Notes under the pieces: generated by a model
Seen by the model: the letters and a program-made list of their open reading frames with translations, nothing else
What the model was told of the DNA's origin: nothing
Databases searched by the model: none
Assembly: GCA_036630325.1 (NCBI GenBank)
Contig: CP142736.1
Span: 248,001-312,000, forward strand
Length of the DNA: 64,000 nucleotides
DNA from: Vairimorpha necatrix
Taxonomy: Eukaryota
Reading direction: 5' to 3'
Shown here: piece by piece, positions 1 through 64,000 of the stretch
Layout of the letters: the number at the start of each line of letters is the position of its first letter
How positions within the stretch are numbered: position 1 is the stretch's first letter
Translations under genes and position numbers: made by a program

Positions 1-82
1 AAAAAGGCGTATAAAGACTGTAAAACAAATCATAACGTTTGTTGCGAAATAAAAACAACAATTACCAGCCGAATACAATTTA

Positions 83-1324
83 CAGGGGGTTAGATTGTTT
101 TATAGTCCAGGTTTTGCATTTTAATAGTTCAACTTTGCATTTTTATTTTATATTTTTTTAATAAAATAAAACCTCTTTTATGACTAGAAAAGCCATAGCA
201 ACAGTCGCACCGGATGTCTGCAAGCACAAGGAAAACGACTAAAAAATAAAACTTGAATATAAAAGATAATGCTAATAAATTAGATTTTAGTTTAAAACAA
301 ATAAATATTTCGTTGGAAAATGCATGATGGAGAGCTTGATTTTTCTAATAAGGCTTAAATCGAATAAAAATTTCATTTCCACGAGTATATAAACCGATAG
401 ATCTTGTGTAAAAAAATAATTACCTTGGCAAAGACATGACATTTAGTGCAATTAAAGAAGATCTCAATACAAAAGCAATTGTTTCAATGTTGTTGTCGAC
501 TATTTCGAGAATTTTAAGATAATAAAATAAATATTACAGGAAAAAATTATCACAGATTTCTGCAGAGCGTAATTAACAGGACGAAATAAAAAATAGCTGA
601 ATATGGCTTGAAAACATCGGTTTAGTTGACTAGAAAATTTTATGTTTGGATGAAACTGGATTTAATACTTTTATTACGAAGCATTATGGATTTTAATGAA
701 AAAATAAAAAAGCATTTAAAACAGTTCCCGCAAATCGATTCTAAAATTTAGTTATCTTTGAGTGATCTCTAAATTGGGCCTTATTGCATACGAAATAAAA
801 AGAACGCATGTAATTCTTACCATTCATCGAGTTTATTAAAAGTTATCTTGTGATTTTTCCGATCAAATACTCAAAGGATTTTAGTCGTAAATTATTGCAA
901 AGCCATCATTTTCAAAAAAATTTGGAATAACTAAGAGATTGGGTATTTCCTATGTTTTTTTTGACCAAAATACACCACAGCTTAATCTTATTGAAAAAAT
1001 TTTAAGATAAAATCAAGGTTTTGTTAATAAGAAAACAAATAATACAGAAAAAACGGATTTAGAACAAGTTTTAAACAATAATTTTAGATTATCGTATAGT
1101 GGATTCTCACTAATATGGTAAGATGGCTAGTAGAAATGGCAAGGCAGCATAATGAATTTATCTAATTAAATATGATTGTATATTCTTTTACACATAAATC
1201 TATTGATTATTCTTTTTTACAAAATTAAACGGTTTTTATAATTTATTGCTTCGAAAAATGGATTATAAAAATCAAAAAATATACTATAAAAATCAAAAGT
1301 TGAAGTAAAAAATGCAAACCCCTG
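83..1324 (+). mobile_element. Degenerate Tc1/mariner (IS630-like) DNA transposon
   Basis: TA|CAGGGG...CCCCTG|TA ends with imperfect TIR similarity (GTTTGCATTTT..TTCAACTTT). Broken transposase motifs: CLDETGFN at ~643-666 and a decayed YSPxLNPIE-like segment at ~970-995. Many stops and frameshifts. Confidence 0.75.
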
Positions 1325-1433
1325 TAAATAATTAGCACTTTTAAAACACTTGTAAGTTGATTTGCGATGAGTTTATAAGACATTAGCTTTATGTTTCTGT
1401 CGCGCTTTTGGTATTTTGGTTTTTACGGATTTA

Positions 1434-2274
1434 GGAGCATTTCCACTTACACCCCCCCCCTTACATATATAAATACCAATTTTTAAAAATATCCCTGATT
1501 TTCGAAATTCAAAGCGGACAGAACGGGAAGCAGAAAAATCTAAAAAAAATTATAAATAAAACAAGATAATAATTAAAATAAACAAATTATTTTTTCGTTT
1601 TTTTAATTTTTTTTGTTTCTTTATTTTACTATCTACTTGATTAAATCTGTACTTATTATACATTTTATGTATAATAATAAGAAATATTATTTTATTTATA
1701 TATAATGAACATTTAACACAACTAAATTATAATTTATAACTTAAAAATATGTAAAATCATATATTAAATCAATTCATATAAATTGTATAGCAGTTTTTTT
1801 CTCATAGTTTACATCTTTTATGTTATAAAAAACATTTGAATGATTTAAAAAACATAAACATGAGATTTTGAATCTTCGTTGTCTATAAAAACTAATAAAT
1901 TAACAAAAATACTAATTTTTTATACATAGTAAAAATAATTATAAACAAATCTAATATCTGTTTAAAACAGCATAAAAATAATGAAAACATTACTATAAGC
2001 ATTAGAGTTTAATTATAATGACATAAAAAAATAAATATATTTTTATGTATTTAGACATATATTTTAACGCAATTTATGAAAAATGATACTTAAATTTGTT
2101 TTATTTCTATGTTTTACATATCATGAACAATCTAGAACTTAATAAAAATATTTTTTTGTACTTTAAAAATTATTTATTTTCTCCTCCTTTTTTTACATTT
2201 TAGTTTTGTAAAAAAAGGATATTGTTAAATTTTGGTATTTATATATCTAGGGGGATGTAAAGTGGAAATTGACC
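1434..2274. mobile_element. Non-autonomous TIR element (Merlin-type MITE), copy 1
   Basis: ~60-bp imperfect TIRs starting GG (GGAGCATTTCCACTTACACCCC / rc GGTCAATTTCCACTTTACATCCCC); 8-bp TSD CGGATTTA/CGAATTTA; AT-rich noncoding interior homologous to copy 2. Confidence 0.8.
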
Positions 2275-3554
2275 CGAATTTATTTGGTTATGATATTAAC
2301 GCTTTAATGTTTTATATAGTTGTAGCCCGTTTTGACGGCAATTTCGTCAGAAGTCAAATTCCCTACAGGTTGACATGCTGCTTTGATTACTTTTCTCACT
2401 ATGCATTCTGGCCGTGTAAATCTTGGCAAATTAAAGGACAAGTTCTAGCGTCTTCGCCGCAATGAACTGGATGTATGTTATACAAAGGGCTAAATTTCTT
2501 CTCCGCCTTGTCCTTCTTAGTAATTTATTTGTCTATTCTCTATATTATTTATATAAAACTTTTTATGTCCGATATTGATGTATTAAATTTAGATCGTTCG
2601 CAAAAAAAGTCCTATTCCGTTGACTTGGAATTCTCAACTTTAACATTCGATAAGGAATATTTTGTACATAAAACTGTAATTAAAAAATAGGAGTTAATTT
2701 ATTTATAAAATTTATAGTCCAAATATCAAATGACATTTATCAAATAATTGGATGAGATTTGACATATAATACTTCTGACAAAGTAACTTATAACAATAAG
2801 AATATCATTCTTATGGGCATGAATTTCGAATTAAATTTTATTTTCTCAATTTGTTGTTTTTATATTTGGGTTGTATTTAATTAAAGAGTATAACTAAAAA
2901 CAAGACTTATCTAAAAAAGGCATTATATGAAATATATCATTTACTTCAAAAAAATTTGACTAAAGTAACATGTCTTTTTAATTAGAAGTTATTTGTCAGA
3001 CGTTGCAGCAATTATACCATTACGACAATACTATAAAGTATCACATGAATGTTATGATTTTATACCAAGTAACGAGGTCAGAATAATTTATGAATATAAG
3101 GAAGAAACAAACACGAATGTTTTTAATGCTGGAAGGTCTACTATAGGTCGATATTAGACTAGAAACATACAAAATGTTAAAATATTTTAATATTTAAGAA
3201 CGCGCGAAAATTGAAAGCAATGCACGAGAATAAAAAATATAACAGTTTTACACGTGTTGATAGTTTAGCAATTTTTTTTGTCTAATTATTATTTTTAATT
3301 TTAGCAATAATTAATAATTTTTCATTTAAAATCTTGTTAATTATAAAATTATTCACGTATTTTTCTGCGGACTCATTATTTTTGACATCAATCGAAAATC
3401 TAAAAACAGACCCGACAGAAAGTATGTACAATCAAGGATGAAATCATAATTACTAATGAAAAAATAATTCATAAATTTATATCTAAACAAGTGATTAAAA
3501 CATCTTATTAATTAACAATATTTTAGCATTTAAATAATTTTTTTATAAGCCCAC

Positions 3555-5246
3555 ATGAAAATTTGCAAAATTTTCACAAGTATGTTAATTGTACAGGGAT
3601 ATCAAGATGTCTACAATAAACTATATACACTAATAACTGAAAAAATTAAAAATAGAGATTATTGGGAAATTTCTAATGAAAAAAAATATTTAAGGATAAA
3701 ATTGTCTTTTGATTATTTGAATTATCAATTAGATGCGAATATATTAGAAGAATGTAACATTCTCGAAATAATAGAAGAAGAAAAAAGAATATTAGTAAAT
3801 TCTATCGAGAGATCCATTCAAGATATTGTTGTAGAGTTCGAAGATAAATTACTACATGAATGTGAAATTTTGCGTCCAGACTTTATTGTGCTAATTTATA
3901 ATCCTGCATGTTGTCAGCATAATGTGTTTAAACAAATAATCGATTTTTTAATTCAAAAAAATTTAGCAAGAAGAAATTCAATCAATCGTAGCGATCTATT
4001 ATATGAATACATAATCGAAGATATTTCATTATGGAATGTTATGTTTGTAAATTTATATAAACAAGAATATAACAACGATTTTAGTCATCAAAAAATACCA
4101 CTTACTTTTAGTAAAAGGGGAAAACAGCATTACGTAAATTTTTGTATTGAAGTCAAAAATATTAAACATTTATTTGAAATTAATGCAGAAGAAATCGGTA
4201 AGGAAAGTCTATATACTTGGAAAGATACATGCCTTGAAAAGAATAAAGAAGTAGACAGAAAAATTGGCAATTATTTTCATATGTTATACAAGAATATTTA
4301 TGTTGACAATATTGACAATTATTCTATGCCATTTTTCAAAATTTGTACTCCTTATAAAATTGAATTATTCATTAAAAAATTTCGAATTGAGATAATAGAT
4401 GATGAAATTCATCTTGGGCACCGGAATGAGAATCATATTTTCATTCCAAATAGACAAACAACATTATTTGGGAAAAGATACGCGAACGAAAATAAATGGA
4501 TCACGGAATTTAAAAGAGTTTTTAAAAAAATTCATGCAATAGATTTTTCGGAGAACCGTTGTAAAGGCGTTGAAATGTTTTTTAGATTGATTAGATATCT
4601 TAATAAAGTAGATTTTTTTATAGAAAGAATTTTAAATGCTGAAGGTTCGCCTATGAACGTTCTATTAGCACATCTATTACATATTAAAGGATTAATAAAC
4701 AGAAGTGAATTAAAAAATATTATAAATATCGAAGGTCTAATCGAAGAAAAAAAGATACAACTTTGTAAAGAATTAGAAAAAAGTTTATCAACTGATAGAT
4801 GCAATTCAATTTCTTTTTTATTAAAAATATTTTTATTCATAGAAGGTGAAAAATATATAAATAAAAACAGGTCAAACCCCGAACCCAATTTTAAAATATT
4901 GAAGATGATTGGAGCTCTAATAAAGTCGAAAGGAAAGGCTCGTGGTATTTTGAAAAAGATAGAATCAGGGTTTTTTATAAATAAAAATAAGATTGATTTG
5001 GCCGTTATATATGATGATCTAGTAAAAAATCACTTCCAAGATTATCAAAATAGTCAAAGTAATTTATGGAAGGAGGTTTTTAAAATAGCATCATTGTTTA
5101 CAGGATTAGAATCTACTAGATGTGAAATTAATGACCATACATTCTATACTTTGAAAGGAAAAATTATCAGAGAAATGGGACTTGATAAATATGAGGTAGA
5201 AAAAAATAATAAAATAATACAAAGAACTTTATTTGAAAAAAACTAA
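3555..5246 (+). CDS. Hypothetical 563-aa protein, paralog of 11860-13557; possible N-terminal signal peptide
   Basis: Long ORF, CCC motif before ATG, full-length similarity to the second copy (LRPDxIVLIYNP, EMFFRLI, GSPxNV, ASLFTGLESTRC). Confidence 0.85.
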   Translation: MKICKIFTSMLIVQGYQDVYNKLYTLITEKIKNRDYWEISNEKKYLRIKLSFDYLNYQLDANILEECNILEIIEEEKRILVNSIERSIQDIVVEFEDKLLHECEILRPDFIVLIYNPACCQHNVFKQIIDFLIQKNLARRNSINRSDLLYEYIIEDISLWNVMFVNLYKQEYNNDFSHQKIPLTFSKRGKQHYVNFCIEVKNIKHLFEINAEEIGKESLYTWKDTCLEKNKEVDRKIGNYFHMLYKNIYVDNIDNYSMPFFKICTPYKIELFIKKFRIEIIDDEIHLGHRNENHIFIPNRQTTLFGKRYANENKWITEFKRVFKKIHAIDFSENRCKGVEMFFRLIRYLNKVDFFIERILNAEGSPMNVLLAHLLHIKGLINRSELKNIINIEGLIEEKKIQLCKELEKSLSTDRCNSISFLLKIFLFIEGEKYINKNRSNPEPNFKILKMIGALIKSKGKARGILKKIESGFFINKNKIDLAVIYDDLVKNHFQDYQNSQSNLWKEVFKIASLFTGLESTRCEINDHTFYTLKGKIIREMGLDKYEVEKNNKIIQRTLFEKN

Positions 5247-6130
5247 AAAAAATAATCACCAATAAATTATTTTTTTCCATTGTTCTAAACTCGATACCAT
5301 GAAGTGTTCTTTCTATTTATTTCTTTTTATCTATATCTTTTAAAACGTTTAAGGTTTTATTGTAAGCTTCAAAAGGTTTCTATACTTATAATTAGAGGAT
5401 ATTACAAATTGAACGTTACTATAATCTATGCAAATTTTAATTCTAATAATATAAAACAACATACTTTAGCAGAATTCTTACATCGGCCAATGTCTAATTG
5501 TTGTTTTAATCTTCTCTTTGGGCGATATGATTTTAAATACATAATCGATAATCAACTATGTTATTTTATATTATGTTTAGTCTCTATTTATCTGGATGAA
5601 AATTTTTTTTATATATTTATAGTAGTTATTTCAAAAATACTTACAAATAATAGTATCAAAGAATATATTCGATAAATCTTTCATCAGAAAATTCTTGAGA
5701 ACATTACGATAATGCTTAAAAGCAAAATGTTTATATCAAACTCTACGATAAATAAAAGAAAAAATTAGTTTCTCGTTACGATACCTATGCGTCAAAGTTT
5801 AGCCTAAGCAGTCCACAGTAAAAATTAGTACCGCGAAAAACAATTTTATACGCACATTTCTTTTTATCTTACATACTACGATTAAATATCGTAGAAAATT
5901 TAAAAAAATCAATATTCATTCTATTTAAAAATTTATTTTTTTAACTTAATCTATTAAAGTGCTAATTTTATGGACTTATTACAAAGACTATGATATATTA
6001 TATTATTTATGTGTACAACTTATGCATATAAAAACTTCTAGCATGTTTTACTTAATTTACAAATATTATTATTTGTTTTAAAATTGTTTCAACTTAACAA
6101 TAATTTTAAATTTTTGTTTGCATATATTAT

Positions 6131-6847
6131 ATGAAAGTTGTACCTTTTACTTCTCAAGGCGAATTCGGCAAAATCTTTTTAGTCACCAAAGATCTCAAAA
6201 ACTATTTTATTATTAAAAAAATTTCAAATACTCTCCATTTTTCCAAAGAAGCCTTCATCTTGAATAAACTTTCCCATATTAATATAATTAAATTCTATGG
6301 TATAACCTACACTAAAAATGGCTTTTTATTAAAGCTTGAATATTTTCCAAGTTTGAGTCTACAAGATTATATACATTATAGTGAGAAGTTTACTGCAGAC
6401 AAGATTTACAAAATTTTTATACAGTTAGTAAAAGCTATTATGTATTTACATAGTATTGATATAGTACATGGAGATATTAAAACTGATAATATTTAAATTA
6501 ATCTTGATGATCATGTAAAATTATGTGACTTTGGTTTTAGTAGAGATATACATGAGATAAACACGACAAAGAATGGATCAGTAAATTACTTACCGCCCGA
6601 GATTGTAGTTAATGATAGATATGATCTTAAGAAAGTGGACGTTTTTTGTCTTGGGGTTGTTTTGTTTACACTTTGTACAGGAAGTGCGCCGGAGAGAGAT
6701 AAAGAGCTTAGAGTTGTAGAAATGCACTTACAAGATAATGAATTTGAAGAATTGTTACTTAAAATGTTATTTTCCGATCCAGATAAAAGATGGGACATAA
6801 ATCAAATACACGAATATTTATTTAGTCATAAAGAGAAATCAAAGTAA
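6131..6847 (+). pseudogene. Minimal Ser/Thr protein kinase (CAMK-like) with one in-frame stop
   Basis: QGEFGKI, IIK, HGDIKTDNI, then TAA at 6494-6496, continuing in frame with LCDFGFS, YLPPE, DVFCLGV and DPDKRW to the stop at 6847. Confidence 0.85.
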
Positions 6848-6999
6848 TAAAATTAATTATAATTTATTAGTTAAGTTAGTATTTTCGTAGTTTATTTCAT
6901 TGTTCAAATATATTAATTTATCATACTTCGATATGCATTTGTATTTATCTATATTGGATTTTTTTTAATGATTTTACACAGCGTGATAAATAACCTTTT

Positions 7000-9600
7000 A
7001 GTTTTTTCATTTAATTGTAGATGAAACATGTAATTTTCACTTGTTGAATCTACTGCCAAACTATCCGACGTATAAATCTTTAAAATAATACAGGTAAAAA
7101 TGCATCTAATATGATATATTCTTTATAGGTTTCTAAGGAAAACTCGATCATTCCGATAAATGACAAATACAATCTTTGTATTCTAAAATCATTTTTTGTT
7201 AAGTAGCGAGTTTGAAGAATAATTCTGCCAAAATGTTTTATATTTCCTTACCCCTATCTTCAAAAATGGAGATAGAAAAATATTGGTGAAGATTTTAAAA
7301 AAGAGTTTTTTTAACAATATAAAAGTAATGTACCAGTTTATTATTTTTAATTCAGGTCATAACCATAATGTATCTTGATAATTTTTCATTTTTTTTAGCT
7401 GATAGATTTGTTGTTTTAAATATTTTTAACAATCCTGAATCAATCTTCTATAATAAAGAACATAAATATACGGTTAAAAAATGTAAAGATTGTTTGTATT
7501 CTAACTGCAAAAAAGTTTTAAACCAATCAAATTACAAGCTCGGGCGAGCTATATGTAATTCGACATTCATTTATCCCCTGATTTGTAATATTTATTAAGA
7601 ATTACAAAATGTTAATTTTAATCCTCTTTTATGTCAATAAACCTCCTATAGAAAATTTCTAATTCTTCTTTGTTTTCTTCACTTTTATAAAAAGTAAAAC
7701 CTCTATATTTAAAAATAGTGGCCTCGTCCCTATTTAAATTTCATAAACGATACTCAAAACTTAGTTACTTGTGGCATAAAAACAATTATCAACCTTGTTG
7801 ACGATAAATAATATTTACAGACATGTATTTATACTAATAAAACAATGTATTGTATTCTATAAAAATAACATTTATGTTACTTAAAACTTAGTAATAAAAT
7901 AATAAAAACCAAAATTGAGAACTATACTATCAATGGACAGTATTATTCGGCTTAATGGTCGGTGGTAACGGTACGAATTTCTAAAGGAAAATTTATGTGT
8001 AAACATTCTATTTCTTAAACAACTAAAATCATGTTTTTTATATCGTTTTTCCGTATGTGTAATAAACTGACCATAACCTCTAACTTTTTAATCGTATTTG
8101 TTTTTTGTAATGCTACATATGGCAAAATAGTTTTTTTTATTAGAAAAAATAAATATGGAAATTTATCTAGAACGACGAAAAGCATAATTCGAGAATATTA
8201 GAAGACATAAAACAAAGTCGTTAGATGTATTTATATATCTTCTTACGACCTCTTGTTTTGAGATTTCCTGTTATTTTGTAATATTTTATGTTGAGATCTT
8301 GTACTACAAATGAGAAAATTACAATAGCCATGCATGCAATTTATCTTGAAACACATTTGATCTAGAGGACCAACTTTTGGAAATTAATTAGCTTAAATGA
8401 ATAAAAATATTTTATCTAAAAATAGCTTTGTTTTTAATAAATAATGTATTTATATACTTGTTTTTTGTATAAGTGTTTCAGTACATATTATACTTAAGTT
8501 ATAGGGGGCTGAGTTACCAGACGCAATTTGAAACCCCTTTATTCCGACAAACGATCCTCCTTCCGCACTTACTTTCGCCGACTTTTTTTGTCAAACTTTT
8601 CTAGGACTGCTTAAATAAAATGAGCTAATTTTATGTTCAATTGGCTACCCTATTTAGCTCGCTTTTGTTTAGTAACCAAATAATACCTCGTGAGTACATA
8701 CAGAATAAGTCTAGACTTTTATTGATACACAGGCATTTTATGGTTCGTTTAAAGATCTTTTTTATACTTATTTTCTGTTCTTTTGTTATCAAATCCAGCA
8801 ATCCCAGTTCTACCTTGATCTCATATTTTTTACTTTGCCAATATCTATATCACAGACATATTTTACTTAATTATAACTGCTAAGAATCCTGTATTCATTT
8901 TATTTCTACATCTCAGGAAAATACTGTGCATGTTGGATTGATTATTGAGTATCTATTTATATTCCCTACCTAATTTTACGCCTTTTATTTAAATTAATAT
9001 ATAAACTACGGCATGCCTAGACACAAAGTTGCCATTAGATGAACACTTTAATTTCTCAATAAATTGAAGCCATTTCTTATTCTTTTTATTGAAGATGTTA
9101 CATCTTGCATAGCATATGGGCTACCTCGTTTCTAGACGTTAAATCATTTTGTAAGTCATAAGATTAGCTAATACCCCCTCCAAGTGTAATTATTTTTTTC
9201 GCGAAATATATTTCTATCATTATATTATAGTTTTCTTAATGACTTCTAAAGGTTTTTTTGAGACTTTTTTCTAGCTTTTATTTACATTTCGACAAGCTTT
9301 AATCTTAGAAAGCTATAATATTTAAATGTTTTTTTTGATGAGCATAGGAACTTCACGATATGAATTCTTTGTATTTTCTAAAGCTGTAAACGGCTGTATA
9401 TATATTTTTATGCAAAGAGTTTTGATAATGTAGATTTGGAAAAAATATAAAAAAGAGATCAATATATGGTGACCGAATTATTGTATTTATAGACCAAGAA
9501 AATAAGATCTACAGTTGCCATTCCTATTTCTAGTATGTCGATTTCATTTTTCCCAAAAGTTTAGAGGCAATGTCTTCGCGCAACTTCCACTATGTTCTTA
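7000..9600 (-). mobile_element. Possible highly decayed non-LTR retrotransposon relic
   Basis: Faint minus-strand RT-like pieces (RPITCL-like at ~8710-8750, GxxQGxxLSP-like at ~8505-8550); no long ORF; boundaries approximate. Confidence 0.3.
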
Positions 9601-10388
9601 TTTCTAGCTACACGTTTTAAATAAAAAATTTTAACAAAATATTATTGATGTCTTGCTATACTATATCAATTATGTTTTCTCAAATCTTTAATTTTTTTAT
9701 GTCAAACAAATTTTTTATTAATATTCTTTAAAAAATATTGTGCAATAAAAAAAATATGGCGTATTTTATAAAAGAGGAAAATTTACTAAATACTTTTCAT
9801 CATTGTAATTATATGAAAAATACTAAATTTTCACTTAACAAAATTTTACTATATTATTAAACATTTTACATAAAACGATATAATAATAAAATCCCTTTTA
9901 AATGTTTTTTTTTTATGCAAGATAAGTTACAAAAATAGAAAAAAAATATATATATTGGATACAATGTTTTATTTTAGAACATAGAATAACATTTTGCCAA
10001 ATAAATGCGTCTTTGTACTTAAGAATGTTTGAAACATATGCGGACCTGATTTATTATAATTGCTCTATCAAAACTAAAACATTACAAAAAAAGATCTTGT
10101 ATTTTATATATATTATGCATAAATTTAATAATCTTAATATGTTAAAAATATCTATATTCAAAACCATTTTAACTAGCGGAACACACAATAATAAATTTTA
10201 TAAATACAAATTAACATGTGCAATGCTGATACAATTATAGATATTTGGTCATTATTAGAAAAAAAATTAATTTATTATAAACCACATCCAAAATGCTATG
10301 TTTGTTACGACTTTGCTTAAGCTAATTACATAAAGATTTTTGCTTAATGATTTTTTATCTTTTTTTCAGTAATTCATAAACAAAAAGT

Positions 10389-11180
10389 AGGTGCCCTTAG
10401 CCCAGCGGTAGAAGACAATGCTTCAATTGAGCAGTGGCTGGGTCGATTTCAGTGGCACCAAAATTGTTTCTACCTTTCTATGATGCAGTTGAACAACTCA
10501 GATGATAAAAATGTCCACGATATCATAAAGTTGATTCAATGAAACTTGTGTGTTTTTAGCAACAAAGGAATTAGCATCTAGTTAAGAAACGCACCTCTAA
10601 GCTAAAAAAGCAGTATCCCCCTTTGGTGACTTAATGATACATAATAGAATCTGCTGGTTACGGCCTAGAGGAGCCCATGGCGGTGCACTCTAGAGTAGTA
10701 TCCTAGAGCTAACTATGAGATTAAACGAAGTAGGGCAATATAAGGTCTCGTGGACCCTATCTTACATGATTCTGTAACACGGTGGCCGAAACCAGTGGGA
10801 GACTGGTGGTCAACGCAGTTTAATGAAAATGTCGGGCTGGTGATGTGGTCGTGTAAAGAGCTCTGTGTGCAATACAGATGATCGATGGGATTTTTGAGTC
10901 AGTACGATGATGTCTATCCTCGGGTTATAGACAATCATGCCCGTTAAGTATATCCGCTGTGAGGTCACTCTGGACACGATTTGAGGTATAAATGGAAAGT
11001 GTTCTTCTGGAGCCAAAGTCGAATGGATACGGCGGAGCTTGCTGCGCCGGCAAGTTGTATGGAGGAAGTTTTAGTGAGTAAGAATCTCACAGTACCAGTT
11101 GGATGAGGATCACACCCAAATCCCTCTGGTCCCTATGTAAGGTTTCTCCCAAACTCTTACTTGCAAGAAAAAAAAAAAAT
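10389..11180 (+). mobile_element. tRNA-headed SINE, copy 1
   Basis: tRNA-like head 10390-10460 (A box TAGCCCAGCGG, B box GGGTCGATTTC, GGTGCC/GGCACC acceptor stem), GC-richer body, A12 tail at 11168-11179, 13-bp TSD ATAAACAAAAAGT at 10376-10388 and 11181-11193. Confidence 0.85.
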
Positions 11181-11859
11181 ATAAACAAAAAGTTAAGAAA
11201 AAACATTTAATATGCAAAAACGGGGGCTAAAAGAAGTGCTGTATTTTTGACTTATTTATAGATATAATGCAAAATCACAAACCATGCTCTATGTAAATCA
11301 AGTGGGAAATATTGTAATTTTACAAGTGATGTTACGTGAATTTCGACAAAATACTACAATATCCTGTAAATAATACAAATTATTTACTAAGCACTAAGAA
11401 ATTATCTATGACATTATTTTGAAGATATTGCAAAAAAATTTCTTAATATCGACAGGACCATTATGAGATGGTCATGAACCAAAATTAAAACATAGAGTAG
11501 AAATTGTGTATTTTTAAAGATTTGTAAAAATAAAAAAAACGCACGAGTCTAGTATTAATGTACATCATTAAATAAAAATAAAATTTACATATGTAAATAG
11601 AAATATGAATAAATTTTATAAATATAATTTTGTTTTTCACTTTATGATTTTTTCTAACATTTAATTACTTATGAAAAGAAATTTAATCTTATTTTGACAT
11701 CAATCAAAAATCTAACAAAATATTCAAATATCAACCAATTTGTAAAAAAATCTTAATTTTTAAGTATAATTGTTTTTGTTTAAATATAAATAAATTTGAA
11801 GAATTTACGTTCCTTGATTTTTTTATTTTTTGTGTAAAAAACAAAATTTTTTATCCCAT

Positions 11860-13557
11860 ATGGATATTTTTGCAATTTTTACAAGTATATATTTTGTTGT
11901 AGGATTTTCAGAGACCTATGATAGTTTTAACACAGTTATATGTAATAAAATAAAAAACAAAGATTTTTGTTCAATTGATACTGAAAAAACATATTTGAGA
12001 GTAAAATTGGAGTTCGACAGCTCCAATAAAAGATTGAATGCGCTTATTCTAGCTAACTCTCGTATTCTTAAACTTACCGAAGTAGTAAAAATTATAGCAG
12101 TATATTGTGCTGATAAGTCTATAATATATATTGTCAGAATGTTTGAATATAAGTTAATACGTTTGTGTAAAAAATTGCGTCCAGACAATATCGTACTAAT
12201 TTACAACCCAAAACATTGTGATAACCCCGTATTTTGTCAAATAATTTCCTTTTTAATGAAAAAAAAATTAGAGAGAAAAGATGAAATCAATTGCCTCGAT
12301 CCGATATATGAATACATAATCGAAGAAATGTCATTGTGGAATTTTATGTTTGTAACTTTATATATACAAATATATAACAACGAAATTGATTACAAAATAG
12401 TACCGCTTACATATAGTAAAAATAAAAATTCGCATTATATAAATTTATGCATTGAAAGTAAAAATATTAAATATTTTTTTACAATTAACGCCCAAGATAT
12501 TGATATTGAAAATTTTTCTACTACTATAAAATGTAGAGATAAAAAAAATAGGAATAAAATAGACAATAAAATTAGCAAATATTTTCATAAATTATACAAG
12601 ACTGCTTATATCGAGGATATTGGTGGATATTCTCTGCCATTTTTCAAGATTTATACGGACGATAAAATTGAGTTTGTCAGTGGCACTTTTAGGATCAAGG
12701 TAGTAAATGATAAAATTCAATATGCACAAAAAAATAACAAATATATTATCAGTCCAATCAAACTTACAACCTACGATGGCTATAGAGACAATAATGAAAA
12801 TGAATGGATAATAAAATTTAAAGAAACTTTAGAAAGGATTCGTGCAATAGACGAATTTAAAGAAGGTCGTATTGGCACAGAAATGTTTTTTAGATTAATA
12901 ACCTTTCCTTATAAAGTGGATTTCTTCATAAGAAGGATTTTAGATGCGCAGGGTTCACCTTTAAATGTTATGTTGGGACATATTTTAATATCTGAAGGAT
13001 TAATTAACGAATCTGAGTTAATAAATATTACAACAAACGATCGCCTTAATGAAGCAAAAACAATCGAAATTTGTGAAGAATTGGAAAAAATTACATCGAA
13101 GAATTGGTGCAATCATACTTCTTTTGCAATAAAGATATTTTTATTTTTAGAAGCCGAAAAATATTTAAATGAAAACGACGCAGAAAAAAGAAATAAATTG
13201 AAAATTTTAAATAAAATTGGAAATATTATAGAGTCAAAAGAAAAAGAATATAGTATTTCAAAAAACATGACATCATTGTTATCAACGAATAAAAATAAGA
13301 TTGATCTGATAAAAATATATGAAGAACTAGTAAAAAATCATTTACAGGATTATTTAAATTATAAAAAAACTTTATGGGTGGAGGTCTTTAGAATAGCATC
13401 TTTGTTTACAGGTTTAGAATCAACTAGATGTGATATTAGAGGCTATAAATTTCAAGCTTATAAAGAAAATATTATTGAAACGTGGGGACTTGATAAATAC
13501 GAAATAGAAAAAAATAATGAAAAGATAAAAAAAGATCTAGATACTAATAAAATATAA
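11860..13557 (+). CDS. Hypothetical ~565-aa protein, paralog of 3555-5246; hydrophobic N-terminus
   Basis: Long ORF; ATG at 11860 preceded by CCC and aligning with the paralog's start. Confidence 0.85.
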   Translation: MDIFAIFTSIYFVVGFSETYDSFNTVICNKIKNKDFCSIDTEKTYLRVKLEFDSSNKRLNALILANSRILKLTEVVKIIAVYCADKSIIYIVRMFEYKLIRLCKKLRPDNIVLIYNPKHCDNPVFCQIISFLMKKKLERKDEINCLDPIYEYIIEEMSLWNFMFVTLYIQIYNNEIDYKIVPLTYSKNKNSHYINLCIESKNIKYFFTINAQDIDIENFSTTIKCRDKKNRNKIDNKISKYFHKLYKTAYIEDIGGYSLPFFKIYTDDKIEFVSGTFRIKVVNDKIQYAQKNNKYIISPIKLTTYDGYRDNNENEWIIKFKETLERIRAIDEFKEGRIGTEMFFRLITFPYKVDFFIRRILDAQGSPLNVMLGHILISEGLINESELINITTNDRLNEAKTIEICEELEKITSKNWCNHTSFAIKIFLFLEAEKYLNENDAEKRNKLKILNKIGNIIESKEKEYSISKNMTSLLSTNKNKIDLIKIYEELVKNHLQDYLNYKKTLWVEVFRIASLFTGLESTRCDIRGYKFQAYKENIIETWGLDKYEIEKNNEKIKKDLDTNKI

Positions 13558-13956
13558 TTTTATTATAATTACAACGAAACTTGTATGGACAATGTATTTA
13601 TTACATTGTAGAACTTTTATTTTATTATATTTTAAAATTCTTTTATGATAATCTAATAAAGAAGAAGTATACTTTGAACGAAAATGCCTATGTTGAAATT
13701 ATATTATAATAGCAACCCCATAATTTACTTTACGTGAAAATAAAAGAAGGCAATGCTTAATATTAACTAATATTCTTTTCTTAAAATATTTTGATCATTT
13801 CACTTTAGCACCCTTACCAATATAAATTCAAATTTTAAATTTTTACACCTGTTTCTCGAAAGTCGAAGCGGAAAAAAGTAAAGGAGCAAAAATAGAAAAA
13901 TTAAATAGCATAATTACCAATTATAAATATATTATTTTCGTTTTTTTAATTATTAC

Positions 13957-14019
13957 TGTTGAATAACTATAAATAGCTATAATATTATTAAATACCCCTT
14001 ATGTCTACTATTCTCAACA
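13957..14019 (+). repeat. 5' LTR of element 1 (63 bp)
   Basis: Direct repeat of 17989-18051; TGTTGAA...TCAACA termini. Confidence 0.95.
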
Positions 14020-17000
14020 TGGCACCCGGTACGGAAAACTCGTATAGAAGGATGGAAGCACCCAACTTCAGTTTAAAAAGTGCACTTGTAGATTGCATGA
14101 ATTTGAAATATATTTTAAAGACAAAAATATAATTGTAGATGAGGAAAAAATAAACACCGTCTTATTATTTTCAGACGATGAAGCCGCTTATTTCTTATAC
14201 ACAAACAAAGAAAATTTTACAAAAATTACATGGCGAACATTTAAGGGAAGAATTAAAAAATACATGGAAAGGAATGCTTTAGAGAAAAAAATCAAAACAA
14301 AAATATAATGAAGCAACAGCAACTTGGATAAAAAGAGTTCTTCCCCTGGCAAGTGCAGCCAACTTGCCTCAAGAATATACTAAAATGCTTATTAAGAATA
14401 CATGTGTTAACTTAGATTCAATGTTGATTATCCAAGAATGTTTGATGGAACGTAATATTTACAAAGAGAAAGAAATGATACTAAAAGATATAGATGAAGT
14501 GGAATATATTAAGTAAACTGTAAAAAAGATTAGAGCTAATAGAGAGACAGTAATTAGAAGAAAAAGCGTTTCAGAGCCAAGACATAAAGAACCCATTAAA
14601 CAAACTGACAAAACTGAAATGAAAAAATTTAATCAATTAGTAAAAGAGCCTATAGATAATAACAAAAGTGATAATGTAACTGAGATAAAACTAAACAGTG
14701 TAAATATCTCCGCTTTTATGGATGAAGGATCAGATGTGAACATCATCAATGAAAAGAAGGTAGAAGAAAGAGGACTTATTGCATTACCCTGTGAACATAC
14801 AACAATAAAAAACGTGTTTGGGGTAGTAACAGAACTGACTAAAAAGGTAGAGGTAACATTAAAAATCAATGATATTATACTTACTCAGGAATGTTATGTA
14901 GGAGCTTTTAAGAATTCCAATGAAGACATAGTTATCGGCAGGCCAACGTTAAATAAAGTAAAAAACTTAAAAATGAACTTTTGAGCTTGTATGAAAATTT
15001 CCAAGGGTTTTTGATGGAAAGACAAGCAAAGGATACACGGATATAATGTGTGAGATAAACACACCGATAGGCAAGAGAGTGAATATAAAATACAGAAATA
15101 TACCACAGGCCCTAATGAAAGGAGCACAAGAAACAATTAACAAATTATTAGAACAAGGATATATAGAATGTTCGACATCAGCTTGGTGTAATCCCATAAG
15201 ACCAGTATTGAAACCAGATGGCACTGTTAGAATTACAAACAATATGCAATTTCTGAATAACCTAGTTGAAGATAACAACTATACAATACCTGTAATTCAA
15301 AACATAGTAGATGCCACGCGAGGCAAAAGATTTTTTACAGTTATAGATCTGACAGATGCCTACTATCAAATACACCTGAAACCTGAACATAAATATAAAA
15401 CCGCATTTTATTATAAAAGTAAACTATATCAATACACACGGATGCCACAAGGCTTTAAGAATTCACCTGGCATGTTTCAAATGATAATGGATAGATTACT
15501 TGAAAACCACCTTGAAACTGCTTGTTGCGTCTATTTAGACTACATAATAATTTTTGGAACAACAGAAGAAGAACATGACAATAACCTAGCTAATGTTTTG
15601 ACGATACTTGAAAAAAACAACTTCAAGGTTAACCCAACGAAATTACAATTTAAACAAGAAACTATTGAATTATTAGGAATGATGATTGATGGAAAAAAAC
15701 AATATCCAATAGAACAACATCAAAAAAAGGTATTAGATTTTAAAGTACCAACCACAGTTAATGAGGTACAAGATTTCTAGGATTAGCTAATTATTACAGA
15801 AGATTTATCTCAAACCTAGCTACAATATCTGCTCCACTTTATGAATTACTTAAAAAGAAGAAATTTATATGAAAGGAAGAGCAACAGAAAGCATTTGATA
15901 TTATTAAAGAAAGAATCAACAGTAAGATTGCTAGACATATTCCAAACTACCAAATTCTTTATACTATCCACCGACGCATCAAATACAGGAATCGGCGCAT
16001 GCCTACAACAAGAGCACAATAACGAAATTGCAGTAGTAGATTGGGCATCCAAGAAGCTGACAGATGCTGAGAAAAAATATGGAATTACAGAGAAAGAATT
16101 TCTGGCGATGGCTTGGAGTATTACACACTTTGATTATTATCTACGAGGAAGAAAGTTTAAAGTAATAACAGATCATTCTGCAATTTTATCTATGAAGGAT
16201 AAACACATTTTTGGAAACCTACGACTAGAACGAATGAGAGAAAAATTACAGGATTACGATTTCGAAATTGAATATCGAAAAGGCAAAGAACTAATAGACG
16301 CCGATGCAATTAGCAGGATTTATGAGGATCCAAAAGGGGTTGAAGAACTTAGAACTAAAAATAAAAACGTATTAATCGCTTCTGATGGAAAGTGGTACTA
16401 TAAAGTAAATGAAAATGAAATTAGATATTTCCCCGAAGTTCTTGAAAGAAAAGATATTTTATATAAAGCACACGAAGTAAACACCGTGCATGGTGGAATA
16501 AGTGCCATGACTTACGAATTGAAAAAGAACTATTATTGGCCAAAAATGACAGAATCGATAACAAATTATATAAAAAACTGTGAATCATGTGTCCGAAACG
16601 ATCAAAAAAGCTTAGGAGGTGAAGAATTTGTAGAAACACAAAGGCCGTTAGAAATATTTGGAATGGACCTAATGTTTATTGACCAGAAGACGACACTTAT
16701 GACTTGTATAGATTACTTTACACGTAGATGTATGATAAAGCCCTTAAAATCAAAGAAAGCTAGCGTTTGTAGAAATGAAATAACAGAAATGTTTCAAGAG
16801 ATTGGAGTTCCTGAGAAAATTATTACAGACAATGGAAAAGAATTTACAGCTACAACTATAAAAAAAATCATGTCTAATATGTTAGTAAATCACCATAAAA
16901 TATCTATAGACAAGCATCAGTCTAATGGTAGGATAGAAAGATTACATAGGAAAATTTGGCAAGCATAAAAAAAAATAGAATGTAATCAAAAGGAAACATT

Positions 17001-17355
17001 AGAAGAAATTTTATATGATGTAGAAAATAAAATTAACAATACATTTAATAGAGCAATAGGTTGCACCCCGAACGAAGCATGGGATGATCCTGATAATAAA
17101 ACATTGAAAGAATTGAATAAAAAAGATTCAAAATACGGAAAAGAATTTAAAAAACTTCCACGTGAAAAATTTAGAATTGGAGAACAAGTGTTTATTCAAC
17201 AAAATCCAATGCAGGCACAGGACAAGCTCAACGATAAATACATTGAAGAGGGAATGATACATACTGTGTTAGAAAATGACTCTTACTTAGTAAAAGTAAA
17301 CGATAAACTGATCAAAAAGAGCCATTCTCAGCTCAAATTAGTACCAACTATATGA
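14001..17355 (+). pseudogene. Fragmented gag-pol of element 1
   Basis: ORF fragments at 14093 (capsid-like), 14619 (protease, FMDEGS), 15046 (RT, YLDD mutated to YLDY), 15841 (RH-INT) and 17104 (INT C-terminus). Confidence 0.9.
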
Positions 17356-17458
17356 TTGCTTGTTATAAAACCAAAAGACATAAATTTTTATTTATTACCC
17401 TTAAATAGAAACAGAAACTAGTCAAAGAACTAAAAGTATATGTAGGTCAACTTAAAAT

Positions 17459-17962
17459 ATGGAAAGTAGACTCTTGAACCTGCAGTCCAATCTGAAAGAC
17501 GGAGAAACCTTCAATTATATAATTAGGAATGCAAGTACAGATTTGGGAGAGTATATATTACAAGAAGGTTTTACAACATGGAAGGGCATCGAAAAATGTG
17601 CCGAAGACCAAAAACTCACAGCTGACACCGTTTTAAAAGTATGTGCAAACACGAGGAAAAGCACTGAAACAGTAACTGAATATCTAGGCAGACTTGGAAA
17701 GGACTTAAAACGGCTTGGAGCCACGGATAAAATGATAATAAAATATTTAAGCCTTACTATTGCTATGGGAAATGTGGAAGTCCACATGATGTTAAGCCTA
17801 TACACTGATATGGAGGAATTTTTGGCTCACACTTCTAAAATACTTACAAGCAGAACAAGAAGGAATAAGCTCACCAATAAGAAAATTTGCAGTTTTTGTA
17901 AACAACAGGGACATGAATCAGAAAAATGTTTCAAAAAGCCAAATTATAAAAAAGATCAGTAG
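17459..17962 (+). CDS. Gag-like protein with CCHC zinc knuckle, inside element 1 downstream of pol
   Basis: MHR-like ETVTEYLGRL, C-terminal CSFCKQQGHESEKC, CCC motif at 17398-17400 upstream; the 5' end is probably frameshifted. Confidence 0.75.
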   Translation: MESRLLNLQSNLKDGETFNYIIRNASTDLGEYILQEGFTTWKGIEKCAEDQKLTADTVLKVCANTRKSTETVTEYLGRLGKDLKRLGATDKMIIKYLSLTIAMGNVEVHMMLSLYTDMEEFLAHTSKILTSRTRRNKLTNKKICSFCKQQGHESEKCFKKPNYKKDQ

Positions 17963-17988
17963 ACCGCAGTCTTTTTTTTTGGGCGGGA

Positions 17989-18051
17989 TGTTGAATAACT
18001 ATAAATAGCTATAATATTATTAAATACCCCTTATGTCTACTATTTTCAACA
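17989..18051 (+). repeat. 3' LTR of element 1 (63 bp)
   Basis: Direct repeat of 13957-14019, followed by TSD ATTAC. Confidence 0.95.
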
Positions 18052-19559
18052 ATTACTTCTTTCGTTTATTAATCAAAACTTATCTTTATTATACATTTTA
18101 TATAATACAAATAAAGCTTGGTTAATTTATTTACAAACAATATATTATACGCTTTAACATAGTTTTAAACGATATTTCTTTATAAATTATAATTCTCATA
18201 ATATATGATATTTTACCTTTGGACGGAAAAATATCATATCATATAAAACTAATGATTACATGATTCAAAAAATACACAAAAGAGTATAAATATACATAAA
18301 ACAACATTGTTTTACTATAAAAACTAATTAATTACACAAAAGACCTTACTTTTTTTTATACGTAAAAATAATAATAACCTAACCTAGAATGGGTTTATAA
18401 TTACAAAAACTAATTGAAAACATGTTTACAACAACAAATATTAATTGTAATGACAAAAAAATAAAATATTTTTGTACAAATTTAGACTGCTTTTAAAGCA
18501 CATATTTACGGTAATACATCATTGTAGAGAATTTAAAATAATGTTATTCAAAATTATTGATCAAATTGATCTTAGAACCCCATTTTTTTGTACTATGTAG
18601 ATTTTTGTTTGTTCCTTTCCGTTTTGAACGCTCTAATTTTCAAAAAAAAGCGCTAAAAATAAAAAATCCTGAATTTATACTGACAAGGAGAGGGGCAAAG
18701 TGGAAATTGGCCAATGTTTTTTAAACTTTAAATGGTTTATTAAATCTGTAGATCATTAGAATTCATTTTATTAGATCTAATCAAGTAGAATTTATCAATT
18801 ATTTTTTTTGATTCGGCAAGAGCGACAAAAAAAAAATGTCGTTGACTCTAAATTTTTTACCTCCTCAAAAAATAGGATTTAAAAAAGAAAAACAATAACA
18901 GCTGTATAATCACTGATCAATTATATAATTAAATGTATAAAATATAAGTTTTTTTATAATTTTATATCTCTTAACATTATGAACATATAAAATCTTATAA
19001 TTTTGTTATTATAAAGTGTGAAATTAGAAACATTTTTCATCTAAAAAACAGTTTTATCAAATAATTAATTGATATAGGCTAAAAATATATTAAAGGAGTT
19101 TTACTTTAAAGACTGTTATGTAACATTGGAACCTTGTTTTTTTGGAAATAGCTCTCTAAATTATTGATATTAAATGTTGGTAAATTAATATAAGTTTTTA
19201 GAGAGTTACTAGACAATCGACCCCTCATCCAAAGCGTATCAAAAAAAATATCACTTCACCAAAATCGAAAAAAATAATCAATTGTTACTTTTTTGTAATT
19301 TTTTTTTCTAATGAGCGATTTTCAAAGCTATGGTTTCTTCCCCTTGCTTTCGTATTTTTCTTACTATTCATGCTAGTAAGAATTTTGGAAAAGGTAGGAG
19401 AACATGATCCTTGAAATCCTTTATATCAAGATAATGATCACAAATTTACACTTTTGATTAAAGAGAGTGTAAAAAGCCTGGTATTTTATTTGTCTCAAAG
19501 TTATGTCATGGAAACATGTCCATTGCTAGAGTTTCTTCCTTTATTGAAAGAAGGGGGTA

Positions 19560-20200
19560 CGATGTATCGTAAAAAAATACAAATGAAAATGTAGTTAAAA
19601 AGGCACAGAATTTATAAAATGCCCGTCGAAACTAAAAAGATTCTGAGGTGTTCATATTGTTGGGTATTTTCCTACTCAAATTATCAGGCTATGAATTTTT
19701 GCAAAATGGCCGAGTCATCATACATTCAATTTGAAAATGTATCAATGGATATTATAAGCAAGACTCAATGGAAATATAAAAGATAGGGGAGAAATATAAG
19801 GGTACAAGTCGATACGATGGTTTAGTGATTGATATTCCGTCATCTTTTCAGACGATACTCCTAATATACAATTGATACTTGGAGGAGTCGTGTAATGTGA
19901 TACAACGAAATTTTTTGTTACATTAATTCCCAACAGAAAACATTAATTTTTTTTAAAGCGTTAAAAAACATTTACTTCCTGGAACTATTATTGTTCCTGA
20001 TTGATATCCGTCATACCATAAAGCCGTGGCTAATTTTGAATCTGAGCATGAGATAGTAAACCATAGCGAAGGAGTACATTTAAATCAGATTTAAAATATC
20101 TGGTCTCATTATAAATACTTTTATAGAAAAGGAAGTGGATTAAATCATGATCGTATCGTCAAATTTTTAGAAGAATTTTCTTGGTGTAAGAGACTGTTGG
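19560..20200 (+). mobile_element. Merlin (IS1595/ISXO2-like) transposase relic
   Basis: Broken motifs RVQVD, LPGTIIVxDxYPSY, HEIVNHSEG, HxNQIxNIWSH; TIRs not identified; boundaries approximate. Confidence 0.7.
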
Positions 20201-21533
20201 AATAAAACATGAGTTTATTTATTGTAAAATATTTAAATACAAACATGTCAAATGACTCGAGATGGACACTGCCATAATTGAAATATGTCACACTTCACAA
20301 ATATATTGTCAATATAGAAAGAATTTCCCATTCCTCATGCCTTTGTTACTTTTACAAAAATGTTTAGTTATTTAATGAATATTTCATAGGAGAGGGAGCG
20401 GGGATTTTTCTAGTATGGCAGTTTTTTACTATGGCATTTCTCCTGCCTTAACTGTAGCTTTCTCCTCGATCATTGTCGTGCCTTTCTTAGACAAACTTCT
20501 TTTTATATTTGTTTTTAATTTAAAATTACATTCAGCAATTTTGTTAAAAATTATTGTTTTCCTATTATAAACATGTTTCTACAGTATTCTTTTGCTACTT
20601 TATTGACGGGTTGGCGTGTCATAAATGGAAAATTTGACAGGTCTACATTTTTTAGCCATTATAGCTGTGATGCTTACACTAATATCACACGTGTAAAGGT
20701 CATTATTAATAATAAAGCGTTCAACACATATCTCAAATTCATAAATTTTTTATGGTAAAAAATAATTCCCAAAGACTTAGACTTATTCTTGCGATAAATG
20801 CTATAACAAAGTAAGCAAATTTTGAATTTATTTATTCTAGTATGTCAGTGAGTTTATTCGCTTAGATTCTCTTTTAGAAATGTTTTTAAATACTTTTTGT
20901 AGTCAATCAAATCTGTCCATTTGGAAGATTATGATTAGTCGGCCATGACAAAGTAATATTTACTTTGTATTTTTAATATTAAAAGTGGCGATTAATTTTT
21001 GTTTCTTTCTTGCTCCATCTTTTTTGCACTTCAATTTTAAGATACAATATATCATCGACGATTTATTTTTGTTGCTCTCAGGTCGATGCTTCATATTTTT
21101 TATATAAATTTCTTGTACAGAAATCGGTTTTGAATATGTTGCATCTGCCAATAATAGGGACGAATCTTAAGACATACCAATTGATAATTATCTGAAATCT
21201 TAAATGAAGTAAATGGCCATAAATAAGCTTTTTTTCTTTAAAATCCTTTGTATATTATGTTAAAATTCTTTGTATTTTTTATTACATATACAATCATTTT
21301 TGAAATCATAAAAGTCATTGACTCTTTTCATACAGAATAATTTGTATTCTATCAGAACTAATGTCCTTCAGTTCATATGCAATGTTTACTTTGTTTTTTT
21401 TACATTTCAAAATCGTATTAGATTTATCTAATAACCTACGTCGTAAATACAATCATGTTTAAATTGTTCTAATAAACTTCTTTGTTTTTTTTATTTATGC
21501 CGTTTTATTTTCCTTTTTTTTTTATCCCCTAAA

Positions 21534-24500
21534 ATGTTTGATGAAATTGTAACAAAAAGAATCTCGTCAATCCAATTCGGTTTATTTTCTCCAGAAGAAA
21601 TAAGAAAATCAAGTGTCGTCCAAATAATCCACCCCGAAACCATGGAAAATGGGTTCCCTAAATCTGGTGGTTTAATAGATTTAAAAATGGGCACTACAGA
21701 AAGGGCTTTTTTATGTTCATCCTGTGAAAAAGATAATTTTTCTTGCCCTGGTCATTTTGGCCATATTGAATTAACTAAGCCAATGTTCCATGTTGGTTAC
21801 ATGACGAAAATCAAGAAAATCTTGGAATGTGTTTGTTTTTATTGTTCTAGACTTAAAATTAGTACAAAAAATCTTAAGAAAGATTTGAATTTTGTATGGA
21901 ATATTTCTAAGACTAAAAGTGTCTGCGAAGGTGAAATTGGGGAAAATGGGTTTACAGGCTGTGGAAATAAGCAGCCTGTAATAAAAAAAGAAGGAATGAG
22001 TTTGATAGCTTTTATGAAAGGAGAAGAAGAAAGTGATGGTAAAGTAATTTTGAATGGAGAAAGAGTTCATAATATTTTGAAGAAGATTGTAAATGAAGAT
22101 GCTGTGTTTTTGGGTTTTGATCAGAAGTTTACTAAGCCTGAGTGGCTTATTTTGACTGTTCTTTTAGTTCCTCCTCCTTCTGTAAGGCCTAGTATTGTCA
22201 TGGAAGGAATGTTGAGAGCAGAAGATGATTTGACTCATAAATTGGCAGATATAGTGAAAGCTAATACTTATCTTAAGAAATATGAATTAGAAGGGGCACC
22301 TGGTCATGTAGTAAGGGATTATGAACAATTACTCCAATTTCATATTGCCACAATGATTGACAATGACATAAGTGGCCAACCACAGGCACTTCAGAAAAGT
22401 GGGCGCCCTTTAAAAAGCATTTCTGCTCGACTGAAAGGCAAAGAAGGGCGAGTCCGGGGAAATTTAATGGGAAAAAGGGTAGATTTCAGTGCCAGGTCTG
22501 TAATTACGCCTGATCCGAATATTTCTGTAGAAGAAGTCGGAGTTCCTTCTGAGATTGCGAAGATCCACACTTTCCCTGAAATTATAACTCCTTTTAATAT
22601 TGACCGCCTTACTAAACTTGTCTCAAATGGGCCAAATGAGTACCCCGGGGCGAATTATGTAATAAGAAATGACGGACAAAGAATAGACTTAAATTTCAAT
22701 AGGGGAGATATTAAGTTAGAAGAAGGTTATGTAGTCGAGAGACACATGCAAGACGGAGATGTAGTTTTATTTAATAGACAACCTTCTTTACACAAAATGA
22801 GCATGATGGCTCATTTTGTCCGAGTCATGGAAGGCAAAACTTTTAGACTAAATTTGTCTTGTGTCTCGCCGTATAACGCGGATTTTGACGGGGACGAAAT
22901 GAATCTTCACATGCCGCAAAGTTACAACAGTAAGGCGGAATTAGAAGAATTATGTTTAGTAAGTAAACAAGTATTAAGTCCACAATCTAATAAACCAGTA
23001 ATGGGGATAGTACAAGACAGTTTAACAGCTCTAAGACTTTTTACATTACGAGATTCATTTTTTGATCGTAGAGAAACAATGCAATTATTATATTCTGTAA
23101 ATATTAATAATTATGAGTTTACTGATTCGTCGAAATTAATTATGACTCATGATGACTCATTTGGTAATAATTTACATACTGAAGAATCTTCAAATATTAT
23201 GAAAATATTAAATTTCCCAGCTATTTCTTATCCTAAGAAATTGTGGACTGGTAAACAAATCTTAAGTTACATTTTACCAAATACAATTTATAATGGAAAA
23301 TCTAATGAGCACAACGAAGAAGACTTGGAAAATGTCGAAGATTCTTACGTCATAATTAGAAATGGCGAAATCTTAAGTGGAATTATTGACAAGAAAGCTG
23401 TCGGGTCAACACAAGGCGGTTTAATTCACATAATTGCAAATGACTTTGGTCCTGACAGAGTGACTTGTTTCTTTGATGATGCTCAGAAAATGATGAATCT
23501 TTATTTCGCTACAATAAACGCCTTTTCTATTGGAATTGGTGACGCAATAGCAGACAAAGAAACAATGAGTCAAGTACAAAGAAGTATAGAAACAGCTAAA
23601 GAACAAGTAAATGAAATCATAGTCAAAGCACAAAAAAATAAACTAGAAAGATTACCAGGTATGTCAATGAGAGAGAGCTTTGAAAGTCAAGTAAATTACA
23701 TTTTAAATAAACCAAGAGACATTTCAGGCGCGTCAGCTTCAAAATCTTTAAGTTTTTGTAATAACATGAGGACGATGGTCCTGGCAGGATCAAAAGGCTC
23801 TTTTATAAATATTTCACAAGTCACAGCTTGTTTAGGTCAACAAAATGTAGAAGGAAAAAGAATCCCTTTTGGTTTTAATTATAGATCTTTACCACATTTT
23901 AGTAAAGCGGATTATTCTGGGAAATCAAGAGGATTTGTAGAAAATAGTTATGTAAAAGGAATTACTCCTGAAGAATTCTTCTTTCATGCTATGGGAGGTA
24001 GAGAAGGTCTAATTGATACTGCTATTAAAACAGCAGAAACAGGATATATTCAAAGAAGACTAGTAAAAGCAATGGAAGATGCTACTGTCACTCTTGATAG
24101 ATCTGTAAGAGGAGCAGATGGTTTTATTTATCAATATGAATACGGAGAAGATGGTTTTGATGCCACTTTTTTAGAAATGCAAAAAATGACTCATGATGAC
24201 GTGGCCACTAAAGATGACGTGTCTTTTAAAAATTTGCATTTAATAGACATGTTTACAGATTTGAATTTCGCAATAAAAAAAGAAAATGTTACAGATCAAA
24301 TTTACAAATTATTGACTACTGATGTAAATTTACAGAAAATTTTATATGATGAATTTGAGTGGTTAAATGAAAATGTAAAAAAATATGAAAAAATGAATAT
24401 TGCTAGCCCATGTAATTTCCAAAGAATAATAAATTTAGCGATTTATAAATTTGATTGTAGAAAAGGAGACATTTCCCCGTATTTAATTTTAGATACTATA

Positions 24501-26351
24501 AAAAATTTAATAGAAAATTTACCAATTAAGAATTTATTAATTGAAATATTAATAAAATATAATTTATCGATAAAGAGGATTTTAAATGAATATAAATTAT
24601 CATTAGAAGCTTATAATTGGATTTTAAAAGAAATTAAATTTAAAATTTTAAAATCAATAATTTCTCCAAATGAAATGGTAGGCACTTTGGCGGCTCAATC
24701 TGTAGGGGAGCCTGCGACACAAATGACTTTAAATACTTTCCATTTAGCAGGAGTATCAGCAAATATTACGATGGGAGTACCAAGATTAAAAGAAATTATA
24801 AATGTTGCGAAAAATATTAAGACTCCTTGTATGAAGATTTATTTAAAAGATCCATTTAATAAAACTTTAGAAATGGCTAAGAAAATCCAAAGTGAATTAG
24901 AATTTTCAGATATAAAAAGTCTCTGTGAATTTAGTGAAATTTATTATGACCCTGTGATAGAAGACACTTCTATAAAAGAAGATAAAGATTTTGTTCAGGA
25001 ATATTTTGATTTCCCTGATGAACATTTAGATTTTAGTAAAATGCCTAAATTTATCATAAGATTAAAAATTGACAGAATTAAATTGGTAAGTAAAAATTTG
25101 AAATTAGAAAATATTGTAAAAAGTTTACATGAGGCCTTTCCTAATATTTTCCATATAATTAGATCAGATGAAAATAGTCAGAATTTAATAATAAGAATAA
25201 GATGTATTTCATCTTTGAATAATAATGTAGAATATTATAATTTACAATATAAAAATATATTAAATTTAAAGATTATGGGTTATAATAAAATCAAGAAAGT
25301 TTTTATAAGTGAAGATAAAGACAAAGATGAGTGGTATTTACAGACAGATGGAGTTTGTATAAGAGAAATATTCTCTCATCCAAATGTAGAAGGACATTTG
25401 GTAACTTCTAATGATTTAAATGAAATAGTAGAAGTTTTAGGAATAGAAGCTGCTAGAGAGACAATCTTGAATGAATTGACTTTAGTTATAGACGGAAATG
25501 GAAGTTATGTCAATCATAGGCACATCAGCCTACTGGCTGATGTGATGACAATGAAGGGATACCTTACAGGTATAACAAGACATGGAGTGAATAAAGTGGG
25601 ATTTGGTGCACTAAAACGCGCATCATTTGAAGAAACTGTGGATATTTTACTAGACGCAGCTTTAGTAGCAGAAAATAATGTAACAAAAGGTATAACAGAG
25701 AATATAATGATGGGACAACTAGCCCCTTTGGGGACAGGAATAGGAGACCTGCTTTTGGATGTAAGTAAATTAGATAAAGCTATACCACTTTCTAAACCAG
25801 AATATAATTATGAAGAAGTTGATACGCCATTTATACACAGTCCAGTGTCAGAAAACCTGAGTATAAGCAGTGGAAACTGGAGCCCGGCTTATTTAGTAGA
25901 AGGAAATCGATATGCGCCAAAAACAAGTTTATATTCTCCGACGAGCCCGACTTATAGTCCAACGAGCCCAACATATAGTCCCACGAGCCCAACATATAGT
26001 CCAACAAGCCCAACTTACAGCCCGACAAGCCCAACTTATAGTCCAACGAGCCCGACCTACTCACCAACATCGCCATCGTATAGTCCGACAAGTCCGAGTT
26101 ACAGTCCAACAAGCCCGAGTTACAGTCCAACAAGCCCGAGCTATAGTCCAACAAGTCCATCTTATAGCCCAACAAGCCCATCTTACAGTCCAACATCACC
26201 GTCTTACAGTCCAACATCACCGTCTTACAGTCCAACAAGCCCGTCTTATAGTCCAACAAGCCCGTCTTATAGTCCAACAAGCCCGTCTTATAGTCCAACG
26301 TACGATAATGACGAAAAGAAAACTAATAGGAAACGAAAAGGAAAGCAATAA
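21534..26351 (+). CDS. RPB1: RNA polymerase II largest subunit
   Basis: CPGHFGH, NADFDGDEMN, GEPATQMTLNTFH and a CTD of 17 YSPTSP(T/S) heptads at 25932-26288. Confidence 0.99.
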   Translation: MFDEIVTKRISSIQFGLFSPEEIRKSSVVQIIHPETMENGFPKSGGLIDLKMGTTERAFLCSSCEKDNFSCPGHFGHIELTKPMFHVGYMTKIKKILECVCFYCSRLKISTKNLKKDLNFVWNISKTKSVCEGEIGENGFTGCGNKQPVIKKEGMSLIAFMKGEEESDGKVILNGERVHNILKKIVNEDAVFLGFDQKFTKPEWLILTVLLVPPPSVRPSIVMEGMLRAEDDLTHKLADIVKANTYLKKYELEGAPGHVVRDYEQLLQFHIATMIDNDISGQPQALQKSGRPLKSISARLKGKEGRVRGNLMGKRVDFSARSVITPDPNISVEEVGVPSEIAKIHTFPEIITPFNIDRLTKLVSNGPNEYPGANYVIRNDGQRIDLNFNRGDIKLEEGYVVERHMQDGDVVLFNRQPSLHKMSMMAHFVRVMEGKTFRLNLSCVSPYNADFDGDEMNLHMPQSYNSKAELEELCLVSKQVLSPQSNKPVMGIVQDSLTALRLFTLRDSFFDRRETMQLLYSVNINNYEFTDSSKLIMTHDDSFGNNLHTEESSNIMKILNFPAISYPKKLWTGKQILSYILPNTIYNGKSNEHNEEDLENVEDSYVIIRNGEILSGIIDKKAVGSTQGGLIHIIANDFGPDRVTCFFDDAQKMMNLYFATINAFSIGIGDAIADKETMSQVQRSIETAKEQVNEIIVKAQKNKLERLPGMSMRESFESQVNYILNKPRDISGASASKSLSFCNNMRTMVLAGSKGSFINISQVTACLGQQNVEGKRIPFGFNYRSLPHFSKADYSGKSRGFVENSYVKGITPEEFFFHAMGGREGLIDTAIKTAETGYIQRRLVKAMEDATVTLDRSVRGADGFIYQYEYGEDGFDATFLEMQKMTHDDVATKDDVSFKNLHLIDMFTDLNFAIKKENVTDQIYKLLTTDVNLQKILYDEFEWLNENVKKYEKMNIASPCNFQRIINLAIYKFDCRKGDISPYLILDTIKNLIENLPIKNLLIEILIKYNLSIKRILNEYKLSLEAYNWILKEIKFKILKSIISPNEMVGTLAAQSVGEPATQMTLNTFHLAGVSANITMGVPRLKEIINVAKNIKTPCMKIYLKDPFNKTLEMAKKIQSELEFSDIKSLCEFSEIYYDPVIEDTSIKEDKDFVQEYFDFPDEHLDFSKMPKFIIRLKIDRIKLVSKNLKLENIVKSLHEAFPNIFHIIRSDENSQNLIIRIRCISSLNNNVEYYNLQYKNILNLKIMGYNKIKKVFISEDKDKDEWYLQTDGVCIREIFSHPNVEGHLVTSNDLNEIVEVLGIEAARETILNELTLVIDGNGSYVNHRHISLLADVMTMKGYLTGITRHGVNKVGFGALKRASFEETVDILLDAALVAENNVTKGITENIMMGQLAPLGTGIGDLLLDVSKLDKAIPLSKPEYNYEEVDTPFIHSPVSENLSISSGNWSPAYLVEGNRYAPKTSLYSPTSPTYSPTSPTYSPTSPTYSPTSPTYSPTSPTYSPTSPTYSPTSPSYSPTSPSYSPTSPSYSPTSPSYSPTSPSYSPTSPSYSPTSPSYSPTSPSYSPTSPSYSPTSPSYSPTSPSYSPTYDNDEKKTNRKRKGKQ

Positions 26352-26384
26352 AATATTAATAGTAAAAAAAATTTAAAAATTTTT

Positions 26385-26885
26385 TTTTTTTTGTAAAATT
26401 TTTTATATCAAATTCTATATTGATCTATAGTTTTAATATTAAAATAAATAACATCTTGAACTTAGATATAACTTTTCGCATTTTTTTACAACTTTTCTAG
26501 CTTTTATTTTTTTTTGTAAAATTTTTTATATCATATTTTATTCATAGTAAAATTAAATTCTATATTGACTATATAGTTTAATAAATTAATTACATCTTGA
26601 ACTTACAGATACAATTTAAAAAAAAATTTACTAATTTTTAGCCTTTTTTAATTTTTTTGTAAAATTTTTCGAATAAAATTATATTCCTGATAAAATCTAA
26701 AAATATATTGCTTTATAGTTATAATAAATAAATTATAACCCGAACTTGTGATATTTTTTTACAACTTTTCTAGCCTTTTTATTTTGTAAAATTTTGACAC
26801 TGAAACTATATTCTTCATTTAATTATATGGATTATATAATTTTAATAAATTACATCCTGAATTTACAGATATAACTTTTTAAAAA
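26385..26885. repeat. Degenerate ~130-bp tandem repeat, about 4 units
   Basis: Recurring TTTTGTAAAATTTT...TATATTG..TATAGTT...ACATCTTGAACTT at ~26385, 26510, 26652 and 26782. Confidence 0.65.
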
Positions 26886-27417
26886 AAAATTTATAAATTT
26901 TTTTCAACAAAATTTACAGTTTAGAGAAGAATTTTAAATTGATACTGTGTCATAACTAAGTTTTTTCGTAACTTTATAATTACATATGAAAACATTTAAA
27001 AAAACCTTGATTTTGATTTATGACTTATGAATGTATTGTAACTAAATTTCATACATACTAAGAGCTACGACATAACCTTGTTTATTGACATATGTCATTT
27101 AAAATTACCCTATAAAGCCCAATTGGCGAGGTAGACGTGGGCTTTTTGAATAGGATAAAAGGTTGATTTTTATGGTTCTAAATGGGGTTGATACTAGAGA
27201 AAATGAATATATCCTAGAAAATCAAAAAATGGCGCCTGATGTTATACACATATTTACTTGATATAATTTTTTTTATTATAAACTTAAGTATATTTAGAAA
27301 AATATCTTATATACATTGTCCATAATATATTTCATTGTTTAAATTCAGTATATTTAAAATATCTAATTCATATATTAACCTTGAAAAATAAGAAATTTTT
27401 TTTAAAGTTATTTTTTT

Positions 27418-29058
27418 TTATTTAAAAAATTTTTCATAAATTTTTTCAATATCCAATTCAAACATAGATCCAGAATACGGTATCTTATATCGATTCATCA
27501 CATCTCCACTACAAACTCCTATACTCCCATAAACTTCCCCATTAATTTTTAATACCGCACTCTGATTCTTTAAATATTTTTTTTCATTATAAAAATTTTC
27601 AAATTGAAAATTTTTTATCCCACATTTCTCTAATATTGTAGTCATAGGCCCTTGTATTTCTTCTAAATGACTTTTGTTTCCTACAAATAAACAACTTAAC
27701 ATTCTTCTATTCGCTGCACCAACATCATTTTTACTTAAATTTACTACGTCACCAAGTTCGAAAATTTTTATTGGTATTTTACAGTGTAAATTAGAAGAGA
27801 CAGATTTTAGTAAGCCGGGGTACAAGGAATTTCTAACTACTTCGCATTCTAAAGATTTGTAGTTTTCTACTAGTGCACTTGATTTCTCAAATTTGTCGTC
27901 AGTTCTTGATACTAACACCATCGTGTAAACTTCTATAAATCCCAACATGGACATTTCTAGTCTCAATTTGTCGCTAAATTTATTAAGTCTGTTTTCGCTG
28001 CCTATTGTGCTCAAATCAGGCATTATCATTTTGATGTTATTGTATCCGTAACATATAGCGATATCTTCAATTATATCGGCTTTATGAATAACATCTTGTC
28101 TTATAGAAGGCACTATTATATTGAGACTTTTATCATCTACTTTTATGACTTGATACATCATTTTTATTAAGAGATTTTCTAATGTATCAATGTCTATCTT
28201 TATATTTAGTTCTTTATAAACTTCTTCTAATGTCAATGTGTAAATTTTCTCATTAGTTTTTTCGATTTCTTCTCCTGTAATATTTACAGAATACATTTCT
28301 TCTGTTCTAAAAGCGCTTAATAACATTTTCAAGCATGTATTAACTTTATACGAATTGGTACCAGTGACTTCTACAAGAATATTTCTAGTATCTAAAGAAA
28401 TTTTAGTTTTATTACTATTAATTACTGGCGGGACACTAATTACATCATTATTATTATCTTCAAACACGACATATTCGTCGTCATCAAGATATTGTAAATA
28501 TTTTGATATATTTTTATCATCTTTAAAATGTTCCTCAAGATTCTGTACTTGTTTTTTACAATTTAATGGTACAAAATCCAGTACATTTTTTTTTATTGAT
28601 TTAAAAGTAACAGGCCACGAAATTTTATCAAGATCGTGTGTGCCCATCGACACTAAAGATCTATTTCTACCAAGAGAACCGCACAATTTCTCTTGGTAAG
28701 AAATAAAACTATCATAAGAAATTTTATCAAATGAAAAATTTTTTATGATAGCAGAAGCGACACAAGATCTTTTTTTAAAATATTTTTTTTTTATTTCAAA
28801 CTGGCTTGGTAATAATTTTATGTCTATGAATTGTTTATTAAATAAATAAGAATGTAGAGAATTAGATAATCCTTCTGCACATAATAAATCGTATCTGTTT
28901 GCAGGGATTTCGATTTTATAAGAAGTTTCAGTGTCATTTTTTTCTATTTCGTCAATTTCTAAACCGAAATCGAATAAAATGTCAGAAAAGTTTTCTGGGT
29001 CGTAATTTTTATTAAGAAGTCGTTCTATTTCAAATTTTGAGACTGAGATTGTAGGCAT
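27418..29058 (-). CDS. FRS1: Phenylalanyl-tRNA synthetase beta subunit
   Basis: MPTISV start, IPANRYDLLC, GTHDLD, RQDVIHKADIIEDIAICYGYN. Confidence 0.97.
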   Translation of the reverse strand: MPTISVSKFEIERLLNKNYDPENFSDILFDFGLEIDEIEKNDTETSYKIEIPANRYDLLCAEGLSNSLHSYLFNKQFIDIKLLPSQFEIKKKYFKKRSCVASAIIKNFSFDKISYDSFISYQEKLCGSLGRNRSLVSMGTHDLDKISWPVTFKSIKKNVLDFVPLNCKKQVQNLEEHFKDDKNISKYLQYLDDDEYVVFEDNNNDVISVPPVINSNKTKISLDTRNILVEVTGTNSYKVNTCLKMLLSAFRTEEMYSVNITGEEIEKTNEKIYTLTLEEVYKELNIKIDIDTLENLLIKMMYQVIKVDDKSLNIIVPSIRQDVIHKADIIEDIAICYGYNNIKMIMPDLSTIGSENRLNKFSDKLRLEMSMLGFIEVYTMVLVSRTDDKFEKSSALVENYKSLECEVVRNSLYPGLLKSVSSNLHCKIPIKIFELGDVVNLSKNDVGAANRRMLSCLFVGNKSHLEEIQGPMTTILEKCGIKNFQFENFYNEKKYLKNQSAVLKINGEVYGSIGVCSGDVMNRYKIPYSGSMFELDIEKIYEKFFK

Positions 29059-29125
29059 TTAAAGGGGTGTGAAAAAAATATTAAAAAATCGAAACTTTTT
29101 TATTTTCTCAAAATTGCTTAAATGC

Positions 29126-29246
29126 AATTTTCTCAGATTTGCTTCGATTTTGAATTTTCTCAGATTTGCTTCGATTTTGAATTTTCTTAGATTTGTTTTG
29201 ATTATTGAATTTTTCAAGATTTCTATTGAATTTTTCAAGATTTCAT
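29126..29246. repeat. Short tandem repeats (27-bp unit, ~3 copies, plus a shorter unit) in a divergent intergenic region
   Basis: ATTTTCTCAGATTTGCTTCGATTTTGA repeated, then ATTGAATTTTTCAAGATTTC twice. Confidence 0.8.
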
Positions 29247-29337
29247 TCAAAAAGTCAATTTTAAATGAATTCTAGTTGAAAATTCTTATTATAAGTATTC
29301 CAATTCTAATGCTTTATTTGTTTTGTTTTTTTCCCTT

Positions 29338-29778
29338 ATGGTCTTATTAAAAACTTTCGATGATGTCTTGTTTACTTTTGACAATAAATATTTATCAAAA
29401 TCCAGACTTCTTTTTTCAATACATGAGCACACAGTCCTCTGCGAACCAGTTCCTCTTCTTATAACTCATGACATTTTAGAAATTGTTTATAATTTCATGA
29501 AGATTGATGTCTGCATTCTCTCTAGTGATTACAGTCCTTATGACTTGAGATTTAAGCAGAGCGACTTGGACTTCTTTAGTGCATATGACTGTAATAAACT
29601 TATAGAATTGTCTAATGCTTCATCTTATTTGGAATACTATTTCTGTTTAGAAGTGTGTTGTAAATTAATAGCGAGGAAGTTGGAGAATAAAAGCGTGAAG
29701 ATGTTAAAAAAGCAGATTGGTGATATAAATATTCAAGATAATCAAGATTTTGAGTGGATATCATCTGAGGAAGAATAA
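29338..29778 (+). CDS. Skp1-like protein
   Basis: CCC-TT-ATG start; VLLKTFDDVLF N-terminus; LIELSNASSYLE..LEVCCKLIA resembles Skp1 LILAANYL..LLD..CK.VA. Confidence 0.8.
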   Translation: MVLLKTFDDVLFTFDNKYLSKSRLLFSIHEHTVLCEPVPLLITHDILEIVYNFMKIDVCILSSDYSPYDLRFKQSDLDFFSAYDCNKLIELSNASSYLEYYFCLEVCCKLIARKLENKSVKMLKKQIGDINIQDNQDFEWISSEEE

Positions 29779-29789
29779 ACAAGAATGTA

Positions 29790-30040
29790 AATTTATTATT
29801 TTATTAATATTCATTTTTTAGATTTTGATTAAACATATGAAATGAAGCATAATACATAAAATATTAATTATTATTTATTTTATGTTTTGTATTTTAATTA
29901 TACATCTAGATGAAGCAACAATATTAAAATATTAATTATAATTTATGTTTTTAGATTCTAATTATACATCTGAGATAAAACAAAGATATTTAAAATTAAT
30001 TATAATTTATGATTATAATAACATCCTAAATGAAGCAATA
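29790..30040. repeat. Degenerate ~60-bp tandem repeat
   Basis: Recurring ACAT..AGATGAAGCA...AAAATATTAATTATAATTTATG. Confidence 0.55.
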
Positions 30041-30184
30041 TTATGTTTTTTTTTATTTTTTAGTATGCATATTTTGTTTATTACAAGTTTGTTTGTTTTT
30101 GATGAGTCATAATTTTACTTAAATAAATCTTTTTTAGCATAAAAAAATGAAAATTATTTTTTACAAATTATAAATTAGAATATT

Positions 30185-30673
30185 TTATTCATAAGAAGCC
30201 ACTTCTGCCTTCTTAATTATTTCCACTTTAGGGGTCATTTTATGTACTGGCATAATTCTTCCTAAATGTTGTTTCACTCCACTTTCCTTAGCTTCCTTCC
30301 CATTCTTAAAGATAGTTATCTTACTGAGATATTCTTTCAGTCTCTGCGCATTCAAGTCTAAAGTCTCTTTATTCATGTTCCTTCTTCTGTTGTCTACTCT
30401 GATTCCTATTCTTCTTGCATAATTTACTTCTAGTCCTGCTTCTTTTAATTCCTCAGGAGTAAATCCTTTACCAAGTCTCTGCTTCTTATTGTATCTTATA
30501 GTAGGACATCTTACAATAGGACACAGTTTCTTAAGTGGAGCAGGATAAAGTACTTTAGCTTTACTAGATCTAGTCTTGGCCCTTCTTTGTGCCCTACTAG
30601 GCTGGTTATGCCATTCTTTTACCCTTTTCATAGCATTTCTATGATTATTTGGTAGAATGTGGTTGTTCTTCAT
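30185..30673 (-). CDS. RPL13: 60S ribosomal protein L13 (eL13)
   Basis: [44 protein letters not shown]. Confidence 0.96.
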
Positions 30674-30706
30674 TTGGGGCTTAAAAAAATTTATTTTTTT
30701 AAGCCC
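30674..30706. promoter_or_regulatory. 33-bp palindromic bidirectional promoter
   Basis: Perfect 14-bp inverted repeat GGGCTTAAAAAAAT-TT-ATTTTTTTAAGCCC places CCC next to both divergent ATGs. Confidence 0.75.
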
Positions 30707-31174
30707 ATGACTGGAACTATAAAATCAGTAATAACACAAGGAAAAAGAAAGACAGCTTTGGCCACTTGTAAGTGTTCTGAGAGTGAAGAAATGAGTATTT
30801 TGGTAGACAAAGTACCATATAAGATACTCAGTAACAAACTTATGTTATCAAAGATTAAAGAAATAATCTGTGTGGTTGATGATGTCAATCTTAAGAATCT
30901 TAGTTTTCAGATTACGACTAAGATCAAAGAAGGAGTAGTGACTCATAAGAAAGGGAATGGAGAAGTGGCTCTTGCTTATGCAGTGAGAATGGCCTTTGCA
31001 AAGGCCATTGTCGCTTATTATGGGACTTATTGTGATGAGTGGAAGAAACAAGAAATCAAGAAAGTTCTTATGTCTTTTGACAGATATTGTCTTGTGGGAG
31101 ATATTAGGAAAAAAGAACCAAAGAAATTTGGAGGACCAGGAGCCCGAGCAAGATACCAGAAATCTTATCGTTAG
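30707..31174 (+). CDS. RPS16: 40S ribosomal protein S16 (uS9)
   Basis: [28 protein letters not shown]-terminus; CCC-ATG at 30707. Confidence 0.97.
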
Positions 31175-31238
31175 AATAAATATTCTTATATAAAAAAAAC
31201 TATAATATTTTTGCTATATCTACATATTAAAACTAATA

Positions 31239-31755
31239 TCATATATATAAAAGAATTTTAAATAATTTTTTACCCCTTTTTTTGTGGTTTTAAAAATTCT
31301 AAACTTCTTATTATAGCTTATTGTGTCATTGTAATATCAAATTTAAACTCAGTGCTTAAATTTGATAATTGTAAGTGCGTATACTATATATTAATGCATT
31401 TTTATTAGATTTATTATTTTTAGAAAACTCGGTTCCAAAATATCGTCAGAATCGTTTTTTAGAATTTATTTAACCCTTCTAGAAAAATTCACAAAAATAT
31501 TAACCAAAGAAAAAGTTGAATATAAGTGTCAAAAATTGAGCTTAGAAGTATTCAAAATTATCTAATTATGATTTTTAAGTGTTTTACAACAACATTACTC
31601 CTTATATGTCACTAAAAAGTATTTTTAAAAATCATGTCTAAACTCTGTCAAATTTAATCAGCCAAAAATGGAAACTTTACAAAATTTACCGAGACGGGAC
31701 ATATTATAAAACAAACACATTTATCCCGTTTTCAAAACGGGAAAGCATACGCTAG
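31239..31755 (+). mobile_element. Non-autonomous Helitron, copy 1
   Basis: A|TC 5' end (TCATATATATAAAAG), hairpin CCCGTTTT-C-AAAACGGG ~10 nt before the CTAG|T 3' end. Confidence 0.85.
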
Positions 31756-31758
31756 TCA

Positions 31759-32278
31759 TCATATATATAAAAGAATTTTATTTAATTTTTTACCCCTCTT
31801 TTTTGTGACTTTGAAATTTCTAAACGATATATTTTGAGCCTTTTACGTTAATATAATTTCTTATATAGATTTAATGTTTTAATTTGATAATTGTAAGTGT
31901 GTATATTATGTGTAAATACATTTTTATTCTAATTATTATTTTTGTTAAACTCAGTTCCAAATTATTGTCAGAATCGTTTTTTAGAATTTATTTAACCCTT
32001 CTAGAAAAATTACAAAAAAGTTTAACAATAAAAATTTGTTGACAATAAGTGTCAACAATTGAGCTTAGAAGTTCCCAAAATTATCTCATTGAGATAATTA
32101 AATGTTTTAAAACAACACAACTTCTTATATGTTGCTAAAAAGTATTTTTAAAAATCATGTTTTCTCCTTTTTAAATTCATTATCCTTAAATGGAAACTTA
32201 ACGAAAATTACCAATTAGGGACATATTAAAAAACTAAACATTTAGATCCCGTTTTCAAAACGGGAAAGCATACGCTAG
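31759..32278 (+). mobile_element. Non-autonomous Helitron, copy 2
   Basis: Same termini and hairpin; full-length diverged homolog of copy 1. Confidence 0.85.
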
Positions 32279-32321
32279 TAATATTTTAATATAATCTGTG
32301 CTTGAAATACCCCCTTTTCTC

Positions 32322-32621
32322 ATGGAAACAAGTTCTCGTACAAATATTGGCATTCTCGGAGACGAAGACACAATAAATGGCTTTATGATCTCAGGAGTAG
32401 AATCTAATACTAAAAATCCAAATCTTTTATTAGCAAATTACAATACATCTGAGGAAGACTTAAAGAAGATGTTTAATAGCCTCGTCTTTAGAAAAGACTT
32501 GGCTCTGATTCTCATCTGTGATTTTGTATTTGAAAAAATCAGAGAAGAGATTTCTAAGTTCAATGATGATTTACCATCAATAATAGAAATACCCAGTAAA
32601 ATAAAGAATGTCAATTTGTAA
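32322..32621 (+). CDS. VMA7: V-type ATPase subunit F
   Basis: IGILGDEDTINGFMISGV, RKDLALILI, PSIIEIPSK; ATG at 32322 after CCCCC. Confidence 0.95.
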   Translation: METSSRTNIGILGDEDTINGFMISGVESNTKNPNLLLANYNTSEEDLKKMFNSLVFRKDLALILICDFVFEKIREEISKFNDDLPSIIEIPSKIKNVNL

Positions 32622-32699
32622 AATAAATAAAAACATTTTAAAAAAGTTTATATATTATTTAGTAGATTTATAAAAAACAAATTTTAGTATTACATGCTA

Positions 32700-35600
32700 T
32701 CATCTAATATTATGTCTTTGTTAAGAAATCATGTCTTCTTATCAATATTAAGTGGCCTCGTGATAAACTGCCTTATATTTAAAATATAAGGAAAATTTCT
32801 AAAAAAAAGATAGTCCTGCTTTGTAGAGCACATATTCTGATTATTTAACATTTCTTATTACAATGGCAAGGCTACGCTGATGTGTCCACTAGAGCTCTAT
32901 ATTGTTTATAAATCATAAGCCCACATCTTATAAATATGTGTATTATTTGCTTAAGGAAATACATTTAATTTTTTAACATATTTTTTCGCTTCTAAGCTCT
33001 CATTTGTTTAGCTCTTTATTGAAAACAATTATTTAGGTAAATTAACGGTGTATGTGATTGTATCAGGATATTTTTCATCTTTCTCTAATAGCTTAATATT
33101 CTCTGACTTTCATTCAAAATCCCCATATTATGATTTATAGTTGAGTATCATATAGATTAATCTACTCGTTTAATTTATTATCAACCTTGTCTGATCTAAC
33201 AATTCAGATAATTTAACTAACTGTATTGTAAATTCTGTTTAATTTTATCTAAAAATTCTTATAAAAAACTTCTGAAATTTCTAGATAATTATTTATTTAG
33301 ATTTAATTCTATAAGTTTGGCGCGTTTCTAGTATCTAAGCGTTTACATAACCTTCTAAAAATTAATCTCAAGGCCAACTGCACACGAGTTTTTTTTGTTC
33401 CGAGCATTAAAACATTAAGCACCTTATAGTCTTTAGCTAGCAATTTGAAGTCGATAAAAATATCTAGCGACTGCACTTTTTATAACTCCGAACTTTAAAA
33501 AATTTTTATTGGATTTGTTTATTAGCCTTTAATCAAAAAAAAACTATCAAGAAGAGTATATGCCATCTTTAAAAGATTTCCTACATAAACATGTATAAAC
33601 AATTCTTTTTCATATTTAATTTACTCGATAATCTTCTAGTCTGGTATTTATATAATCTAGTTATTCATTTGTATTATATTATACATGTTACAATGAATTG
33701 CGTTTTTTTTGTCTGTATCTTTCCGTCTTCGACCAGAAGTTATGTTTCTCATTCGATGTATTATTTGTAAGCGCTTTTAAGCACCTTGTCTTTCATAGTC
33801 GTATCTTTATATTTTCTCTTAATAGAAAATTAAAGCTGGAATGTTTTACTAGATATTTTGTAATAACTTATATAGATTTTATATGCGAGAAATATCTAGG
33901 CGGAACTTTAGTAGACTTAAATTAATTTTAGTATTAAGTGTGTAAGTATTTTGTAACTAACCCTTTACTTCTTTTCAATACATATCATTTTTTGTTCTTT
34001 GTAAAATAGATGTGGAAAGAAAATTCACATAAAGATCAATTATATTTGTACGTTATTTGTATCCAACTGGTATTGTCGGATTCTTACTCACTAAAACTTA
34101 TGCTTTTATACTACCAGTATAAAGATCAGCTGTCTCCAATAAACTTTGTCTCCAGGAGAAAAAAAATATATATGTGGATTTGAATGCTTCCAGGATGATT
34201 TCATGGCGAATATACTAAACGGGTATGCCTCCTTAACCGAAAAATGCATCATTTTTTTACGCAAAGGTTCCTACTGTAATTTTCCTCGCGCAAACGACTT
34301 TTACCCCTGACACATCATACCATGCATTAATAATATTGTATTGTCGAGTAATCTTCCTTTATAAGGCTTACCACATTATAAAATTTAGTATTGAGTCAAC
34401 AAAACCTTCAATTCTTTTATATCTATTTTTTAAATCGTTTCAAGGATCATACCACAGAGCTCACCTACCATAATTCTAAAGTACACTGTATTCGGGAGAT
34501 AAAAAAAAGTGAAAACTCTCTACAAAAGTAATGTTATTTTGGCCCCGAGACGTGTTTCTACACAAGTTGCGATATTTCCTGGTGATTAAATGCACTCAGA
34601 GGTCGTTAACTCTTTAATAATTATCGTAAAAATTTTTTCATCTGAGTTGTTATAACTGCATCATATAAATATATAACATTTGGTACATGATCTTTTGGAA
34701 CCCGCATTTAAAATCTAAAAAAGAGAAAAATGAAAAAAATATAAAAAAAGGACTTGGCAATGAATTTTGATTCATAAAAGAAGATGATTTATACGTCGGT
34801 TTTTTTGGTATTTAATAGGCCGATATACATTGTAAATCTACTCAAGTGCTTGTCCTGATTTATTCCATGCCTAGGCCGGAATTCTCTCTCGGAAAGAGAC
34901 CAAAATCCTTCAATTTGTTTGGTATTGTATCTCAGGATTGTTATAGCTTACAAAATTGTAAAGATGATTTACAGTTCTGTGCTCCGTCTCTGTGGCTTAT
35001 CTAATGCGGCATAATCTGCTCTCCATTGAACAGTATTTACAATAGAACTTAGTTAATTATTATCTTGCATTACCTCAAGAAGAATAGACGCATTTCTACT
35101 AGCCACAGGACAAGTAAGACACACGCGGGTTCTATATTATTATATGTTTTTAGAATAATCTTTAATTTATTTTCATATACAAAAAAACTCATCTGTTTTA
35201 CACAAAATTTTGTCATTTTTATATAGGGGGATCCTTCCAAATTATCAATGTTGGTTTATTTTTCCAATGCAAGCTCCAAACGTCCATGAACCTAACCATT
35301 TTTGTTAAGATATTCGTAGCTCTGTTTAATAATGAGTTCTGCTTTAAAACAGGACCAAGTGCATCTAAACATCTTCTATTAAGGAATAGTAATTTTTTTG
35401 CATAGTGTCAAGTTTTTTTTTTGTTTAAAGATAAACATGAACTGTCCAGTTGCTTATTAGCTAGAAAGCATTTAAATTTATTCTAAACTCTTCTTCTGTT
35501 AGAACTATAAAATTTATTCATTTTTAGACTATACTTAATAGATAGTCAGTAAAATTATTAATTTTTTTTTTCTTTGTATGTATCCAATAATTTCGACCAG

Positions 35601-35950
35601 TTTACATAGTGATTTTGGAAAATCAAATCTCTAAGCTTCTTCTATTTTTATCATCATTTTTTTTGTAGGTCTCCGCAAATCAACCTTGATATATAGTTAA
35701 GTTACTTGTTCTTATTTCTACCGCTTTTTCTTTTTCTAGTGGTCTTTTATGTTCTTCACTATTTTCATTTTTTTCAATTACTCCGCAGAAAGTTTTTCCA
35801 ACATTTTAGCCTTATTAAATATGAGATTTTGCTGTCCTAACTCCTTTTGTTTTTAACATTATTCTTGGCTTTTCCAATGCGTTTTTCATATTATTAGTAA
35901 GCTATTTGTTTATACGTTCTTTATCTTTGATATATTTTTTTTCCATATAC
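32700..35950 (-). mobile_element. Decayed non-LTR retrotransposon relic(s)
   Basis: Faint RT-like fragments on the minus strand (FWxxxW-like ~35590, PxxCL ~35120, thumb-like ~34220-34290); same position as the LINE relics in the repeated units; boundaries approximate. Confidence 0.4.
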
Positions 35951-36224
35951 ATCTTTTTTTATTTTTAACATATTAGCTTTTATGAAAATAATTCTATATA
36001 GTTCATATGAACTGAACGCCGATGCACGTATAAGATCTATAATTAAAAAGAAGCAAATGGTCAAATTAAGCCGCAATTCAATCAAAATAATGTTGATTAT
36101 ACTACCTCACAAATCCCCGTATTAAAATGAAAATGTTAAAAAAATAAATCTTTTATAATTATTGAAAAAACATTTGAATAATCTATTTATGACAAATTAT
36201 AAAACACATCATTATATAAATTAT

Positions 36225-37310
36225 TTATTCTTTTAATACCAAATGCCCAAGGATCATGAAAACGCATAAGAAAAAAACAAGCCAAAGTTTTTTACTTATA
36301 TATTTTTTAGGTATATATTGCGATACTAATAAAGCTGCAACACATACAATAGGAACAAAAACTGCATAACTTAAAACTCCAAATCTATAAGAAAATGCAT
36401 CCAGTTTAAAGCCAACGTCGGTAGAAGCATCTGTAGGAGCTATATCCTCATGCAATTTGGAGAAGACAGTATCAGAGGCGCTATTAAGAAGATTTTGGTC
36501 ATATGGTATTTCCATAATATTTAAATTAGAATCATTTTCTTTGACTAATTTTTTCGATGTATCACTATTGATTATAGATCTTTTATTTCTTGATTGTTTT
36601 TTGCCTCTAAATCCGTTTCGTATATCAATATTAATACTGGTTGGCTCTACAATTTGATCCTGTGTCTTAAAATATCCAACTATCTCACTACAGTAATGTT
36701 GTCGGGTTGGATTAAATACTCGTTCATGCTTTATATTCATATTCCACCTTCGATGTTCAGGTACACACTTGTTTAAAACGCCTTGTTTGATGAAAATATT
36801 CTCTTCACACGATACATCTCCTTCGCATGCTTGTATTACTAAACTTTTGGCACATCTTAGTTTATCAAAATGTTCTTGTTGGATACAATTCCTTTTATTG
36901 CACTCTTCGTTAAAAGTTTCCGCCGCATTTACGAACCTATCTTCTAAAATTTTTTTAGTATCTTCTTCTTTAAATCTTCTTACCAAGTCAGGCTTGCCAA
37001 ATGCTTCACCTTCCTCCTGGTTATAACAATTAATATTTGTATCAGTATTAAATAATCCATGCGTATACCAATTGCAAAAAGGATTTACCCATCCTTTATA
37101 TTTACTTTGGGCTAAATTATAAATAGTAACTAGTCTTCTTTCGTTACAATGGACACATTGGTTGTATTTTCTAAGTAGACATCTCAAAAAATTTTTGTGA
37201 ACATATATTGTCTGAGTATTATCTTTGCAATGCATGTTGGCGTACATTATTTCTGATGCCATGGAGTCAGCTAATTGTTCGTCAGACTTAGGATTTTCAG
37301 TATCACACAT
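36225..37310 (-). CDS. Cys-rich protein with RNKR site and two C-terminal hydrophobic helices, family copy A
   Basis: CCC-ATG at 37310 aligns with the paralog start; first ~245 aa highly similar to 42198-43283. Confidence 0.88.
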   Translation of the reverse strand: MCDTENPKSDEQLADSMASEIMYANMHCKDNTQTIYVHKNFLRCLLRKYNQCVHCNERRLVTIYNLAQSKYKGWVNPFCNWYTHGLFNTDTNINCYNQEEGEAFGKPDLVRRFKEEDTKKILEDRFVNAAETFNEECNKRNCIQQEHFDKLRCAKSLVIQACEGDVSCEENIFIKQGVLNKCVPEHRRWNMNIKHERVFNPTRQHYCSEIVGYFKTQDQIVEPTSINIDIRNGFRGKKQSRNKRSIINSDTSKKLVKENDSNLNIMEIPYDQNLLNSASDTVFSKLHEDIAPTDASTDVGFKLDAFSYRFGVLSYAVFVPIVCVAALLVSQYIPKKYISKKLWLVFFLCVFMILGHLVLKE

Positions 37311-37859
37311 GGGATAAAATTTTTTTATTGAATTTAAATACATGTCAAAATTCTAATTTTTTTTCATTTTTATATAGATAGCTCGGAGATAGTTTATAAC
37401 TCGACAATTAAAAAAACGGAATTTGTCTTTTATTTATTGATGTATGTCAAGACCACAAATGTCAAATCTCAACAGCAACAAAATATCAATATAATACATA
37501 TATAGAACAAGAAATATTTTTGCATTTTTTTAAACTAATGTTTTTTTTTGTAAAAAAAAATTAGAGAGTTGTTTCAAACTTATAATTCACATTTTTTCAT
37601 GCTTACTTTAAAAATTTATAACTTACGTCTTTGAACTTATTTTAATAATTTAAAATGTTGTTTTATCGACACATGTCAAAATTTCAAATTTTTTTCACTT
37701 TTGATTATTTTATGATTTTTAAACACCAGACATAAGACATATAAGTTTTTTGTACTTATCCTATTCGAATTATAAATTCGTACGTTTTTTCTTTATTTTA
37801 CCATATTATTGACTTTTTGATTCGACTTTCTTTATTTTACAAATTTTAATCTGCAAACA

Positions 37860-38180
37860 TTATGAACAGTACAAAATATTTTTCAAGCATGAGTTGTCTT
37901 TAGCAATCAAATCGTATACAGATATTAAACATTCAAATTTCCCAAAATAATTATCAGAAATTTTTAGATAAATCTGCCCCTACGTCATAAACAAGAAGAG
38001 AGATGTCATTGTAAAAAAAATAAATAAGCAGTATTTAATTTAGAGCAATTATTTTAGTTTTTTTTTGTTAGAGATTTTTTTTAAAAAAACTGTTATTTTT
38101 TCATTATTACCCAAGTTACCGCTAAAAAATTTCAATGAAAGTTGACTTTTAAGTTTGTTGTCGAGATCTAGAGATGTCAA
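37860..38180 (-). pseudogene. Decayed copy of the ARL GTPase gene
   Basis: DNA similarity to 56520-56850, e.g. CCTACGTCATAAACAAGAAGAGAGATGTC, GAACAGTACA.AATATTTTT, CAAATCGTA. Confidence 0.8.
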
Positions 38181-38749
38181 TGAAAAGGCATGGGCCGAAG
38201 AGTATTATTGGACACTTTTTTTTAAATTATAATTTTATTCCAAAAACAGAGTAACAATAAGAGGACAAGAACTGCCGAGAATTTGTTATTATTAAAAATA
38301 CAAATTGGGGTTTTTAAATACTAAATATAATTTTCAATCGTTTATTGCTATAATTGTAAATCATAAGCAAATGTTACCTCTTTATTTTTTATATTGAATG
38401 TTTTGTTTATTTTAGAGATCGTTTTGTTTAAAAAAAAATTCTAAAGAAATAGAATAAATACTAAAAAAGGAATACTAATGAGATAATAAACAACTAAACA
38501 CGAAATTTAAATATTAAAACTGTTTAATTGGCGTAGATCATATGTTAAGTGGTAATGAGATGATTATAACGTAATTTTTAAGAAAATATGAAAATGTTTA
38601 GATTTACCACTTTTAATCTCATTTTAATAAAATTTTTGCGGGTAAAAAATGAAAAATTGACCTCAAAATGCAACCTTTTAATGTTAACTTTTGTTTAGGG
38701 AATAAATTATGTGTAAATTTAACCTATAAAATTTATAGTTTTTATATTA

Positions 38750-41700
38750 AGTTTTTGCACGAGTAATGGGAATAGCTTTCTCTTACTTATATGATAAATG
38801 CTGTCAATAATATAGTACTCTTTTTACTCACATTCTCTGTCCATTTTTTGCAACTTCCAAAATGTTTTTAAGTATTGCAGATTATGCAGCGGCTTTGATT
38901 TGGCTATTCGCTTAAACCATTTTTGAATGTAGGTGGTATCTGTAGAGACCACCTTTTGTTAAAATAAACGCAGAAACTTAGACTTGTGTTTATACATAGA
39001 ATCTGCATGGTTTGCAAAGAGATCATGCTTACACCTGTTTTTATTCCTACTGTTCTTAGTTATAAAGTCTAATAAAAGCATTTTTTACAACGATTATTTC
39101 CCAAATACTTTGTACATTATATGAATGTCGTGTTAATTGTACTTAAATATGTATAAAGTCCCCATCTTTTCTCTAAGGTTTATAGTAATTCGGACTTGTA
39201 AAAAGCAATTTTTTCTCATTGTATATCCTGCAAGCCCGTAGCCGCAACATATCTGTAGACATATGTACTCTAGAACTTCGTTATGCCTTCGTATATAATT
39301 ATATTGCAAAATTATTTCACCAAAGTCGGCATGAGGTCGTTATTACCTCTCATAAAAATATTTTCTTAGTGATTACACAGTTTATGGTTACTAAGTTTAT
39401 ATTTACTTTTGTAAACCATAACGAAGTCACCTATATCAGTTTATGTTATTTCCTATGTTCAATAAATTTTTTGGTAAAAAATCAGGTTTCAAATCCACTA
39501 AAAGGTAAGTCATTGGGTTTCTAGTTTTCATTTTAAGACTTCGCTTTCTAATTTGACTTAAATTCCAAAAAAGCCTTAATCTTAGAAAGGTAGATATTTT
39601 TATTATTTTCTATTTTAAACAGAAATTTCTTTTTTGGTTCCTTCTGTGACGTCTATAACTTAAGGAATTGCAAAACCATTTCTTGCCAAGAAATTAGACA
39701 TTAAAAAGACTCCTGTTTGGCTTTTATCTCGGTAAGTGTGTCCGTTGCCGCGAAGGTATATAACGTGTGAGGTGTTGCAACAAATATTTCCAATCTTTTA
39801 TACGGATGTTTAATGTTTGAAGACTTTTCTGAAATGATCTTTGCAAGCTAAGCAACGTACTGTATTCATTATGGCCTTTTATAAAATCTAGGGTTGAGCT
39901 AAGTTTGCTAATTTTTCTGTATTTTTTCAATCGCATTGTATATCATATTCTTGTTTGATCTAAGTTTTTCTCTTAGAATATTCCGTAATTTCTTTCATCT
40001 ATATCCAAGTGTGACAATAAAAGTTTGGACTTTCTTAACAACCAACATGGTGGTTCTCTTCCAACTTGATTTTGTAGCTGTCATAATAAAACATATTTTC
40101 ATTCTTAAAAAATAGTTTAATTTATCAACACGAAATAACCTATACATGCAAAACTTCGTTTTCGGCCTTTCCCATTATGTGTTTTTCATAGAGCTTCATA
40201 CAGAGAAGCTTATCGCTTGATAAACGAGAGATACGGCAAAGCTCTTAAAGACTTTTCTTTTTGGTACATGGCCGTTTGGAACCCGCTTTGGGAAAATGAA
40301 CCCGCTTTGGGAAAATAAAGTCGCATTGAAATTTTAAAGGACCCCCTTTAAAAAATGGCAAAATTGGTAAAAACAATGTTTGTTGAGGCAGATGTGGTTT
40401 TGAGTGATGAAATGTATTTATAATGGAATATAAAGAAAAGTTTATTTTGGAAACATTTGATGCTGAATCGGCGTGCGCCTTGCTCGTTTCTGTAACTAGT
40501 AGAATACTGCTTTTTCCTTGAGGTGATACAAGAAAATGTATAACCTGTTTCTATATGATCTCTAATCAATGGGTAGCATATGATGTCATATTAGCTAAGC
40601 AAAGGGATGGAGCACAGTACTAAGAATCACTCCATAAATGCCTAACCTCTAGCGATTCTGAGCCACATAATATTATATAATTTAGTTGGTTTCGGCTCAT
40701 TCCTATAAGAGATATTTGATCTTAACATAATCAAAGAAGAACACTATGAGTACCTTTTACAGTTTCACTAGGCTTTTCAAATTCCCAAAAATTAACGGAT
40801 AAATTGTCTTCTGTCATTATTTAAAATAAATCATCAAGTCCTTTTTTTATAACTTTTTTTTATTTTTCCCTTTTTTTGAATTTTTCAAAGCGGGTTTATT
40901 TTCCCAAAGCGGGTTCATTTTCCCAATGCGGGTTCCAAACGGTCATGCACCAAACTTTTTTCTGATTTTTTCCTAGGATCTTATTCTAGTGCAGAAAATT
41001 CTAGTTAAGTTAATAAAAAACATATATTTATCAACGATTTTGCTAGGGGTTCGACAAATGTAACATGATAAGTAAGTAGGCCAAAGCCTGCGCAAAATTT
41101 ACATATAAACTCATATTTTTTTTATTCACATAGCTTGCCCAGCTCCAATATCTTTCGATTGTTCACAAGATGTTTGCTTAACGATAACTGCGTTTGGTTT
41201 TTATACATTATATTTAAGTTCTCCAGTACTTAGGAATGTTATTGTTCGCATTTCTAGGTTAGTTTATGAATTTGACACTCAAATAATTAGTTGGTAAATA
41301 ACTTCTAGAGGTAAAGTTTTTTCTATATTATGAATTTAGGCCCTTTGTGATTTCTACTTCAGTTTTTTTTTTTACGAATCTTTCCTAAGCGGCATAAAGA
41401 CCTTTAAATATGTGTCGAGCTTGGAAAAAAGAAGTTAAAATTTTGCCTAATCTTCCCTGATAAGTTGCCTTTTAATAAGTCTAATAAACTTTAAAAGAAA
41501 CAACTTTTTTCCAGAATATTTTCTAGGAACAGTCTATATAATTATGTTTTCGCTTTCTTAATATGATATTATATTTTCATTTATAATGATTTAAGGTCTT
41601 TCAAATAGGACATTTGTACTAGTTGTGTTCAAGTGCAATATCTATTTTTATGTCTCCGTAGGGCGGCCTCGAATAAGCTCACATTTTTTGTTCTCTCTTC

Positions 41701-41950
41701 TGAAATACTTTCTAAGTCGAAGTTTTGCATTTTGAAAATTTCTAATTCTTTTTTATTGATGTTACAATCATTATGTCAACAATCCTAGTCTCATTAAAGA
41801 TTTGATTTGGCTTCCAACTGCTTTCCGAGCACAACGATTTTTTCAGCATTTTTTTTGTGTGCACTATGTATTGAGTAATAAATTATGTTGCCTAGTTTAA
41901 CTACATATTATCTTTTTGGTGCGTTTTTCCATATGTTTTTTCTTATATAT
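38750..41950 (-). mobile_element. Decayed RLE-type (R4/Dong-like) LINE
   Basis: YIRRHNEVL motif at ~39270-39298 (minus strand); thumb-like segment at ~39730-39780; 3' part homologous to 46900-47270; boundaries approximate. Confidence 0.6.
40263..40951 (+). mobile_element. Internally deleted Merlin element
   Basis: ~70-bp GG-starting TIRs containing tandem AACCCGCTTTGGGAAAAT units; residual SNQWVAY and HSTKNHS motifs at 40561-40640; TSD weak. Confidence 0.8.
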
Positions 41951-42197
41951 TAAATTTTTACAACAAATAATTCAGATGATTACAAAATCCAAACACTATT
42001 GCACAACTAAAAAACTGAAATATAAAATGAACCCACAGGATTGAATATAGACGTTTTCAAACGACCTGTAATTTATTTGGCTCCCACTAACATTTTCGAA
42101 ATAAAAATTTTACATTAATGTAATAAATTGCCGATAAGGATTATTAGTATGTATAATCAATCAACTATATTTTGTAATGCAATCATGAAAAAATACT

Positions 42198-43283
42198 TTA
42201 TTTGATTAATGCTAAACAAACTAAAATGCCAATTAGGCACAAGAAAAAACCAATACAGTATTTTTTAGTTAAAAATTTTTCAGGTGGACATTTCGTTATT
42301 AAATAAGCAACAACACATATAAAGAGAACTAATACTGCATAATTGAATATTTCAAACGTATATTGATAATCATTTAGTGAAGAGGAAACGTTAGAAGAGA
42401 AGTCTGCATTCGAATTTTCCTTGCGTGAGTGAGAAACCACAGCATTATAGATTTTTTTAAAAGAATTTTGCTCGCTTGGTATTTCTATAATATTATTATT
42501 CGAAACATTTTCTTTGACTAATTCTGTTGATGAATCATGTTTTTCTAAAGATCTTTTATTTCTTGATTGTATTTTGCCTCTAAATCCGTTTCGTATATCA
42601 ATAGTAATACTAGGTGGTTCTACAATTTGATCCTGTGTCTTAAAATATCCAACTATCTCACTACAGTAATGTTGTCGATTTGGATTAAATACTCGGATAT
42701 GCTGAATATTCATGTTGCTCCTTCGATGTTCAGGTACACACTTGTTTAAAACGCCTTGTTTGGTGAAAATATTCTCTTCACACGACACATCTCCTTCGCA
42801 TGCTTGTATTACTAAACTTTTGGCACATCTTAGTTTATCAAAATGTTCTTGTTGAATACAAGTCCTTTTATTACACTCTTCGTTAAAAGTAATTGCCGCA
42901 TTTACGAACCTGTCTTCTACAAATTTATTTGTATCTTCTTCTTTAAATCTTCTTGCCAAGTCAGGCTTGCCAAATGCTTCCCCCTCCTCCTGGTTATAAC
43001 AATTAATATTTGTATCAGTATCAAATAATCCATGTGTATACCAATTGCAAACAGGATTTACCCATCCTTTAAATTTATTACAGGCTAAATTATATATAGT
43101 AACTAGTCTTCTTTCATTACAATTGACACATTGGTTGTATTTTCTAAGTAGACATCTCAGGTAATTTTTATGAACATATATTGTCTGAGTATTATCTTTG
43201 CAATGCATGTTTGCGTACATTATTTCAGATGCCATTGAGGCAGCTAATTGTTCGTCAGACTTAGGATTTTCAGTATCACACAT
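42198..43283 (-). CDS. Cys-rich membrane-anchored family, copy B
   Basis: Intact 361-aa ORF, CCC-ATG, RNKR, two C-terminal hydrophobic segments. Confidence 0.88.
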   Translation of the reverse strand: MCDTENPKSDEQLAASMASEIMYANMHCKDNTQTIYVHKNYLRCLLRKYNQCVNCNERRLVTIYNLACNKFKGWVNPVCNWYTHGLFDTDTNINCYNQEEGEAFGKPDLARRFKEEDTNKFVEDRFVNAAITFNEECNKRTCIQQEHFDKLRCAKSLVIQACEGDVSCEENIFTKQGVLNKCVPEHRRSNMNIQHIRVFNPNRQHYCSEIVGYFKTQDQIVEPPSITIDIRNGFRGKIQSRNKRSLEKHDSSTELVKENVSNNNIIEIPSEQNSFKKIYNAVVSHSRKENSNADFSSNVSSSLNDYQYTFEIFNYAVLVLFICVVAYLITKCPPEKFLTKKYCIGFFLCLIGILVCLALIK

Positions 43284-43858
43284 GGGATAAAATTTTTTTT
43301 ATTGAATATAAATACATGTCAAAATATAATTTTTTTTTCATTTTTATATAGATAGCTCAGAAATAGTTTATAACTCGATAATTAAAAAATTAATTTTTCT
43401 TTTATTTATTGTTGTCTGTCAAAACTCAAAAGTCAAATCTCAACATCAAGAAAATTATAGATCACCTATTGATGGCATACAAAAATTGCATTGTTTTAGC
43501 AATATTTTCAGGTAAAGGGGTTGTTTGTTAATATATCTAATTTAATGCAAATATTTGAAAAAAGTAGTTTATGTTTTTAATAAATAAACACTTTGCAAAG
43601 TAATAGTTATATGCCATTTTATCGTTAAGCATACAAATATAAATTTCATTATCTTTGACACATGTCAAATCAAAAAAAAAATTCAATATTTTTTTATTCT
43701 TAATAATCAATTATTGTTTTACATAATCGTAAAATTGACTAGCCGATTAAAATATTTAATTCAACTCGTATTATAAATACAAACATTTTCATTATATTTT
43801 ATAATGTCTAAAACCTTTCAATCTGATCCTGTTTATCACACAAAATCAAAGAAATATA

Positions 43859-44898
43859 GGACCTTCGGGCCGAAATTCACCTTTTTTTGATGTCTTCAAA
43901 TTTTCATTTTTTCACCCCAAAAAATGAAATTCCCAAAGTTGAGGAAAAGAGAGATTGAAGAGAAAATAATACAACAAATAAAAATCTTACAACTTAGCAA
44001 TTGTAAAATATGCAATGAAGAGCTTACATCATACACAAAAAATAAGTATGAATATATGAAATGTACAAATAAAATATGTCCACTATATAAAAAACATATT
44101 AATGTTTGGAAAGGTACAATATTTAGTCATGTAAAAATTTCTAAAGTGAAATTTGTCGAGGTTATTGACCTCTGGTTATCAAAATGTAGTGTGGATACTA
44201 TTTCATACGTAACCAAAATTGATAAAAAAGTTATATGGAGAATATTGAAAAAAACTAGTGAAGTACTAGTTAAAAAATTCTACCAAAACATTGAATATAT
44301 TGGAATCCTGGTGAAACAGTTGAAATGGATGAGTCAAAGATTGGAAAGAATAAATATAATCGTGGACATCCAGTAGGAGGAGTTTGGCTATTTGGAGTAG
44401 TTGAAAGAGATGGTAAAAAAAGAGTCATATTATTTCAAGTTAGTGATCGTACTAAAAGTACGTTAAAATTTCACATTAAAAATAGTGTAAAAGAAGGTAG
44501 CAAATTATATTCTGACTGTTGGAAGGGATATACGGGCATTCAAAATGAAGGTTATAGTCACCACACTGTAAACCACTCTAAATATTTTAAAGATCCCGAG
44601 ACAGGAATACATACTAATACTATCGAAGGAACATGGTCTGGTTTAAAACAGCATATACCATACAGATGTAGAACAAGGAAATTAATTAATAGGTATTTAG
44701 TGAGGTACATGTTAATAAAAAACTATAATACTCATCCAGTAATAAGTTGTTTTAACGTAATTTAATATGAAAAATTAAATATTTAAAACTTTTATTTTTT
44801 TTTTATTTTCTTCCTCAACTTTTGGAATTTCATTTTTTGGGGTGAAAAAATGAAAATTTGAAGACATCAAAAAAAGGTGAATTTCGGTCCGATCAACC
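43859..44898 (+). mobile_element. Merlin DNA transposon with frameshifted transposase (43924-44765)
   Basis: ~85-bp TIRs; zinc ribbon, DESKIGKNKYNRG, SDCWKGY, VNHS, HTNTIEGTW; one frameshift near 44305. TSD unclear, so ends are +/-8 bp. Confidence 0.92.
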
Positions 44899-45152
44899 CA
44901 CATTTTTTATAATAATTATCTCATTTTTTTCTGAAAATAGATCAGCAAATCACGTCATAAACAGGAAGAGAGATGTCTTTGGAAAAAAAAAACAAGCATT
45001 AGTTAATTAAAGAATTAATAAAACAAGTTTTTTTTTAATTAAGATGTTTTGTAAGGTTGTTGTTTTTTTTCCAACATTGTCTAAGTATATGCCGACTAGT
45101 TTAATTTTGCATTTTTATTTTATAATTTATTGACGAGTTTAAATAATGTTAT
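44899..45152 (-). pseudogene. Second decayed ARL copy, split by the Merlin insertion
   Basis: ACGTCATAAACAGGAAGAGAGATGTC, AAGATGTTTTGTAAG.TTGTTGTTTTT, GACTAGTTT and GACGAGTTTAAA match 56597-56850. Confidence 0.8.
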
Positions 45153-45548
45153 ATGAATAGAACTTAGGCAAAGTATATAATCAGCCACACTTTTTTGTGG
45201 GCGTTAATTTTTTTGGCTCAAAATATGAAATTTAAAAAACGAGAGGCTATAGAATTTTGAAAATGTCGACCATTAGTTATAACAAAAAAAACATATTATA
45301 ATTTATGTTTAAATATAATACTCTATCATTTTGTTGCTATAATTTAAATTTTAATCATATTTATACGCTTTAATGAACATATTTTTTTAAATGTTTTGTT
45401 TATTTATCAGAGATTTTATCACTAATCTTTAAACCAAAGAAATAATGAAAAAAAGTAATAATAGGCAATCCAAACAATTAAGCTCATATTTTACACATTT
45501 AAAATGTTTATATATACGAAAATTTTGAAAAATTTAAATGATGTATAA

Positions 45549-46528
45549 GGTTAAAGGGCAGTCTGGTGGCCAAAAATCCCTTAAAAGGAATTTTTAAAAA
45601 AATCACCCCAAAAAATGAAAAGTCAAGAGGAAAAAAATAAAAACTTAAAAATCATTTTAATAATTTTATCAAACAAATTCCCTTCAAAATTTCTTCTAAG
45701 CATAAATCCTAACAAAGAACTCTTTATTAATTTTTTTGTTCTATGCCTTATGGAAGTTTCACTTTTAACAGCGCTCCAATTACCTTCGATAGTATTAGAA
45801 TGGCATGAATTATTTTTATTAACCAATTCTTTTGAATGATTAACCGTCTTATGTTGTTGAAAAATTGAACACAACCTAGAATATGAAGAGAAGCAATCAC
45901 TATGTATGATAGATTCTGAGTTAACATATTTTTTTTAAAAGTTCTTCTAGTGTAGTTGCTCTTCTATTATCAACAGGAACAAACACAATTTTCCTTTGAG
46001 GTGTTCTTTCTACCATTCCGAAAATCCAAACTCCTTCTACCCATGGCCTCTATGGTATTTTAATTTACCAAACTTACTTTCATCTATTTCCACAACAATC
46101 CCAGGTCCTCCTATTATACCTGTTTCGACGTAAACAGAATTTTCGATGGAATTTACTGTTAAAGAAATGATTTTTCTTACACTTTTAATGCTAATTCCAA
46201 GAAATTCCGCAATAGCTTTATACTTTACATTAACAGACCATGATTTAATAATTAATAACATAGTATTAATTCCAAGCTTGTTATTGTAGAATGGAGTGTT
46301 TTTTTAATAAAGACCATTTACTTCTACATTTAGACCAACCACATCGAAAAATAAAATTTTCATTATATTTTTTACTTATAGAACCACATTTTATACATGA
46401 TTTGCTTGTTTTTTCAATATATTTTAAAAAAATTTCAAAAAGTTTTTCCTCTTGACTTTTCATTTTTGGGGTGATTTTTTTAAAAATTCCTTTTAAGGGA
46501 TTTTTGGCCACCAGACTGCCATAGCTCC
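45549..46528 (-). mobile_element. Merlin DNA transposon with broken transposase
   Basis: Perfect 9-bp TSD GATGTATAA; ~85-bp TIRs; VEIDESKFGKLKYHRG, VNHS and HSNTIEGNW in three ORF fragments. Confidence 0.95.
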
Positions 46529-47279
46529 GATGTATAATATGTGGTTAAGGCAATAAAATGATTTAAAATTTGTTTATATATCTTAATTTATGTTTTTGTG
46601 ATTTTATATTTATAGTAAAAAAATAATTTTTGTTTTATTTTTCTACACTTTCTTAAATTTAATTTTTATGTATATAAAAATCAACCCTATATTTTGTTCC
46701 TATATTACCTTAACTTTGTTAATTAAAAAAATTACATAACGACTTAATTCATAAAAGATGTTTTATTTAAGATTGTTGGAATTAAAACATGGGTTTATTT
46801 ATTATGAAATATTTAAAGAACAACATGTCCAATATTACCGAATGGACTTGACGGACTTGACATGTGTTACACTTCCTACAAAGATACACAAAAAATCTAA
46901 AATTTTTTACAAAGATTATAATGAAAGTAATATGCGCTCGGCTGTTTTCTACTATATGATAAACTTTGTTTATCAATTCAGCGCCCATTTTGCGCCTACT
47001 TTTTTGTCCAATTAGTGCAACATCCACAAGTCTCTTTAAATATTGCAAATTACACTTAAGGTTCAATCTGGCTATCGGCTTGGGGCCGTTTCTATGTTAG
47101 TGGATTTTTAACTCTATTATAACATGTTATAACATACGCAAACTCTTGGAGATGTGTCTATGCATAGAAGCCGTATGATTTGCTAAGAGATCGTGGTCAT
47201 GCTTTTCTGTTCATACTGTTCTTAAGTTTTTGAAACTAGTAAACTTGGCTTTTATGATGATTTTTTCATAGATAATTTA

Positions 47280-47960
47280 ATTTAAATAGAATATGCTTAT
47301 TGTAATTTATATTTATAGTTTAACAAGGATAGGTTCCGCGCTAGCGTCTCCTGCTTGTAGGTGGCTTCTCGTCTCCATAGTCCTTTCCGCATCGGCTTCA
47401 TCTCCTCTACTTCGGTAGTCCAGAGAAATGCTTTCTTTTGTCTTCTTTAGCGTGATCATCTGGATCTACGCTTCTCCCTTTTGGGGATTTCAAGTCTTGT
47501 GGTTTAAGATTTGTGAAACTTAGTCTTTATAACATCCCAAGTGATTACGTAGGGAATTATTTCTTTTTTAAAACCATATATTAGGCCCGGTTTGTTCTCA
47601 AGGACATCATACTTTCTTAACTTATCATTTTCTACTTGCTGTAGATTCTCTTGTGATGTGACATCTATTTCGATAATTTTGATCGATTTGTTCTTTAAGT
47701 CTTCTACGACAATGTACGGTTTATTATATTTGATCTTATTGTCTGTTTTTACCGTCGTGTCTATTCTTATTTCACATCTTTGTTGGCAACTATCTGTTGT
47801 ACTGAGTGATTTCTTAATCTCTTCTTAGGCTGCACTTTATATTGTTCACACAATGTAGGTTGATGCATTTAACAATTTTATTATGCCTTCTCATATAGTC
47901 GTGTCCTAGAGTTTTTTGCACCTTGTCGCTAGATGATCCACGGTCTCTGCTAATTTATTG
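47280..47960 (-). mobile_element. Younger 5'-truncated RLE-type LINE fragment
   Basis: LGHDYMRRHNKIVKCI and NKPYIVVED..IIEIDVT..ENDKLRKY..IIPYVITWD restriction-like endonuclease motifs. Confidence 0.8.
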
Positions 47961-50165
47961 CAATGAAGAAAATTTTTAATCGATTATTAAATATATTTCG
48001 GTCTTGTAGGGCACATAACTTATTTCTGTCGATGTATTCGTGTTACCTACTTATAGCCATAGTGATGAATTTTTAATGTTGACTATTTCATTTTATTTGC
48101 CCTAAACAACTTTTTAATTTTTTCGTATTTTAAATTTTTTTATATTCTAAGCTTATTGTTTCATATGTATTAGTGTGTTAACCCGTATTTTTCATTTTTA
48201 ATGGCAATGCACTTTTGCATCGATATTTTTTGTCGATATATGACTTGAAGATTATAACTGTAACAGATCTTACGAAGATGTACTTAAAAACTTTGTCACA
48301 CCTTCGCATATAATAATGTTCCAACATTATTCCGCACGAGATGCCATGCAACCAGTCTTTTTATTTTTCAATATATCGTGAATTTCTAGTCCTTTTGCAG
48401 AATATGATCTTTTTTTGCAAAGCACGGCGCAGCCTCTTCTTTCGTTTATAATTACAATGTAAGCCACAACGACAAGTCACAGCATTGAAGTATAGTCCCA
48501 TCTAGTTCATTATAGTTTAGTTAAGTAAAACTACGTTTCTAATATCACATTCTAGTTTCATTCATTATGCTTTAAGTATTTTTTTGTAAGTTCATTTTCC
48601 TTTTATATTAAAATTTCTTAAAAGCCTTAATTTCGGTAGGTGTATTAAAAGAAAAAAATCTGTTTAAGTAAGATCTTGATACTCAATGAAGATTATCCCG
48701 AGTTGTTTAAAACATAAATGTATAAAATAGGATCTTTCCTTCTTAGATATTACATTGATAAGCAATGATCTAATCAGTCTCGAAAAATACAGCTGCTTTT
48801 GACAAAAATGCTATGATTGAAGTGAATTTTTTTGTAAAAAAATTATATTTTCGCATTCGATATTTTTCTCGCGGGTATTTATACTATATAAAATTATCTT
48901 ATAATAAAATTTTTATTTTTTGTCAAGAATAATATTTTCTGTTTTACTTTTGAATGTATAATCCTGTTTTAATCTTCCTTTTTAATCTTTTATTGTCATA
49001 TTCACGCAATATCCTTCTGTGATCATAAAAGTTTTGTGATATCTCTACACATATTAGTTTTTAAGGCAAACATCTCAAATTTGCCTCAAGACAACTTCGA
49101 GAATTAAATTTATGTTTCTGATATAGTTTTTATACTATCTAGCATTTTAAATCGTCAACGAATAACAAAAAAAACTCTTGATTACTATACTCTTTGTCTC
49201 GTCTTGTCCACCAAGTTGTTCATTTAGCTTCTTATCTATGAGTTCTATGCACAGCACAACATGAAAGAGATAAGCGTATTTACAGGAATTTCTTTTAATT
49301 AGAAATTTTTAATTTTTTGCTCATATCTTGCCTCAAGTGGCAATCTTCTAGCTAGGTCACAAAGAGAGTCATTCATCTTAAAATTTATAATATTTTGATG
49401 CTTTAATGTCTGTATGTTTTACAGTGCCTTGGCCTTGTCTTCGACTTCCATGCTGTTTATACCTAAGTAATGTTGTTGTTTGAAATATTATTTCAAAGCA
49501 TTGCTCATAGTATCTTGAACTTTCATATTTGTCATGAATTTCTCATATAATAATAATTTACAATTAAAATTTTAATCTTATGTGTATTAAATATAATAGA
49601 AACTTATATAAATTTAACATGTTATCGTTCGGTGGTCCTTCGTGAGTTTGATAGGGGGTTGTTATTGAGTGTGCAAGCACATTAGTTGCCTATATAAATC
49701 CTTTTTCATTCAATCTTAAAGTGAATACACGGCGTCTACTTCTTTATGGGTAATTTCAAGCTTTTTAATGATAAAGTAATACGTTTTGCGCCGTATTGCT
49801 GCTTTTAGCTGTCCCTCTTTATATCTATATGTTTTCCATCTATGAAGCAATATTCGCCGATGTTGAATTGAACGTCTTTTAAGGACCCGAAAATTTTTTT
49901 GTCTGTCAATATTTTCGATCGGAATTCTTAAATTTGCAAAAAGGCTAATTATTGCTGCGATTATTTCTCGTTTTTTTTGTTGGATTCTATAAAGGCGAAC
50001 TCAGAACGCACAAATATATGGTTTTCTTTTTAAAAGTGTTTTATCCTTGCTTAATATTGTAACTTTTCTTTTATACATTTTTCCAATAGTTTTACATATA
50101 TTTCCCAACAGCTTTGGCCTCATCAAGGATTATAATTTTTTTAGATTGCTTCTTTTGTTATTTTA

Positions 50166-50214
50166 TGTTATATATTCTTATATTTCTGAACCCCATTTAT
50201 GGTAAATAAATACA
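50166..50214 (+). repeat. 5' LTR of element 2 (49 bp)
   Basis: Direct repeat of 53259-53307. Confidence 0.95.
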
Positions 50215-53200
50215 TGTGGGCGATACCGAATCGTGAGCTAACAAGTGTTGGCTGTTTTCAAGAGGCCAGAAGGTTATTAGAAGAGCTTAAGAGGATTGTT
50301 TATGGACTGATATTGTCTGATTATGATTTTGAGAAAAATGTAAAGAAGGAGATTTTTGAAATGAACTGATGAGTTGAAAGAATTTATGGTTAAGAATATT
50401 AAGATTGGAGATCATTGGAAAGTTATGGAAACCAAATTAGAGGAATTGGTTAAAGTACAGGAGGGAAAGGGTATGAGATTACGGATGATTGAGGAGGTCA
50501 CAAAGATGGTGGCAGAGGAGATTAATAAATATTAGTAGAGAGGAAAGAATATTTGAAAAGAGAGGAACAATGAGGTGTTATAATTGTTCAAGAATGGGAC
50601 ATATAAATCAGATGTGTTATTATAGATATAGAAATGTTAAGAATAAAGACGAATGTGACAAGATTAAAGATGAAGGTAGCAGTAGCTGTGATGAAAGGAC
50701 TTATAGGAACACATAGGATGCTAAAAGACAAAAGAAACAAGAATGGAAGACAAGAATAAAAGATGTTATGATGAGGTAGAAAAGAACGTTCTAACATTAG
50801 AAGACATGAGAAAGAGGTTTAGGAACGTTATAGATAACGAAGAAGAAAAAATAAGATATTGTAATATTGAAAAATGCAGAATCAGAACTGAAGAAGGTAA
50901 AAAAGTTATAAGTAAGGGTCAGCAGGTGCTACAAGCGCATAAAGAAGAGCTGAGAAAATATATTCAGAAGTTAGAGACAAGGAATGTCATAAGAAGATCG
51001 ACGTCGGAATGGAGAAATCCGATTAAAGCTTTAATTAAGCCAGATGGAAGTATAAGACTGGTTAGCAATCTCATGGCATTAAATGATTTAGTGGAGAAAG
51101 ACCCTTATGAATTGGTGAACATTAGGGATATCATAAGGAACACGCAAGGGTCGAAGTTTTTCAGTGTTATAGACCTTAAGGAGGCTTTTTATGGAATCGA
51201 AATAGAGGATCAAGACAAGCATAAGACTGCATTTGAGTATGATAAGATAGTATATGAATGGAATAGTATGGTCATGGGGTTTAAAAACTCGCCTCAGATC
51301 ATGCAGAGAATTATGAATAAGATTTTTGAAAAACATTTGGGTGGTAAAATAGAAGTATACATGGATGATATAGTGATTCATGCGAAGACTAGAAAAGAAC
51401 ATGATAAATTATTTGTAGAAGCGATGAAATTGTTAGAACGGAATAATATGCGGATAAATTCAAAGAAAATTAAGTATTGCCAAAAGGAAGTCAAGTTATT
51501 GGGAGTTACATTAAACGGATATGATATGATGCCGTCTGAAATCAAGAAAAACGAAGCACTAGAGTTTCCAACGCCGCAGAATGTGTCTGACATAAGAAGA
51601 TTTTTAGGACAAAGTGGATGGTTTCGAGGATTTATTAAGAATTATGCGGAGAAGACATTATATATGACTGAAAGTTTGAAAGGTAAAAGTAAAGTATTGA
51701 ATTGGACTGATGACTTAAATAAAGAATTCGAAAATATGAAGGAAACGTTAAGAAGTATGAGTAAGTTGAAAATTGTGAACTATGACAAAGAATTTTTATT
51801 AAGAACTGACTCGAGCAATATAGGAATGGGCGCAGTACTCATGCAGAAGAATGATAAAGAAGAGTGGGTGCCAGTACAATGGGCATCGAAGAAATTCACC
51901 TCGACGTAAACTAGATATGGTATAAGTGAAAAGGAAATGTATGCCATATCTTGGGGAATAAAGAAATTTGAGTATGAGTTAAGAGGATGAAAATTTAAAG
52001 TAGAAACGGATCACAAAGCATTGGCGGAAATAAGAAGAAAGCCGTGTTTTAATAATAATAGAATTAATCGATGGATTGAAAAGATCCAAAAATTTGACTT
52101 TGAAATAGATTACAGGAAACCAGAACATATGGTCGTGGCGGATGCTTTGAGTAGGATACACGAGGAGGTTGATCCGAGAAAAGAAATTATAAAAAAAGAA
52201 GTGGGCGTCAAATTGAAGGTAAATGGTTGAAGCACGTCGAGACAATAGACGGTAAAGAATACTGGAATTTTGATTCGGGGAGGAAAGCATTGATTCCTAA
52301 AATAGAAGAAAGAGATGAGCCTATGAGACGTTATCATGAAGAGCATGGACACAGAGGACTAGGAAGCATGTATTATGCCATAAAGTTTGATTATTATTGG
52401 CCAGGAATAAAAGAAGATATAGTGAAAATGATAAAAAGATGCGAGGAGTGTCAAATTTACAATAGGAAAAGATCTGGAGGATTTGATTTTGTTGCTAAAA
52501 GCAGGTATTTAAAAAAAGTAGCGTTAGATTTAATTGATTTTAGAGATAAGGGCAAATATGTATTAGTTGCGATAGTTTACCATACGAGGATAACGTGGGG
52601 ATGTGTATTATACGATAAGAAGAGATCCTCTGTGGCCCAGTTTATTGAGAACTTATGTAGAAATGGCAGGAGGCCGAAGGAAATAATAACGGATAATGGG
52701 AAGGAATTTGATAATGTTGACTTTAAGATTTGTGTAGAAAATTGGATATTACCCATAATAAGGTAGTGTCGAGTCTCATAGAAGCAATGGTAGAGTTGAA
52801 AGAGTTATAGGAATGCTGAGAGAGCTAATGTTGAATTGAGCAAAAAGACGGCGAGTTTTGAAGACATAGTGATGGATAGCTTTAAAATTTATAATAATAG
52901 TTACCATGAAGGTATAAGAAGTACTCCCAATGAAGCGGTAAAAGACAATACGGGGAAAATGATGATATTAAATGGACCAGAAGGAGAGGAGACTACAGTA
53001 AAAGATTTGTTAGAATATATAGAGAGCGGTTTATTGAAGGACAACGAGTTAGGATAGCTAAGAAAGAAATATCAAAGGATGTAATAAATATGAAAAGGGG
53101 AATGTTTTTAGACGAAGGTATTATAATGGTGGTATGCCCTGGGGACTCGTATGTTGTATAGCTATCTAATGGGCGATATGTTAAAAAGAGACATTATGAC

Positions 53201-53258
53201 TTGAAAAATCTGCTTAGGGTCGATGGTGATGTAGGAGACTAACCGTCTTGGAGGGGGA

Positions 53259-53307
53259 TGTTATATATTCTTATATTTCTGAACCCCAATTATGGTAAAT
53301 AAATACA
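53259..53307 (+). repeat. 3' LTR of element 2 (49 bp)
   Basis: Direct repeat of 50166-50214; preceded by the PPT and followed by the TSD. Confidence 0.95.
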
Positions 53308-53679
53308 TTTTATATTTATCTTGATTTTTTTGTTCTCATTGTATTGAATAATAAGCTCATTCAGCTTATAAGTTCTCTTCGCCCTTCTAGCGCTCATTCA
53401 AGGTGCTATTTTTTATTTTTTATACATTAATGTCTATAATAAATAAATCTTTCTAATTTGAAATAATAAAATAATAATGCAAAAAGATAAATTTAATATT
53501 AAGAAACGTACAACGCAAATATTTCTAAAAATTATCAAATTTATGATTTAAGCTTTTAATTAGCCTAACGTAAATAAAAATTTTATATCGATACCATAAT
53601 CTATATATTAAAATTTTTAAAAAGTAAATATAATTAAATGCTGATATCTTTCATATAATACAGTAGTACAATGAATTAT

Positions 53680-54744
53680 TTATTTCTTATGTGCAGAAAA
53701 ACCAAAGATCACAAATAAGCATAAGGAAAACAAGCCGAACCCTTTTTGCTGTAAATTTTTTTAGGCAAAAATTTAATGATAAAATAAGCCAAAACACATA
53801 TACTAGAAACTAATACTATATAGTTACACATATATGCATTAGGAAATATATTCAATACAGAGGAAACATTAGTAGAAATATCTGTAGAAGGTATCAAAGC
53901 CACTGAAGTAGAGTCGTTTGTAAACTATTTTGATCCTTTTTTAACTCCATAATGTTAAAATTAGGTTCGATTTCTTGATAAAATCTTCTGATTTTTAAAA
54001 ATTGTTTAAAGATGTTTTATTTCTTGTCTGTCTTTTGCCTCTAAACTCGTGTCTTATATCAATGTCAGCACTGGGTGGTTCGAGAAGTCGTACTTGTGTT
54101 TTAAAATATCCAACTACCTCATTATGGTAACGTTGATCATTTTCATTAAACACTCTTTCGTGATTAATGTTTATATTCCTCCTTCGACGTTCAGGTACAC
54201 ATTTGTTTAAAACTCCTTGTTTGATGAAAATATTCTCTTCATACGACACGTCTCCTTCGCATGCTTGTATGACTAAATTTTTGGCACATCTTAGTTTATC
54301 AAAATGTTCTTGTTGAATACAAGTCCCTTTATTGCACTCTTCGTTAAAAGTTTCCGCCGCATTTACGAGCCTGTCTTCTACGAATTTATTAGTATCTTCT
54401 TCTTTTAATCTTCTTACCAAATCATGTCTACCAAGTACTTCACCCTCCTCTTGGTTGTAACAATTAATATTTGTATCTGTATCATATAATATATGAGTAT
54501 ACCAATCACAAACAGGATTTGACCAACCTTTAAATTGATTGCGAGCCAAATTATAAAGGTTAACCAATCTTCCATCATCACAATTGACACATTGGTTGTA
54601 TTTTCCAGTAGACGCCTCAGATAATTTTTTTGTGAACATATATTAATTGAGTGTTGTCTTCACAATGCCTATTAGCATACATTATTTCAAGATGCAAATA
54701 TTTTAGCTAATTCTTTGTCAGATATATAATTTCGTTGCGCACAT
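53680..54744 (-). pseudogene. Cys-rich membrane-anchored family, copy C (frameshifted)
   Basis: ORF fragments 53995-54639 and 53709-53903 match copies A/B; CCC-ATG at 54744; RNKR changed to RNKT. Confidence 0.85.
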
Positions 54745-55014
54745 GGGATGAAAAAATTTTATACATATAAATACACGTCAAAAAAAAATTTCATTTTTTA
54801 ATACCTAACACAAAATATAGTTTTAATTTTGATAATTAATAGCTAAAAATAATTTTTGTTTTGTTTATAATACCATTCAAAACAAACTATAGTTTATATC
54901 AACAAAAACATTAAAATTACATATCGAACACATGTACAAGTTACATGGGTTTGAAATTAATTTTTTTATTATGATAAAAAAAAGTCTGATATTAAAAATG
55001 CATAGACGAGATGT

Positions 55015-55270
55015 TTCTAAATTTAGACTTTGCAAACATAGAATTACATGTCAGTAAATATACACTTTGCAATAAAAATTTTATGGTATTTAATATACTC
55101 TTTGCAAGAAATAAATACATTTGTTGAATATATACTTTGCAACCATAAAATTACACGTTATTAAATAGAACTAGGAAAGATTAAAATTCATGTTATTTAA
55201 TATAAACCTTGCTATAAAAAAATTACATATTATTAAATATGCACTTTGTAAGAACAAAATAACACGTTAA
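55015..55270. repeat. Degenerate ~40-bp tandem repeat
   Basis: Recurring ACTTTGCAA...AATTACA units. Confidence 0.55.
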
Positions 55271-55506
55271 ATTTCATGTCATTTAATTGATTTGTTTATA
55301 CTTGAAATAATTATATCTTCGACTTCATGTCAAACATTTAATATAAGAATTTCATTTTACATGTCAAAATTTCATATGTTATACAGAATGAACGTACAAT
55401 CATGCATTTTAGAAACTGTTCTTGTACGCACAAAAAAAGTATATACGAATCTAGACAATATAAACTTATATTAATAAAGTTTTAAAGAATGTAATACATT
55501 ATATTT

Positions 55507-56255
55507 GGATGTTACAGAATCGCCTTTTTAGCACATAAATTAGCGTCAAAGGCGGAGCATTACATTGACATAACTAAATTTAAATACGAGGCATCAAAAG
55601 GCTTCTACTTTGTTCGATGCAGTATAAATCTCATGAATACTATAAACTTGACAAAAAAATGTTTAAAAATTCAATACACATTGTAAGCGTTCAATAATAG
55701 GGAGTTAAAGCTTGAAAGATATACTAAAGTAATATCGAAATAATATTACTCTTGTAGTGATTTATCGATACAAAAGAATTCGCCCACGCAAATCTAATTC
55801 GGAGGCCATAGCTAATTTACTCTTAAATGATTTTTGCGCTAATCAGAAGAATATGCAAGGAAGATCAATAGAAGGCCTTTGGTCTCCAACATGATTCTTT
55901 GACGTTTTGGACGAAATTGGTCTAAAACTAGTGGTCAGCACAGTACAATTTTAAGTTTGGCTGGTGATGTGACGACGTAGATAATTGTAGGAACATTCGA
56001 AATAGTATGTGGATCTATTTAGGTTAATAATCCCGTTCACGTCTTATATATCTGCTGCGAGGTCACTCTGGACTCTATTTTATTGCAATTTAAAACTTCT
56101 AGTGTCAAAGTCAAATGAATGTGTCGAAACATTATGCGCTGGAAACTTACATGGATAGAGTATGGCGTCTAAAAAACTCACAAAACAGGTTGGTTTAGTA
56201 CCGCGCATTCATCCTGCCCCTATATACTACCTCCCTAACATTTATCCGAAAAAGG
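55507..56255 (+). mobile_element. Diverged second copy of the SINE
   Basis: Colinear matches to 10389-11180: GGCA.CAAAA..TTCTAC..GATGCAGT, ACATGATTCT, GGCTGGTGATGTG, TATC.GCTG.GAGGTCACTCTGGAC, CAAAGTC.AATG; ends approximate. Confidence 0.7.
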
Positions 56256-56357
56256 GCAAAATGACTTCATGAGAGATTTTTAAATAAGAGATTGTTTATA
56301 ATAAATCAAACAATTGAATGTGGATTGTCTCAAGACATGATGGTTTTTTTTATATGT

Positions 56358-56849
56358 CTAATTGTCTTTACATTTTGTTATAAACCAGTCAAATGGTTCA
56401 ACCAAGCTTTCGTATTCAACTCCACTCACATTATAAATCCGTACATTCTCACTATATTTCACCACATCTTTAGCTTTCTCAATTAGATCTCGTTTATTCC
56501 CCAATATCAAGACTGGTACATCAGGAACAGTACACAATATTTTTTCAAGACAAGAATCGTCTTGTGTAGTCAAATCGTACACAAATATTAGACCATCACA
56601 TTTTTCGAAATAATTATCCCAGTACTCTCTGAAGATAGACTGACCTCCTACGTCATAAACAAGAAGAGAGATGTCGTTGTAAGTACAAGAATATAAAGAG
56701 TATCCGAATGTTGGATGAATATTACAAGTTTGTTTGTTGAAGATGTTTTGTAAGATTGTTGTTTTTCCGGCGTTGTCTAAGCCTACGCAGACTAGTTTTA
56801 AGTGACTGTTTTCTTTTTTTAGTTTTTCGACGAGTTTAAAGAATGTCAT
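56358..56849 (-). CDS. ARF-like small GTPase (Arl2-like)
   Basis: GLDNAGKTT, PTFGY, DVGGQ, YWDNYFE, GNKRDL. Confidence 0.93.
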   Translation of the reverse strand: MTFFKLVEKLKKENSHLKLVCVGLDNAGKTTILQNIFNKQTCNIHPTFGYSLYSCTYNDISLLVYDVGGQSIFREYWDNYFEKCDGLIFVYDLTTQDDSCLEKILCTVPDVPVLILGNKRDLIEKAKDVVKYSENVRIYNVSGVEYESLVEPFDWFITKCKDN

Positions 56850-57061
56850 ACGAGAATAGGGAATCTATTAGTAAAAAATTTTATTTTTTTTCCTTTTTAC
56901 AATTATAGGCTTTAAAAACTTTTCTGTAATTCAGGACTATTTTATGTACCATATTATTTCATAAAGCTTTTCCTTTGATTTTTTCATTATTTTTTCAATT
57001 ACATTTGTATTTTACATCTATTTGATTGTTGCTTCAATTATCTGTAATTTTAATTTTACAA

Positions 57062-57134
57062 GCTCCGATGGCGTAATGGCTAACGCGTCTGCCTTCTAAG
57101 CAGAAGATTGCGGGTTCGAGTCCCGCTCGGAGTG
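57062..57134 (+). tRNA. tRNA-Arg (anticodon TCT), intronless
   Basis: Acceptor GCTCCGA/TCGGAGT, anticodon arm TCTGC-CTTCTAA-GCAGA, T arm GCGGG-TTCGAGT-CCCGC, downstream T run. Confidence 0.97.
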
Positions 57135-57224
57135 ATCCTTTTCAAAAAATAATGGATTTCATATTTTGTTGAGTTGATTTCATAGTTATTTTGTATTGAA
57201 TATCCAAAGATTATAAATACCATG

Positions 57225-58237
57225 GGCTAAAGTTAGCTTTAGCTAACAAAAATGCATATAGGGTTTTTTTTCTTTTTTTTGCCCCTTTTTTAAAAAATGG
57301 AGGAGAGAAAACGATGAGGAAGGAACAAAAACAAAAATCAGAACAATAAATTTAATAATGCATCAAAAACAGAATTAGATGCATTTCTTCATAGTATACC
57401 TAATAAATAAAATTTGGCACTATTTGCAGACCTATTTCGGTTAGGTATAGAATTTTTGAGTGATCTCAATTACCTTCTATGGTATTGGTATGAACCCCAG
57501 TATTAGGATCTCGAAAGTGTAATGAGTGGTTGACCATGTGATGTTGCTTGGAATCATTACCCAAGGAACGGTAAGCCTTCCACATATCGCTGTATATAGT
57601 ACTTTCCGTGCTCACATATTTTAATAAAAGGTCAGTAAGTGCTTTTTTATCTCTTTTTTTAATATACGTAATATTTATAGTTTGTTTTAAAAAACGCTCT
57701 ATCATTCCAAAACACCAAAACCCTTTCACTAGTTTACTTCTATATTACTTATTTTTCCAATTTTAGTTTCATTATTTCTAATATAATATCTCCCCTGCCC
57801 ATCTTGTCCAAAGATGATAAATATTTATCATAAATGTCTATTTGCTTTAGCTTTTTTAAATATAATGATTTTGAAGGTTTTGAACAACATAAAATTTGGC
57901 TAATATACTTACGAGGATATCCTAGAAGCCACAAATTAAGTATCTGCAAAATTGTGATATGATCGAGTCTAAAGTTTTCAAAGAATGTGCCTTCCACATT
58001 GAAATGTCTTCCTACAGTCCTTCCAAGTACATTTTAAGATAGTGACCTGTTTACTAAACAACCTCATTCTACCATTACACACTTTGGATAACTGTTTCTT
58101 TTTTTGTCAAATAAATTATTATAGACTGTTTCCATTTCTGCTCTAGTCATAATTGTCTCCTCCATTTTTTAAAAAAGGGGCAAAAAAAAGAAAAAAAACC
58201 CTATATGCATTTTTGTTAGCTAAAGCTAACTTTAGCC
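57225..58237 (-). mobile_element. Merlin DNA transposon with broken transposase
   Basis: Perfect 8-bp TSD ATACCATG; ~80-bp near-perfect TIRs GGCTAAAGTTAGC...; SDMWKAY, VNHS, HTNTIEGN. Confidence 0.95.
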
Positions 58238-58295
58238 ATACCATGTTTTCAAATTATCTTAATTTTTTTTTAAAATTTTTCTCTTTTTTTATGCC

Positions 58296-59570
58296 ATGCA
58301 TAAAAAGCTAATAAATCTACAGGAGAAATTAGAAGAAAGAGATCTTCCAGAATATTCTTCATTTTTACCTCCAGAATTAAGAGATTGTGACACAAGACTG
58401 GAAAATATTTTCACTGAAGATATTTTACCACTAGTAAGTAATGATAATTCTTTACTTCCTCTTTTACACTCCTACACAAATTTACCAATAGAATGCAATT
58501 TAGAAGAAATTTCTTCACTTTTAAAAAACTACCAACCAGTCAAATCTTCTTTTTTTGATTCAGAAATTAAGAAAGAATACACTGATGGATTTAAAACAGC
58601 CTCAAATAAAGAATTAAATAATAAAGAATTAAATAATAAAGAATCAATTAATAAACAAATAGATAAAGATTTAGACAAAGAATCAAATATAGAAAATAAT
58701 ATTTTAGAAAGAATTAAAAGTGAAATATTAGAGAATATAAATAATATATCATGGGATGACGTGGTTGGCCTAGAAAATGTTAAGAAAATTATTAATGAGA
58801 TAGTCGTCTGGCCAATGCAGAGACCAGATTTATTTACAGGATTAAGAGGTCCTCCTAAAGGATTAATGCTTTTTGGGCCACCTGGAACAGGAAAGACAAT
58901 GATAGGCAAATGTATAGCAAGCCAATGCCAGGCGACATTTTTCAGTATAAGTGCCAGTTCTTTAACCAGTAAATGGGTAGGAGAAGGCGAGAAAATGGTC
59001 AGGGCTTTATTTTACTTAGGTAGGAAAATGCAACCCAGTGTCATTTTCGTAGACGAAATTGACAGTTTATTAAGCCAAAGATCAGAAAATGAAAATGAAG
59101 GAAGTAGAAGAATAAAGACGGAATTTCTTGTACAATTTGATGGGGCGGCGACTTCTAATGATGATAAAATCTTAGTAATTGGTGCTACTAATAGACCACA
59201 AGAAATAGATGAAGCTGCAGTAAGAAGATTAGTAAAAAGGGTTTATGTTTGTTTACCTGAAGAAAAAGCGAGAATTAAAATGATAGAAAATTTGGTAAAA
59301 AATTATAAAAATAATTTGTCAAATTTAGATTTGATAGAAATTGGGAAGATGACTGAAGGGTATTCTGGGTCAGATATGTTTAATTTGTGTAGAGAGGCGT
59401 CATTAGAGCCTTTTAGAGAAATAGAAGATATTAAGAATTTTAAGACTGAAAATGCGCGAGATATAAAAGTCGAAGATTTTATTAAGGCAGTAAAACAAAT
59501 TAAGAAGAGTGTGAGTACACGAGATTTAGAATTATATAAAAAGTGGAATGATCTGTATGGATCAAAATAA
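58296..59570 (+). CDS. Fidgetin-like AAA ATPase
   Basis: [61 protein letters not shown]. Confidence 0.95.
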
Positions 59571-59831
59571 AAAGGAAAGGATTAAGGATATATAGTGAAT
59601 GTCATCTCTAGTATATTAATGACTTAAAAATAAATCAAATTCTAAAATGACTTTAGAAAGCCTAACTATGTTAGCCAGACATGAGCTTGATACTGAACAG
59701 GAAGGGGTATTCGAGAGCCCAATGAGTTAATCTCAAAAGGAAGTCCTGGAACTGCCAGATGAGACTGTAAGCGTATCTTGTGAAAAGTAATTAATAAGCC
59801 GAATATTATACCCAAATAAATTATATATCCT

Positions 59832-59983
59832 TCTAAAATGCTTAATTTCAAGCTAGAATATGCTTAAAGATGTCTTCTTAAATAATAGCGCTTATAAATA
59901 AATCTTATTCTAAAATGCTTAATTGTAAAGAAGAGTATGCTTAAAAATGTCTTCTATAATAATATCGCTTACGAATAAATCTA
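59832..59983. repeat. ~76-bp tandem duplication upstream of the sirtuin gene
   Basis: TTCTAAAATGCTTAATT...TATGCTTAAA.ATGTCTTCT...AATA.CGCTTA..AATAAATCT twice. Confidence 0.75.
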
Positions 59984-60088
59984 TAAAATTCTCATTTATA
60001 AAATAATATGCTTACATGTGTCATCTTAAAAATTCTTCAAATTATTTGTTACAAAATCATTACTTTTTTGTAACCCCCCTATCTTGGT

Positions 60089-61081
60089 ATGATTGAAATA
60101 TTAGATGAAGATTTATTTCAAATTATAAATCTTTTTATAAATAAAAAAGTGGTCATAATCACAGGAGCAGGCATTTCTGTCTCCAGTGGAATCCCAGACT
60201 TCAGATCTAAAACTGGAATATTTAAAGACATAAAAAAGAAGTACAAAATCAACGGAGAAGATCTTTTCAGTTTTAAATTCAGTCTAGACGAAAGAACAAG
60301 GGAAATATATTTGGACTATATTTGTGAACTTAAGACACTAGTAGATTCTTCTAGGCCTTCTTACACACACAACTTCTTTAAATATTTATCAAAAATATCT
60401 CAGCTACGAGTTTATACACAAAATATTGACAGTCTAGAAGAGAAGGCCGGACTCGGCCTAGAAAATCTGGTCTATTTACACGGAAATCTCAAATATCTAA
60501 AATGTCTGTATTGTGGAGACACTTCTGAGTTTACTGACCCAGAAATAATAAAATCTTCTCCAACTTGCTCTAATTGTAAAGTGTCAAATATAAGACTTAG
60601 AAATGTGCCAAGATATCTTCATACAAATATAATCCACTACCATCAAGATCACCCTGACTCAGATTTGATATCTGATTGTATAAAAAAAGACAGTGACTGT
60701 GATCTGCTCATTGTAGTCGGAACAAGTCTAAATGTCTTCGGAGTGAGAAATATGGTAAAATATTTCAAGAAGATTTGTAGTACAAGAATATTTGTAAATA
60801 AAGAAGACTGTAAAAGTTCACTGAGAAAATATTTCACACATTTTTACAAAGGCACTTCAGACAACTTCTTTAAATTAGTAAAAAAAGAAATTACAAATTA
60901 TGACATAGATATTTCACTACAAGACATTTCACTACAAGATATAGAAAATTCATCAGGAATAAATAAAGACGAAACAGGATTGAAAAAACTATCAGAAAAA
61001 AATATACAGAAAAATATGAAAAGGCTTTCTTTGACGAAAGAGGAAATTGTAAACAATTTCCTTTTACTAACCAAGAAGTGA
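60089..61081 (+). CDS. Sir2-family NAD-dependent deacetylase (possibly Hst3/Hst4-like)
   Basis: GAGISVSSGIPDFRS, YTQNIDSLE, LHG, CxxC..CxxC, VGTSL. Confidence 0.95.
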   Translation: MIEILDEDLFQIINLFINKKVVIITGAGISVSSGIPDFRSKTGIFKDIKKKYKINGEDLFSFKFSLDERTREIYLDYICELKTLVDSSRPSYTHNFFKYLSKISQLRVYTQNIDSLEEKAGLGLENLVYLHGNLKYLKCLYCGDTSEFTDPEIIKSSPTCSNCKVSNIRLRNVPRYLHTNIIHYHQDHPDSDLISDCIKKDSDCDLLIVVGTSLNVFGVRNMVKYFKKICSTRIFVNKEDCKSSLRKYFTHFYKGTSDNFFKLVKKEITNYDIDISLQDISLQDIENSSGINKDETGLKKLSEKNIQKNMKRLSLTKEEIVNNFLLLTKK

Positions 61082-61082
61082 T

Positions 61083-63347
61083 TTATTTAAAGCACTCCCA
61101 CATATCAGACTCAGAAGGGGAAGATTTCGACTTCTTAGTGTCTTCTTTATTGATGTCTTCTTTATTATTGTTTTGCTTAGTTTCTTCTTTATCATTGTCA
61201 TCTATATTAGTGTTTTGCTTGATGTCTTCTTGATTATAAGCAAACGGCCTTTTCTGTGTAATGTCATCATCATAAGAAGATCTGGATCTTATCTTTTTAC
61301 TATTAGACTTATCATAATTGAAAGATCTTGACTTAATATTGATCAATTCAGGCTCATATTTAGCAGATCTAGAGGGGTTATCTTCTTTTGTCTTTAAATA
61401 TCTTCTTTTATATTTCTTAACTTGTCTCTTGAGATTCCTTATCTTCAGATCCTTGATTTTATACTTATTACATATTTCTTCTGCCAATCTCAGATCTTCT
61501 AATTTTTCATTTAACTCTGCGACTTTTAAAATCAAAATCCTTTTAATTTCTGCATTCTTAATTCTTATTCTATCGTATTCTTCTTTTATATTTTCCAGAT
61601 CTCTTAAATTAATTGTATCAATTAATTCTGTAAATTTTGATACGTAAAACACTTTACAAGCATGAAATAATCCAGGTATATTCATTATTTCAATATTCGA
61701 TTCATTACTTGTTATAAAATCCCGGACTTTGTTTACAATTTGTTGTAAATTTGTTTTATATTTCATATTTTCATTTTTTATGTTAATATTCATATTTTTC
61801 AATGTATCTATTTCATTCTTAAAATTTAGCAGATTTTTATCTGTAGAAGATTTGTATACTTCGTAACTCTTAGTAATAGTTTCATGATTTATAGAAAGTG
61901 TATTGTGCATTACTTCTAGAGCGAATTTCTGATTAGATAAATCTGTATTTAATTTTTGGAGTAGAGAAATCTCGGATTTTAATCTTGTATTGTCTTCTTT
62001 TAAATATTTATAGCGTAGTTTTATATTCTGTTTATCTTGGTGTAATTTATCAATTTTAGAAAGAATAAATAATTTGATCTGGGAAATATCTTCTTTATAT
62101 GAATTAATCTTAGTATTATTAATTTTTTTAGGATCTTGATTTTGTATTGGTGTGTTTGTCTCATACATGACATTATTCAGATTATTATTTGCAAGGCCCG
62201 ATTTATGTATTTCGTACTTGACATTATTTGTAGGTGCTGATATGTTTGTCTTATACTTATCATTACTTAGATTATAATTTGTTGGTCCCGATGTGTGTAT
62301 TTCGTACTTGATATTATTTGAATTATTATTTACAGGAGTTGCTGTGTCAATTTTGTAGTTGATATTATTGTAATTATTATTTACAAGTTCTGGTGTGTCT
62401 TCTGCGTGCTTCATTTTTTTATGGTTCAAATTATACTGGACTGGATTATTCTGCATTGACGTGTCTATTTCATGATTATTATTTTTATATTTTCTTCGTA
62501 TTGACTTGTCTATCTCATATTCTTCATTTTTAATATTTGATTTATTTTTTATATTTCTTTGTACTGACGTGTCTATCTCGTCATTATCATTTTTAAGAAT
62601 TAGATTATAACCTACTGGAATATCTTGCGGAGAAAAATTCAGCTTCTTTTTTTCATGCGAAAAAATCGTTTGAGTTTTTAAATCCGCTTCTTTTGATAAA
62701 TCTTTAAATTGTTTTTCGAAATTTCCATTCGTTTCATTAATTTGGTCTGTAGAATATTTGTTTGTATCATTATTTCCTTCTTTACAGTTTTTATTTGTAT
62801 TATAATTTTCATCTTTACAGTTTAAATTCGACTTAATTTTTTTTGTACAATATTTGTTTGCCTTTTTATTTTCATCTTTACAGTAAAAACTTGTACCAGG
62901 AATTTGATCTGTAGAATATTTGTTTGCCTTTTTATTTTCATCTTTACAGTTTAAATACGTATTATTATTTTCATCTGTAGAATATTTGTTTATCTTATTA
63001 ATTCCATCTTTACAATTTTCTTTAGTCTTTCGGCTTAATTTTTCATTATTTTTCGTCTCACTTTTTTCTTCACTATAACTTTTCTTACTTTCACTAACAT
63101 ATTGTGTCTCATTAAGACATTTGATTTCTTGTTCTTCGTCCAAATAATTTTTTTCATCGTTTATACTTTCTAGACATTCATCTATCTCTGATAATTTCTC
63201 AAAAGAATCTTCATGTAAAGCCTGTGATATTTGCCGAGAAATGTCGTCTTTCGTATTTATTTCTTTGAGGTTTCTGTTTTTGAATAAGATTATTGGTTTA
63301 GGTTTCATTGGAGTTGAATATCTAAACTTGGGATTTTTATCATTCAT
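61083..63347 (-). CDS. Hypothetical Asn/Lys-rich protein with internal repeats and a C-terminal coiled coil
   Basis: Long ORF (start at 63347 or 63389); CKDENKKANKY repeats; heptad-rich C-terminal half. Confidence 0.85.
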   Translation of the reverse strand: MNDKNPKFRYSTPMKPKPIILFKNRNLKEINTKDDISRQISQALHEDSFEKLSEIDECLESINDEKNYLDEEQEIKCLNETQYVSESKKSYSEEKSETKNNEKLSRKTKENCKDGINKINKYSTDENNNTYLNCKDENKKANKYSTDQIPGTSFYCKDENKKANKYCTKKIKSNLNCKDENYNTNKNCKEGNNDTNKYSTDQINETNGNFEKQFKDLSKEADLKTQTIFSHEKKKLNFSPQDIPVGYNLILKNDNDEIDTSVQRNIKNKSNIKNEEYEIDKSIRRKYKNNNHEIDTSMQNNPVQYNLNHKKMKHAEDTPELVNNNYNNINYKIDTATPVNNNSNNIKYEIHTSGPTNYNLSNDKYKTNISAPTNNVKYEIHKSGLANNNLNNVMYETNTPIQNQDPKKINNTKINSYKEDISQIKLFILSKIDKLHQDKQNIKLRYKYLKEDNTRLKSEISLLQKLNTDLSNQKFALEVMHNTLSINHETITKSYEVYKSSTDKNLLNFKNEIDTLKNMNINIKNENMKYKTNLQQIVNKVRDFITSNESNIEIMNIPGLFHACKVFYVSKFTELIDTINLRDLENIKEEYDRIRIKNAEIKRILILKVAELNEKLEDLRLAEEICNKYKIKDLKIRNLKRQVKKYKRRYLKTKEDNPSRSAKYEPELINIKSRSFNYDKSNSKKIRSRSSYDDDITQKRPFAYNQEDIKQNTNIDDNDKEETKQNNNKEDINKEDTKKSKSSPSESDMWECFK

Positions 63348-64000
63348 GCAAAAAATTGGAAAAAAAAAATTATTTATGCTTTTTTGCATAAACTAAACAG
63401 TTTGTTTGTTTTTAAAATTAATAAATTGCTAATATAAGTATATTACAATAAAAAAACATGCAATGATGTAATATAGAAACACATAGATATAGAATAAAAA
63501 AACAATCACTTGAAATGATTGTTTTTAAGAGATATTTGAAAATTTTAAAAATTCAAAATAAAAGACGGAAATGTGATTAAAAAGCTTAAAAATACTGGCA
63601 CACCTCAAAATCTACAAAGCAGCGGCTTGTCGTCTTTTTGTTTTCACAGAGAAAATTACCTGATTTCTGAATAATAAAAACTTCGGATATTTTTGCGATA
63701 AATGAATTGGGCAAATTTATAATAGCCTTATTTAATTTAAAAAATTTACACATTGATACAATTTACCTTTTATTTTTTTCACTGAAATTTATTTCTAAAA
63801 AACTTAAAGAATTATTTTTAAATTATTTTATTGGTTGTTTCACGTCTAATACCACTCTTATATTCATTGCTAATAACTCACTACAAAGATATTTAAAAAC
63901 ATATGGCATTTCCAGCGTATTGAAAGTTTTTCCTCCACACACACATTTGTTGTTATTTGTAAACAAAATAATTCTACAATTACAACAATATGTGAAGACT

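What the first reader, a model, noticed from the sequence alone, without database searches (positions are those of the whole stretch)
10376..11193. Long tRNA-derived SINE in a microsporidian genome
All SINE hallmarks are visible: a cloverleaf-like head with Pol III A/B boxes, a ~700-bp GC-richer noncoding body, an A12 tail and a perfect 13-bp TSD. It is longer than typical SINEs, and a diverged colinear copy 45 kb away shows it is a family. SINEs are little characterised in microsporidia to my knowledge. The body could be structured RNA or horizontally acquired from an insect host (inference). Its 3' end does not resemble the LINE 3' end at 47290-47460.
Basis: partly seen in the sequence, partly recalled or inferred. 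Interest (0 to 1): 0.75.

Follow-up and report, generated by a model that had tools for sequence, protein, structure and literature searches.

The report
Microsporidian SINE with its tail-donor LINE
This is an ageing copy of a still-spreading, tRNA-headed jumping element (a SINE) in an insect-infecting microsporidian; its 3' end was taken from a rare LINE in the same genome and carries a folded RNA module that also turns up in unrelated retroelements.

Summary
Confirmed. 10389-11180 is a 792-bp tRNA-headed, A-tailed insertion between 13-bp duplications. It is an ~8%-decayed copy of a family with at least 121 3' ends in the 15-Mb genome, including a very young subfamily (99.4% mutual identity). 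Its closest relatives are Vairimorpha and Smittium elements, not insect ones. The SINE and LINE ends fold as the same U-rich four-way junction with compensatory changes. The fold also occurs in Ty3/gypsy elements and an unrelated LINE from metagenomes (9 of 19 motif hits close, shuffles 67 of 1900) and weakly matches Rfam's R2 3' UTR. The 540-nt body shows no ORF, Rfam match or folding signal; host origin is unsupported. Most likely: Pol III transcript copied by the tail-donor LINE's enzyme (inferred). An ordinary element class, barely described in microsporidia. The scan already noted this family, and once the module, on other pieces of this genome; the notes I saw did not name the donor LINE.

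The parts
10376..10388 (+). 5' target-site duplication (13 bp)
   Evidence: identical to 11181-11193
10389..10460 (+). tRNA-like head with Pol III A box (10398-10408) and decayed B box (10440-10450); 7-bp acceptor-like stem in young copies
   Evidence: young copies are called tRNA-Met(CAT) by ARAGORN but do not resemble the host's tRNA-Met genes
10461..11001 (+). non-coding body of unknown origin, about 540 nt; this copy has gained T5 runs at 10553 and 10891 (likely Pol III terminators; inference)
11002..11049 (+). relic of the last 16 codons of the tail-donor LINE's ORF
   Evidence: (young copy 13/16 identical to the C-terminus of the V. ceranae element P0002)
11060..11153 (+). U-rich four-way-junction RNA module (P1-UUUUA-P2-P3-P4-UUU-P1'), shared with the LINE 3' UTR; one P1 pair is broken in this copy
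   Evidence: 66.7 bits with model R1, which was built with a young sister copy
11168..11179 (+). A12 tail
11181..11193 (+). 3' target-site duplication
33990..34729 (-). old decayed copy of the same family (65% to a young copy), module still detectable at 34012-34105
55545..56261 (+). old decayed copy of the same family (66%)

Best explanation
A non-autonomous retroposon of the tRNA-SINE class, built of a tRNA-like Pol III promoter head, a body of unknown origin and a 3' part captured from an endonuclease(APE)/RT LINE of a Vairimorpha/Smittium lineage. Shown: anatomy, copy number, TSDs, 5' truncations, age range, tail homology. Inferred: Pol III transcribes intact copies from the A/B boxes through the A tract to a flanking T run; the 3' four-way junction lets the RNA be bound (and perhaps protected) so that the ORF protein of the tail-donor LINE nicks DNA at loosely chosen sites, primes reverse transcription in the A tract and inserts a copy between 11-18-bp duplications. 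The window copy is an older, probably dead insertion. Confidence that it is a SINE about 0.95; that the tail came from this LINE lineage about 0.9; that this lineage is the present mobiliser about 0.7.
For: At least 121 3' ends against 0 control matches. All 23 3'-end sites fetched to look for a LINE upstream were SINE copies, 4 of them clearly 5'-truncated. TSDs 43 of 61 against 6 of 205. Copies lie 0.4-32% from the majority sequence; subfamily B is 99.4% identical within and one B copy sits inside the head of an older copy (L026). Tail homology to the LINE in L085: 79% over 95 nt, E 1.6e-16; the LINE is also A-tailed and one short copy has a near-exact 13-bp duplication (L117). Model R1 hit 4 of 53 own-genome loci: three copies of this LINE and one old SINE, none in the 1242-aa LINE or the R4-like LINEs. 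The L085 ORF is open for 1092 codons, which neutral decay leaves in 2% of simulations at 2% divergence and none at 3%, so this LINE was active recently. A young copy has 1 T-run of four or more against 5 A-runs at equal base frequency, as expected for a Pol III transcript (weak). D-stem pair 14:26 switches between A-T (27 copies) and C-G (11 copies) among 61 (15 subfamily-B rows fall on an alignment gap there).
Against: No intact partner was found: 3 recent 3' ends and one old one; the best copy lacks about 220 N-terminal residues relative to full-length relative P0004. The last ~65 nt of SINE and LINE agree in fold but hardly in sequence, so the exact donor may be an ancestor or sister family. 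A related 1242-aa LINE with many intact ORFs is far more abundant. Subfamily B breaks one anticodon-stem pair. No transcript evidence: the one RNA run laid holds only short pieces from a related species and only as contigs. The LINE survey was not exhaustive (150 of 835 RT candidates scored; protein searches).
Confidence: 0.75

Rival explanations
1. Same SINE, but now mobilised by the abundant 1242-aa APE LINE (or an R4-like LINE) through relaxed recognition; the LINE-derived tail is a fossil.
For: That family has many intact ORFs and is of the same broad lineage (36% RT identity); no intact tail-donor copy was found.
Against: Its copies end in T-rich tails and lack the module; the R4-like families end differently too; the SINE keeps the module intact in both young subfamilies; the tail-donor LINE inserted recently.
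Confidence: 0.13
2. A functional host ncRNA: the tRNA-like head is processed off (as in tRNA-ncRNA dicistrons or mascRNA) and the body works as a structured RNA, with retroposition as a side effect.
For: Acceptor and T stems are intact in young copies and one D-stem pair covaries; weak mascRNA/menRNA hit, E 0.0014, below cut-off.
Against: No folding signal or Rfam match in the body; old copies decay fairly evenly along it (5-11% per 50 nt); subfamilies differ at only a handful of body positions, so covariation cannot be tested; the 3' part is LINE-derived.
Confidence: 0.06
3. The element was acquired horizontally from a lepidopteran host.
For: G+C far above the genome background; host-derived transposons are reported in N. 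bombycis (PMC3614468, passages); the head matches no host-genome tRNA closely among 40 of 63 tRNA loci compared.
Against: The named relatives of the tail donor among the best 120 hits are microsporidian or Smittium, apart from one bacterial-labelled MAG protein, and none is an insect; copies reach 32-35% divergence, so the family is long resident; a related microsporidian run holds pieces of it (X19).
Confidence: 0.06

Closest known systems
tRNA-derived SINEs with a LINE-derived 3' tail (SINE2/tRNA class; e.g. PxSE5 and PxLINE1.1 sharing a 43-bp end at 84%, PMC8010984 passages; head/body/tail scheme in PMC5786205 passages)
   Same: Small-RNA head with Pol III boxes, body of unclear origin, tail homologous to a LINE 3' end, TSDs.
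Long fungal SINEs: MgSINE (472 bp), mgsr1 (800 bp), Foxy, Egr1 (700 bp), EGH24 (900 bp) (PMC5063351, passages)
   Same: Length range and copy numbers (40-160).
   Different: No homology tested; the passages seen name no partner LINE for them.
Rfam RF00524 R2_retro_el (Drosophila R2 3' UTR; structure bound by R2 protein, PMC3414825 passages)
   Same: Same order of outer stem, UUUUAG linker, two hairpins, short terminal hairpin and UUU; 21.5 bits, E 0.045; a metagenomic chromovirus scores 23.7 bits, E 0.52.
   Different: Below the 38-bit cut-off; only model positions 79-206; R2 is a site-specific rDNA element with a restriction-like endonuclease (recalled), whereas this SINE is dispersed with TSDs and its donor is APE-type.
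ENE triple-helix elements of transposons (Evade ENE, PMC12501189 passages)
   Same: Two U tracts next to a G-C-closed stem near the RNA 3' end; in LTR elements it sits between the ORF and the 3' LTR, as in Evade.
   Different: The U tracts are short (4 and 3) and flank a multi-branch junction, not a simple internal loop; triplex formation is untested.

Membership tests
tRNA-derived SINE | 5' head derived from tRNA with A and B boxes | tested here: met
   donor tRNA not assignable (best alignments Ala/Leu, weak)
tRNA-derived SINE | short and non-coding | tested here: met
   about 790 bp; frames wholly inside a young copy are at most 86 aa stop to stop; only a 16-codon LINE relic
tRNA-derived SINE | many dispersed copies with variable TSDs, A-tail and 5' truncations | tested here: met
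tRNA-derived SINE | 3' end related to a LINE of the same genome | tested here: met
tRNA-derived SINE | transcribed by Pol III | not testable with these tools
   indirect only: T-run scarcity; no raw RNA reads
tRNA-derived SINE | mobilised in trans by the partner LINE | not testable with these tools
   inferred from shared tail and recent LINE activity
an already catalogued SINE family (SINEBase, Repbase, Dfam) | sequence match to a deposited consensus | not testable with these tools
   these libraries are not available; paper searches searches found no description
R2 RNA element (RF00524) | score at or above the gathering cut-off of 38 bits | tested here: not met
   21.5 bits; no match genome-wide among 49 of 652 candidates scored
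R2 RNA element (RF00524) | insertion at a fixed rDNA site | tested here: not met
   unrelated flanks and TSDs
ENE triple-helix element | U-rich internal loop flanked by G-C pairs in a stem-loop | tested here: inconclusive
   UUUU and UUU flank P1, but two hairpins interrupt the 5' strand
ENE triple-helix element | forms a triplex with poly(A) and blocks deadenylation | not testable with these tools
   needs melting and decay assays

The most novel reading that the evidence does not exclude
The U-rich four-way junction is a general, so far uncatalogued retroelement RNA module, shared by a microsporidian SINE, its APE LINE, an unrelated LINE, Drosophila R2 and Ty3/gypsy (and probably copia) elements. 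Because these use unrelated enzymes and priming modes, it would be less an RT handle than an ENE-like clamp that binds the A tail and stabilises the RNA; the SINE would have kept the LINE tail for this clamp as much as for enzyme recognition. The 'recognition structure' of Drosophila R2 would then be one member of this class.
Probability: 0.3. Interest if true: 0.72.

Novelty: new member of a known kind. Interest (0 to 1): 0.48.

Why it matters
SINEs appear in the microsporidian papers I searched only as a pipeline tally (0.18% of N. bombycis, PMC3614468 Table 2), as zero, or not at all. A defined SINE with its tail-donor LINE shows that these reduced parasites support a full Pol III/LINE parasitism, gives over 100 young insertion markers, and adds a fungal-lineage case of tail capture. 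If the shared junction proves to be a stability element across LTR and non-LTR elements, it changes how a classic '3' recognition structure' is read and is easy to test in vitro.

Tried and rejected
(1) R2-type partner, suggested by the Rfam hit: no RF00524 match in the genome; the donor is APE-type. (2) The 1242-aa APE LINE and three R4-like families as tail donors: no 3' similarity. (3) Body as degraded LINE ORF: SINE 1-615 against the donor ORF scored 66, shuffles averaged 76; the body had one real hit among 31 LINE/LTR loci. (4) That hit (L046) as the 5' UTR of the 1242-aa LINE: rejected, that LINE starts further on and the stretch is an old SINE copy. (5) A second, diverged SINE family for covariation: the 63-64% copies share both flanks, so they are one decayed insertion multiplied as a passenger. 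(6) Body as known ncRNA: no Rfam match. (7) Motif searches: bacterial genomes 2 hits, viral contigs 1 hit, none closing the junction; no SINE body in any of 19 metagenome hits; literal motif search in papers gave 3 listings with unrelated titles, not opened. The shuffle control was not matched to the real criterion and was redone. (8) Expression: 17 of the 20 holder rows have under half the words and only X19 among them was laid; depth in contigs is no measure of expression. (9) Tycowski 2016 (PMC4864102) is not held. Supplements were searched only for PMC7313128 (no 'SINE'); repeat libraries in supplements of the other papers were not seen and could list this family.

Full report
Setting. The window is G000:C11:248001-312000 of a 15.0-Mb, 12-contig genome. 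It carries an RNA polymerase II large subunit, and a LINE protein of this genome is labelled Vairimorpha necatrix by NCBI, so the host is a Vairimorpha-type microsporidian.

Observation. This copy's B box is decayed and neither ARAGORN nor Rfam recognises its head. Two old copies lie in the window, at 55545-56261 and 33990-34729 (65-66% identity, far above shuffles).

The family. A genome search scored 40 of 334 candidates; 41 of the 43 matches listed are near full length. A 26-nt 3' pattern finds 121 sites with up to two mismatches and 0 in the control. Of 61 full-length copies examined, 43 have a TSD (mostly 13-17 bp) against 6 of 205 swapped-flank controls. Flanks are mostly unrelated, with no clear target motif (read by eye), though a few copies share flanks and are duplicates rather than separate insertions. 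Divergence from the majority sequence runs from 0.4 to 32%; the window copy is at 8.3%. Two young subfamilies, A (97% within) and B (99.4% within), differ mainly in the head. ARAGORN calls both heads tRNA-Met(CAT), but they do not resemble the host's tRNA-Met genes; among 40 of 63 tRNA loci compared the best alignments are weak ones to tRNA-Ala and tRNA-Leu. Acceptor and T stems are invariant in the majority, a D-stem pair switches between A-T and C-G, and subfamily B breaks one anticodon-stem pair: mixed evidence that the head's shape matters at RNA level. Two public runs hold the SINE together with near-identical RPB1 contigs, and in one of them SINE depth is roughly a hundred times RPB1 depth (the tool warns that this is no copy number). 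An RNA run whose RPB1 is about 82-86% alike holds short SINE pieces, a weak sign that a related species has the family.

The tail donor. The LINE remnant at 47300-48100 belongs to a decayed family with a restriction-like endonuclease (R4/Dong-like by motif, recalled) and shares nothing with the SINE end. The same holds for two further families of that type and for an abundant 1242-aa APE LINE with T-rich tails. A low-ranking RT hit led to G000:C6 (L085), a 5'-truncated, A-tailed LINE with a 1092-codon open frame. Its last codons and 3' UTR match SINE positions 618-712 at 79% (E 1.6e-16). The SINE's relic frame is 13/16 identical to the C-terminus of a V. ceranae relative, which is 79% identical to L085 overall. 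In an RT tree of 27 rows (23 of 120 hits chosen, favouring named ones) L085 groups with V. ceranae and V. bombi (100/99), next to Smittium elements (90/87); long branches leave the outer rows unsure. The family is rare here: 3 recent 3' ends and one old one, none intact; L085 lacks about 220 N-terminal residues. Its unbroken frame implies under about 2% decay, so it moved recently, like subfamily B.

The 3' module. Beyond position 712 SINE and LINE diverge in sequence but fold alike: an outer stem P1, a UUUUA linker, hairpin P2, a variable arm P3, a short hairpin P4 and UUU. A young copy hits Rfam's R2 3' UTR model at 21.5 bits, E 0.045, below cut-off. A motif scan of metagenomes gave 19 hits. 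Nine close the junction by a fixed rule, against 67 of 1900 shuffles and 0 of 3 bacterial or viral hits; the nine are six independent sequences (L167; L168/176; L170/180; L171/179; L181; L182). L167, L171, L179 and L182 lie behind Ty3/gypsy pol genes and L181 behind a non-LTR RT with a poly(A) tail; L181's RT gave no BLAST match to L085's RT region. L168/176 look like copia by recalled motifs (no Pfam hit in the piece scanned), L170/180 are unassigned. Ten hits do not close; among them L174, L175 and L178 are gypsy-type, the rest look like chance. On seven aligned examples 98.8% of cells pair and 3 of 12 pairs show changes on both sides; P2 and part of P1 were fixed by my pattern, so only P4 and the 3' strand of P1 are independent evidence, and the examples were chosen for closing. 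A model built from them finds the module in the window copy and the old copy at 34012-34105 and, among 53 own-genome loci, only in the donor LINE and one old SINE.

The body. About 540 nt have no ORF, no Rfam match, no folding signal and no likeness to the donor ORF. A lead towards a LINE 5' UTR proved to be a passenger SINE copy. The donor's own 5' UTR is missing from all copies, so the bipartite-LINE origin proposed for SINE bodies (PMC5786205, passages) stays untested.

Mechanism. Shown: anatomy, dispersal, TSDs, truncations, tail homology, recent activity of both elements. Inferred from established SINE biology: Pol III transcription, target-primed reverse transcription by the LINE protein, recognition through the shared 3' structure. 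A young copy has a single T4 run, the one inside the module, while the window copy has gained two T5 runs and is probably silent. The main weakness is that no intact partner is in this assembly. The module's presence in LTR elements argues that enzyme recognition is not its only role; an ENE-like clamp on the A tail fits its U tracts and position (compare Evade, PMC12501189, passages) but is untested.

Literature. Searches: (listings and abstract starts). Read as keyword passages only: PMC10759460, PMC12449221, PMC4202319, PMC7313128 ('SINE' 0 occurrences in each main text; also 0 in the 9 supplements of the last), PMC11585130 (SINEs 0 in Microsporidia sp. MB), PMC13702014 (SINE only as a pipeline category), PMC3614468 (SINE 0.18% in N. 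bombycis), PMC5063351, PMC8010984, PMC5786205, PMC3414825, PMC12501189. None of the passages describes this family or the junction across element classes; subscription journals and repeat databases were not searchable. Earlier notes of this scan report the same family many times and the module once; I read them after forming my own reading and tested both points here.

Verdict. A real, active SINE family of a known kind, newly paired with its tail donor, in a group where SINEs are nearly undescribed; the cross-class 3' module is the part most worth following. Interest 0.48.

Noticed in passing
G000:C6:702000-726500 (L046, L047, L085) and 20+ other loci: An abundant two-ORF APE LINE (1242-aa ORF2) with T-rich tails forms tandem arrays; its copies begin right at an ATG, and a ~440-nt non-coding unit that shares its 3' end is repeated between them, possibly a non-autonomous derivative.
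   Followed up: partly
G000:C10:758419-762018 (L065:920-4519): One intact 1199-aa R4/Dong-like LINE with restriction-like endonuclease; at least three families of this type are present, including the decayed one at window 47300-48100.
   Followed up: partly
L026 (G000:C9:791338-792947); L128 (G000:C6:346800-348300): A subfamily-B SINE inserted into the B box of an older copy with a 12-bp TSD; another copy carries three tandem heads.
   Followed up: no
L252-L258 (e.g. G000:C11:628931, C5:190254, C3:861617, C12:698128): One old, 63-64% diverged SINE insertion has been multiplied with both flanks (97-99% identical among four copies), next to 1242-aa LINE arrays: transduction or segmental duplication.
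   Followed up: partly
window 43865-44892, 45557-46520, 57225-58237, 40260-40954: Four pairs of 70-85-bp inverted repeats about 0.7-1 kb apart, probably DNA transposons; 45557-46520 encloses a decayed Merlin/ISXO2-like frame (recalled motif).
   Followed up: no
window 36225-37343, 42198-43283, 53671-54868; 3555-5246 and 11860-13557: Two local gene families: three paralogues of a cysteine-rich protein with a C-terminal hydrophobic segment, and two ~565-aa paralogues with a likely signal peptide.
   Followed up: no
window 10831-11461 in run X1: Summed contig depth over the SINE's 3' half (about 77,000) far exceeds its 5' half (about 9,700) and RPB1 (30-80); unexplained, may reflect A-rich contigs or an RNA library recorded as DNA.
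   Followed up: no
L174, L175, L178 (metagenome contigs): Chromodomain gypsy elements keep P1, the UUUUA linker and P2 upstream of the polypurine tract but seem to lack P4: a possible three-way variant of the module.
   Followed up: no

Follow-up and report, generated by a model that had tools for sequence, protein, structure and literature searches.

Our results establish that an in-frame ATG inside the LTR is, at the level of DNA, a real and general feature of microsporidian gypsy elements. In an element of Vairimorpha necatrix whose LTRs measure only 63 bp, the coat protein probably starts inside the repeat, at an ATG whose CCC context is the host's own. The reading that we consider likely is that this LTR has shrunk to a microsporidian gene start, with gag-pol beginning at position 14001, R, U5 and the primer-binding site (PBS) translated, and a short strong-stop DNA. 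The window analyzed here is the whole stretch of 64,000 nucleotides of contig CP142736.1 (assembly GCA_036630325.1, positions 248,001 to 312,000); coordinates are those of the window, and all features given lie on its forward strand (+).

The element is flanked by identical 5-bp target-site duplications (TSDs), ATTAC, at 13952..13956 on the left and 18052..18056 on the right. Its 5' LTR (13957..14019; TG..CA, with a 6/7 terminal inverted repeat) and its 3' LTR (17989..18051) are both 63 bp long and agree at 62 of 63 bases, and the latter is preceded by the polypurine tract (PPT) GGGCGGGA (17981..17988), which is kept ahead of the 3' LTRs of sibling copies. An earlier sequence-only reading had described just such a repeat, bounded by TG..CA, TSD, PBS and purine tract, and these boundaries bear the description out. 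The internal motifs that it proposed are likewise in place: TATAAA (13968..13973), a putative core promoter 33 nt 5' of the ATG; CCCC (13995..13998), a start-associated motif of the microsporidian CCC type, ending 2 nt 5' of the ATG; and the LTR-internal ATG itself (14001..14003), the putative gag-pol start, which is in frame with gag in the sibling copies L059 and L062. ATTAAA (13987..13992), the sole AATAAA/ATTAAA hexamer within the LTR, is a candidate poly(A) signal that would belong to U3, 5' of the predicted start site. A second ATG (14019..14021), made of the last A of the LTR and the TG of the PBS, is present and in frame, again as proposed; since a junction without an LTR-PBS spacer yields it automatically from CA plus TGG, only its frame is informative.

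The PBS (14020..14034) abuts the LTR and is read as codons. A search for tRNA genes gave 63 matches in the genome, at least one of each distinct score was compared with the PBS, and the 3' end (plus CCA) of a tRNA-Lys(CTT) gene in L092 matches it at 15/15 positions, over 15 nt and not 18; the comparison with tRNA 3' ends suggested in the earlier reading thus has a positive outcome. A one-base variant of the PBS in L061 and L062 matches a second tRNA-Lys(CTT) gene (L090), a pattern that recopying of the PBS from its primer would produce.

Downstream, gag1 (capsid-like, no CCHC) and an aspartic protease region occupy 14001..14984, broken in the window copy, and the protease-like Pfam matches of the element fall below the cut-off. 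The reverse transcriptase follows at 15046..15780 (RVT_1, 1e-30), its best solved-structure match being the Ty3 reverse transcriptase (3.8e-31), and RNase H and integrase, broken as well, at 15841..17355 (RT_RNaseH, Integrase_H2C2, rve). With the domain order PR-RT-RH-IN over 4.1 kb, and with an integrase placed after RNase H and not before the reverse transcriptase as in Ty1/copia, the element is a broken member of the Ty3/gypsy group (Metaviridae). Sibling gag1 is nearest to Retrotrans_gag clusters, which is a lead only; against a profile of sister-clade gags gag1 scores 6.0 bits, no better than shuffles (7.4), and word-based protein searches with longer forms of Gag1 gave nothing, which is weak evidence.

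The sequence-only reading had further claimed that the ATG at 14001 reads through the LTR and PBS into gag. In the window copy, the frame closes after 43 codons. As the window copy is broken, the read-through into gag rests on the sibling copies, whose frames from the LTR ATG are open for 175 (L059), 24 (L060), 85 (L061), 325 (L062) and 82 (L064) codons, L006 being left out. The frame of L062 crosses gag and reaches the protease region; no family copy examined has an unbroken polyprotein. A DNA search of the genome with the 63-bp LTR returned 28 matches, the length of the LTR in the family is 60-63 bp, and the ATG lies 19 nt from the LTR end in all seven family 5' LTRs that carry a PBS. Across 26 LTR copies, the ATG and codons 2-4 vary least of all LTR columns (0.038 and 0.017, compared with 0.10-0.14 upstream), a pattern that would fit a coding or an R-U5 function equally well. 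The sister family has a diverged 60-bp LTR with which ACCCCTTATG, the Lys PBS and the frame are shared; the LTR-encoded residues are not conserved (MSTILN in the window family, MLVNSFN in the sister family), and the peptide may therefore be no more than tolerated. In 17 family LTRs, 3' and solo, the ATG opens frames of 7-36 codons.

We give very little credence to the possibility that the 63-bp repeat is what is left of a formerly longer LTR, or that its in-frame ATG is a product of chance in AT-rich DNA. The window copy is indeed decayed, and this single LTR would contain an in-frame ATG by chance in 7.8% of 2000 dinucleotide shuffles (1.6% when the CCC/GGG motif is included). However, TSD, PPT and PBS adjoin the 63-bp repeats to the base, and solo LTRs of the same length with perfect TSDs of their own occur at 6 distinct loci, which indicates that 63 bp is the true unit. 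The wider survey described below, in which 66/75 elements have perfect 5-bp TSDs and 39/75 have LTRs under 100 bp, speaks against both versions, and chance is rejected by its family-level test. At the DNA level, this reading is already refuted.

A second family is represented in the window by an element with a 49-bp 5' LTR (50166..50214), which contains CCCC at 50191, an ATG at 50199 and AATAAA at 50205, followed by a PBS for tRNA-Pro(AGG); its 3' LTR lies at 53259..53307, with TTTTA as TSD. A PBS is detectable at 25/30 loci of this family, and among these 25 the ATG is kept in 22, CCC in 18 and AATAAA in 24. In 22 of the 25 5' LTRs the ATG stands 16 nt from the LTR end, and in the copy L070 the frame from it is open for 1014 codons. 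The sequence-only reading had presented this LTR as a sequence-unrelated case of the same layout. The layout is indeed the same and the 49-bp LTR does not align to the 63-bp LTR, but the two elements fall in one RT-RNase H clade (100/100), and the 49-bp LTR is therefore not an independent case.

Generality was assessed in a larger, biased sample. Out of 754 candidates, 150 were scored in an RNase H search, and 60 with long open frames were taken; with 20 regions of the family and both elements of the window added, the sample comprises 82 regions. An LTR pair was found in 75 of these (none in L063, L066-68, L072, L157 and L179); 58 of the 75 are intact, in the sense of one frame that stays open over 950 or more codons, and 17 have no such frame. 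The LTRs measure 48-350 bp, with script-set ends that are a few bases off in L064, L148, L152, L169 and L170, and 71 of the 75 elements have a PBS matching at 11/13 bases or more. An in-frame ATG lies wholly within the 5' LTR in 57 of the 58 intact elements, at 1-90 nt (median 28) from the LTR end, and CCC/GGG occurs within 20 nt of it in 53/58; the sole exception, L160, has only the junction ATG. The outcomes that the sequence-only reading had listed against itself, namely longer LTRs among family members and an LTR ATG out of frame or unconserved, are thus contradicted by family lengths of 60-63 bp, by an ATG kept in 7/7 family 5' LTRs that carry a PBS and by the frame in 57/58 intact elements.

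When elements are grouped into families at 80% identity, 17/18 have an in-frame LTR ATG, compared with 3.4 expected from dinucleotide shuffles (P 6e-13), and 15 have it with the CCC/GGG motif, compared with 1.1 expected. As families are kin, the test was repeated with one representative from each of 8 clades, giving P 4e-6; the layout is found in each of the two main branches of the tree. LTR anatomy, frame, host-type motif, primer identity and spread across families are all shown by the DNA itself.

The setting of this ATG resembles that of host genes. CCC occurs within 15 nt of the first ATG in 42 of 71 putative host ORFs, compared with 20 of 481 internal ATGs; these ORFs are unvalidated, were taken from the DNA examined and include the L077 ORF discussed below. 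Host TATA[AT]A motifs peak at -27 to -31, and the TATAAA of the 63-bp LTR, at -33, falls just outside this peak. In Nosema ceranae and Encephalitozoon cuniculi, which the pattern matches, CCC within 15 nt of the ATG, an AT-rich or TATA tract near -27 and 5' UTRs under 7 nt have been reported (PMC2685015, PMC2803860), and RACE placed E. cuniculi 5' ends 1-7 nt before the AUG (PMC2803860). The proposal of the sequence-only reading that the LTR has been compressed onto the host's CCC promoter grammar therefore stands at the DNA level, more widely than it was put forward.

We infer the start site, the poly(A) site, the choice of AUG and the length of strong-stop DNA as follows. The first ~40 bp of the LTR (TATA/AT-rich tract and CCC) would be the promoter, U3; RNA polymerase II would start a few bases 5' of 14001 (about 13994-14000), as on host genes; and ribosomes would use the first AUG, at 14001. 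As a consequence, a single Gag-Pol protein would open with ~11 codons that span R, U5, the attachment end for integrase and the tRNA-Lys PBS. The ATTAAA in U3 of the 3' LTR would direct cleavage ~10-20 nt further on, leaving an R of roughly 10-20 nt, and, lying 5' of the start site, the hexamer would be missing from the 5' end of the RNA. Priming by tRNA-Lys(CTT) at the edge of the LTR would then give a strong-stop DNA of ~20-26 nt. The driving force could be the host's 5' UTRs of 1-7 nt, with which any AUG in R-U5 would be used; selection would keep that AUG in frame, and compaction would have removed the leader. A sequence contig (from a run of unknown kind) that starts at 13991 was considered as a mark of the start site and rejected, given that this position equals the 5' LTR end minus 28, where the assembly graph breaks at the repeat.

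On the side of RNA 3' ends, AUUAAA is the common poly(A) variant in E. cuniculi (PMC2803860), and 22 of the 71 putative host ORFs have a stop codon that overlaps a poly(A) hexamer. Among the 19 LTRs tabulated, the hexamer is found only just 5' of the ATG in the 63-bp family and six others; in the other twelve it lies 6-33 nt 3' of the ATG, where it is often translated as Asn-Lys. Only 4 nt separate AATAAA from the end of the LTR in the 48-49-bp LTRs; cleavage there would land beyond the LTR, and the canonical partition need not hold.

This last arrangement would favor a different reading, in which gag starts in the LTR, but transcription comes from further up (U3 or host read-through), R and strong-stop DNA reach up to ~40-60 nt, and CCC does not set the start. 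That microsporidian transcription overruns gene ends (PMC2803860) would also suit it. However, 12 of the 19 LTRs have TATA-like motifs that, like those of host genes, stand at -26 to -36 relative to the ATG, and a 63-bp LTR is too small to hold a promoter ahead of a long R; we consider an upstream start quite improbable.

Somewhat less improbable, although still unlikely, is that the true start is the AUG at the junction, the LTR ATG being part of a promoter or initiator or skipped near the cap, with only the PBS translated. The junction ATG is in frame in 11/11 families that have no spacer, is the only start of L160, and has G at +4, which is favored in E. cuniculi (PMC2803860, Table 2). Moreover, the proteins of the window family and its sister are similar from the junction Met onward. 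Nevertheless, seven families have a spacer of 1-3 nt and no in-frame junction ATG, and all seven still have the in-frame LTR ATG, and host mRNAs with leaders of 1-7 nt are translated from the first AUG. Initiation at the LTR ATG, at 14001, consequently remains the reading that we prefer.

The window element contains a further gene. ORF2 (17459..17962), located after the integrase stop and ahead of the PPT, is a gag-like gene with a predicted two-lobed capsid fold and the CCHC knuckle that Gag1 does not have. Ahead of it is a host-type promoter motif, AAATTTT..ACCCTT (17382..17402); AAATTTT..ACCC is followed directly by the ORF2 ATG in L059, L060 and L064, and that ATG is missing in the window copy. 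ORF2 is present, variously broken, in L059, L060, L064, L066, L067 and L068, is a remnant in L063 and has been lost by deletion from L061 and L062. In the sister family, a homologue occupies the corresponding position (L189, L190), of about 30% identity and without the knuckle, which in L189 follows AACCCT. No such gap after the integrase was seen in 18 representatives of intact families, with the exception of the L168 family, where the frame ends early.

In structural terms, the AlphaFold model of ORF2 (pLDDT 85.7) is close to Gag-derived capsids, which make up all of the best 8 VIA rows: Arc (Z 9.9, rmsd 11.2, 129 aligned), the Arc C-lobe (Z 8.0, rmsd 4.2, 78 aligned), MOAP1 (Z 7.5) and copia (Z 7.3). 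Foldseek gave no match at E <= 0.001, its best being the Arc capsid at E 0.021. The profile of sister-clade gags scores ORF2 at 20.3 bits, compared with 7.4 for shuffles. With phmmer, 24 relatives were found, 15 of them 161-209 aa long; 20 relatives were looked up, and the three with an organism name are all from microsporidia (Glugoides, Nosema, Pancytospora). A word-based protein search with ORF2 gave no match, and two scans of metagenome contigs for related loci yielded no confirmed relative. With its predicted capsid fold and its CCHC knuckle, the gene after the integrase is gag-like and not an env, which an errantivirus would have in this place. A separately transcribed capsid-nucleocapsid gene could supply the excess of Gag that one fused ORF cannot, an explanation to which we would assign roughly equal chances of being right or wrong; alternatively, ORF2 could descend from a gag that was captured long ago and retained for some other function.

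The broadest interpretation of these findings, which we put forward tentatively and regard as falling a little short of probable, is that in microsporidian gypsy elements the host's leaderless start has replaced the retroviral leader. U3, R and U5 would be held in 48-63 bp, strand transfer would proceed from a strong-stop DNA of ~20 nt, and every LTR would be a portable promoter plus start codon able to take over host genes. The window lineage, for its part, would have fixed its Gag-to-Pol ratio with a second, separately promoted capsid-nucleocapsid gene at the env position. As to takeover, the ATGs of most 3' and solo LTRs lead into no gene, motif-preceded ATGs in 3' LTRs (n=70) open a median of 23 codons, and a candidate is found in L077, where an ORF of 474 codons starts at the 3' LTR ATG; it has no paralogue in the genome, and a protein database search returns only its own identical record.

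The LTRs described here set the lower bound on LTR content at 48-63 bp, where textbook values for U3 and U5 add up to at least about 275 bp, and they show a transposon that has taken on the transcription grammar of its host in distant microsporidia. In reverse transcriptase, the two active sites lie ~18 nt apart; the predicted strong-stop DNA is about as short as this spacing, which would make the minimum for strand transfer testable in a natural element. LTR finders have a default minimum LTR of ~100 bp, and with such a setting 39 of our 75 elements would escape them, and gag would be annotated with wrong starts. A second gag gene, if true, would be a new means of setting Gag:Pol stoichiometry that needs neither frameshift nor splicing.

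With respect to known systems, the window element shares with Ty3 and the canonical Metaviridae (PMC7879559) the order PR-RT-RH-IN, a reverse transcriptase closest to that of Ty3, a tRNA PBS, a PPT and TG..CA LTRs. Metaviridae LTRs, in contrast, are described by the ICTV as non-coding, with a U3 of 200-1200 nt and a U5 of 75-250 nt (PMC7879559), whereas the LTR described here has 63 bp in total, with an in-frame ATG and its last 19 bp as codons, and the gene after its integrase is a second gag and not env. No second gag gene after the integrase was found in the literature searched. The CCC/GGG start motif of microsporidia, described for host genes, is here found inside an LTR and before an internal gag gene.

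Elements of the TRIM/SMART type are non-coding and under 1 kb, which the window element, with 4.1 kb, gag, PR, RT, RH and IN, is not. Bombyx Mag has an LTR of 77 bp, which is very short and yet forms solo LTRs. SMART/FRetro129, as far as described in PMC3281118, likewise has a very short LTR that still forms solo LTRs, but it is non-autonomous and non-coding with an LTR of 85 bp, whereas the LTRs reported here are shorter and belong to elements with their own Gag-Pol.

A close likeness is seen with the elements of Anncaliia algerae, which, to judge from the tables and consensus sequences accompanying PMC4202319, also have one ORF, a start in the LTR and CCC/GGG before the ATG. In Table S1 of that paper, LTRs measure 45-272 bp (median 191, four under 100), 43 of 50 complete elements have an ORF start smaller than their LTR length, and the supplement includes LTRs of 45-90 bp within which the ORF begins; CCC/GGG-ATG is clear by eye in 4/6 consensus 5' ends, two being degenerate or ambiguous. 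The accessible portions of PMC4202319 contain no remark on LTR length, coding LTR, PBS or promoter motif and describe no second gag gene, and its main text uses "primer binding", "PBS" and "polypurine" 0 times. In the literature searched we found no paper on coding mini-LTRs, and none that speaks of a gypsy ORF or start codon as lying within the LTR.

Ty1 of Saccharomyces (Ty1/copia, Pseudoviridae) has a much longer LTR, of ~334 bp. Its 5' UTR comprises nt 1-53 and its PBS, at nt 94-104, lies inside the GAG ORF (PMC4974528, PMC5454406); according to these accounts GAG starts before the PBS, so that the PBS and part of R-U5 are translated, as proposed here. Particular to Ty1 in the same accounts are its membership of another superfamily, a tRNA-iMet primer, a 53-nt leader, a strong-stop region of ~90 nt, and GAG and POL kept separate with a frameshift. 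Given that Ty1 translates R-U5-PBS and that An. algerae elements with starts inside short LTRs stand in a published table (PMC4202319), the surprise value that the sequence-only reading gave to a coding mini-LTR is overstated. The window element is a Ty3/gypsy member that would work like Ty1 at its 5' end, in a far more compressed form.

In 5 of the 18 families of intact elements, represented by genomic regions L129, L137, L147, L159 and L163, the pol frame crosses the polypurine tract and stops 41-83 nt into the 3' LTR, so that both ends of these elements are coding. The LTR termini are TA or AA instead of CA in L143/L156 and L165/L166, with perfect target-site duplications (TSDs). In each of the three members of another group (L168, L169 and L170), the long frame stops 424-546 nt short of the 3' LTR, which may reflect either a common break or an additional ORF.

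Elements of 3.1-3.2 kb with 48-49-bp LTRs and a polyprotein of ~1020 aa are found at window 50166-53307 and in L070, L171 and L183. Our protease pattern, which likewise missed L143 and L147 and so may overlook a protease, was unmatched in this polyprotein. In the main Ty3/gypsy family, a second gag-like gene, with a predicted capsid fold and a CCHC motif, lies 3' of integrase (window 17382-17962, promoter motif included) and is preceded by an AAATTTT..ACCCTT motif of its own. This gene is common to the main family and the sister family (L189, L190), and related short proteins occur in three microsporidian genera. Regarding priming, two tRNA-Lys(CTT) genes (L090, L092) are each matched exactly by a primer-binding-site variant of the main family, that of L061 and L062 fitting L090 and that of the window copy fitting L092. 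A tRNA-Arg(TCT) gene is located at window 57062-57134.

A 474-codon ORF on the minus strand of L077 (2707-1286) begins at the ATG of a 49-bp 3' LTR that has lost its AATAAA. This ORF is single-copy and hydrophobic at both ends, and the TSD matches at only 3/5 positions. It is a candidate for a host gene that took over an LTR promoter and start codon, the sole such case among 70 motif-preceded 3' LTR ATGs.

The window also carries paralogous host ORFs, namely a minus-strand trio (36225-37343, 42198-43283 and 53995-54639; 79-91% DNA similarity) and a plus-strand pair (3555-5246 and 11860-13557; ~71-74%), the latter with nothing above cut-off in a Pfam search. Tandem repeats of 21-nt and 33-nt units (25874-26356 and 62703-63029) lie within ORFs of 1605 and 768 aa.

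With respect to arrangement, a 49-bp-LTR element in L049 lies directly against the end of the 3' LTR of a sister-family element. The 3' flank is identical in L061 and L062, and both flanks are common to L009 and L010, which could have arisen through duplication or recombination. The solo LTRs in L009/L010, L014, L017, L018, L021 and L023 measure 61-63 bp, have perfect 5-bp TSDs and are the product of recombination between the repeats, which are shorter here than the 85 bp given for SMART elements (PMC3281118).

Follow-up and report, generated by a model that had tools for sequence, protein, structure and literature searches.

Within the window, the stretch of 64,000 nucleotides of Vairimorpha necatrix contig CP142736.1 that was analysed, positions 13957–18051 hold a complete Ty3/gypsy element of 4,095 bp, with all of its features on the forward strand. 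It is bounded by two 63-nt LTRs (13957–14019 and 17989–18051, the latter located by a direct-repeat search) that run TG...CA and are identical at 62 of 63 positions, and the same five letters, ATTAC, are read from the sequence as a TSD on the left (13952–13956) and on the right (18052–18056). The 5′ LTR contains a TATAAATA box, a CCCC motif (13995–13998) and the gag ATG (14001), and the sequence upstream of this ATG resembles the context of host gene starts. Directly after the 5′ LTR comes TGG..., the beginning of a candidate PBS-like sequence TGGCACCCGGTACGG (14020–14034, read from the sequence) that lies inside the gag reading frame; the sole tRNA within the window is Arg-TCT. Downstream follow ORF1, the 5′ gag (14001–14516), and a basic linker with an aspartic protease (14517–14984; Pfam Asp_protease, E 3.3e-4, 21.2 bits against a cut-off of 26), a region that three more protease families fit more weakly. 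The reverse transcriptase (14995–15780; RVT_1, E 1.3e-30) is succeeded collinearly by RNase H, the integrase zinc finger and core, and the integrase C-terminus (15820–17355; RT_RNaseH, E 1.1e-29; Integrase_H2C2, E 1.9e-14; rve, E 4.1e-8), and pol stops at TGA 17353–17355. With this LTR/TSD structure and the pol order PR-RT-RNaseH-IN, the whole element is of the Ty3/gypsy (Metaviridae) type. Behind pol lies a leader (17356–17458) and then a further reading frame, ORF3 (17459–17962), which encodes a 167-aa mini-Gag. The element closes with a T-run and polypurine tract GGGCGGGA (17972–17988), the tract itself (17981–17988) abutting the 3′ LTR.

The window copy is decayed. Its gag-pol carries at least five frameshifts and three in-frame stops, among them a stop at 16966–16968 with frame changes near 15770 and 15860 upstream of it. 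Other copies of the element were found as contigs of two public runs, X1 and X2 (Logan). These contigs differ from the window copy at seven frame breaks, which restores a single gag-pol frame, and they also differ at letter 16967. The window copy is a dead pseudo-element, and its ORF3 is probably a remnant. The intactness of ORF3 was considered as a sign of selection and rejected: gag-pol, about 3.4 kb long, has at least eight changes that disable it, which corresponds to about one expected in 504 nt, and by arithmetic the probability that an ORF3 of 504 nt has none is about 0.3; its N-terminus looks damaged besides.

ORF1 is broken in the same way: its frame changes at about 14101 and again at about 14287, and an in-frame stop follows at 14514. 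The X1 and X2 contigs differ from the window exactly at these three breaks (indels of one and five letters and one substitution). In the other copies, ORF1 follows the PBS-like site, precedes the protease and shares the frame of pol. Thus, where the initial annotation described a capsid-like 5′ gag lacking a zinc knuckle, the gag-like character and the missing knuckle held up, on weaker evidence than for ORF3, but the gene is not one open reading frame in the window copy. The ORF1 piece 14102–14305 was placed by the ESM atlas with Retrotrans_gag clusters (0.90 and 0.89; nine of the ten best in one clan), while Pfam gave no match on the ORF1 pieces and a word-index search of longer proteins with the same piece gave none either. 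A single-sequence AF2 model of the piece 14289–14513 had a pLDDT of 59.5, too low to be informative, and a fold search with this low-confidence model returned no capsid among the 50 matches listed (best Z 6.2). These sequence comparisons suggest a gag-like protein without a knuckle. The CX2CX4HX4C motif is absent from all three forward frames of 14001–17355.

The initial annotation had pointed to a same-strand ORF of 167 aa between the pol stop and the purine tract, and ORF3 is indeed the sole long same-strand ORF there. It also contains the CX2CX4HX4C zinc knuckle that had been noted (CSFCKQQGHESEKC, 17888–17929, residues 144–157), the one CCHC knuckle of the element. The knuckle sits in a basic tail (residues 130–167, pI 10.0) behind a C-lobe with the MHR-like residues R66..E70..Y75..R78L79. 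An AlphaFold (AF2) model of ORF3, built with an alignment of 21 rows (A1), had a mean pLDDT of 88, and the capsid likeness proposed from the letters was upheld by both structure searches. In the VIA wide structure search, the model matched the Arc CTD (Z 9.6, rmsd 2.7, 77 aligned residues), the Arc C-lobe (Z 8.2), the copia capsid (Z 7.6), MOAP1 (Z 6.9), PNMA2 (Z 6.6) and PEG10 (Z 6.4), as well as the MLV CA hexamer across residues 1–159 (Z 5.6); RSV, HIV-1 and foamy virus capsids were likewise among the 50 structure matches listed. Capsids also led the Foldseek search, in which the three best rows were Arc capsid domains (top probability 0.98, E 0.056). The fit is best over the C-lobe: the N-lobe region of the model has three short helices only (residues 14–50), and alignments over the whole capsid have a high rmsd (7.6 Å for PNMA2 at Z 6.6, 9.6 Å for MLV at Z 5.6).

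The Pfam families Retrotrans_gag, Ty3_capsid and zf-CCHC gave no match to ORF3 at E≤1, and the top Pfam match was zf-C2H2_10 on the knuckle, at 24.2 bits and so below its cut-off of 26.2. The ESM atlas grouped ORF3 with Retrotrans_gag, Ty3_capsid and zf-CCHC clusters at 0.93, a value taken as a lead only. A homodimer prediction scored 0.01 (mark 0.32) and is uninformative either way. No env-like features were found in ORF3, in which the largest 19-residue Kyte-Doolittle mean is 1.13, and the model depicts a soluble protein of two helical lobes. ORF3 is a genuine gag-type gene, with a predicted capsid C-lobe and a putative partial N-lobe, followed by a basic tail that holds a single CCHC knuckle. 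Its GC3 is 0.347, against 0.24–0.28 elsewhere in the element, which hints weakly at a history of its own. A profile comparison (hhalign) of ORF1 with the ORF3 family gave E 0.019, with the motifs in the same register, and other comparisons of the two sequences gave E 6.1 and E 0.31; this lack of significant likeness makes it doubtful that the two proteins co-assemble.

The leader of ORF3 was compared with the starts of host genes. Microsporidia are described, in the portion of the source consulted, as having a CCC-like motif directly before the start codon and 5′UTRs of less than 7 nt (PMC2803860). In the window, CCC lies within 17 nt upstream of the ATG in 10 of 14 host ORFs of at least 150 aa, against 109 of 2,323 ATG triplets overall (4.7%), and it stands just upstream of the gag ATG in both elements within the window. 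The AT-rich/CCC motif ascribed to ORF3 is present, as a T-rich run with CCC at 17399–17401; its position does not fit as it stands, however, because this CCC is 58 nt from the ORF3 ATG, compared with 0–17 nt for host genes. Instead, it is followed after 4 nt by an in-frame ATA (17405–17407), 54 nt upstream of the ORF3 ATG, and then by a two-codon ATG-TAG (17440–17445) and an in-frame TAA (17453–17455). With the CCC so far away and the ATA beside it, the ORF of 167 aa has probably been shortened at its N-terminus. The window ORF3 would lack about 18 N-terminal residues, its start probably having been lost (ATA), and it has an in-frame stop. Relatives of ORF3 are longer at the N-terminus by 12–30 residues. 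Adding the 18 upstream codons raised the score against the family HMM by 2.7 bits, a gain equalled by 3 of 20 shuffles and not significant. A scan for bacterial-type promoters and terminators, which gave 22 sites against 20.8 expected, was set aside as irrelevant for this host.

To place ORF3 in a family, it was searched with phmmer against 1.84 billion representative proteins. At E≤1e-3 there were 24 matches, the best (E 1.9e-21) spanning ORF3 residues 2–162. Most of them (21 of 24, 94–209 aa) aligned along the capsid part, and in the remaining three (P0002, P0005, P0017) mainly the knuckle was matched. About 20 relatives are stand-alone proteins and none is fused to pol; a search of longer proteins (367–2000 aa) with the family alignment gave no match. 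In alignment A1, 19 of 21 rows begin with M and 13 of 21 have the full knuckle. Three relatives with names are annotated as hypothetical proteins, in Glugoides intestinalis (KAM0679793.1), Pancytospora philotis (KAI4293513.1) and Nosema granulosis (KAF9761515.1). When 20 clusters at 90% identity were looked up, 19 had a single member and one had two, all on one or two contigs. There was no match to ORF3 in the viral contigs and prokaryote genome contigs searched or in a word-index search of proteins of near length, and none to relatives P0019 and P0013 in metagenome contigs. These relatives may serve other elements as 5′ gags, or they may be genes of the host. Unannotated ‘hypothetical proteins’ of about 160–210 aa in several microsporidian genomes can now be named and assigned a likely origin.

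The other copies show that the arrangement is not confined to the window. X2 record 13 spans 17224–17578, from pol into ORF3, with 46 differences and 12 gaps in 346 letters (about 87% alike). The pol-ORF3 junction is thus also found in a contig diverged by about 13%, which indicates that this gene order has been inherited over some time. X2 records 15 and 16 cover 17549–18018 with five differing letters, an in-frame insertion of three letters at 17875 occurs in both X1 and X2, and record 14, a diverged ORF3 contig from X2, has a one-letter gap at 17655. A second form of the element lacks ORF3 and joins 17370 to the ORF3 tail; it is present in X2, together with a loose end in X1. The expectation that other copies would keep the ORF in the same place was therefore borne out by at least one diverged copy, but a form without ORF3 coexists with it, which makes ORF3 dispensable in cis. 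The pol of the ORF3-less form is about 98% like that of the window, and of the 37 letters of its tail 27 match 17938–17975 when compared by eye. The tail has diverged far more than the pol of the same form, a difference that suggests recombination between lineages rather than simple inheritance.

The best reading of these results, which we hold tentatively, is that ORF3 is a separately started 3′ mini-Gag that supplies nucleocapsid and capsid in trans. According to this model, ORF3 would be passed on as an internal component of very compact microsporidian Ty3/gypsy elements that form a subfamily, and whose main frame is a single gag-pol polyprotein with a Gag that has no knuckle of its own. 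In working copies, ORF3 would most likely start about 18 codons further upstream, right after the host-type T-rich/CCC signal, and this start would yield a short ORF3 mRNA that is 3′-co-terminal with the genomic RNA. Acting in trans and outnumbering Pol, the product would contribute subunits that bind nucleic acid and form capsid, and would serve ORF3-bearing and ORF3-less copies alike. As the initial annotation proposed, ORF3 may in this way set the Gag:Pol ratio and may be separately promoted; a p22-like restriction role is also conceivable. A more specific version is a two-Gag system, in which a knuckle-less capsid fused to Pol is joined by a separately transcribed, diverged 3′ mini-Gag that starts after CCC and belongs to a family conserved across distant microsporidia. 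This version is possible although doubtful. If true, these elements would balance structural against enzymatic proteins, and deliver nucleocapsid in trans, in a manner not described before, also for ORF3-less copies that parasitise ORF3.

It is also conceivable, if rather unlikely, that ORF3 was captured, with the gag of a foreign lineage recombined behind pol by template switching of co-packaged RNAs. It could then be a passenger that rides along without serving the element, or an antagonist, a dominant-negative capsid that limits transposition (compare Ty1 p22 and Fv1-type factors). The mismatch between pol and tail in the ORF3-less form, the raised GC3 of ORF3 and the undetectable likeness between ORF1 and ORF3 would all follow a capture, and the C-lobe fold also fits Ty1 p22 and the Drt2 CA-CTD (Foldseek rows 38 and 44; Z 5.3). 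There is a precedent in bdelloid rotifers, where LTR elements are reported, in the part of the study consulted, to have acquired varied third ORFs (PMC5408684). However, the junction shared with X2 record 13 indicates inheritance over some time, and a knuckle that is found in ORF3 but not in the element's own Gag suits complementation. Moreover, relatives of ORF3 are never fused to pol, whereas ordinary microsporidian gags are reported, in the sections consulted, as parts of single polyproteins (PMC4202319), so that fusion would be expected if the relatives were gags of that kind. We consider it improbable that the ORF3 family is instead a host-domesticated microsporidian gag gene, comparable with Arc, PNMA and RTL, that was copied into the element by read-through or template switching. 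The annotation of relatives as lone hypothetical proteins in three microsporidian genomes, their almost exclusively single-member clusters on one or two contigs and the host-type CCC signal in the ORF3 leader would suit a host gene. Yet the only visible context of the gene is inside an LTR element, the several diverged ORF3 copies in X2 (records 13–16) fit a repeat, and small clusters are also expected from repeats that collapse in short-contig assemblies.

Two further explanations concern the origin of the segment itself. ORF3 could be what is left of a separate element, nested or in tandem, that lost its LTRs and pol by deletion. The leader does align loosely with the LTR of the present element (local score 30; both start with TGTT and end with CCCTTA), and the segment that the ORF3-less form lacks has a short imperfect repeat, AAAA(G)CCAAA, at either edge. 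The alignment is not significant, as 204 of 2,000 shuffles reached its score and so did 102 of 2,944 random windows. The two 63-nt LTRs form the only direct-repeat family within 11000–21000, so no LTR pair or TSD brackets ORF3 itself, and the element's own purine tract and LTR come directly after it. With ORF3 on the pol strand inside an element bounded by LTRs and a TSD, the earlier statement that there is no sign of a nested insertion stands; a remnant of this kind, which would need two precise deletions, is very unlikely. Hardly any weight falls on the last explanation, that ORF3 arose by chance or encodes a protein other than a Gag, with an annexin-like repeat. A chance ORF is ruled out by relatives at E 1.9e-21. 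The family profile did match annexin IV chains with a whole-sequence E of 1.7e-6, but this match is the sum of three short fits to one helix-loop-helix motif (E 0.22, 9 and 290 per stretch), no annexin is among the 50 listed rows of either structure search, and capsids lead both; the likeness was rejected as a short-motif effect.

LTR retrotransposons and retroviruses are taught as having gag first and pol second, with 3′ extras that are env-like or enzymatic. Against this background, an element that fuses a knuckle-less Gag to Pol and has a second gag-type gene after integrase would represent a new genome plan. It would also show a new solution for single-ORF elements, which have to produce capsid in excess of polymerase. 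Among the papers listed by the literature searches, in a set that included few subscription journals, none had a gag-type gene downstream of pol. The compaction of the element shows how small an LTR element can become in a reduced genome: it measures 4.1 kb with LTRs of 63 nt, the gag start codon lies within the LTR, and the candidate PBS is translated.

The closest known elements are the Nbr elements of Nosema bombycis and families of Anncaliia algerae, which, in the parts of the reports consulted, encode a single Gag-PR-RT-RH-IN polyprotein (PMC4202319, PMC2474625). The element described here has the same domain order, and gag-pol is one frame in its X1 and X2 copies; it shares with them the setting of a compact, AT-rich host, with a host-type CCC preceding the gag ATG. 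Unlike these elements, for which no ORF after integrase is mentioned in those parts of the reports, it carries a second gag-type gene behind pol, and it differs further in its knuckle-less fused Gag, its 63-nt LTRs, the gag ATG in the LTR and the candidate PBS within the coding frame.

Among LTR elements at large, env-like genes lie 3′ of pol in gypsy, Athila and Tat. In bdelloid rotifers, the third ORFs of LTR elements include a captured GDSL esterase, a DEDDy exonuclease and env-like genes, according to the portion of the report consulted (PMC5408684). Like the third ORFs covered there, ORF3 is an additional gene of the same strand that lies after integrase and before the polypurine tract, and that some family members have and others lack. 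In contrast to the env-like and enzymatic genes in that account, its product combines capsid and nucleocapsid; this protein does not have the character of a membrane protein and matches no enzyme family above the Pfam cut-off. ORF3 thus duplicates a function that the element already has at its 5′ end.

A need for more structural protein than Pol despite a gag-pol fusion, the problem that we propose ORF3 answers, is also served by subgenomic RNAs. Copia makes a gag-only product from a spliced subgenomic RNA. Plant elements make gag-only isoforms termed shGAG, as reported in the sections consulted (PMC7765848, PMC7730604). In copia and, as far as those sections describe, in shGAG, splicing or early termination acts on the same gag, whereas here the source would be a diverged, separate 3′ gene with its own proposed start.

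Small capsid proteins that stand apart from a main Gag offer another comparison. The Ty1 p22/p18 restriction factor reportedly comes from an RNA that starts internally; p22 corresponds to the C-terminal half of Ty1's own Gag, read in the same frame. RTL8 and PEG10 are said to form a comparable pair of small capsid and Gag. Like p22, Drt2 and RTL8, ORF3 is a small capsid-C-lobe protein that could co-assemble with particles or poison them, and the CA-CTD structures of p22 and Drt2 (the latter known by its PDB title) match its model weakly. Unlike p22, it is a separate gene 3′ of pol, has no significant likeness to ORF1 and keeps a nucleocapsid knuckle. The best structural matches to its C-lobe, Arc, PNMA, PEG10 and MOAP1 (Z 9.6 to 6.4), are likewise small stand-alone proteins derived from gag, but these are host genes without LTRs, whereas ORF3 lies inside an element bounded by a TSD.

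The first gypsy element of the window carries a capsid-nucleocapsid gene within its own bounds, 3′ of pol, and its fused Gag has no zinc knuckle. A direct-repeat search delimited the element by two 63-nt LTRs (TG...CA; 13957-14019 and 17989-18051) that are identical at 62 of 63 positions. ATTAC stands on both outer flanks, TGGCACCCGG... lies directly 3′ of the 5′ LTR and GGGCGGGA directly 5′ of the 3′ LTR, and Pfam detects, ordered as in gypsy elements, reverse transcriptase (1.3e-30), RNase H (1.1e-29) and the zinc finger (1.9e-14) and core (4.1e-8) of integrase; a weak match to aspartic protease lies ahead of the reverse transcriptase. Thus, 13957-18051 is a complete Ty3/gypsy insertion of 4,095 bp. 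Its gag opens inside the 5′ LTR at an ATG (14001) four bases past CCCC, and the frame continues across the primer-binding site.

The window copy itself is decayed. Its gag-pol frame changes near 14101, 14287, 14959-14982, ~15770 and ~15860, and in-frame stops fall at 14514, 14992 and 16966. Logan contigs from four public runs were compared with 13400-18600, and the element was present in two (X1 and X2). These contigs are ~98-99% like the window copy and differ from it at 14101, 14287, 14514, 14959, 14982, 14992 and 16967; by frame arithmetic the indels are of frame-restoring sizes, and every one of the three stop codons is changed by substitution, so that other copies have gag-pol in a single frame. 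The contig covering the shifts near 15770-15860 has six gaps, their positions not itemised. Microsporidian gypsy gag-pol is presented as one frame or single polyprotein in the available parts of two reports (PMC4202319, PMC2474625).

Behind pol, the initial annotation had placed a 167-aa ORF with a CX2CX4HX4C knuckle, and this ORF is present at 17459-17962 on the same strand as pol (ORF3; knuckle CSFCKQQGHESEKC); the forward frames of gag-pol contain no further CCHC. A phmmer search of 1.84 billion representatives returned 24 matches at E<=1e-3, the best (E 1.9e-21) spanning residues 2-162. Three of them (P0002, P0005, P0017) resemble ORF3 mainly in the knuckle; the remaining 21 (94-209 aa) aligned along the capsid part, and 20 were combined with ORF3 in a 21-row alignment, leaving out P0022 (residues 122-166 only). 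Nineteen of the 21 rows begin with M, and 13 have a complete knuckle. This is a real protein family, spread over microsporidia (relatives are named from three of them), and it was never found fused; a protein search for fused forms of 367-2000 aa, which is weak evidence, yielded none. An AlphaFold2 model of ORF3 based on this alignment (pLDDT 88) retrieved the Arc CTD best in a structure search (Z 9.6, rmsd 2.7, 77 residues), followed by the Arc C-lobe (8.2), copia capsid (7.6), MOAP1 (6.9), PNMA2 (6.6) and PEG10 (6.4), with MLV capsid at Z 5.6 across residues 1-159; in Foldseek, Arc capsid domains occupied rows 1-3 (best prob 0.98, E 0.056). With retroelement capsids at the top of the structure searches, the capsid-like nature claimed for this ORF is borne out. 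In the predicted model, three helices at residues 14-50 would form part of an N-lobe, residues 52-141 a capsid C-lobe opening with R66..E70..Y75..R78L79, the MHR-like motif noted previously, and residues 130-167 a basic tail (pI 10.0) containing the knuckle. ORF3 has no hydrophobic segment. Because Pfam gave no gag or zf-CCHC match above cut-offs, its assignment to the gag proteins is based on predicted fold and motif.

An annexin identity for the family was rejected, the annexin IV profile value (E 1.7e-6) being the sum of three short matches, all to one helix-loop-helix motif. Positions 94-127 of the alignment profile ('k.lk.lG.sE..iIkiLs'), the first helix-turn-helix of the C-lobe, resemble an annexin repeat signature; neither fold search has an annexin in the 50 rows that it displayed.

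The 5′ gag (ORF1, 14001-14516) is placed between primer-binding site and protease; in other copies it shares the frame of pol. For its piece 14102-14305, the nearest ESM neighbours are Retrotrans_gag clusters (0.90 and 0.89), nine of the ten best come from one clan, and the piece matches the ORF3 family at E 0.019 in the same register around a conserved Trp. No likeness to that family was found for the second ORF1 piece, Pfam gave no match on the ORF1 pieces, and a single-sequence model of 14289-14513 was too poor for use. On weaker evidence than for ORF3, we accept ORF1 as a probable knuckle-less Gag, in line with the initial annotation, so that 'gag-pol-gag' is a fair description of the element.

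An X2 contig match (record 13, ~87% alike, 12 gaps) spans 17224-17578, from integrase into ORF3, so that at least one diverged copy shares the pol-to-ORF3 order. Records 15 and 16 give nearly identical cover of 17549-18018, record 14 (~90% alike) has a one-letter gap at 17655, and an in-frame three-letter insertion at 17875 is present in both X1 and X2. Copies without ORF3 coexist with those that bear it. One X2 contig connects 17370 with 17976 through a stretch of 37 different letters, which X1 also has at 17370, but as a loose end. On visual comparison, 27 of these 37 letters agree with 17938-17975, where ORF3 has its last codons and its trailer, so that this short form lacks 17371-17937 (567 nt) and retains an ORF3 tail that has diverged. 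At the end of pol, the short form is ~98% like the window (record 11). More than a recently lost segment separates the two forms, and lineages have likely recombined.

The window is AT-rich (28% G+C) and has host genes without introns, among them that for the RNA polymerase II largest subunit (1,605 aa). A T-rich run and CCC stand immediately 5′ of the ATG in 10 of 14 host ORFs of >=150 aa, compared with 109 of all 2,323 ATG triplets; this signal is the microsporidian 'CCC-like motif', reported with very short 5′UTRs in the available part of PMC2803860. With ORF3 relatives named from three microsporidia as well, we take the host to be a microsporidian or a very similar organism. In both gypsy elements the gag ATG follows directly on CCCC within the LTR; they do use the host signal. 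Their LTRs are extremely short (63 nt, 13957-14034 region; 51 nt, 50165-50215), and if the CCC signal is the transcription start, R + U5 would be at most ~20 nt.

Elsewhere, a head-to-head pair of ORFs (162 and 155 aa) is separated by 33 nt at 30673-30707; the spacer is a near-palindrome, GGGGCTTAAAAAAATTTATTTTTTTAAGCCC, and so sets a T/A run and CCC right before the ATG on each strand, apparently a minimal bidirectional start region. Two minus-strand ORFs of 372 and 361 aa (36225-37343 and 42198-43283), with nearly identical upstream sequence and no Pfam match, look like a local duplication of one gene; the annotated ATG of the former is probably too far upstream, because a CCC-adjacent ATG is seen in the latter. 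Two ORFs of 565 and 563 aa (11860-13557 and 3555-5246) belong to no Pfam family and show starts of the CCC type; one of them is the immediate upstream neighbour of the first element.

No CCC lies near the ORF3 ATG (17459). Four bases past a CCC (17399-17401) comes an ATA (17405-17407) that belongs to the ORF3 frame; this frame then runs on without a stop over 16 codons until TAA at 17453-17455, and ORF3 relatives have 12-30 extra N-terminal residues. Read most simply, these observations suggest that ORF3 would begin at the ATA position in working copies (~185 aa), and that in the window copy this start has disappeared and a stop has arisen. The upstream extension scored +2.7 bits against the family, a value equalled by 3 of 20 shuffles and no proof of extension. 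We tentatively infer, with a little less than even confidence, that ORF3 is started separately, at the CCC signal, that a short mRNA would run from it and end in the 3′ LTR, and that the product would provide nucleocapsid and capsid subunits in trans, in excess over Pol.

In the main rival, which we hold to be less likely, ORF3 would stem from another lineage by capture and would be either a passenger or an antagonist that poisons capsids. GC3 of ORF3 (17459-17959) is 0.347, compared with 0.24-0.28 for ORF1, protease, reverse transcriptase, RNase H-integrase and the integrase C-terminus (14102-17352), 0.21-0.24 for host genes and 0.373 for pol of the second gypsy element, a weak hint that ORF3 may have a history separate from the rest of the element. 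That the element took up a gag domesticated by the host is improbable. A chance or non-gag ORF is scarcely credible. No direct repeat besides the two LTRs was found in 11000-21000, and we regard a nested remnant as very improbable.

The second gypsy element (50165-53308) is only 3.1 kb long and belongs to an unrelated family (37% identity to the first in reverse transcriptase, 46% in RNase H). Its 5′ gag is canonical, with the knuckle CYNCSRMGHINQMC at ~50576-50617; because only ~230 nt separate knuckle and reverse transcriptase, a protease has no evident place between them. The reading frames of this element are broken too, and no ORF stands behind its integrase. According to the available parts of the sources, known third ORFs of LTR elements are env-like or enzymatic (PMC5408684), and single-ORF elements obtain Gag excess via spliced or shortened gag RNAs (PMC7765848, PMC7730604). 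Among the papers listed by the literature searches, none was seen to describe a gag-type gene in this position. Microsporidian gypsy elements have been described as single polyproteins, whereas here a gag-type gene stands behind integrase. The architecture is real and unusual, though the window copy is dead.

Follow-up and report, generated by a model that had tools for sequence, protein, structure and literature searches.

The window, that is, the whole stretch of 64,000 nt that was analysed from Vairimorpha necatrix (contig CP142736.1, positions 248,001–312,000, forward strand), contains at 50166–53307 an element that is confirmed to be a decayed Ty3/gypsy-type LTR retrotransposon of about 3.1 kb in a microsporidian host. 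The host genome is AT-rich and 15.0 Mb in size over 12 contigs, and its genes are compact and eukaryotic. Named homologues of the element come from Vairimorpha, Nosema and Pseudoloma. The features of the window copy, together with the gene of its putative primer elsewhere in the genome, are as follows.

50161..50165, no strand: left target-site duplication TTTTA; the same 5-mer follows the 3′ LTR
50166..50214, plus strand: 5′ LTR, 49 bp, TG...CA
50191..50194, plus strand: CCCC, a putative core promoter motif of host type, 5–8 nt upstream of the ATG
50199..50369, plus strand: start of the polyprotein frame at an LTR-internal ATG, running through the primer-binding site (PBS) and ending after 56 codons in this copy
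50205..50210, plus strand: AATAAA within codons 3–4, with 4 nt of LTR after it; in the 3′ LTR a candidate poly(A) signal
50214..50216, plus strand: second ATG, in frame, spanning the LTR/PBS junction with no spacer
50215..50228, plus strand: PBS for the host tRNA-Pro(AGG), 13/14 in the window copy
50229..50724, plus strand: broken mini-gag and linker, with no protease; CX2CX4HX4C zinc knuckle at about 50576–50617
50725..51909, plus strand: open piece with reverse transcriptase (RT) and the start of RNase H (Pfam RVT_1, E 7.7e-32; RT_RNaseH_2, E 5.9e-18)
52173..52766, plus strand: open piece with integrase, H2C2 zinc finger and core (Pfam Integrase_H2C2, E 9.9e-15; rve, E 2.4e-06)
53250..53258, plus strand: polypurine tract (PPT), abutting the 3′ LTR directly
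53259..53307, plus strand: 3′ LTR, 49 bp
53308..53312, no strand: right target-site duplication TTTTA
G000:C12:839045-839116, minus strand: tRNA-Pro(AGG) gene

The two LTRs of the window copy differ by a single mismatch at position 31. The junction ATG is made of the last base of the LTR and the first two bases of the PBS, and the AATAAA is read in frame as Asn-Lys. The first-pass annotation had described a 49-bp LTR with CCCC, an ATG at 50199, AATAAA and an ATG at the LTR end, and all of these were located as it described them. The order CCC, ATG, AATAAA occurs in 0.1% of 5,574 AT-rich 49-mers taken from the window, and AATAAA alone in 21%. The frame that it read from 50199 is indeed open for exactly 56 codons, but this length is a product of decay and not the natural frame of the element: the window copy is 96.4% identical to an uninterrupted natural copy (L095), from which it differs by 11 non-triplet indels.

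Several other mobile or repeated sequences were seen in the window. A second retrotransposon, LTR 1 (13957–18051, plus strand), has 63-bp LTRs, an ATTAC duplication and a PBS that matches 15 nt of tRNA-Lys(CTT). Compared by eye, its LTR has only the ends TGTT...CA and the CCCC-ATG layout in common with the 49-bp LTR; the CCCC-ATG is accompanied by an in-frame junction ATG, as in the 49-bp family. LTR 1 also carries a protease-like frame in which DEG replaces D[ST]G, and after the integrase an extra frame of 168 aa (17456–17962) with a zinc-finger match. Units of about 0.7–1.1 kb between inverted repeats of 58–98 nt lie at 43849–44908, 45557–46520, 57225–58237 and 40260–40954, the first of which contains a piece of an IS1595/Merlin-type transposase. 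A repeated gene with no Pfam match is present on the minus strand in three copies of 78–91% DNA likeness (36225–37352, 42198–43298 and 53995–54642).

The length of the LTR was examined through its other copies. A 28-nt LTR pattern has 70 matches in the genome while its reversed control has none, and the LTR is therefore not a product of chance. From these, 41 LTR pairs were examined, among them the window copy, five members of one sister family and one insertion present as three duplicates. The two LTRs measure 48–49 bp in 36/41 pairs, none exceeds 52 bp, and the range stays at 48–52 bp when five solo LTRs are counted in. The latter were found among eight unpaired matches with long flanks, the others being one full element and two 3′ LTRs; their target duplications are exact in three cases and have one mismatch in two. 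The statement of the first-pass annotation that the LTR is this short, and not part of a longer consensus, holds, as no longer form occurs in the 41 pairs and the solo LTRs agree. That the true LTR is nevertheless longer, or that the 49-mer is an artefact of assembly or of boundary calling, has next to no probability. The 16/41 pairs without an exact target duplication would fit such a reading, yet exact 5-bp duplications flank the 48–52-bp boundaries in 25/41 pairs (28/41 if one mismatch is allowed), with flanks that differ between loci, and the PBS and the PPT adjoin the LTR ends. The solo LTRs and the duplications at variable flanks refute it. The annotation had further placed these LTRs below the default thresholds of common detectors; this holds for LTRharvest, for which Table 1 of PMC2253517 gives a default minimum LTR of 100 bp, and LTR finders run with such a default floor will consequently miss these families.

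The exact target duplications prefer T at position 1 (18/25) and A at position 5 (20/25). Among those 25, copies L110, L126 and L127 have common flanks and are one insertion duplicated. Targeting of tRNA genes in the manner of Ty3 was rejected, for none of the 70 LTR matches lies within 300 bp of any of 63 tRNA genes.

The primer, which the first-pass annotation had left to be identified, is best matched by the 3′ end of the host tRNA-Pro(AGG) among 50 distinct tRNA genes, which were recovered from 62 of 63 listed Rfam matches. In an ungapped comparison, the PBS matches this tRNA at 14/14 nt in 15/41 copies and over at least 12 nt in 30/41; the PBS as quoted by the annotation has one mismatch. 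Self-priming of the Tf1 type is needless once this match is known. The LTR and the PBS meet at CA|TG with no spacer in 35/41 copies. The ATG at the LTR end arises automatically because CA directly meets the TGG of the PBS, and it needs no function of its own.

The reading frame was followed in natural copies, each read singly rather than as a merged family-wide gag. The LTR ATG of L095 opens a frame of 1,014 codons that passes the PBS and reaches the end of the integrase. Uninterrupted natural copies are open for about 1,010–1,040 codons, from the LTR ATG through PBS, mini-Gag, zinc knuckle, RT and RNase H to integrase. In 33/41 copies an ATG lies 15 nt before the LTR end, and in 32/41 it shares the frame of the junction. 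The claim that the LTR ATG opens the gag frame is thus borne out, since natural copies read so, and at the DNA level gag does not start downstream of the PBS. Among the 21 full-size copies nearest to the window's own family, the whole frame is kept in only one, and this family is mostly dead.

Five sister families were found in the genome, with LTRs of 48, 49, 49, 49 and 38 bp, in each of which the LTR contains an in-frame ATG, 15 or 9 nt from its end. The scan for them produced 26 records, of which five lack an LTR call and one was called wrongly. Among the properly called sister copies, identical LTRs were counted in 19/19, exact duplications in 18 and frames of at least 1,000 aa in 16; the sister families hold many young copies. 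One family (L235–L237, on C2, C11 and C3 of G000) has 49-bp LTRs that end in TA and not CA, with ATTAAA upstream of the CCC and frames of 1,014 aa. Another (L238–L242) has 38-bp LTRs and a length of 3.07 kb and is primed by tRNA-Arg, with a match of 13 nt to Arg-TCG. At a separate locus (L227, G000:C1:920000-924200) there is a frame of 1,102 aa, which begins unlike a retroelement Gag; its start resembles an in-frame fusion to another transposase.

The layout of the LTR follows that of host gene starts. The CCC is kept in 32/41 5′ LTRs. In the window, 12/14 ORFs, a set that includes two paralogues and one transposon frame, have a CCC no more than 15 nt ahead of their first or second in-frame ATG, against 3.7% of 2,323 ATGs; the suggested reading of CCC shortly upstream of an ATG as a gene-start signature of the host is thereby supported. 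For instance, the genes for the ribosomal proteins L13e (minus strand) and S9/S16 family (plus strand) are divergent, their ATGs separated by only 33 nt (30674–30706). This spacer is nearly palindromic, has a CCC before either start and is as long as the part of the LTR upstream of its ATG. In Encephalitozoon cuniculi, 5′ UTRs shorter than 7 nt, downstream of a CCC-like motif, have been described (PMC2803860).

Alternatively, translation could begin at the junction ATG, with the upstream ATG tolerated or unused; the PBS would then be coding and the LTR would not. In LTR 1, as in each of the six families without a protease, the junction ATG is in frame, although this may stem from shared ancestry alone. 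The N-termini of homologous proteins, judged by eye and on proteins only, were also compared: among 20 homologues that appear whole at this end, 14 start with M-x(2-5)-[NHDY]-M-[AGV], four with a Met of the junction type and two with neither, and eight further matches are partial and stand outside this count. The first pattern is the translation that would be expected of a junction with an upstream ATG, while the four annotated from the junction-type Met agree with a start at the junction. The position of the CCC favours the upstream ATG, as it lies 5–8 nt before the first ATG and 20–23 nt before the second, compared with within 15 nt in host genes. In addition, the upstream ATG is kept in the 33/41 copies noted above and in 6/6 families, and if the leader to the junction ATG were under 7 nt, R would not be long enough for strand transfer. 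A start at the junction is consequently considered quite improbable.

AATAAA is present in 40/41 5′ LTRs and 34/41 3′ LTRs, and the stop codon of 8/14 host ORFs in the window overlaps with this hexamer. It is unlikely, with some room for doubt, that the LTR AATAAA is incidental, a product of Asn-Lys codons in AT-rich DNA, and that transcripts end at variable downstream signals of the host and perhaps start by read-through in the flank. Within the ORF the hexamer shows no depletion (7 occurrences against 6.0 expected; undepleted in 5/6 families) and, as the 21% of 49-mers above indicates, it is frequent in DNA of this composition; poly(A) signals are often read through in E. cuniculi as well, according to PMC2803860. 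What argues for a signal is that A(A/T)TAAA stays in the LTR even where it is noncoding. In the 38-bp family it precedes the ATG, and in the sixth family, in LTR 1 and in the retro L element of Anncaliia (PMC4202319) it precedes the CCC. The overlap with host stop codons points the same way. An additional idea, that an internal AATAAA past the knuckle would yield a gag-only RNA, was unsupported: the hexamer is present there in 4/6 families, absent in two, and occurs at the level of chance.

The window element is probably what remains, after decay, of a miniature Ty3/gypsy-derived retrotransposon built on the compact gene grammar of its host, with functional roles assigned by analogy. The proposed steps are these. 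LTR nt 1–33, AT-rich and with the CCC, would act as the promoter. RNA would start as in host genes, less than 7 nt before the ATG, at about LTR nt 27–33. For strong-stop DNA to jump, the RNA would need to begin at some distance upstream of the PBS; the start codon would lie inside the LTR because the host ties the RNA start to the ATG while the element needs R before the PBS. R would then be about 16–23 nt and run to the LTR end. The AATAAA of the 3′ LTR may direct cleavage at the LTR end or just past it, in the host flank; since 4 nt of LTR follow the hexamer, cleavage would be at or beyond the LTR end and U5 would be at most 4 nt. Priming at the LTR boundary would cause the right end of the cDNA to stop at CA. 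The polyprotein would work uncut, or cut by a protease encoded elsewhere.

The Gag part of the polyprotein is small. The CCHC knuckle lies at aa 127–140 and is nearly invariant in alignment A1, with a Pfam score of 17 bits against a cut-off of 20.8. The N-terminal 95 residues are confidently predicted to form four helices (aa 19–95), followed by a long helix. This model matches the Arc C-lobe (Z 5.9, rmsd 2.9, 66 residues aligned) and the Ty3 capsid NTD (Z 5.5, rmsd 3.1, 70 aligned), in both cases tied with unrelated helical proteins. With the Gag part folded alone, a capsid-lobe match appeared at rank 43 (Z 5.4), and a Foldseek search with the Gag part returned no match at E 0.001. On these models, the mini-Gag may be one capsid lobe, which is no more than a lead.

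No protease was recognised between Gag and RT. In the 1,014-aa protein (P0001), Pfam identifies the knuckle, below cut-off, followed by RT, RNase H and integrase (rve, H2C2), and no protease even at E 1. A protease family is present in 0/28 of the best homologues, compared with 5/10 distant ones. For 25 aligned members, no retroviral-type aspartic protease is among 25 of the 35 domain families matched, and one weak Peptidase_A17 match was obtained (E 0.047). With a profile of 12 proteases from related elements, the score stays at or below 5.1 bits in 35/35 sequences of the lineage, none of which yielded an aspartic protease, and reaches at least 10 bits in 12/21 other proteins outside the seed. 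The linker between knuckle and RT was modelled, at low confidence, without a protease fold. There are exceptions in the linker: that of P0015 has a DTG, and the knuckle-to-RT spans of P0015 and P0024 (177–178 aa) are as long as those of protease-bearing relatives.

In a FastTree phylogeny of RT–RNase H (63/67 sequences, 421 columns), the 40 protease-negative sequences form one clade with a support of 0.99, nested among protease-bearing gypsy-like relatives and including a Pseudoloma-named protein. The tree is rooted on an arbitrary distant protein and was built from sequences other than named reference elements; P0081 and P0036 were dropped for insufficient length in this region, L236 and L237 as near-duplicates. 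The sister group of the clade is weakly supported (0.80), and the sole other negative row is cut at its N-terminus. The simplest reading of this topology is that the protease was lost once, in one ancestor. A metagenome scan gave 80 loci at 24–35% identity, none of which is a close member.

The lineage may not be self-sufficient, and may rely on a protease, and perhaps a capsid, supplied by gypsy elements of this genome that do carry a protease. Such elements are present, and one of them (L243, G000:C6:780500-787000) has an open frame of 1,259 aa, without a zinc knuckle motif. Borrowing would also agree with a Gag of only about 125 aa before the knuckle, and with the maturation of Ty1 and Ty3 by proteolysis as described in PMC4974528. 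Nevertheless, the protease-negative clade is old and broad, as its 40 sequences and their support indicate, and RT, RNase H and integrase are whole. Frames of at least 1,000 aa were counted by eye in about 49 of the 150 RT matches listed, versus 1 of the 20 protease matches listed, the two listings giving minimum numbers. Moreover, Gag–RT elements without a protease are known, namely DIRS (PMC3783388). Borrowing is therefore rather doubtful, and a polyprotein that is uncut, or cut by the host, and acts in cis is only slightly favoured over help from another retroelement. A bolder reading, put forward tentatively and less likely than not, is a self-sufficient lineage that neither encodes a protease nor makes extra Gag and may do without a conventional capsid. 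Its polyprotein of about 1,000 aa would stay uncut and consist of one small helical Gag lobe followed by knuckle, RT, RNase H and integrase. The RNA of the lineage would be leaderless, with no U5, and an R of 16–23 nt would serve as coding sequence, poly(A) signal and integrase end at once.

The element is filed as a Ty3/gypsy-derived lineage and not as a canonical member of the Metaviridae, because the aspartic protease between Gag and RT is absent. The Ty3/gypsy features found are direct TG...CA LTRs with a 5-bp duplication, a tRNA PBS and a PPT, the order RT–RNase H–integrase and the CCHC knuckle. Ty1/copia membership is ruled out, as the integrase is not upstream of RT. Natural copies with whole frames of 1,003–1,037 aa rule out a non-coding TRIM or LARD, and rve and H2C2 domains in place of a tyrosine recombinase rule out DIRS/Ngaro membership.

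The element would work like a Ty3/gypsy element with a coding PBS of the Ty1 kind. In Ty1, GAG starts inside the LTR and the PBS lies directly against the LTR, the Ty1 LTR being several times longer than the 49-bp LTR; Tf1 has a single ORF, as has the present element. Ty3 and Tf1 resemble it in the order RT–RNase H–integrase, the CCHC knuckle, the tRNA PBS and the PPT, but both encode a protease. The PBS of Ty1 is likewise inside the GAG frame (PMC4974528); according to the same source, however, Ty1 is 5.9 kb long, has a protease, the order PR–IN–RT and two frames and is primed by tRNA-iMet, and in Ty3 the CA, spacer and NC are cut from Gag. DIRS and Ngaro are similar in having Gag, RT and RNase H with no aspartic protease (PMC3783388), but they use a tyrosine recombinase and lack a DDE integrase, whereas here the integrase is of DDE type with direct LTRs and 5-bp duplications.

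Closer relatives in layout are found among microsporidia; general LTR motifs and the wide occurrence of such elements in microsporidia have been described (PMC3601003, PMC3614468, PMC2387174). Parisot et al. (2014; PMC4202319) described three Ty3/gypsy groups with a single polyprotein, and the element shares with these groups the single polyprotein in place of separate gag and pol. Their Table S1 lists for Anncaliia algerae an element, Aalg retro L, with an LTR of 50 bp, an ORF at 32–3049 and a total of 3,127 bp. Compared by eye and in layout only, retro L is like the window family in its CCC-ATG in the LTR, in-frame junction ATG, absence of a spacer and zinc knuckle, and unlike it in the AATAAA lying upstream of the CCC. 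For the complete Anncaliia elements tabulated in PMC4202319, the ORF start falls within the LTR length in 43/50 (counted by eye), while most of the LTRs there are 100–270 bp, compared with 48–52 bp here. The word "protease" is absent from the main text of that paper, and LTR size and coding LTRs are undiscussed in the passages covered. A literature search, mostly at the level of abstracts, returned no account of microsporidian elements that lack a protease, nor of how their LTRs are built; Xu et al. 2006 (PMID 16797019), on the Nbr elements of Nosema bombycis, may bear on novelty.

A short coding LTR alone is the less surprising part, since similar numbers stand in a supplementary table of 2014 and the PBS of Ty1 is coding; as a row of that table in PMC4202319 it is already on record as data, apparently undiscussed. 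What a specialist would not expect is a lineage with a mini-Gag and no protease that has many young copies. Several families with young copies make do without a protease and with a Gag of about 125 aa, a putative promoter of about 33 nt and a predicted R of about 20 nt, which indicates how minimal an LTR element may be. The leaderless transcription of the host, together with the need for R, would give a simple reason why gag starts in the LTR in microsporidia. Proteolytic maturation is regarded as a general step in the replication of LTR retroelements, and a broad protease-less lineage would make the question whether maturation is dispensable testable on natural material.
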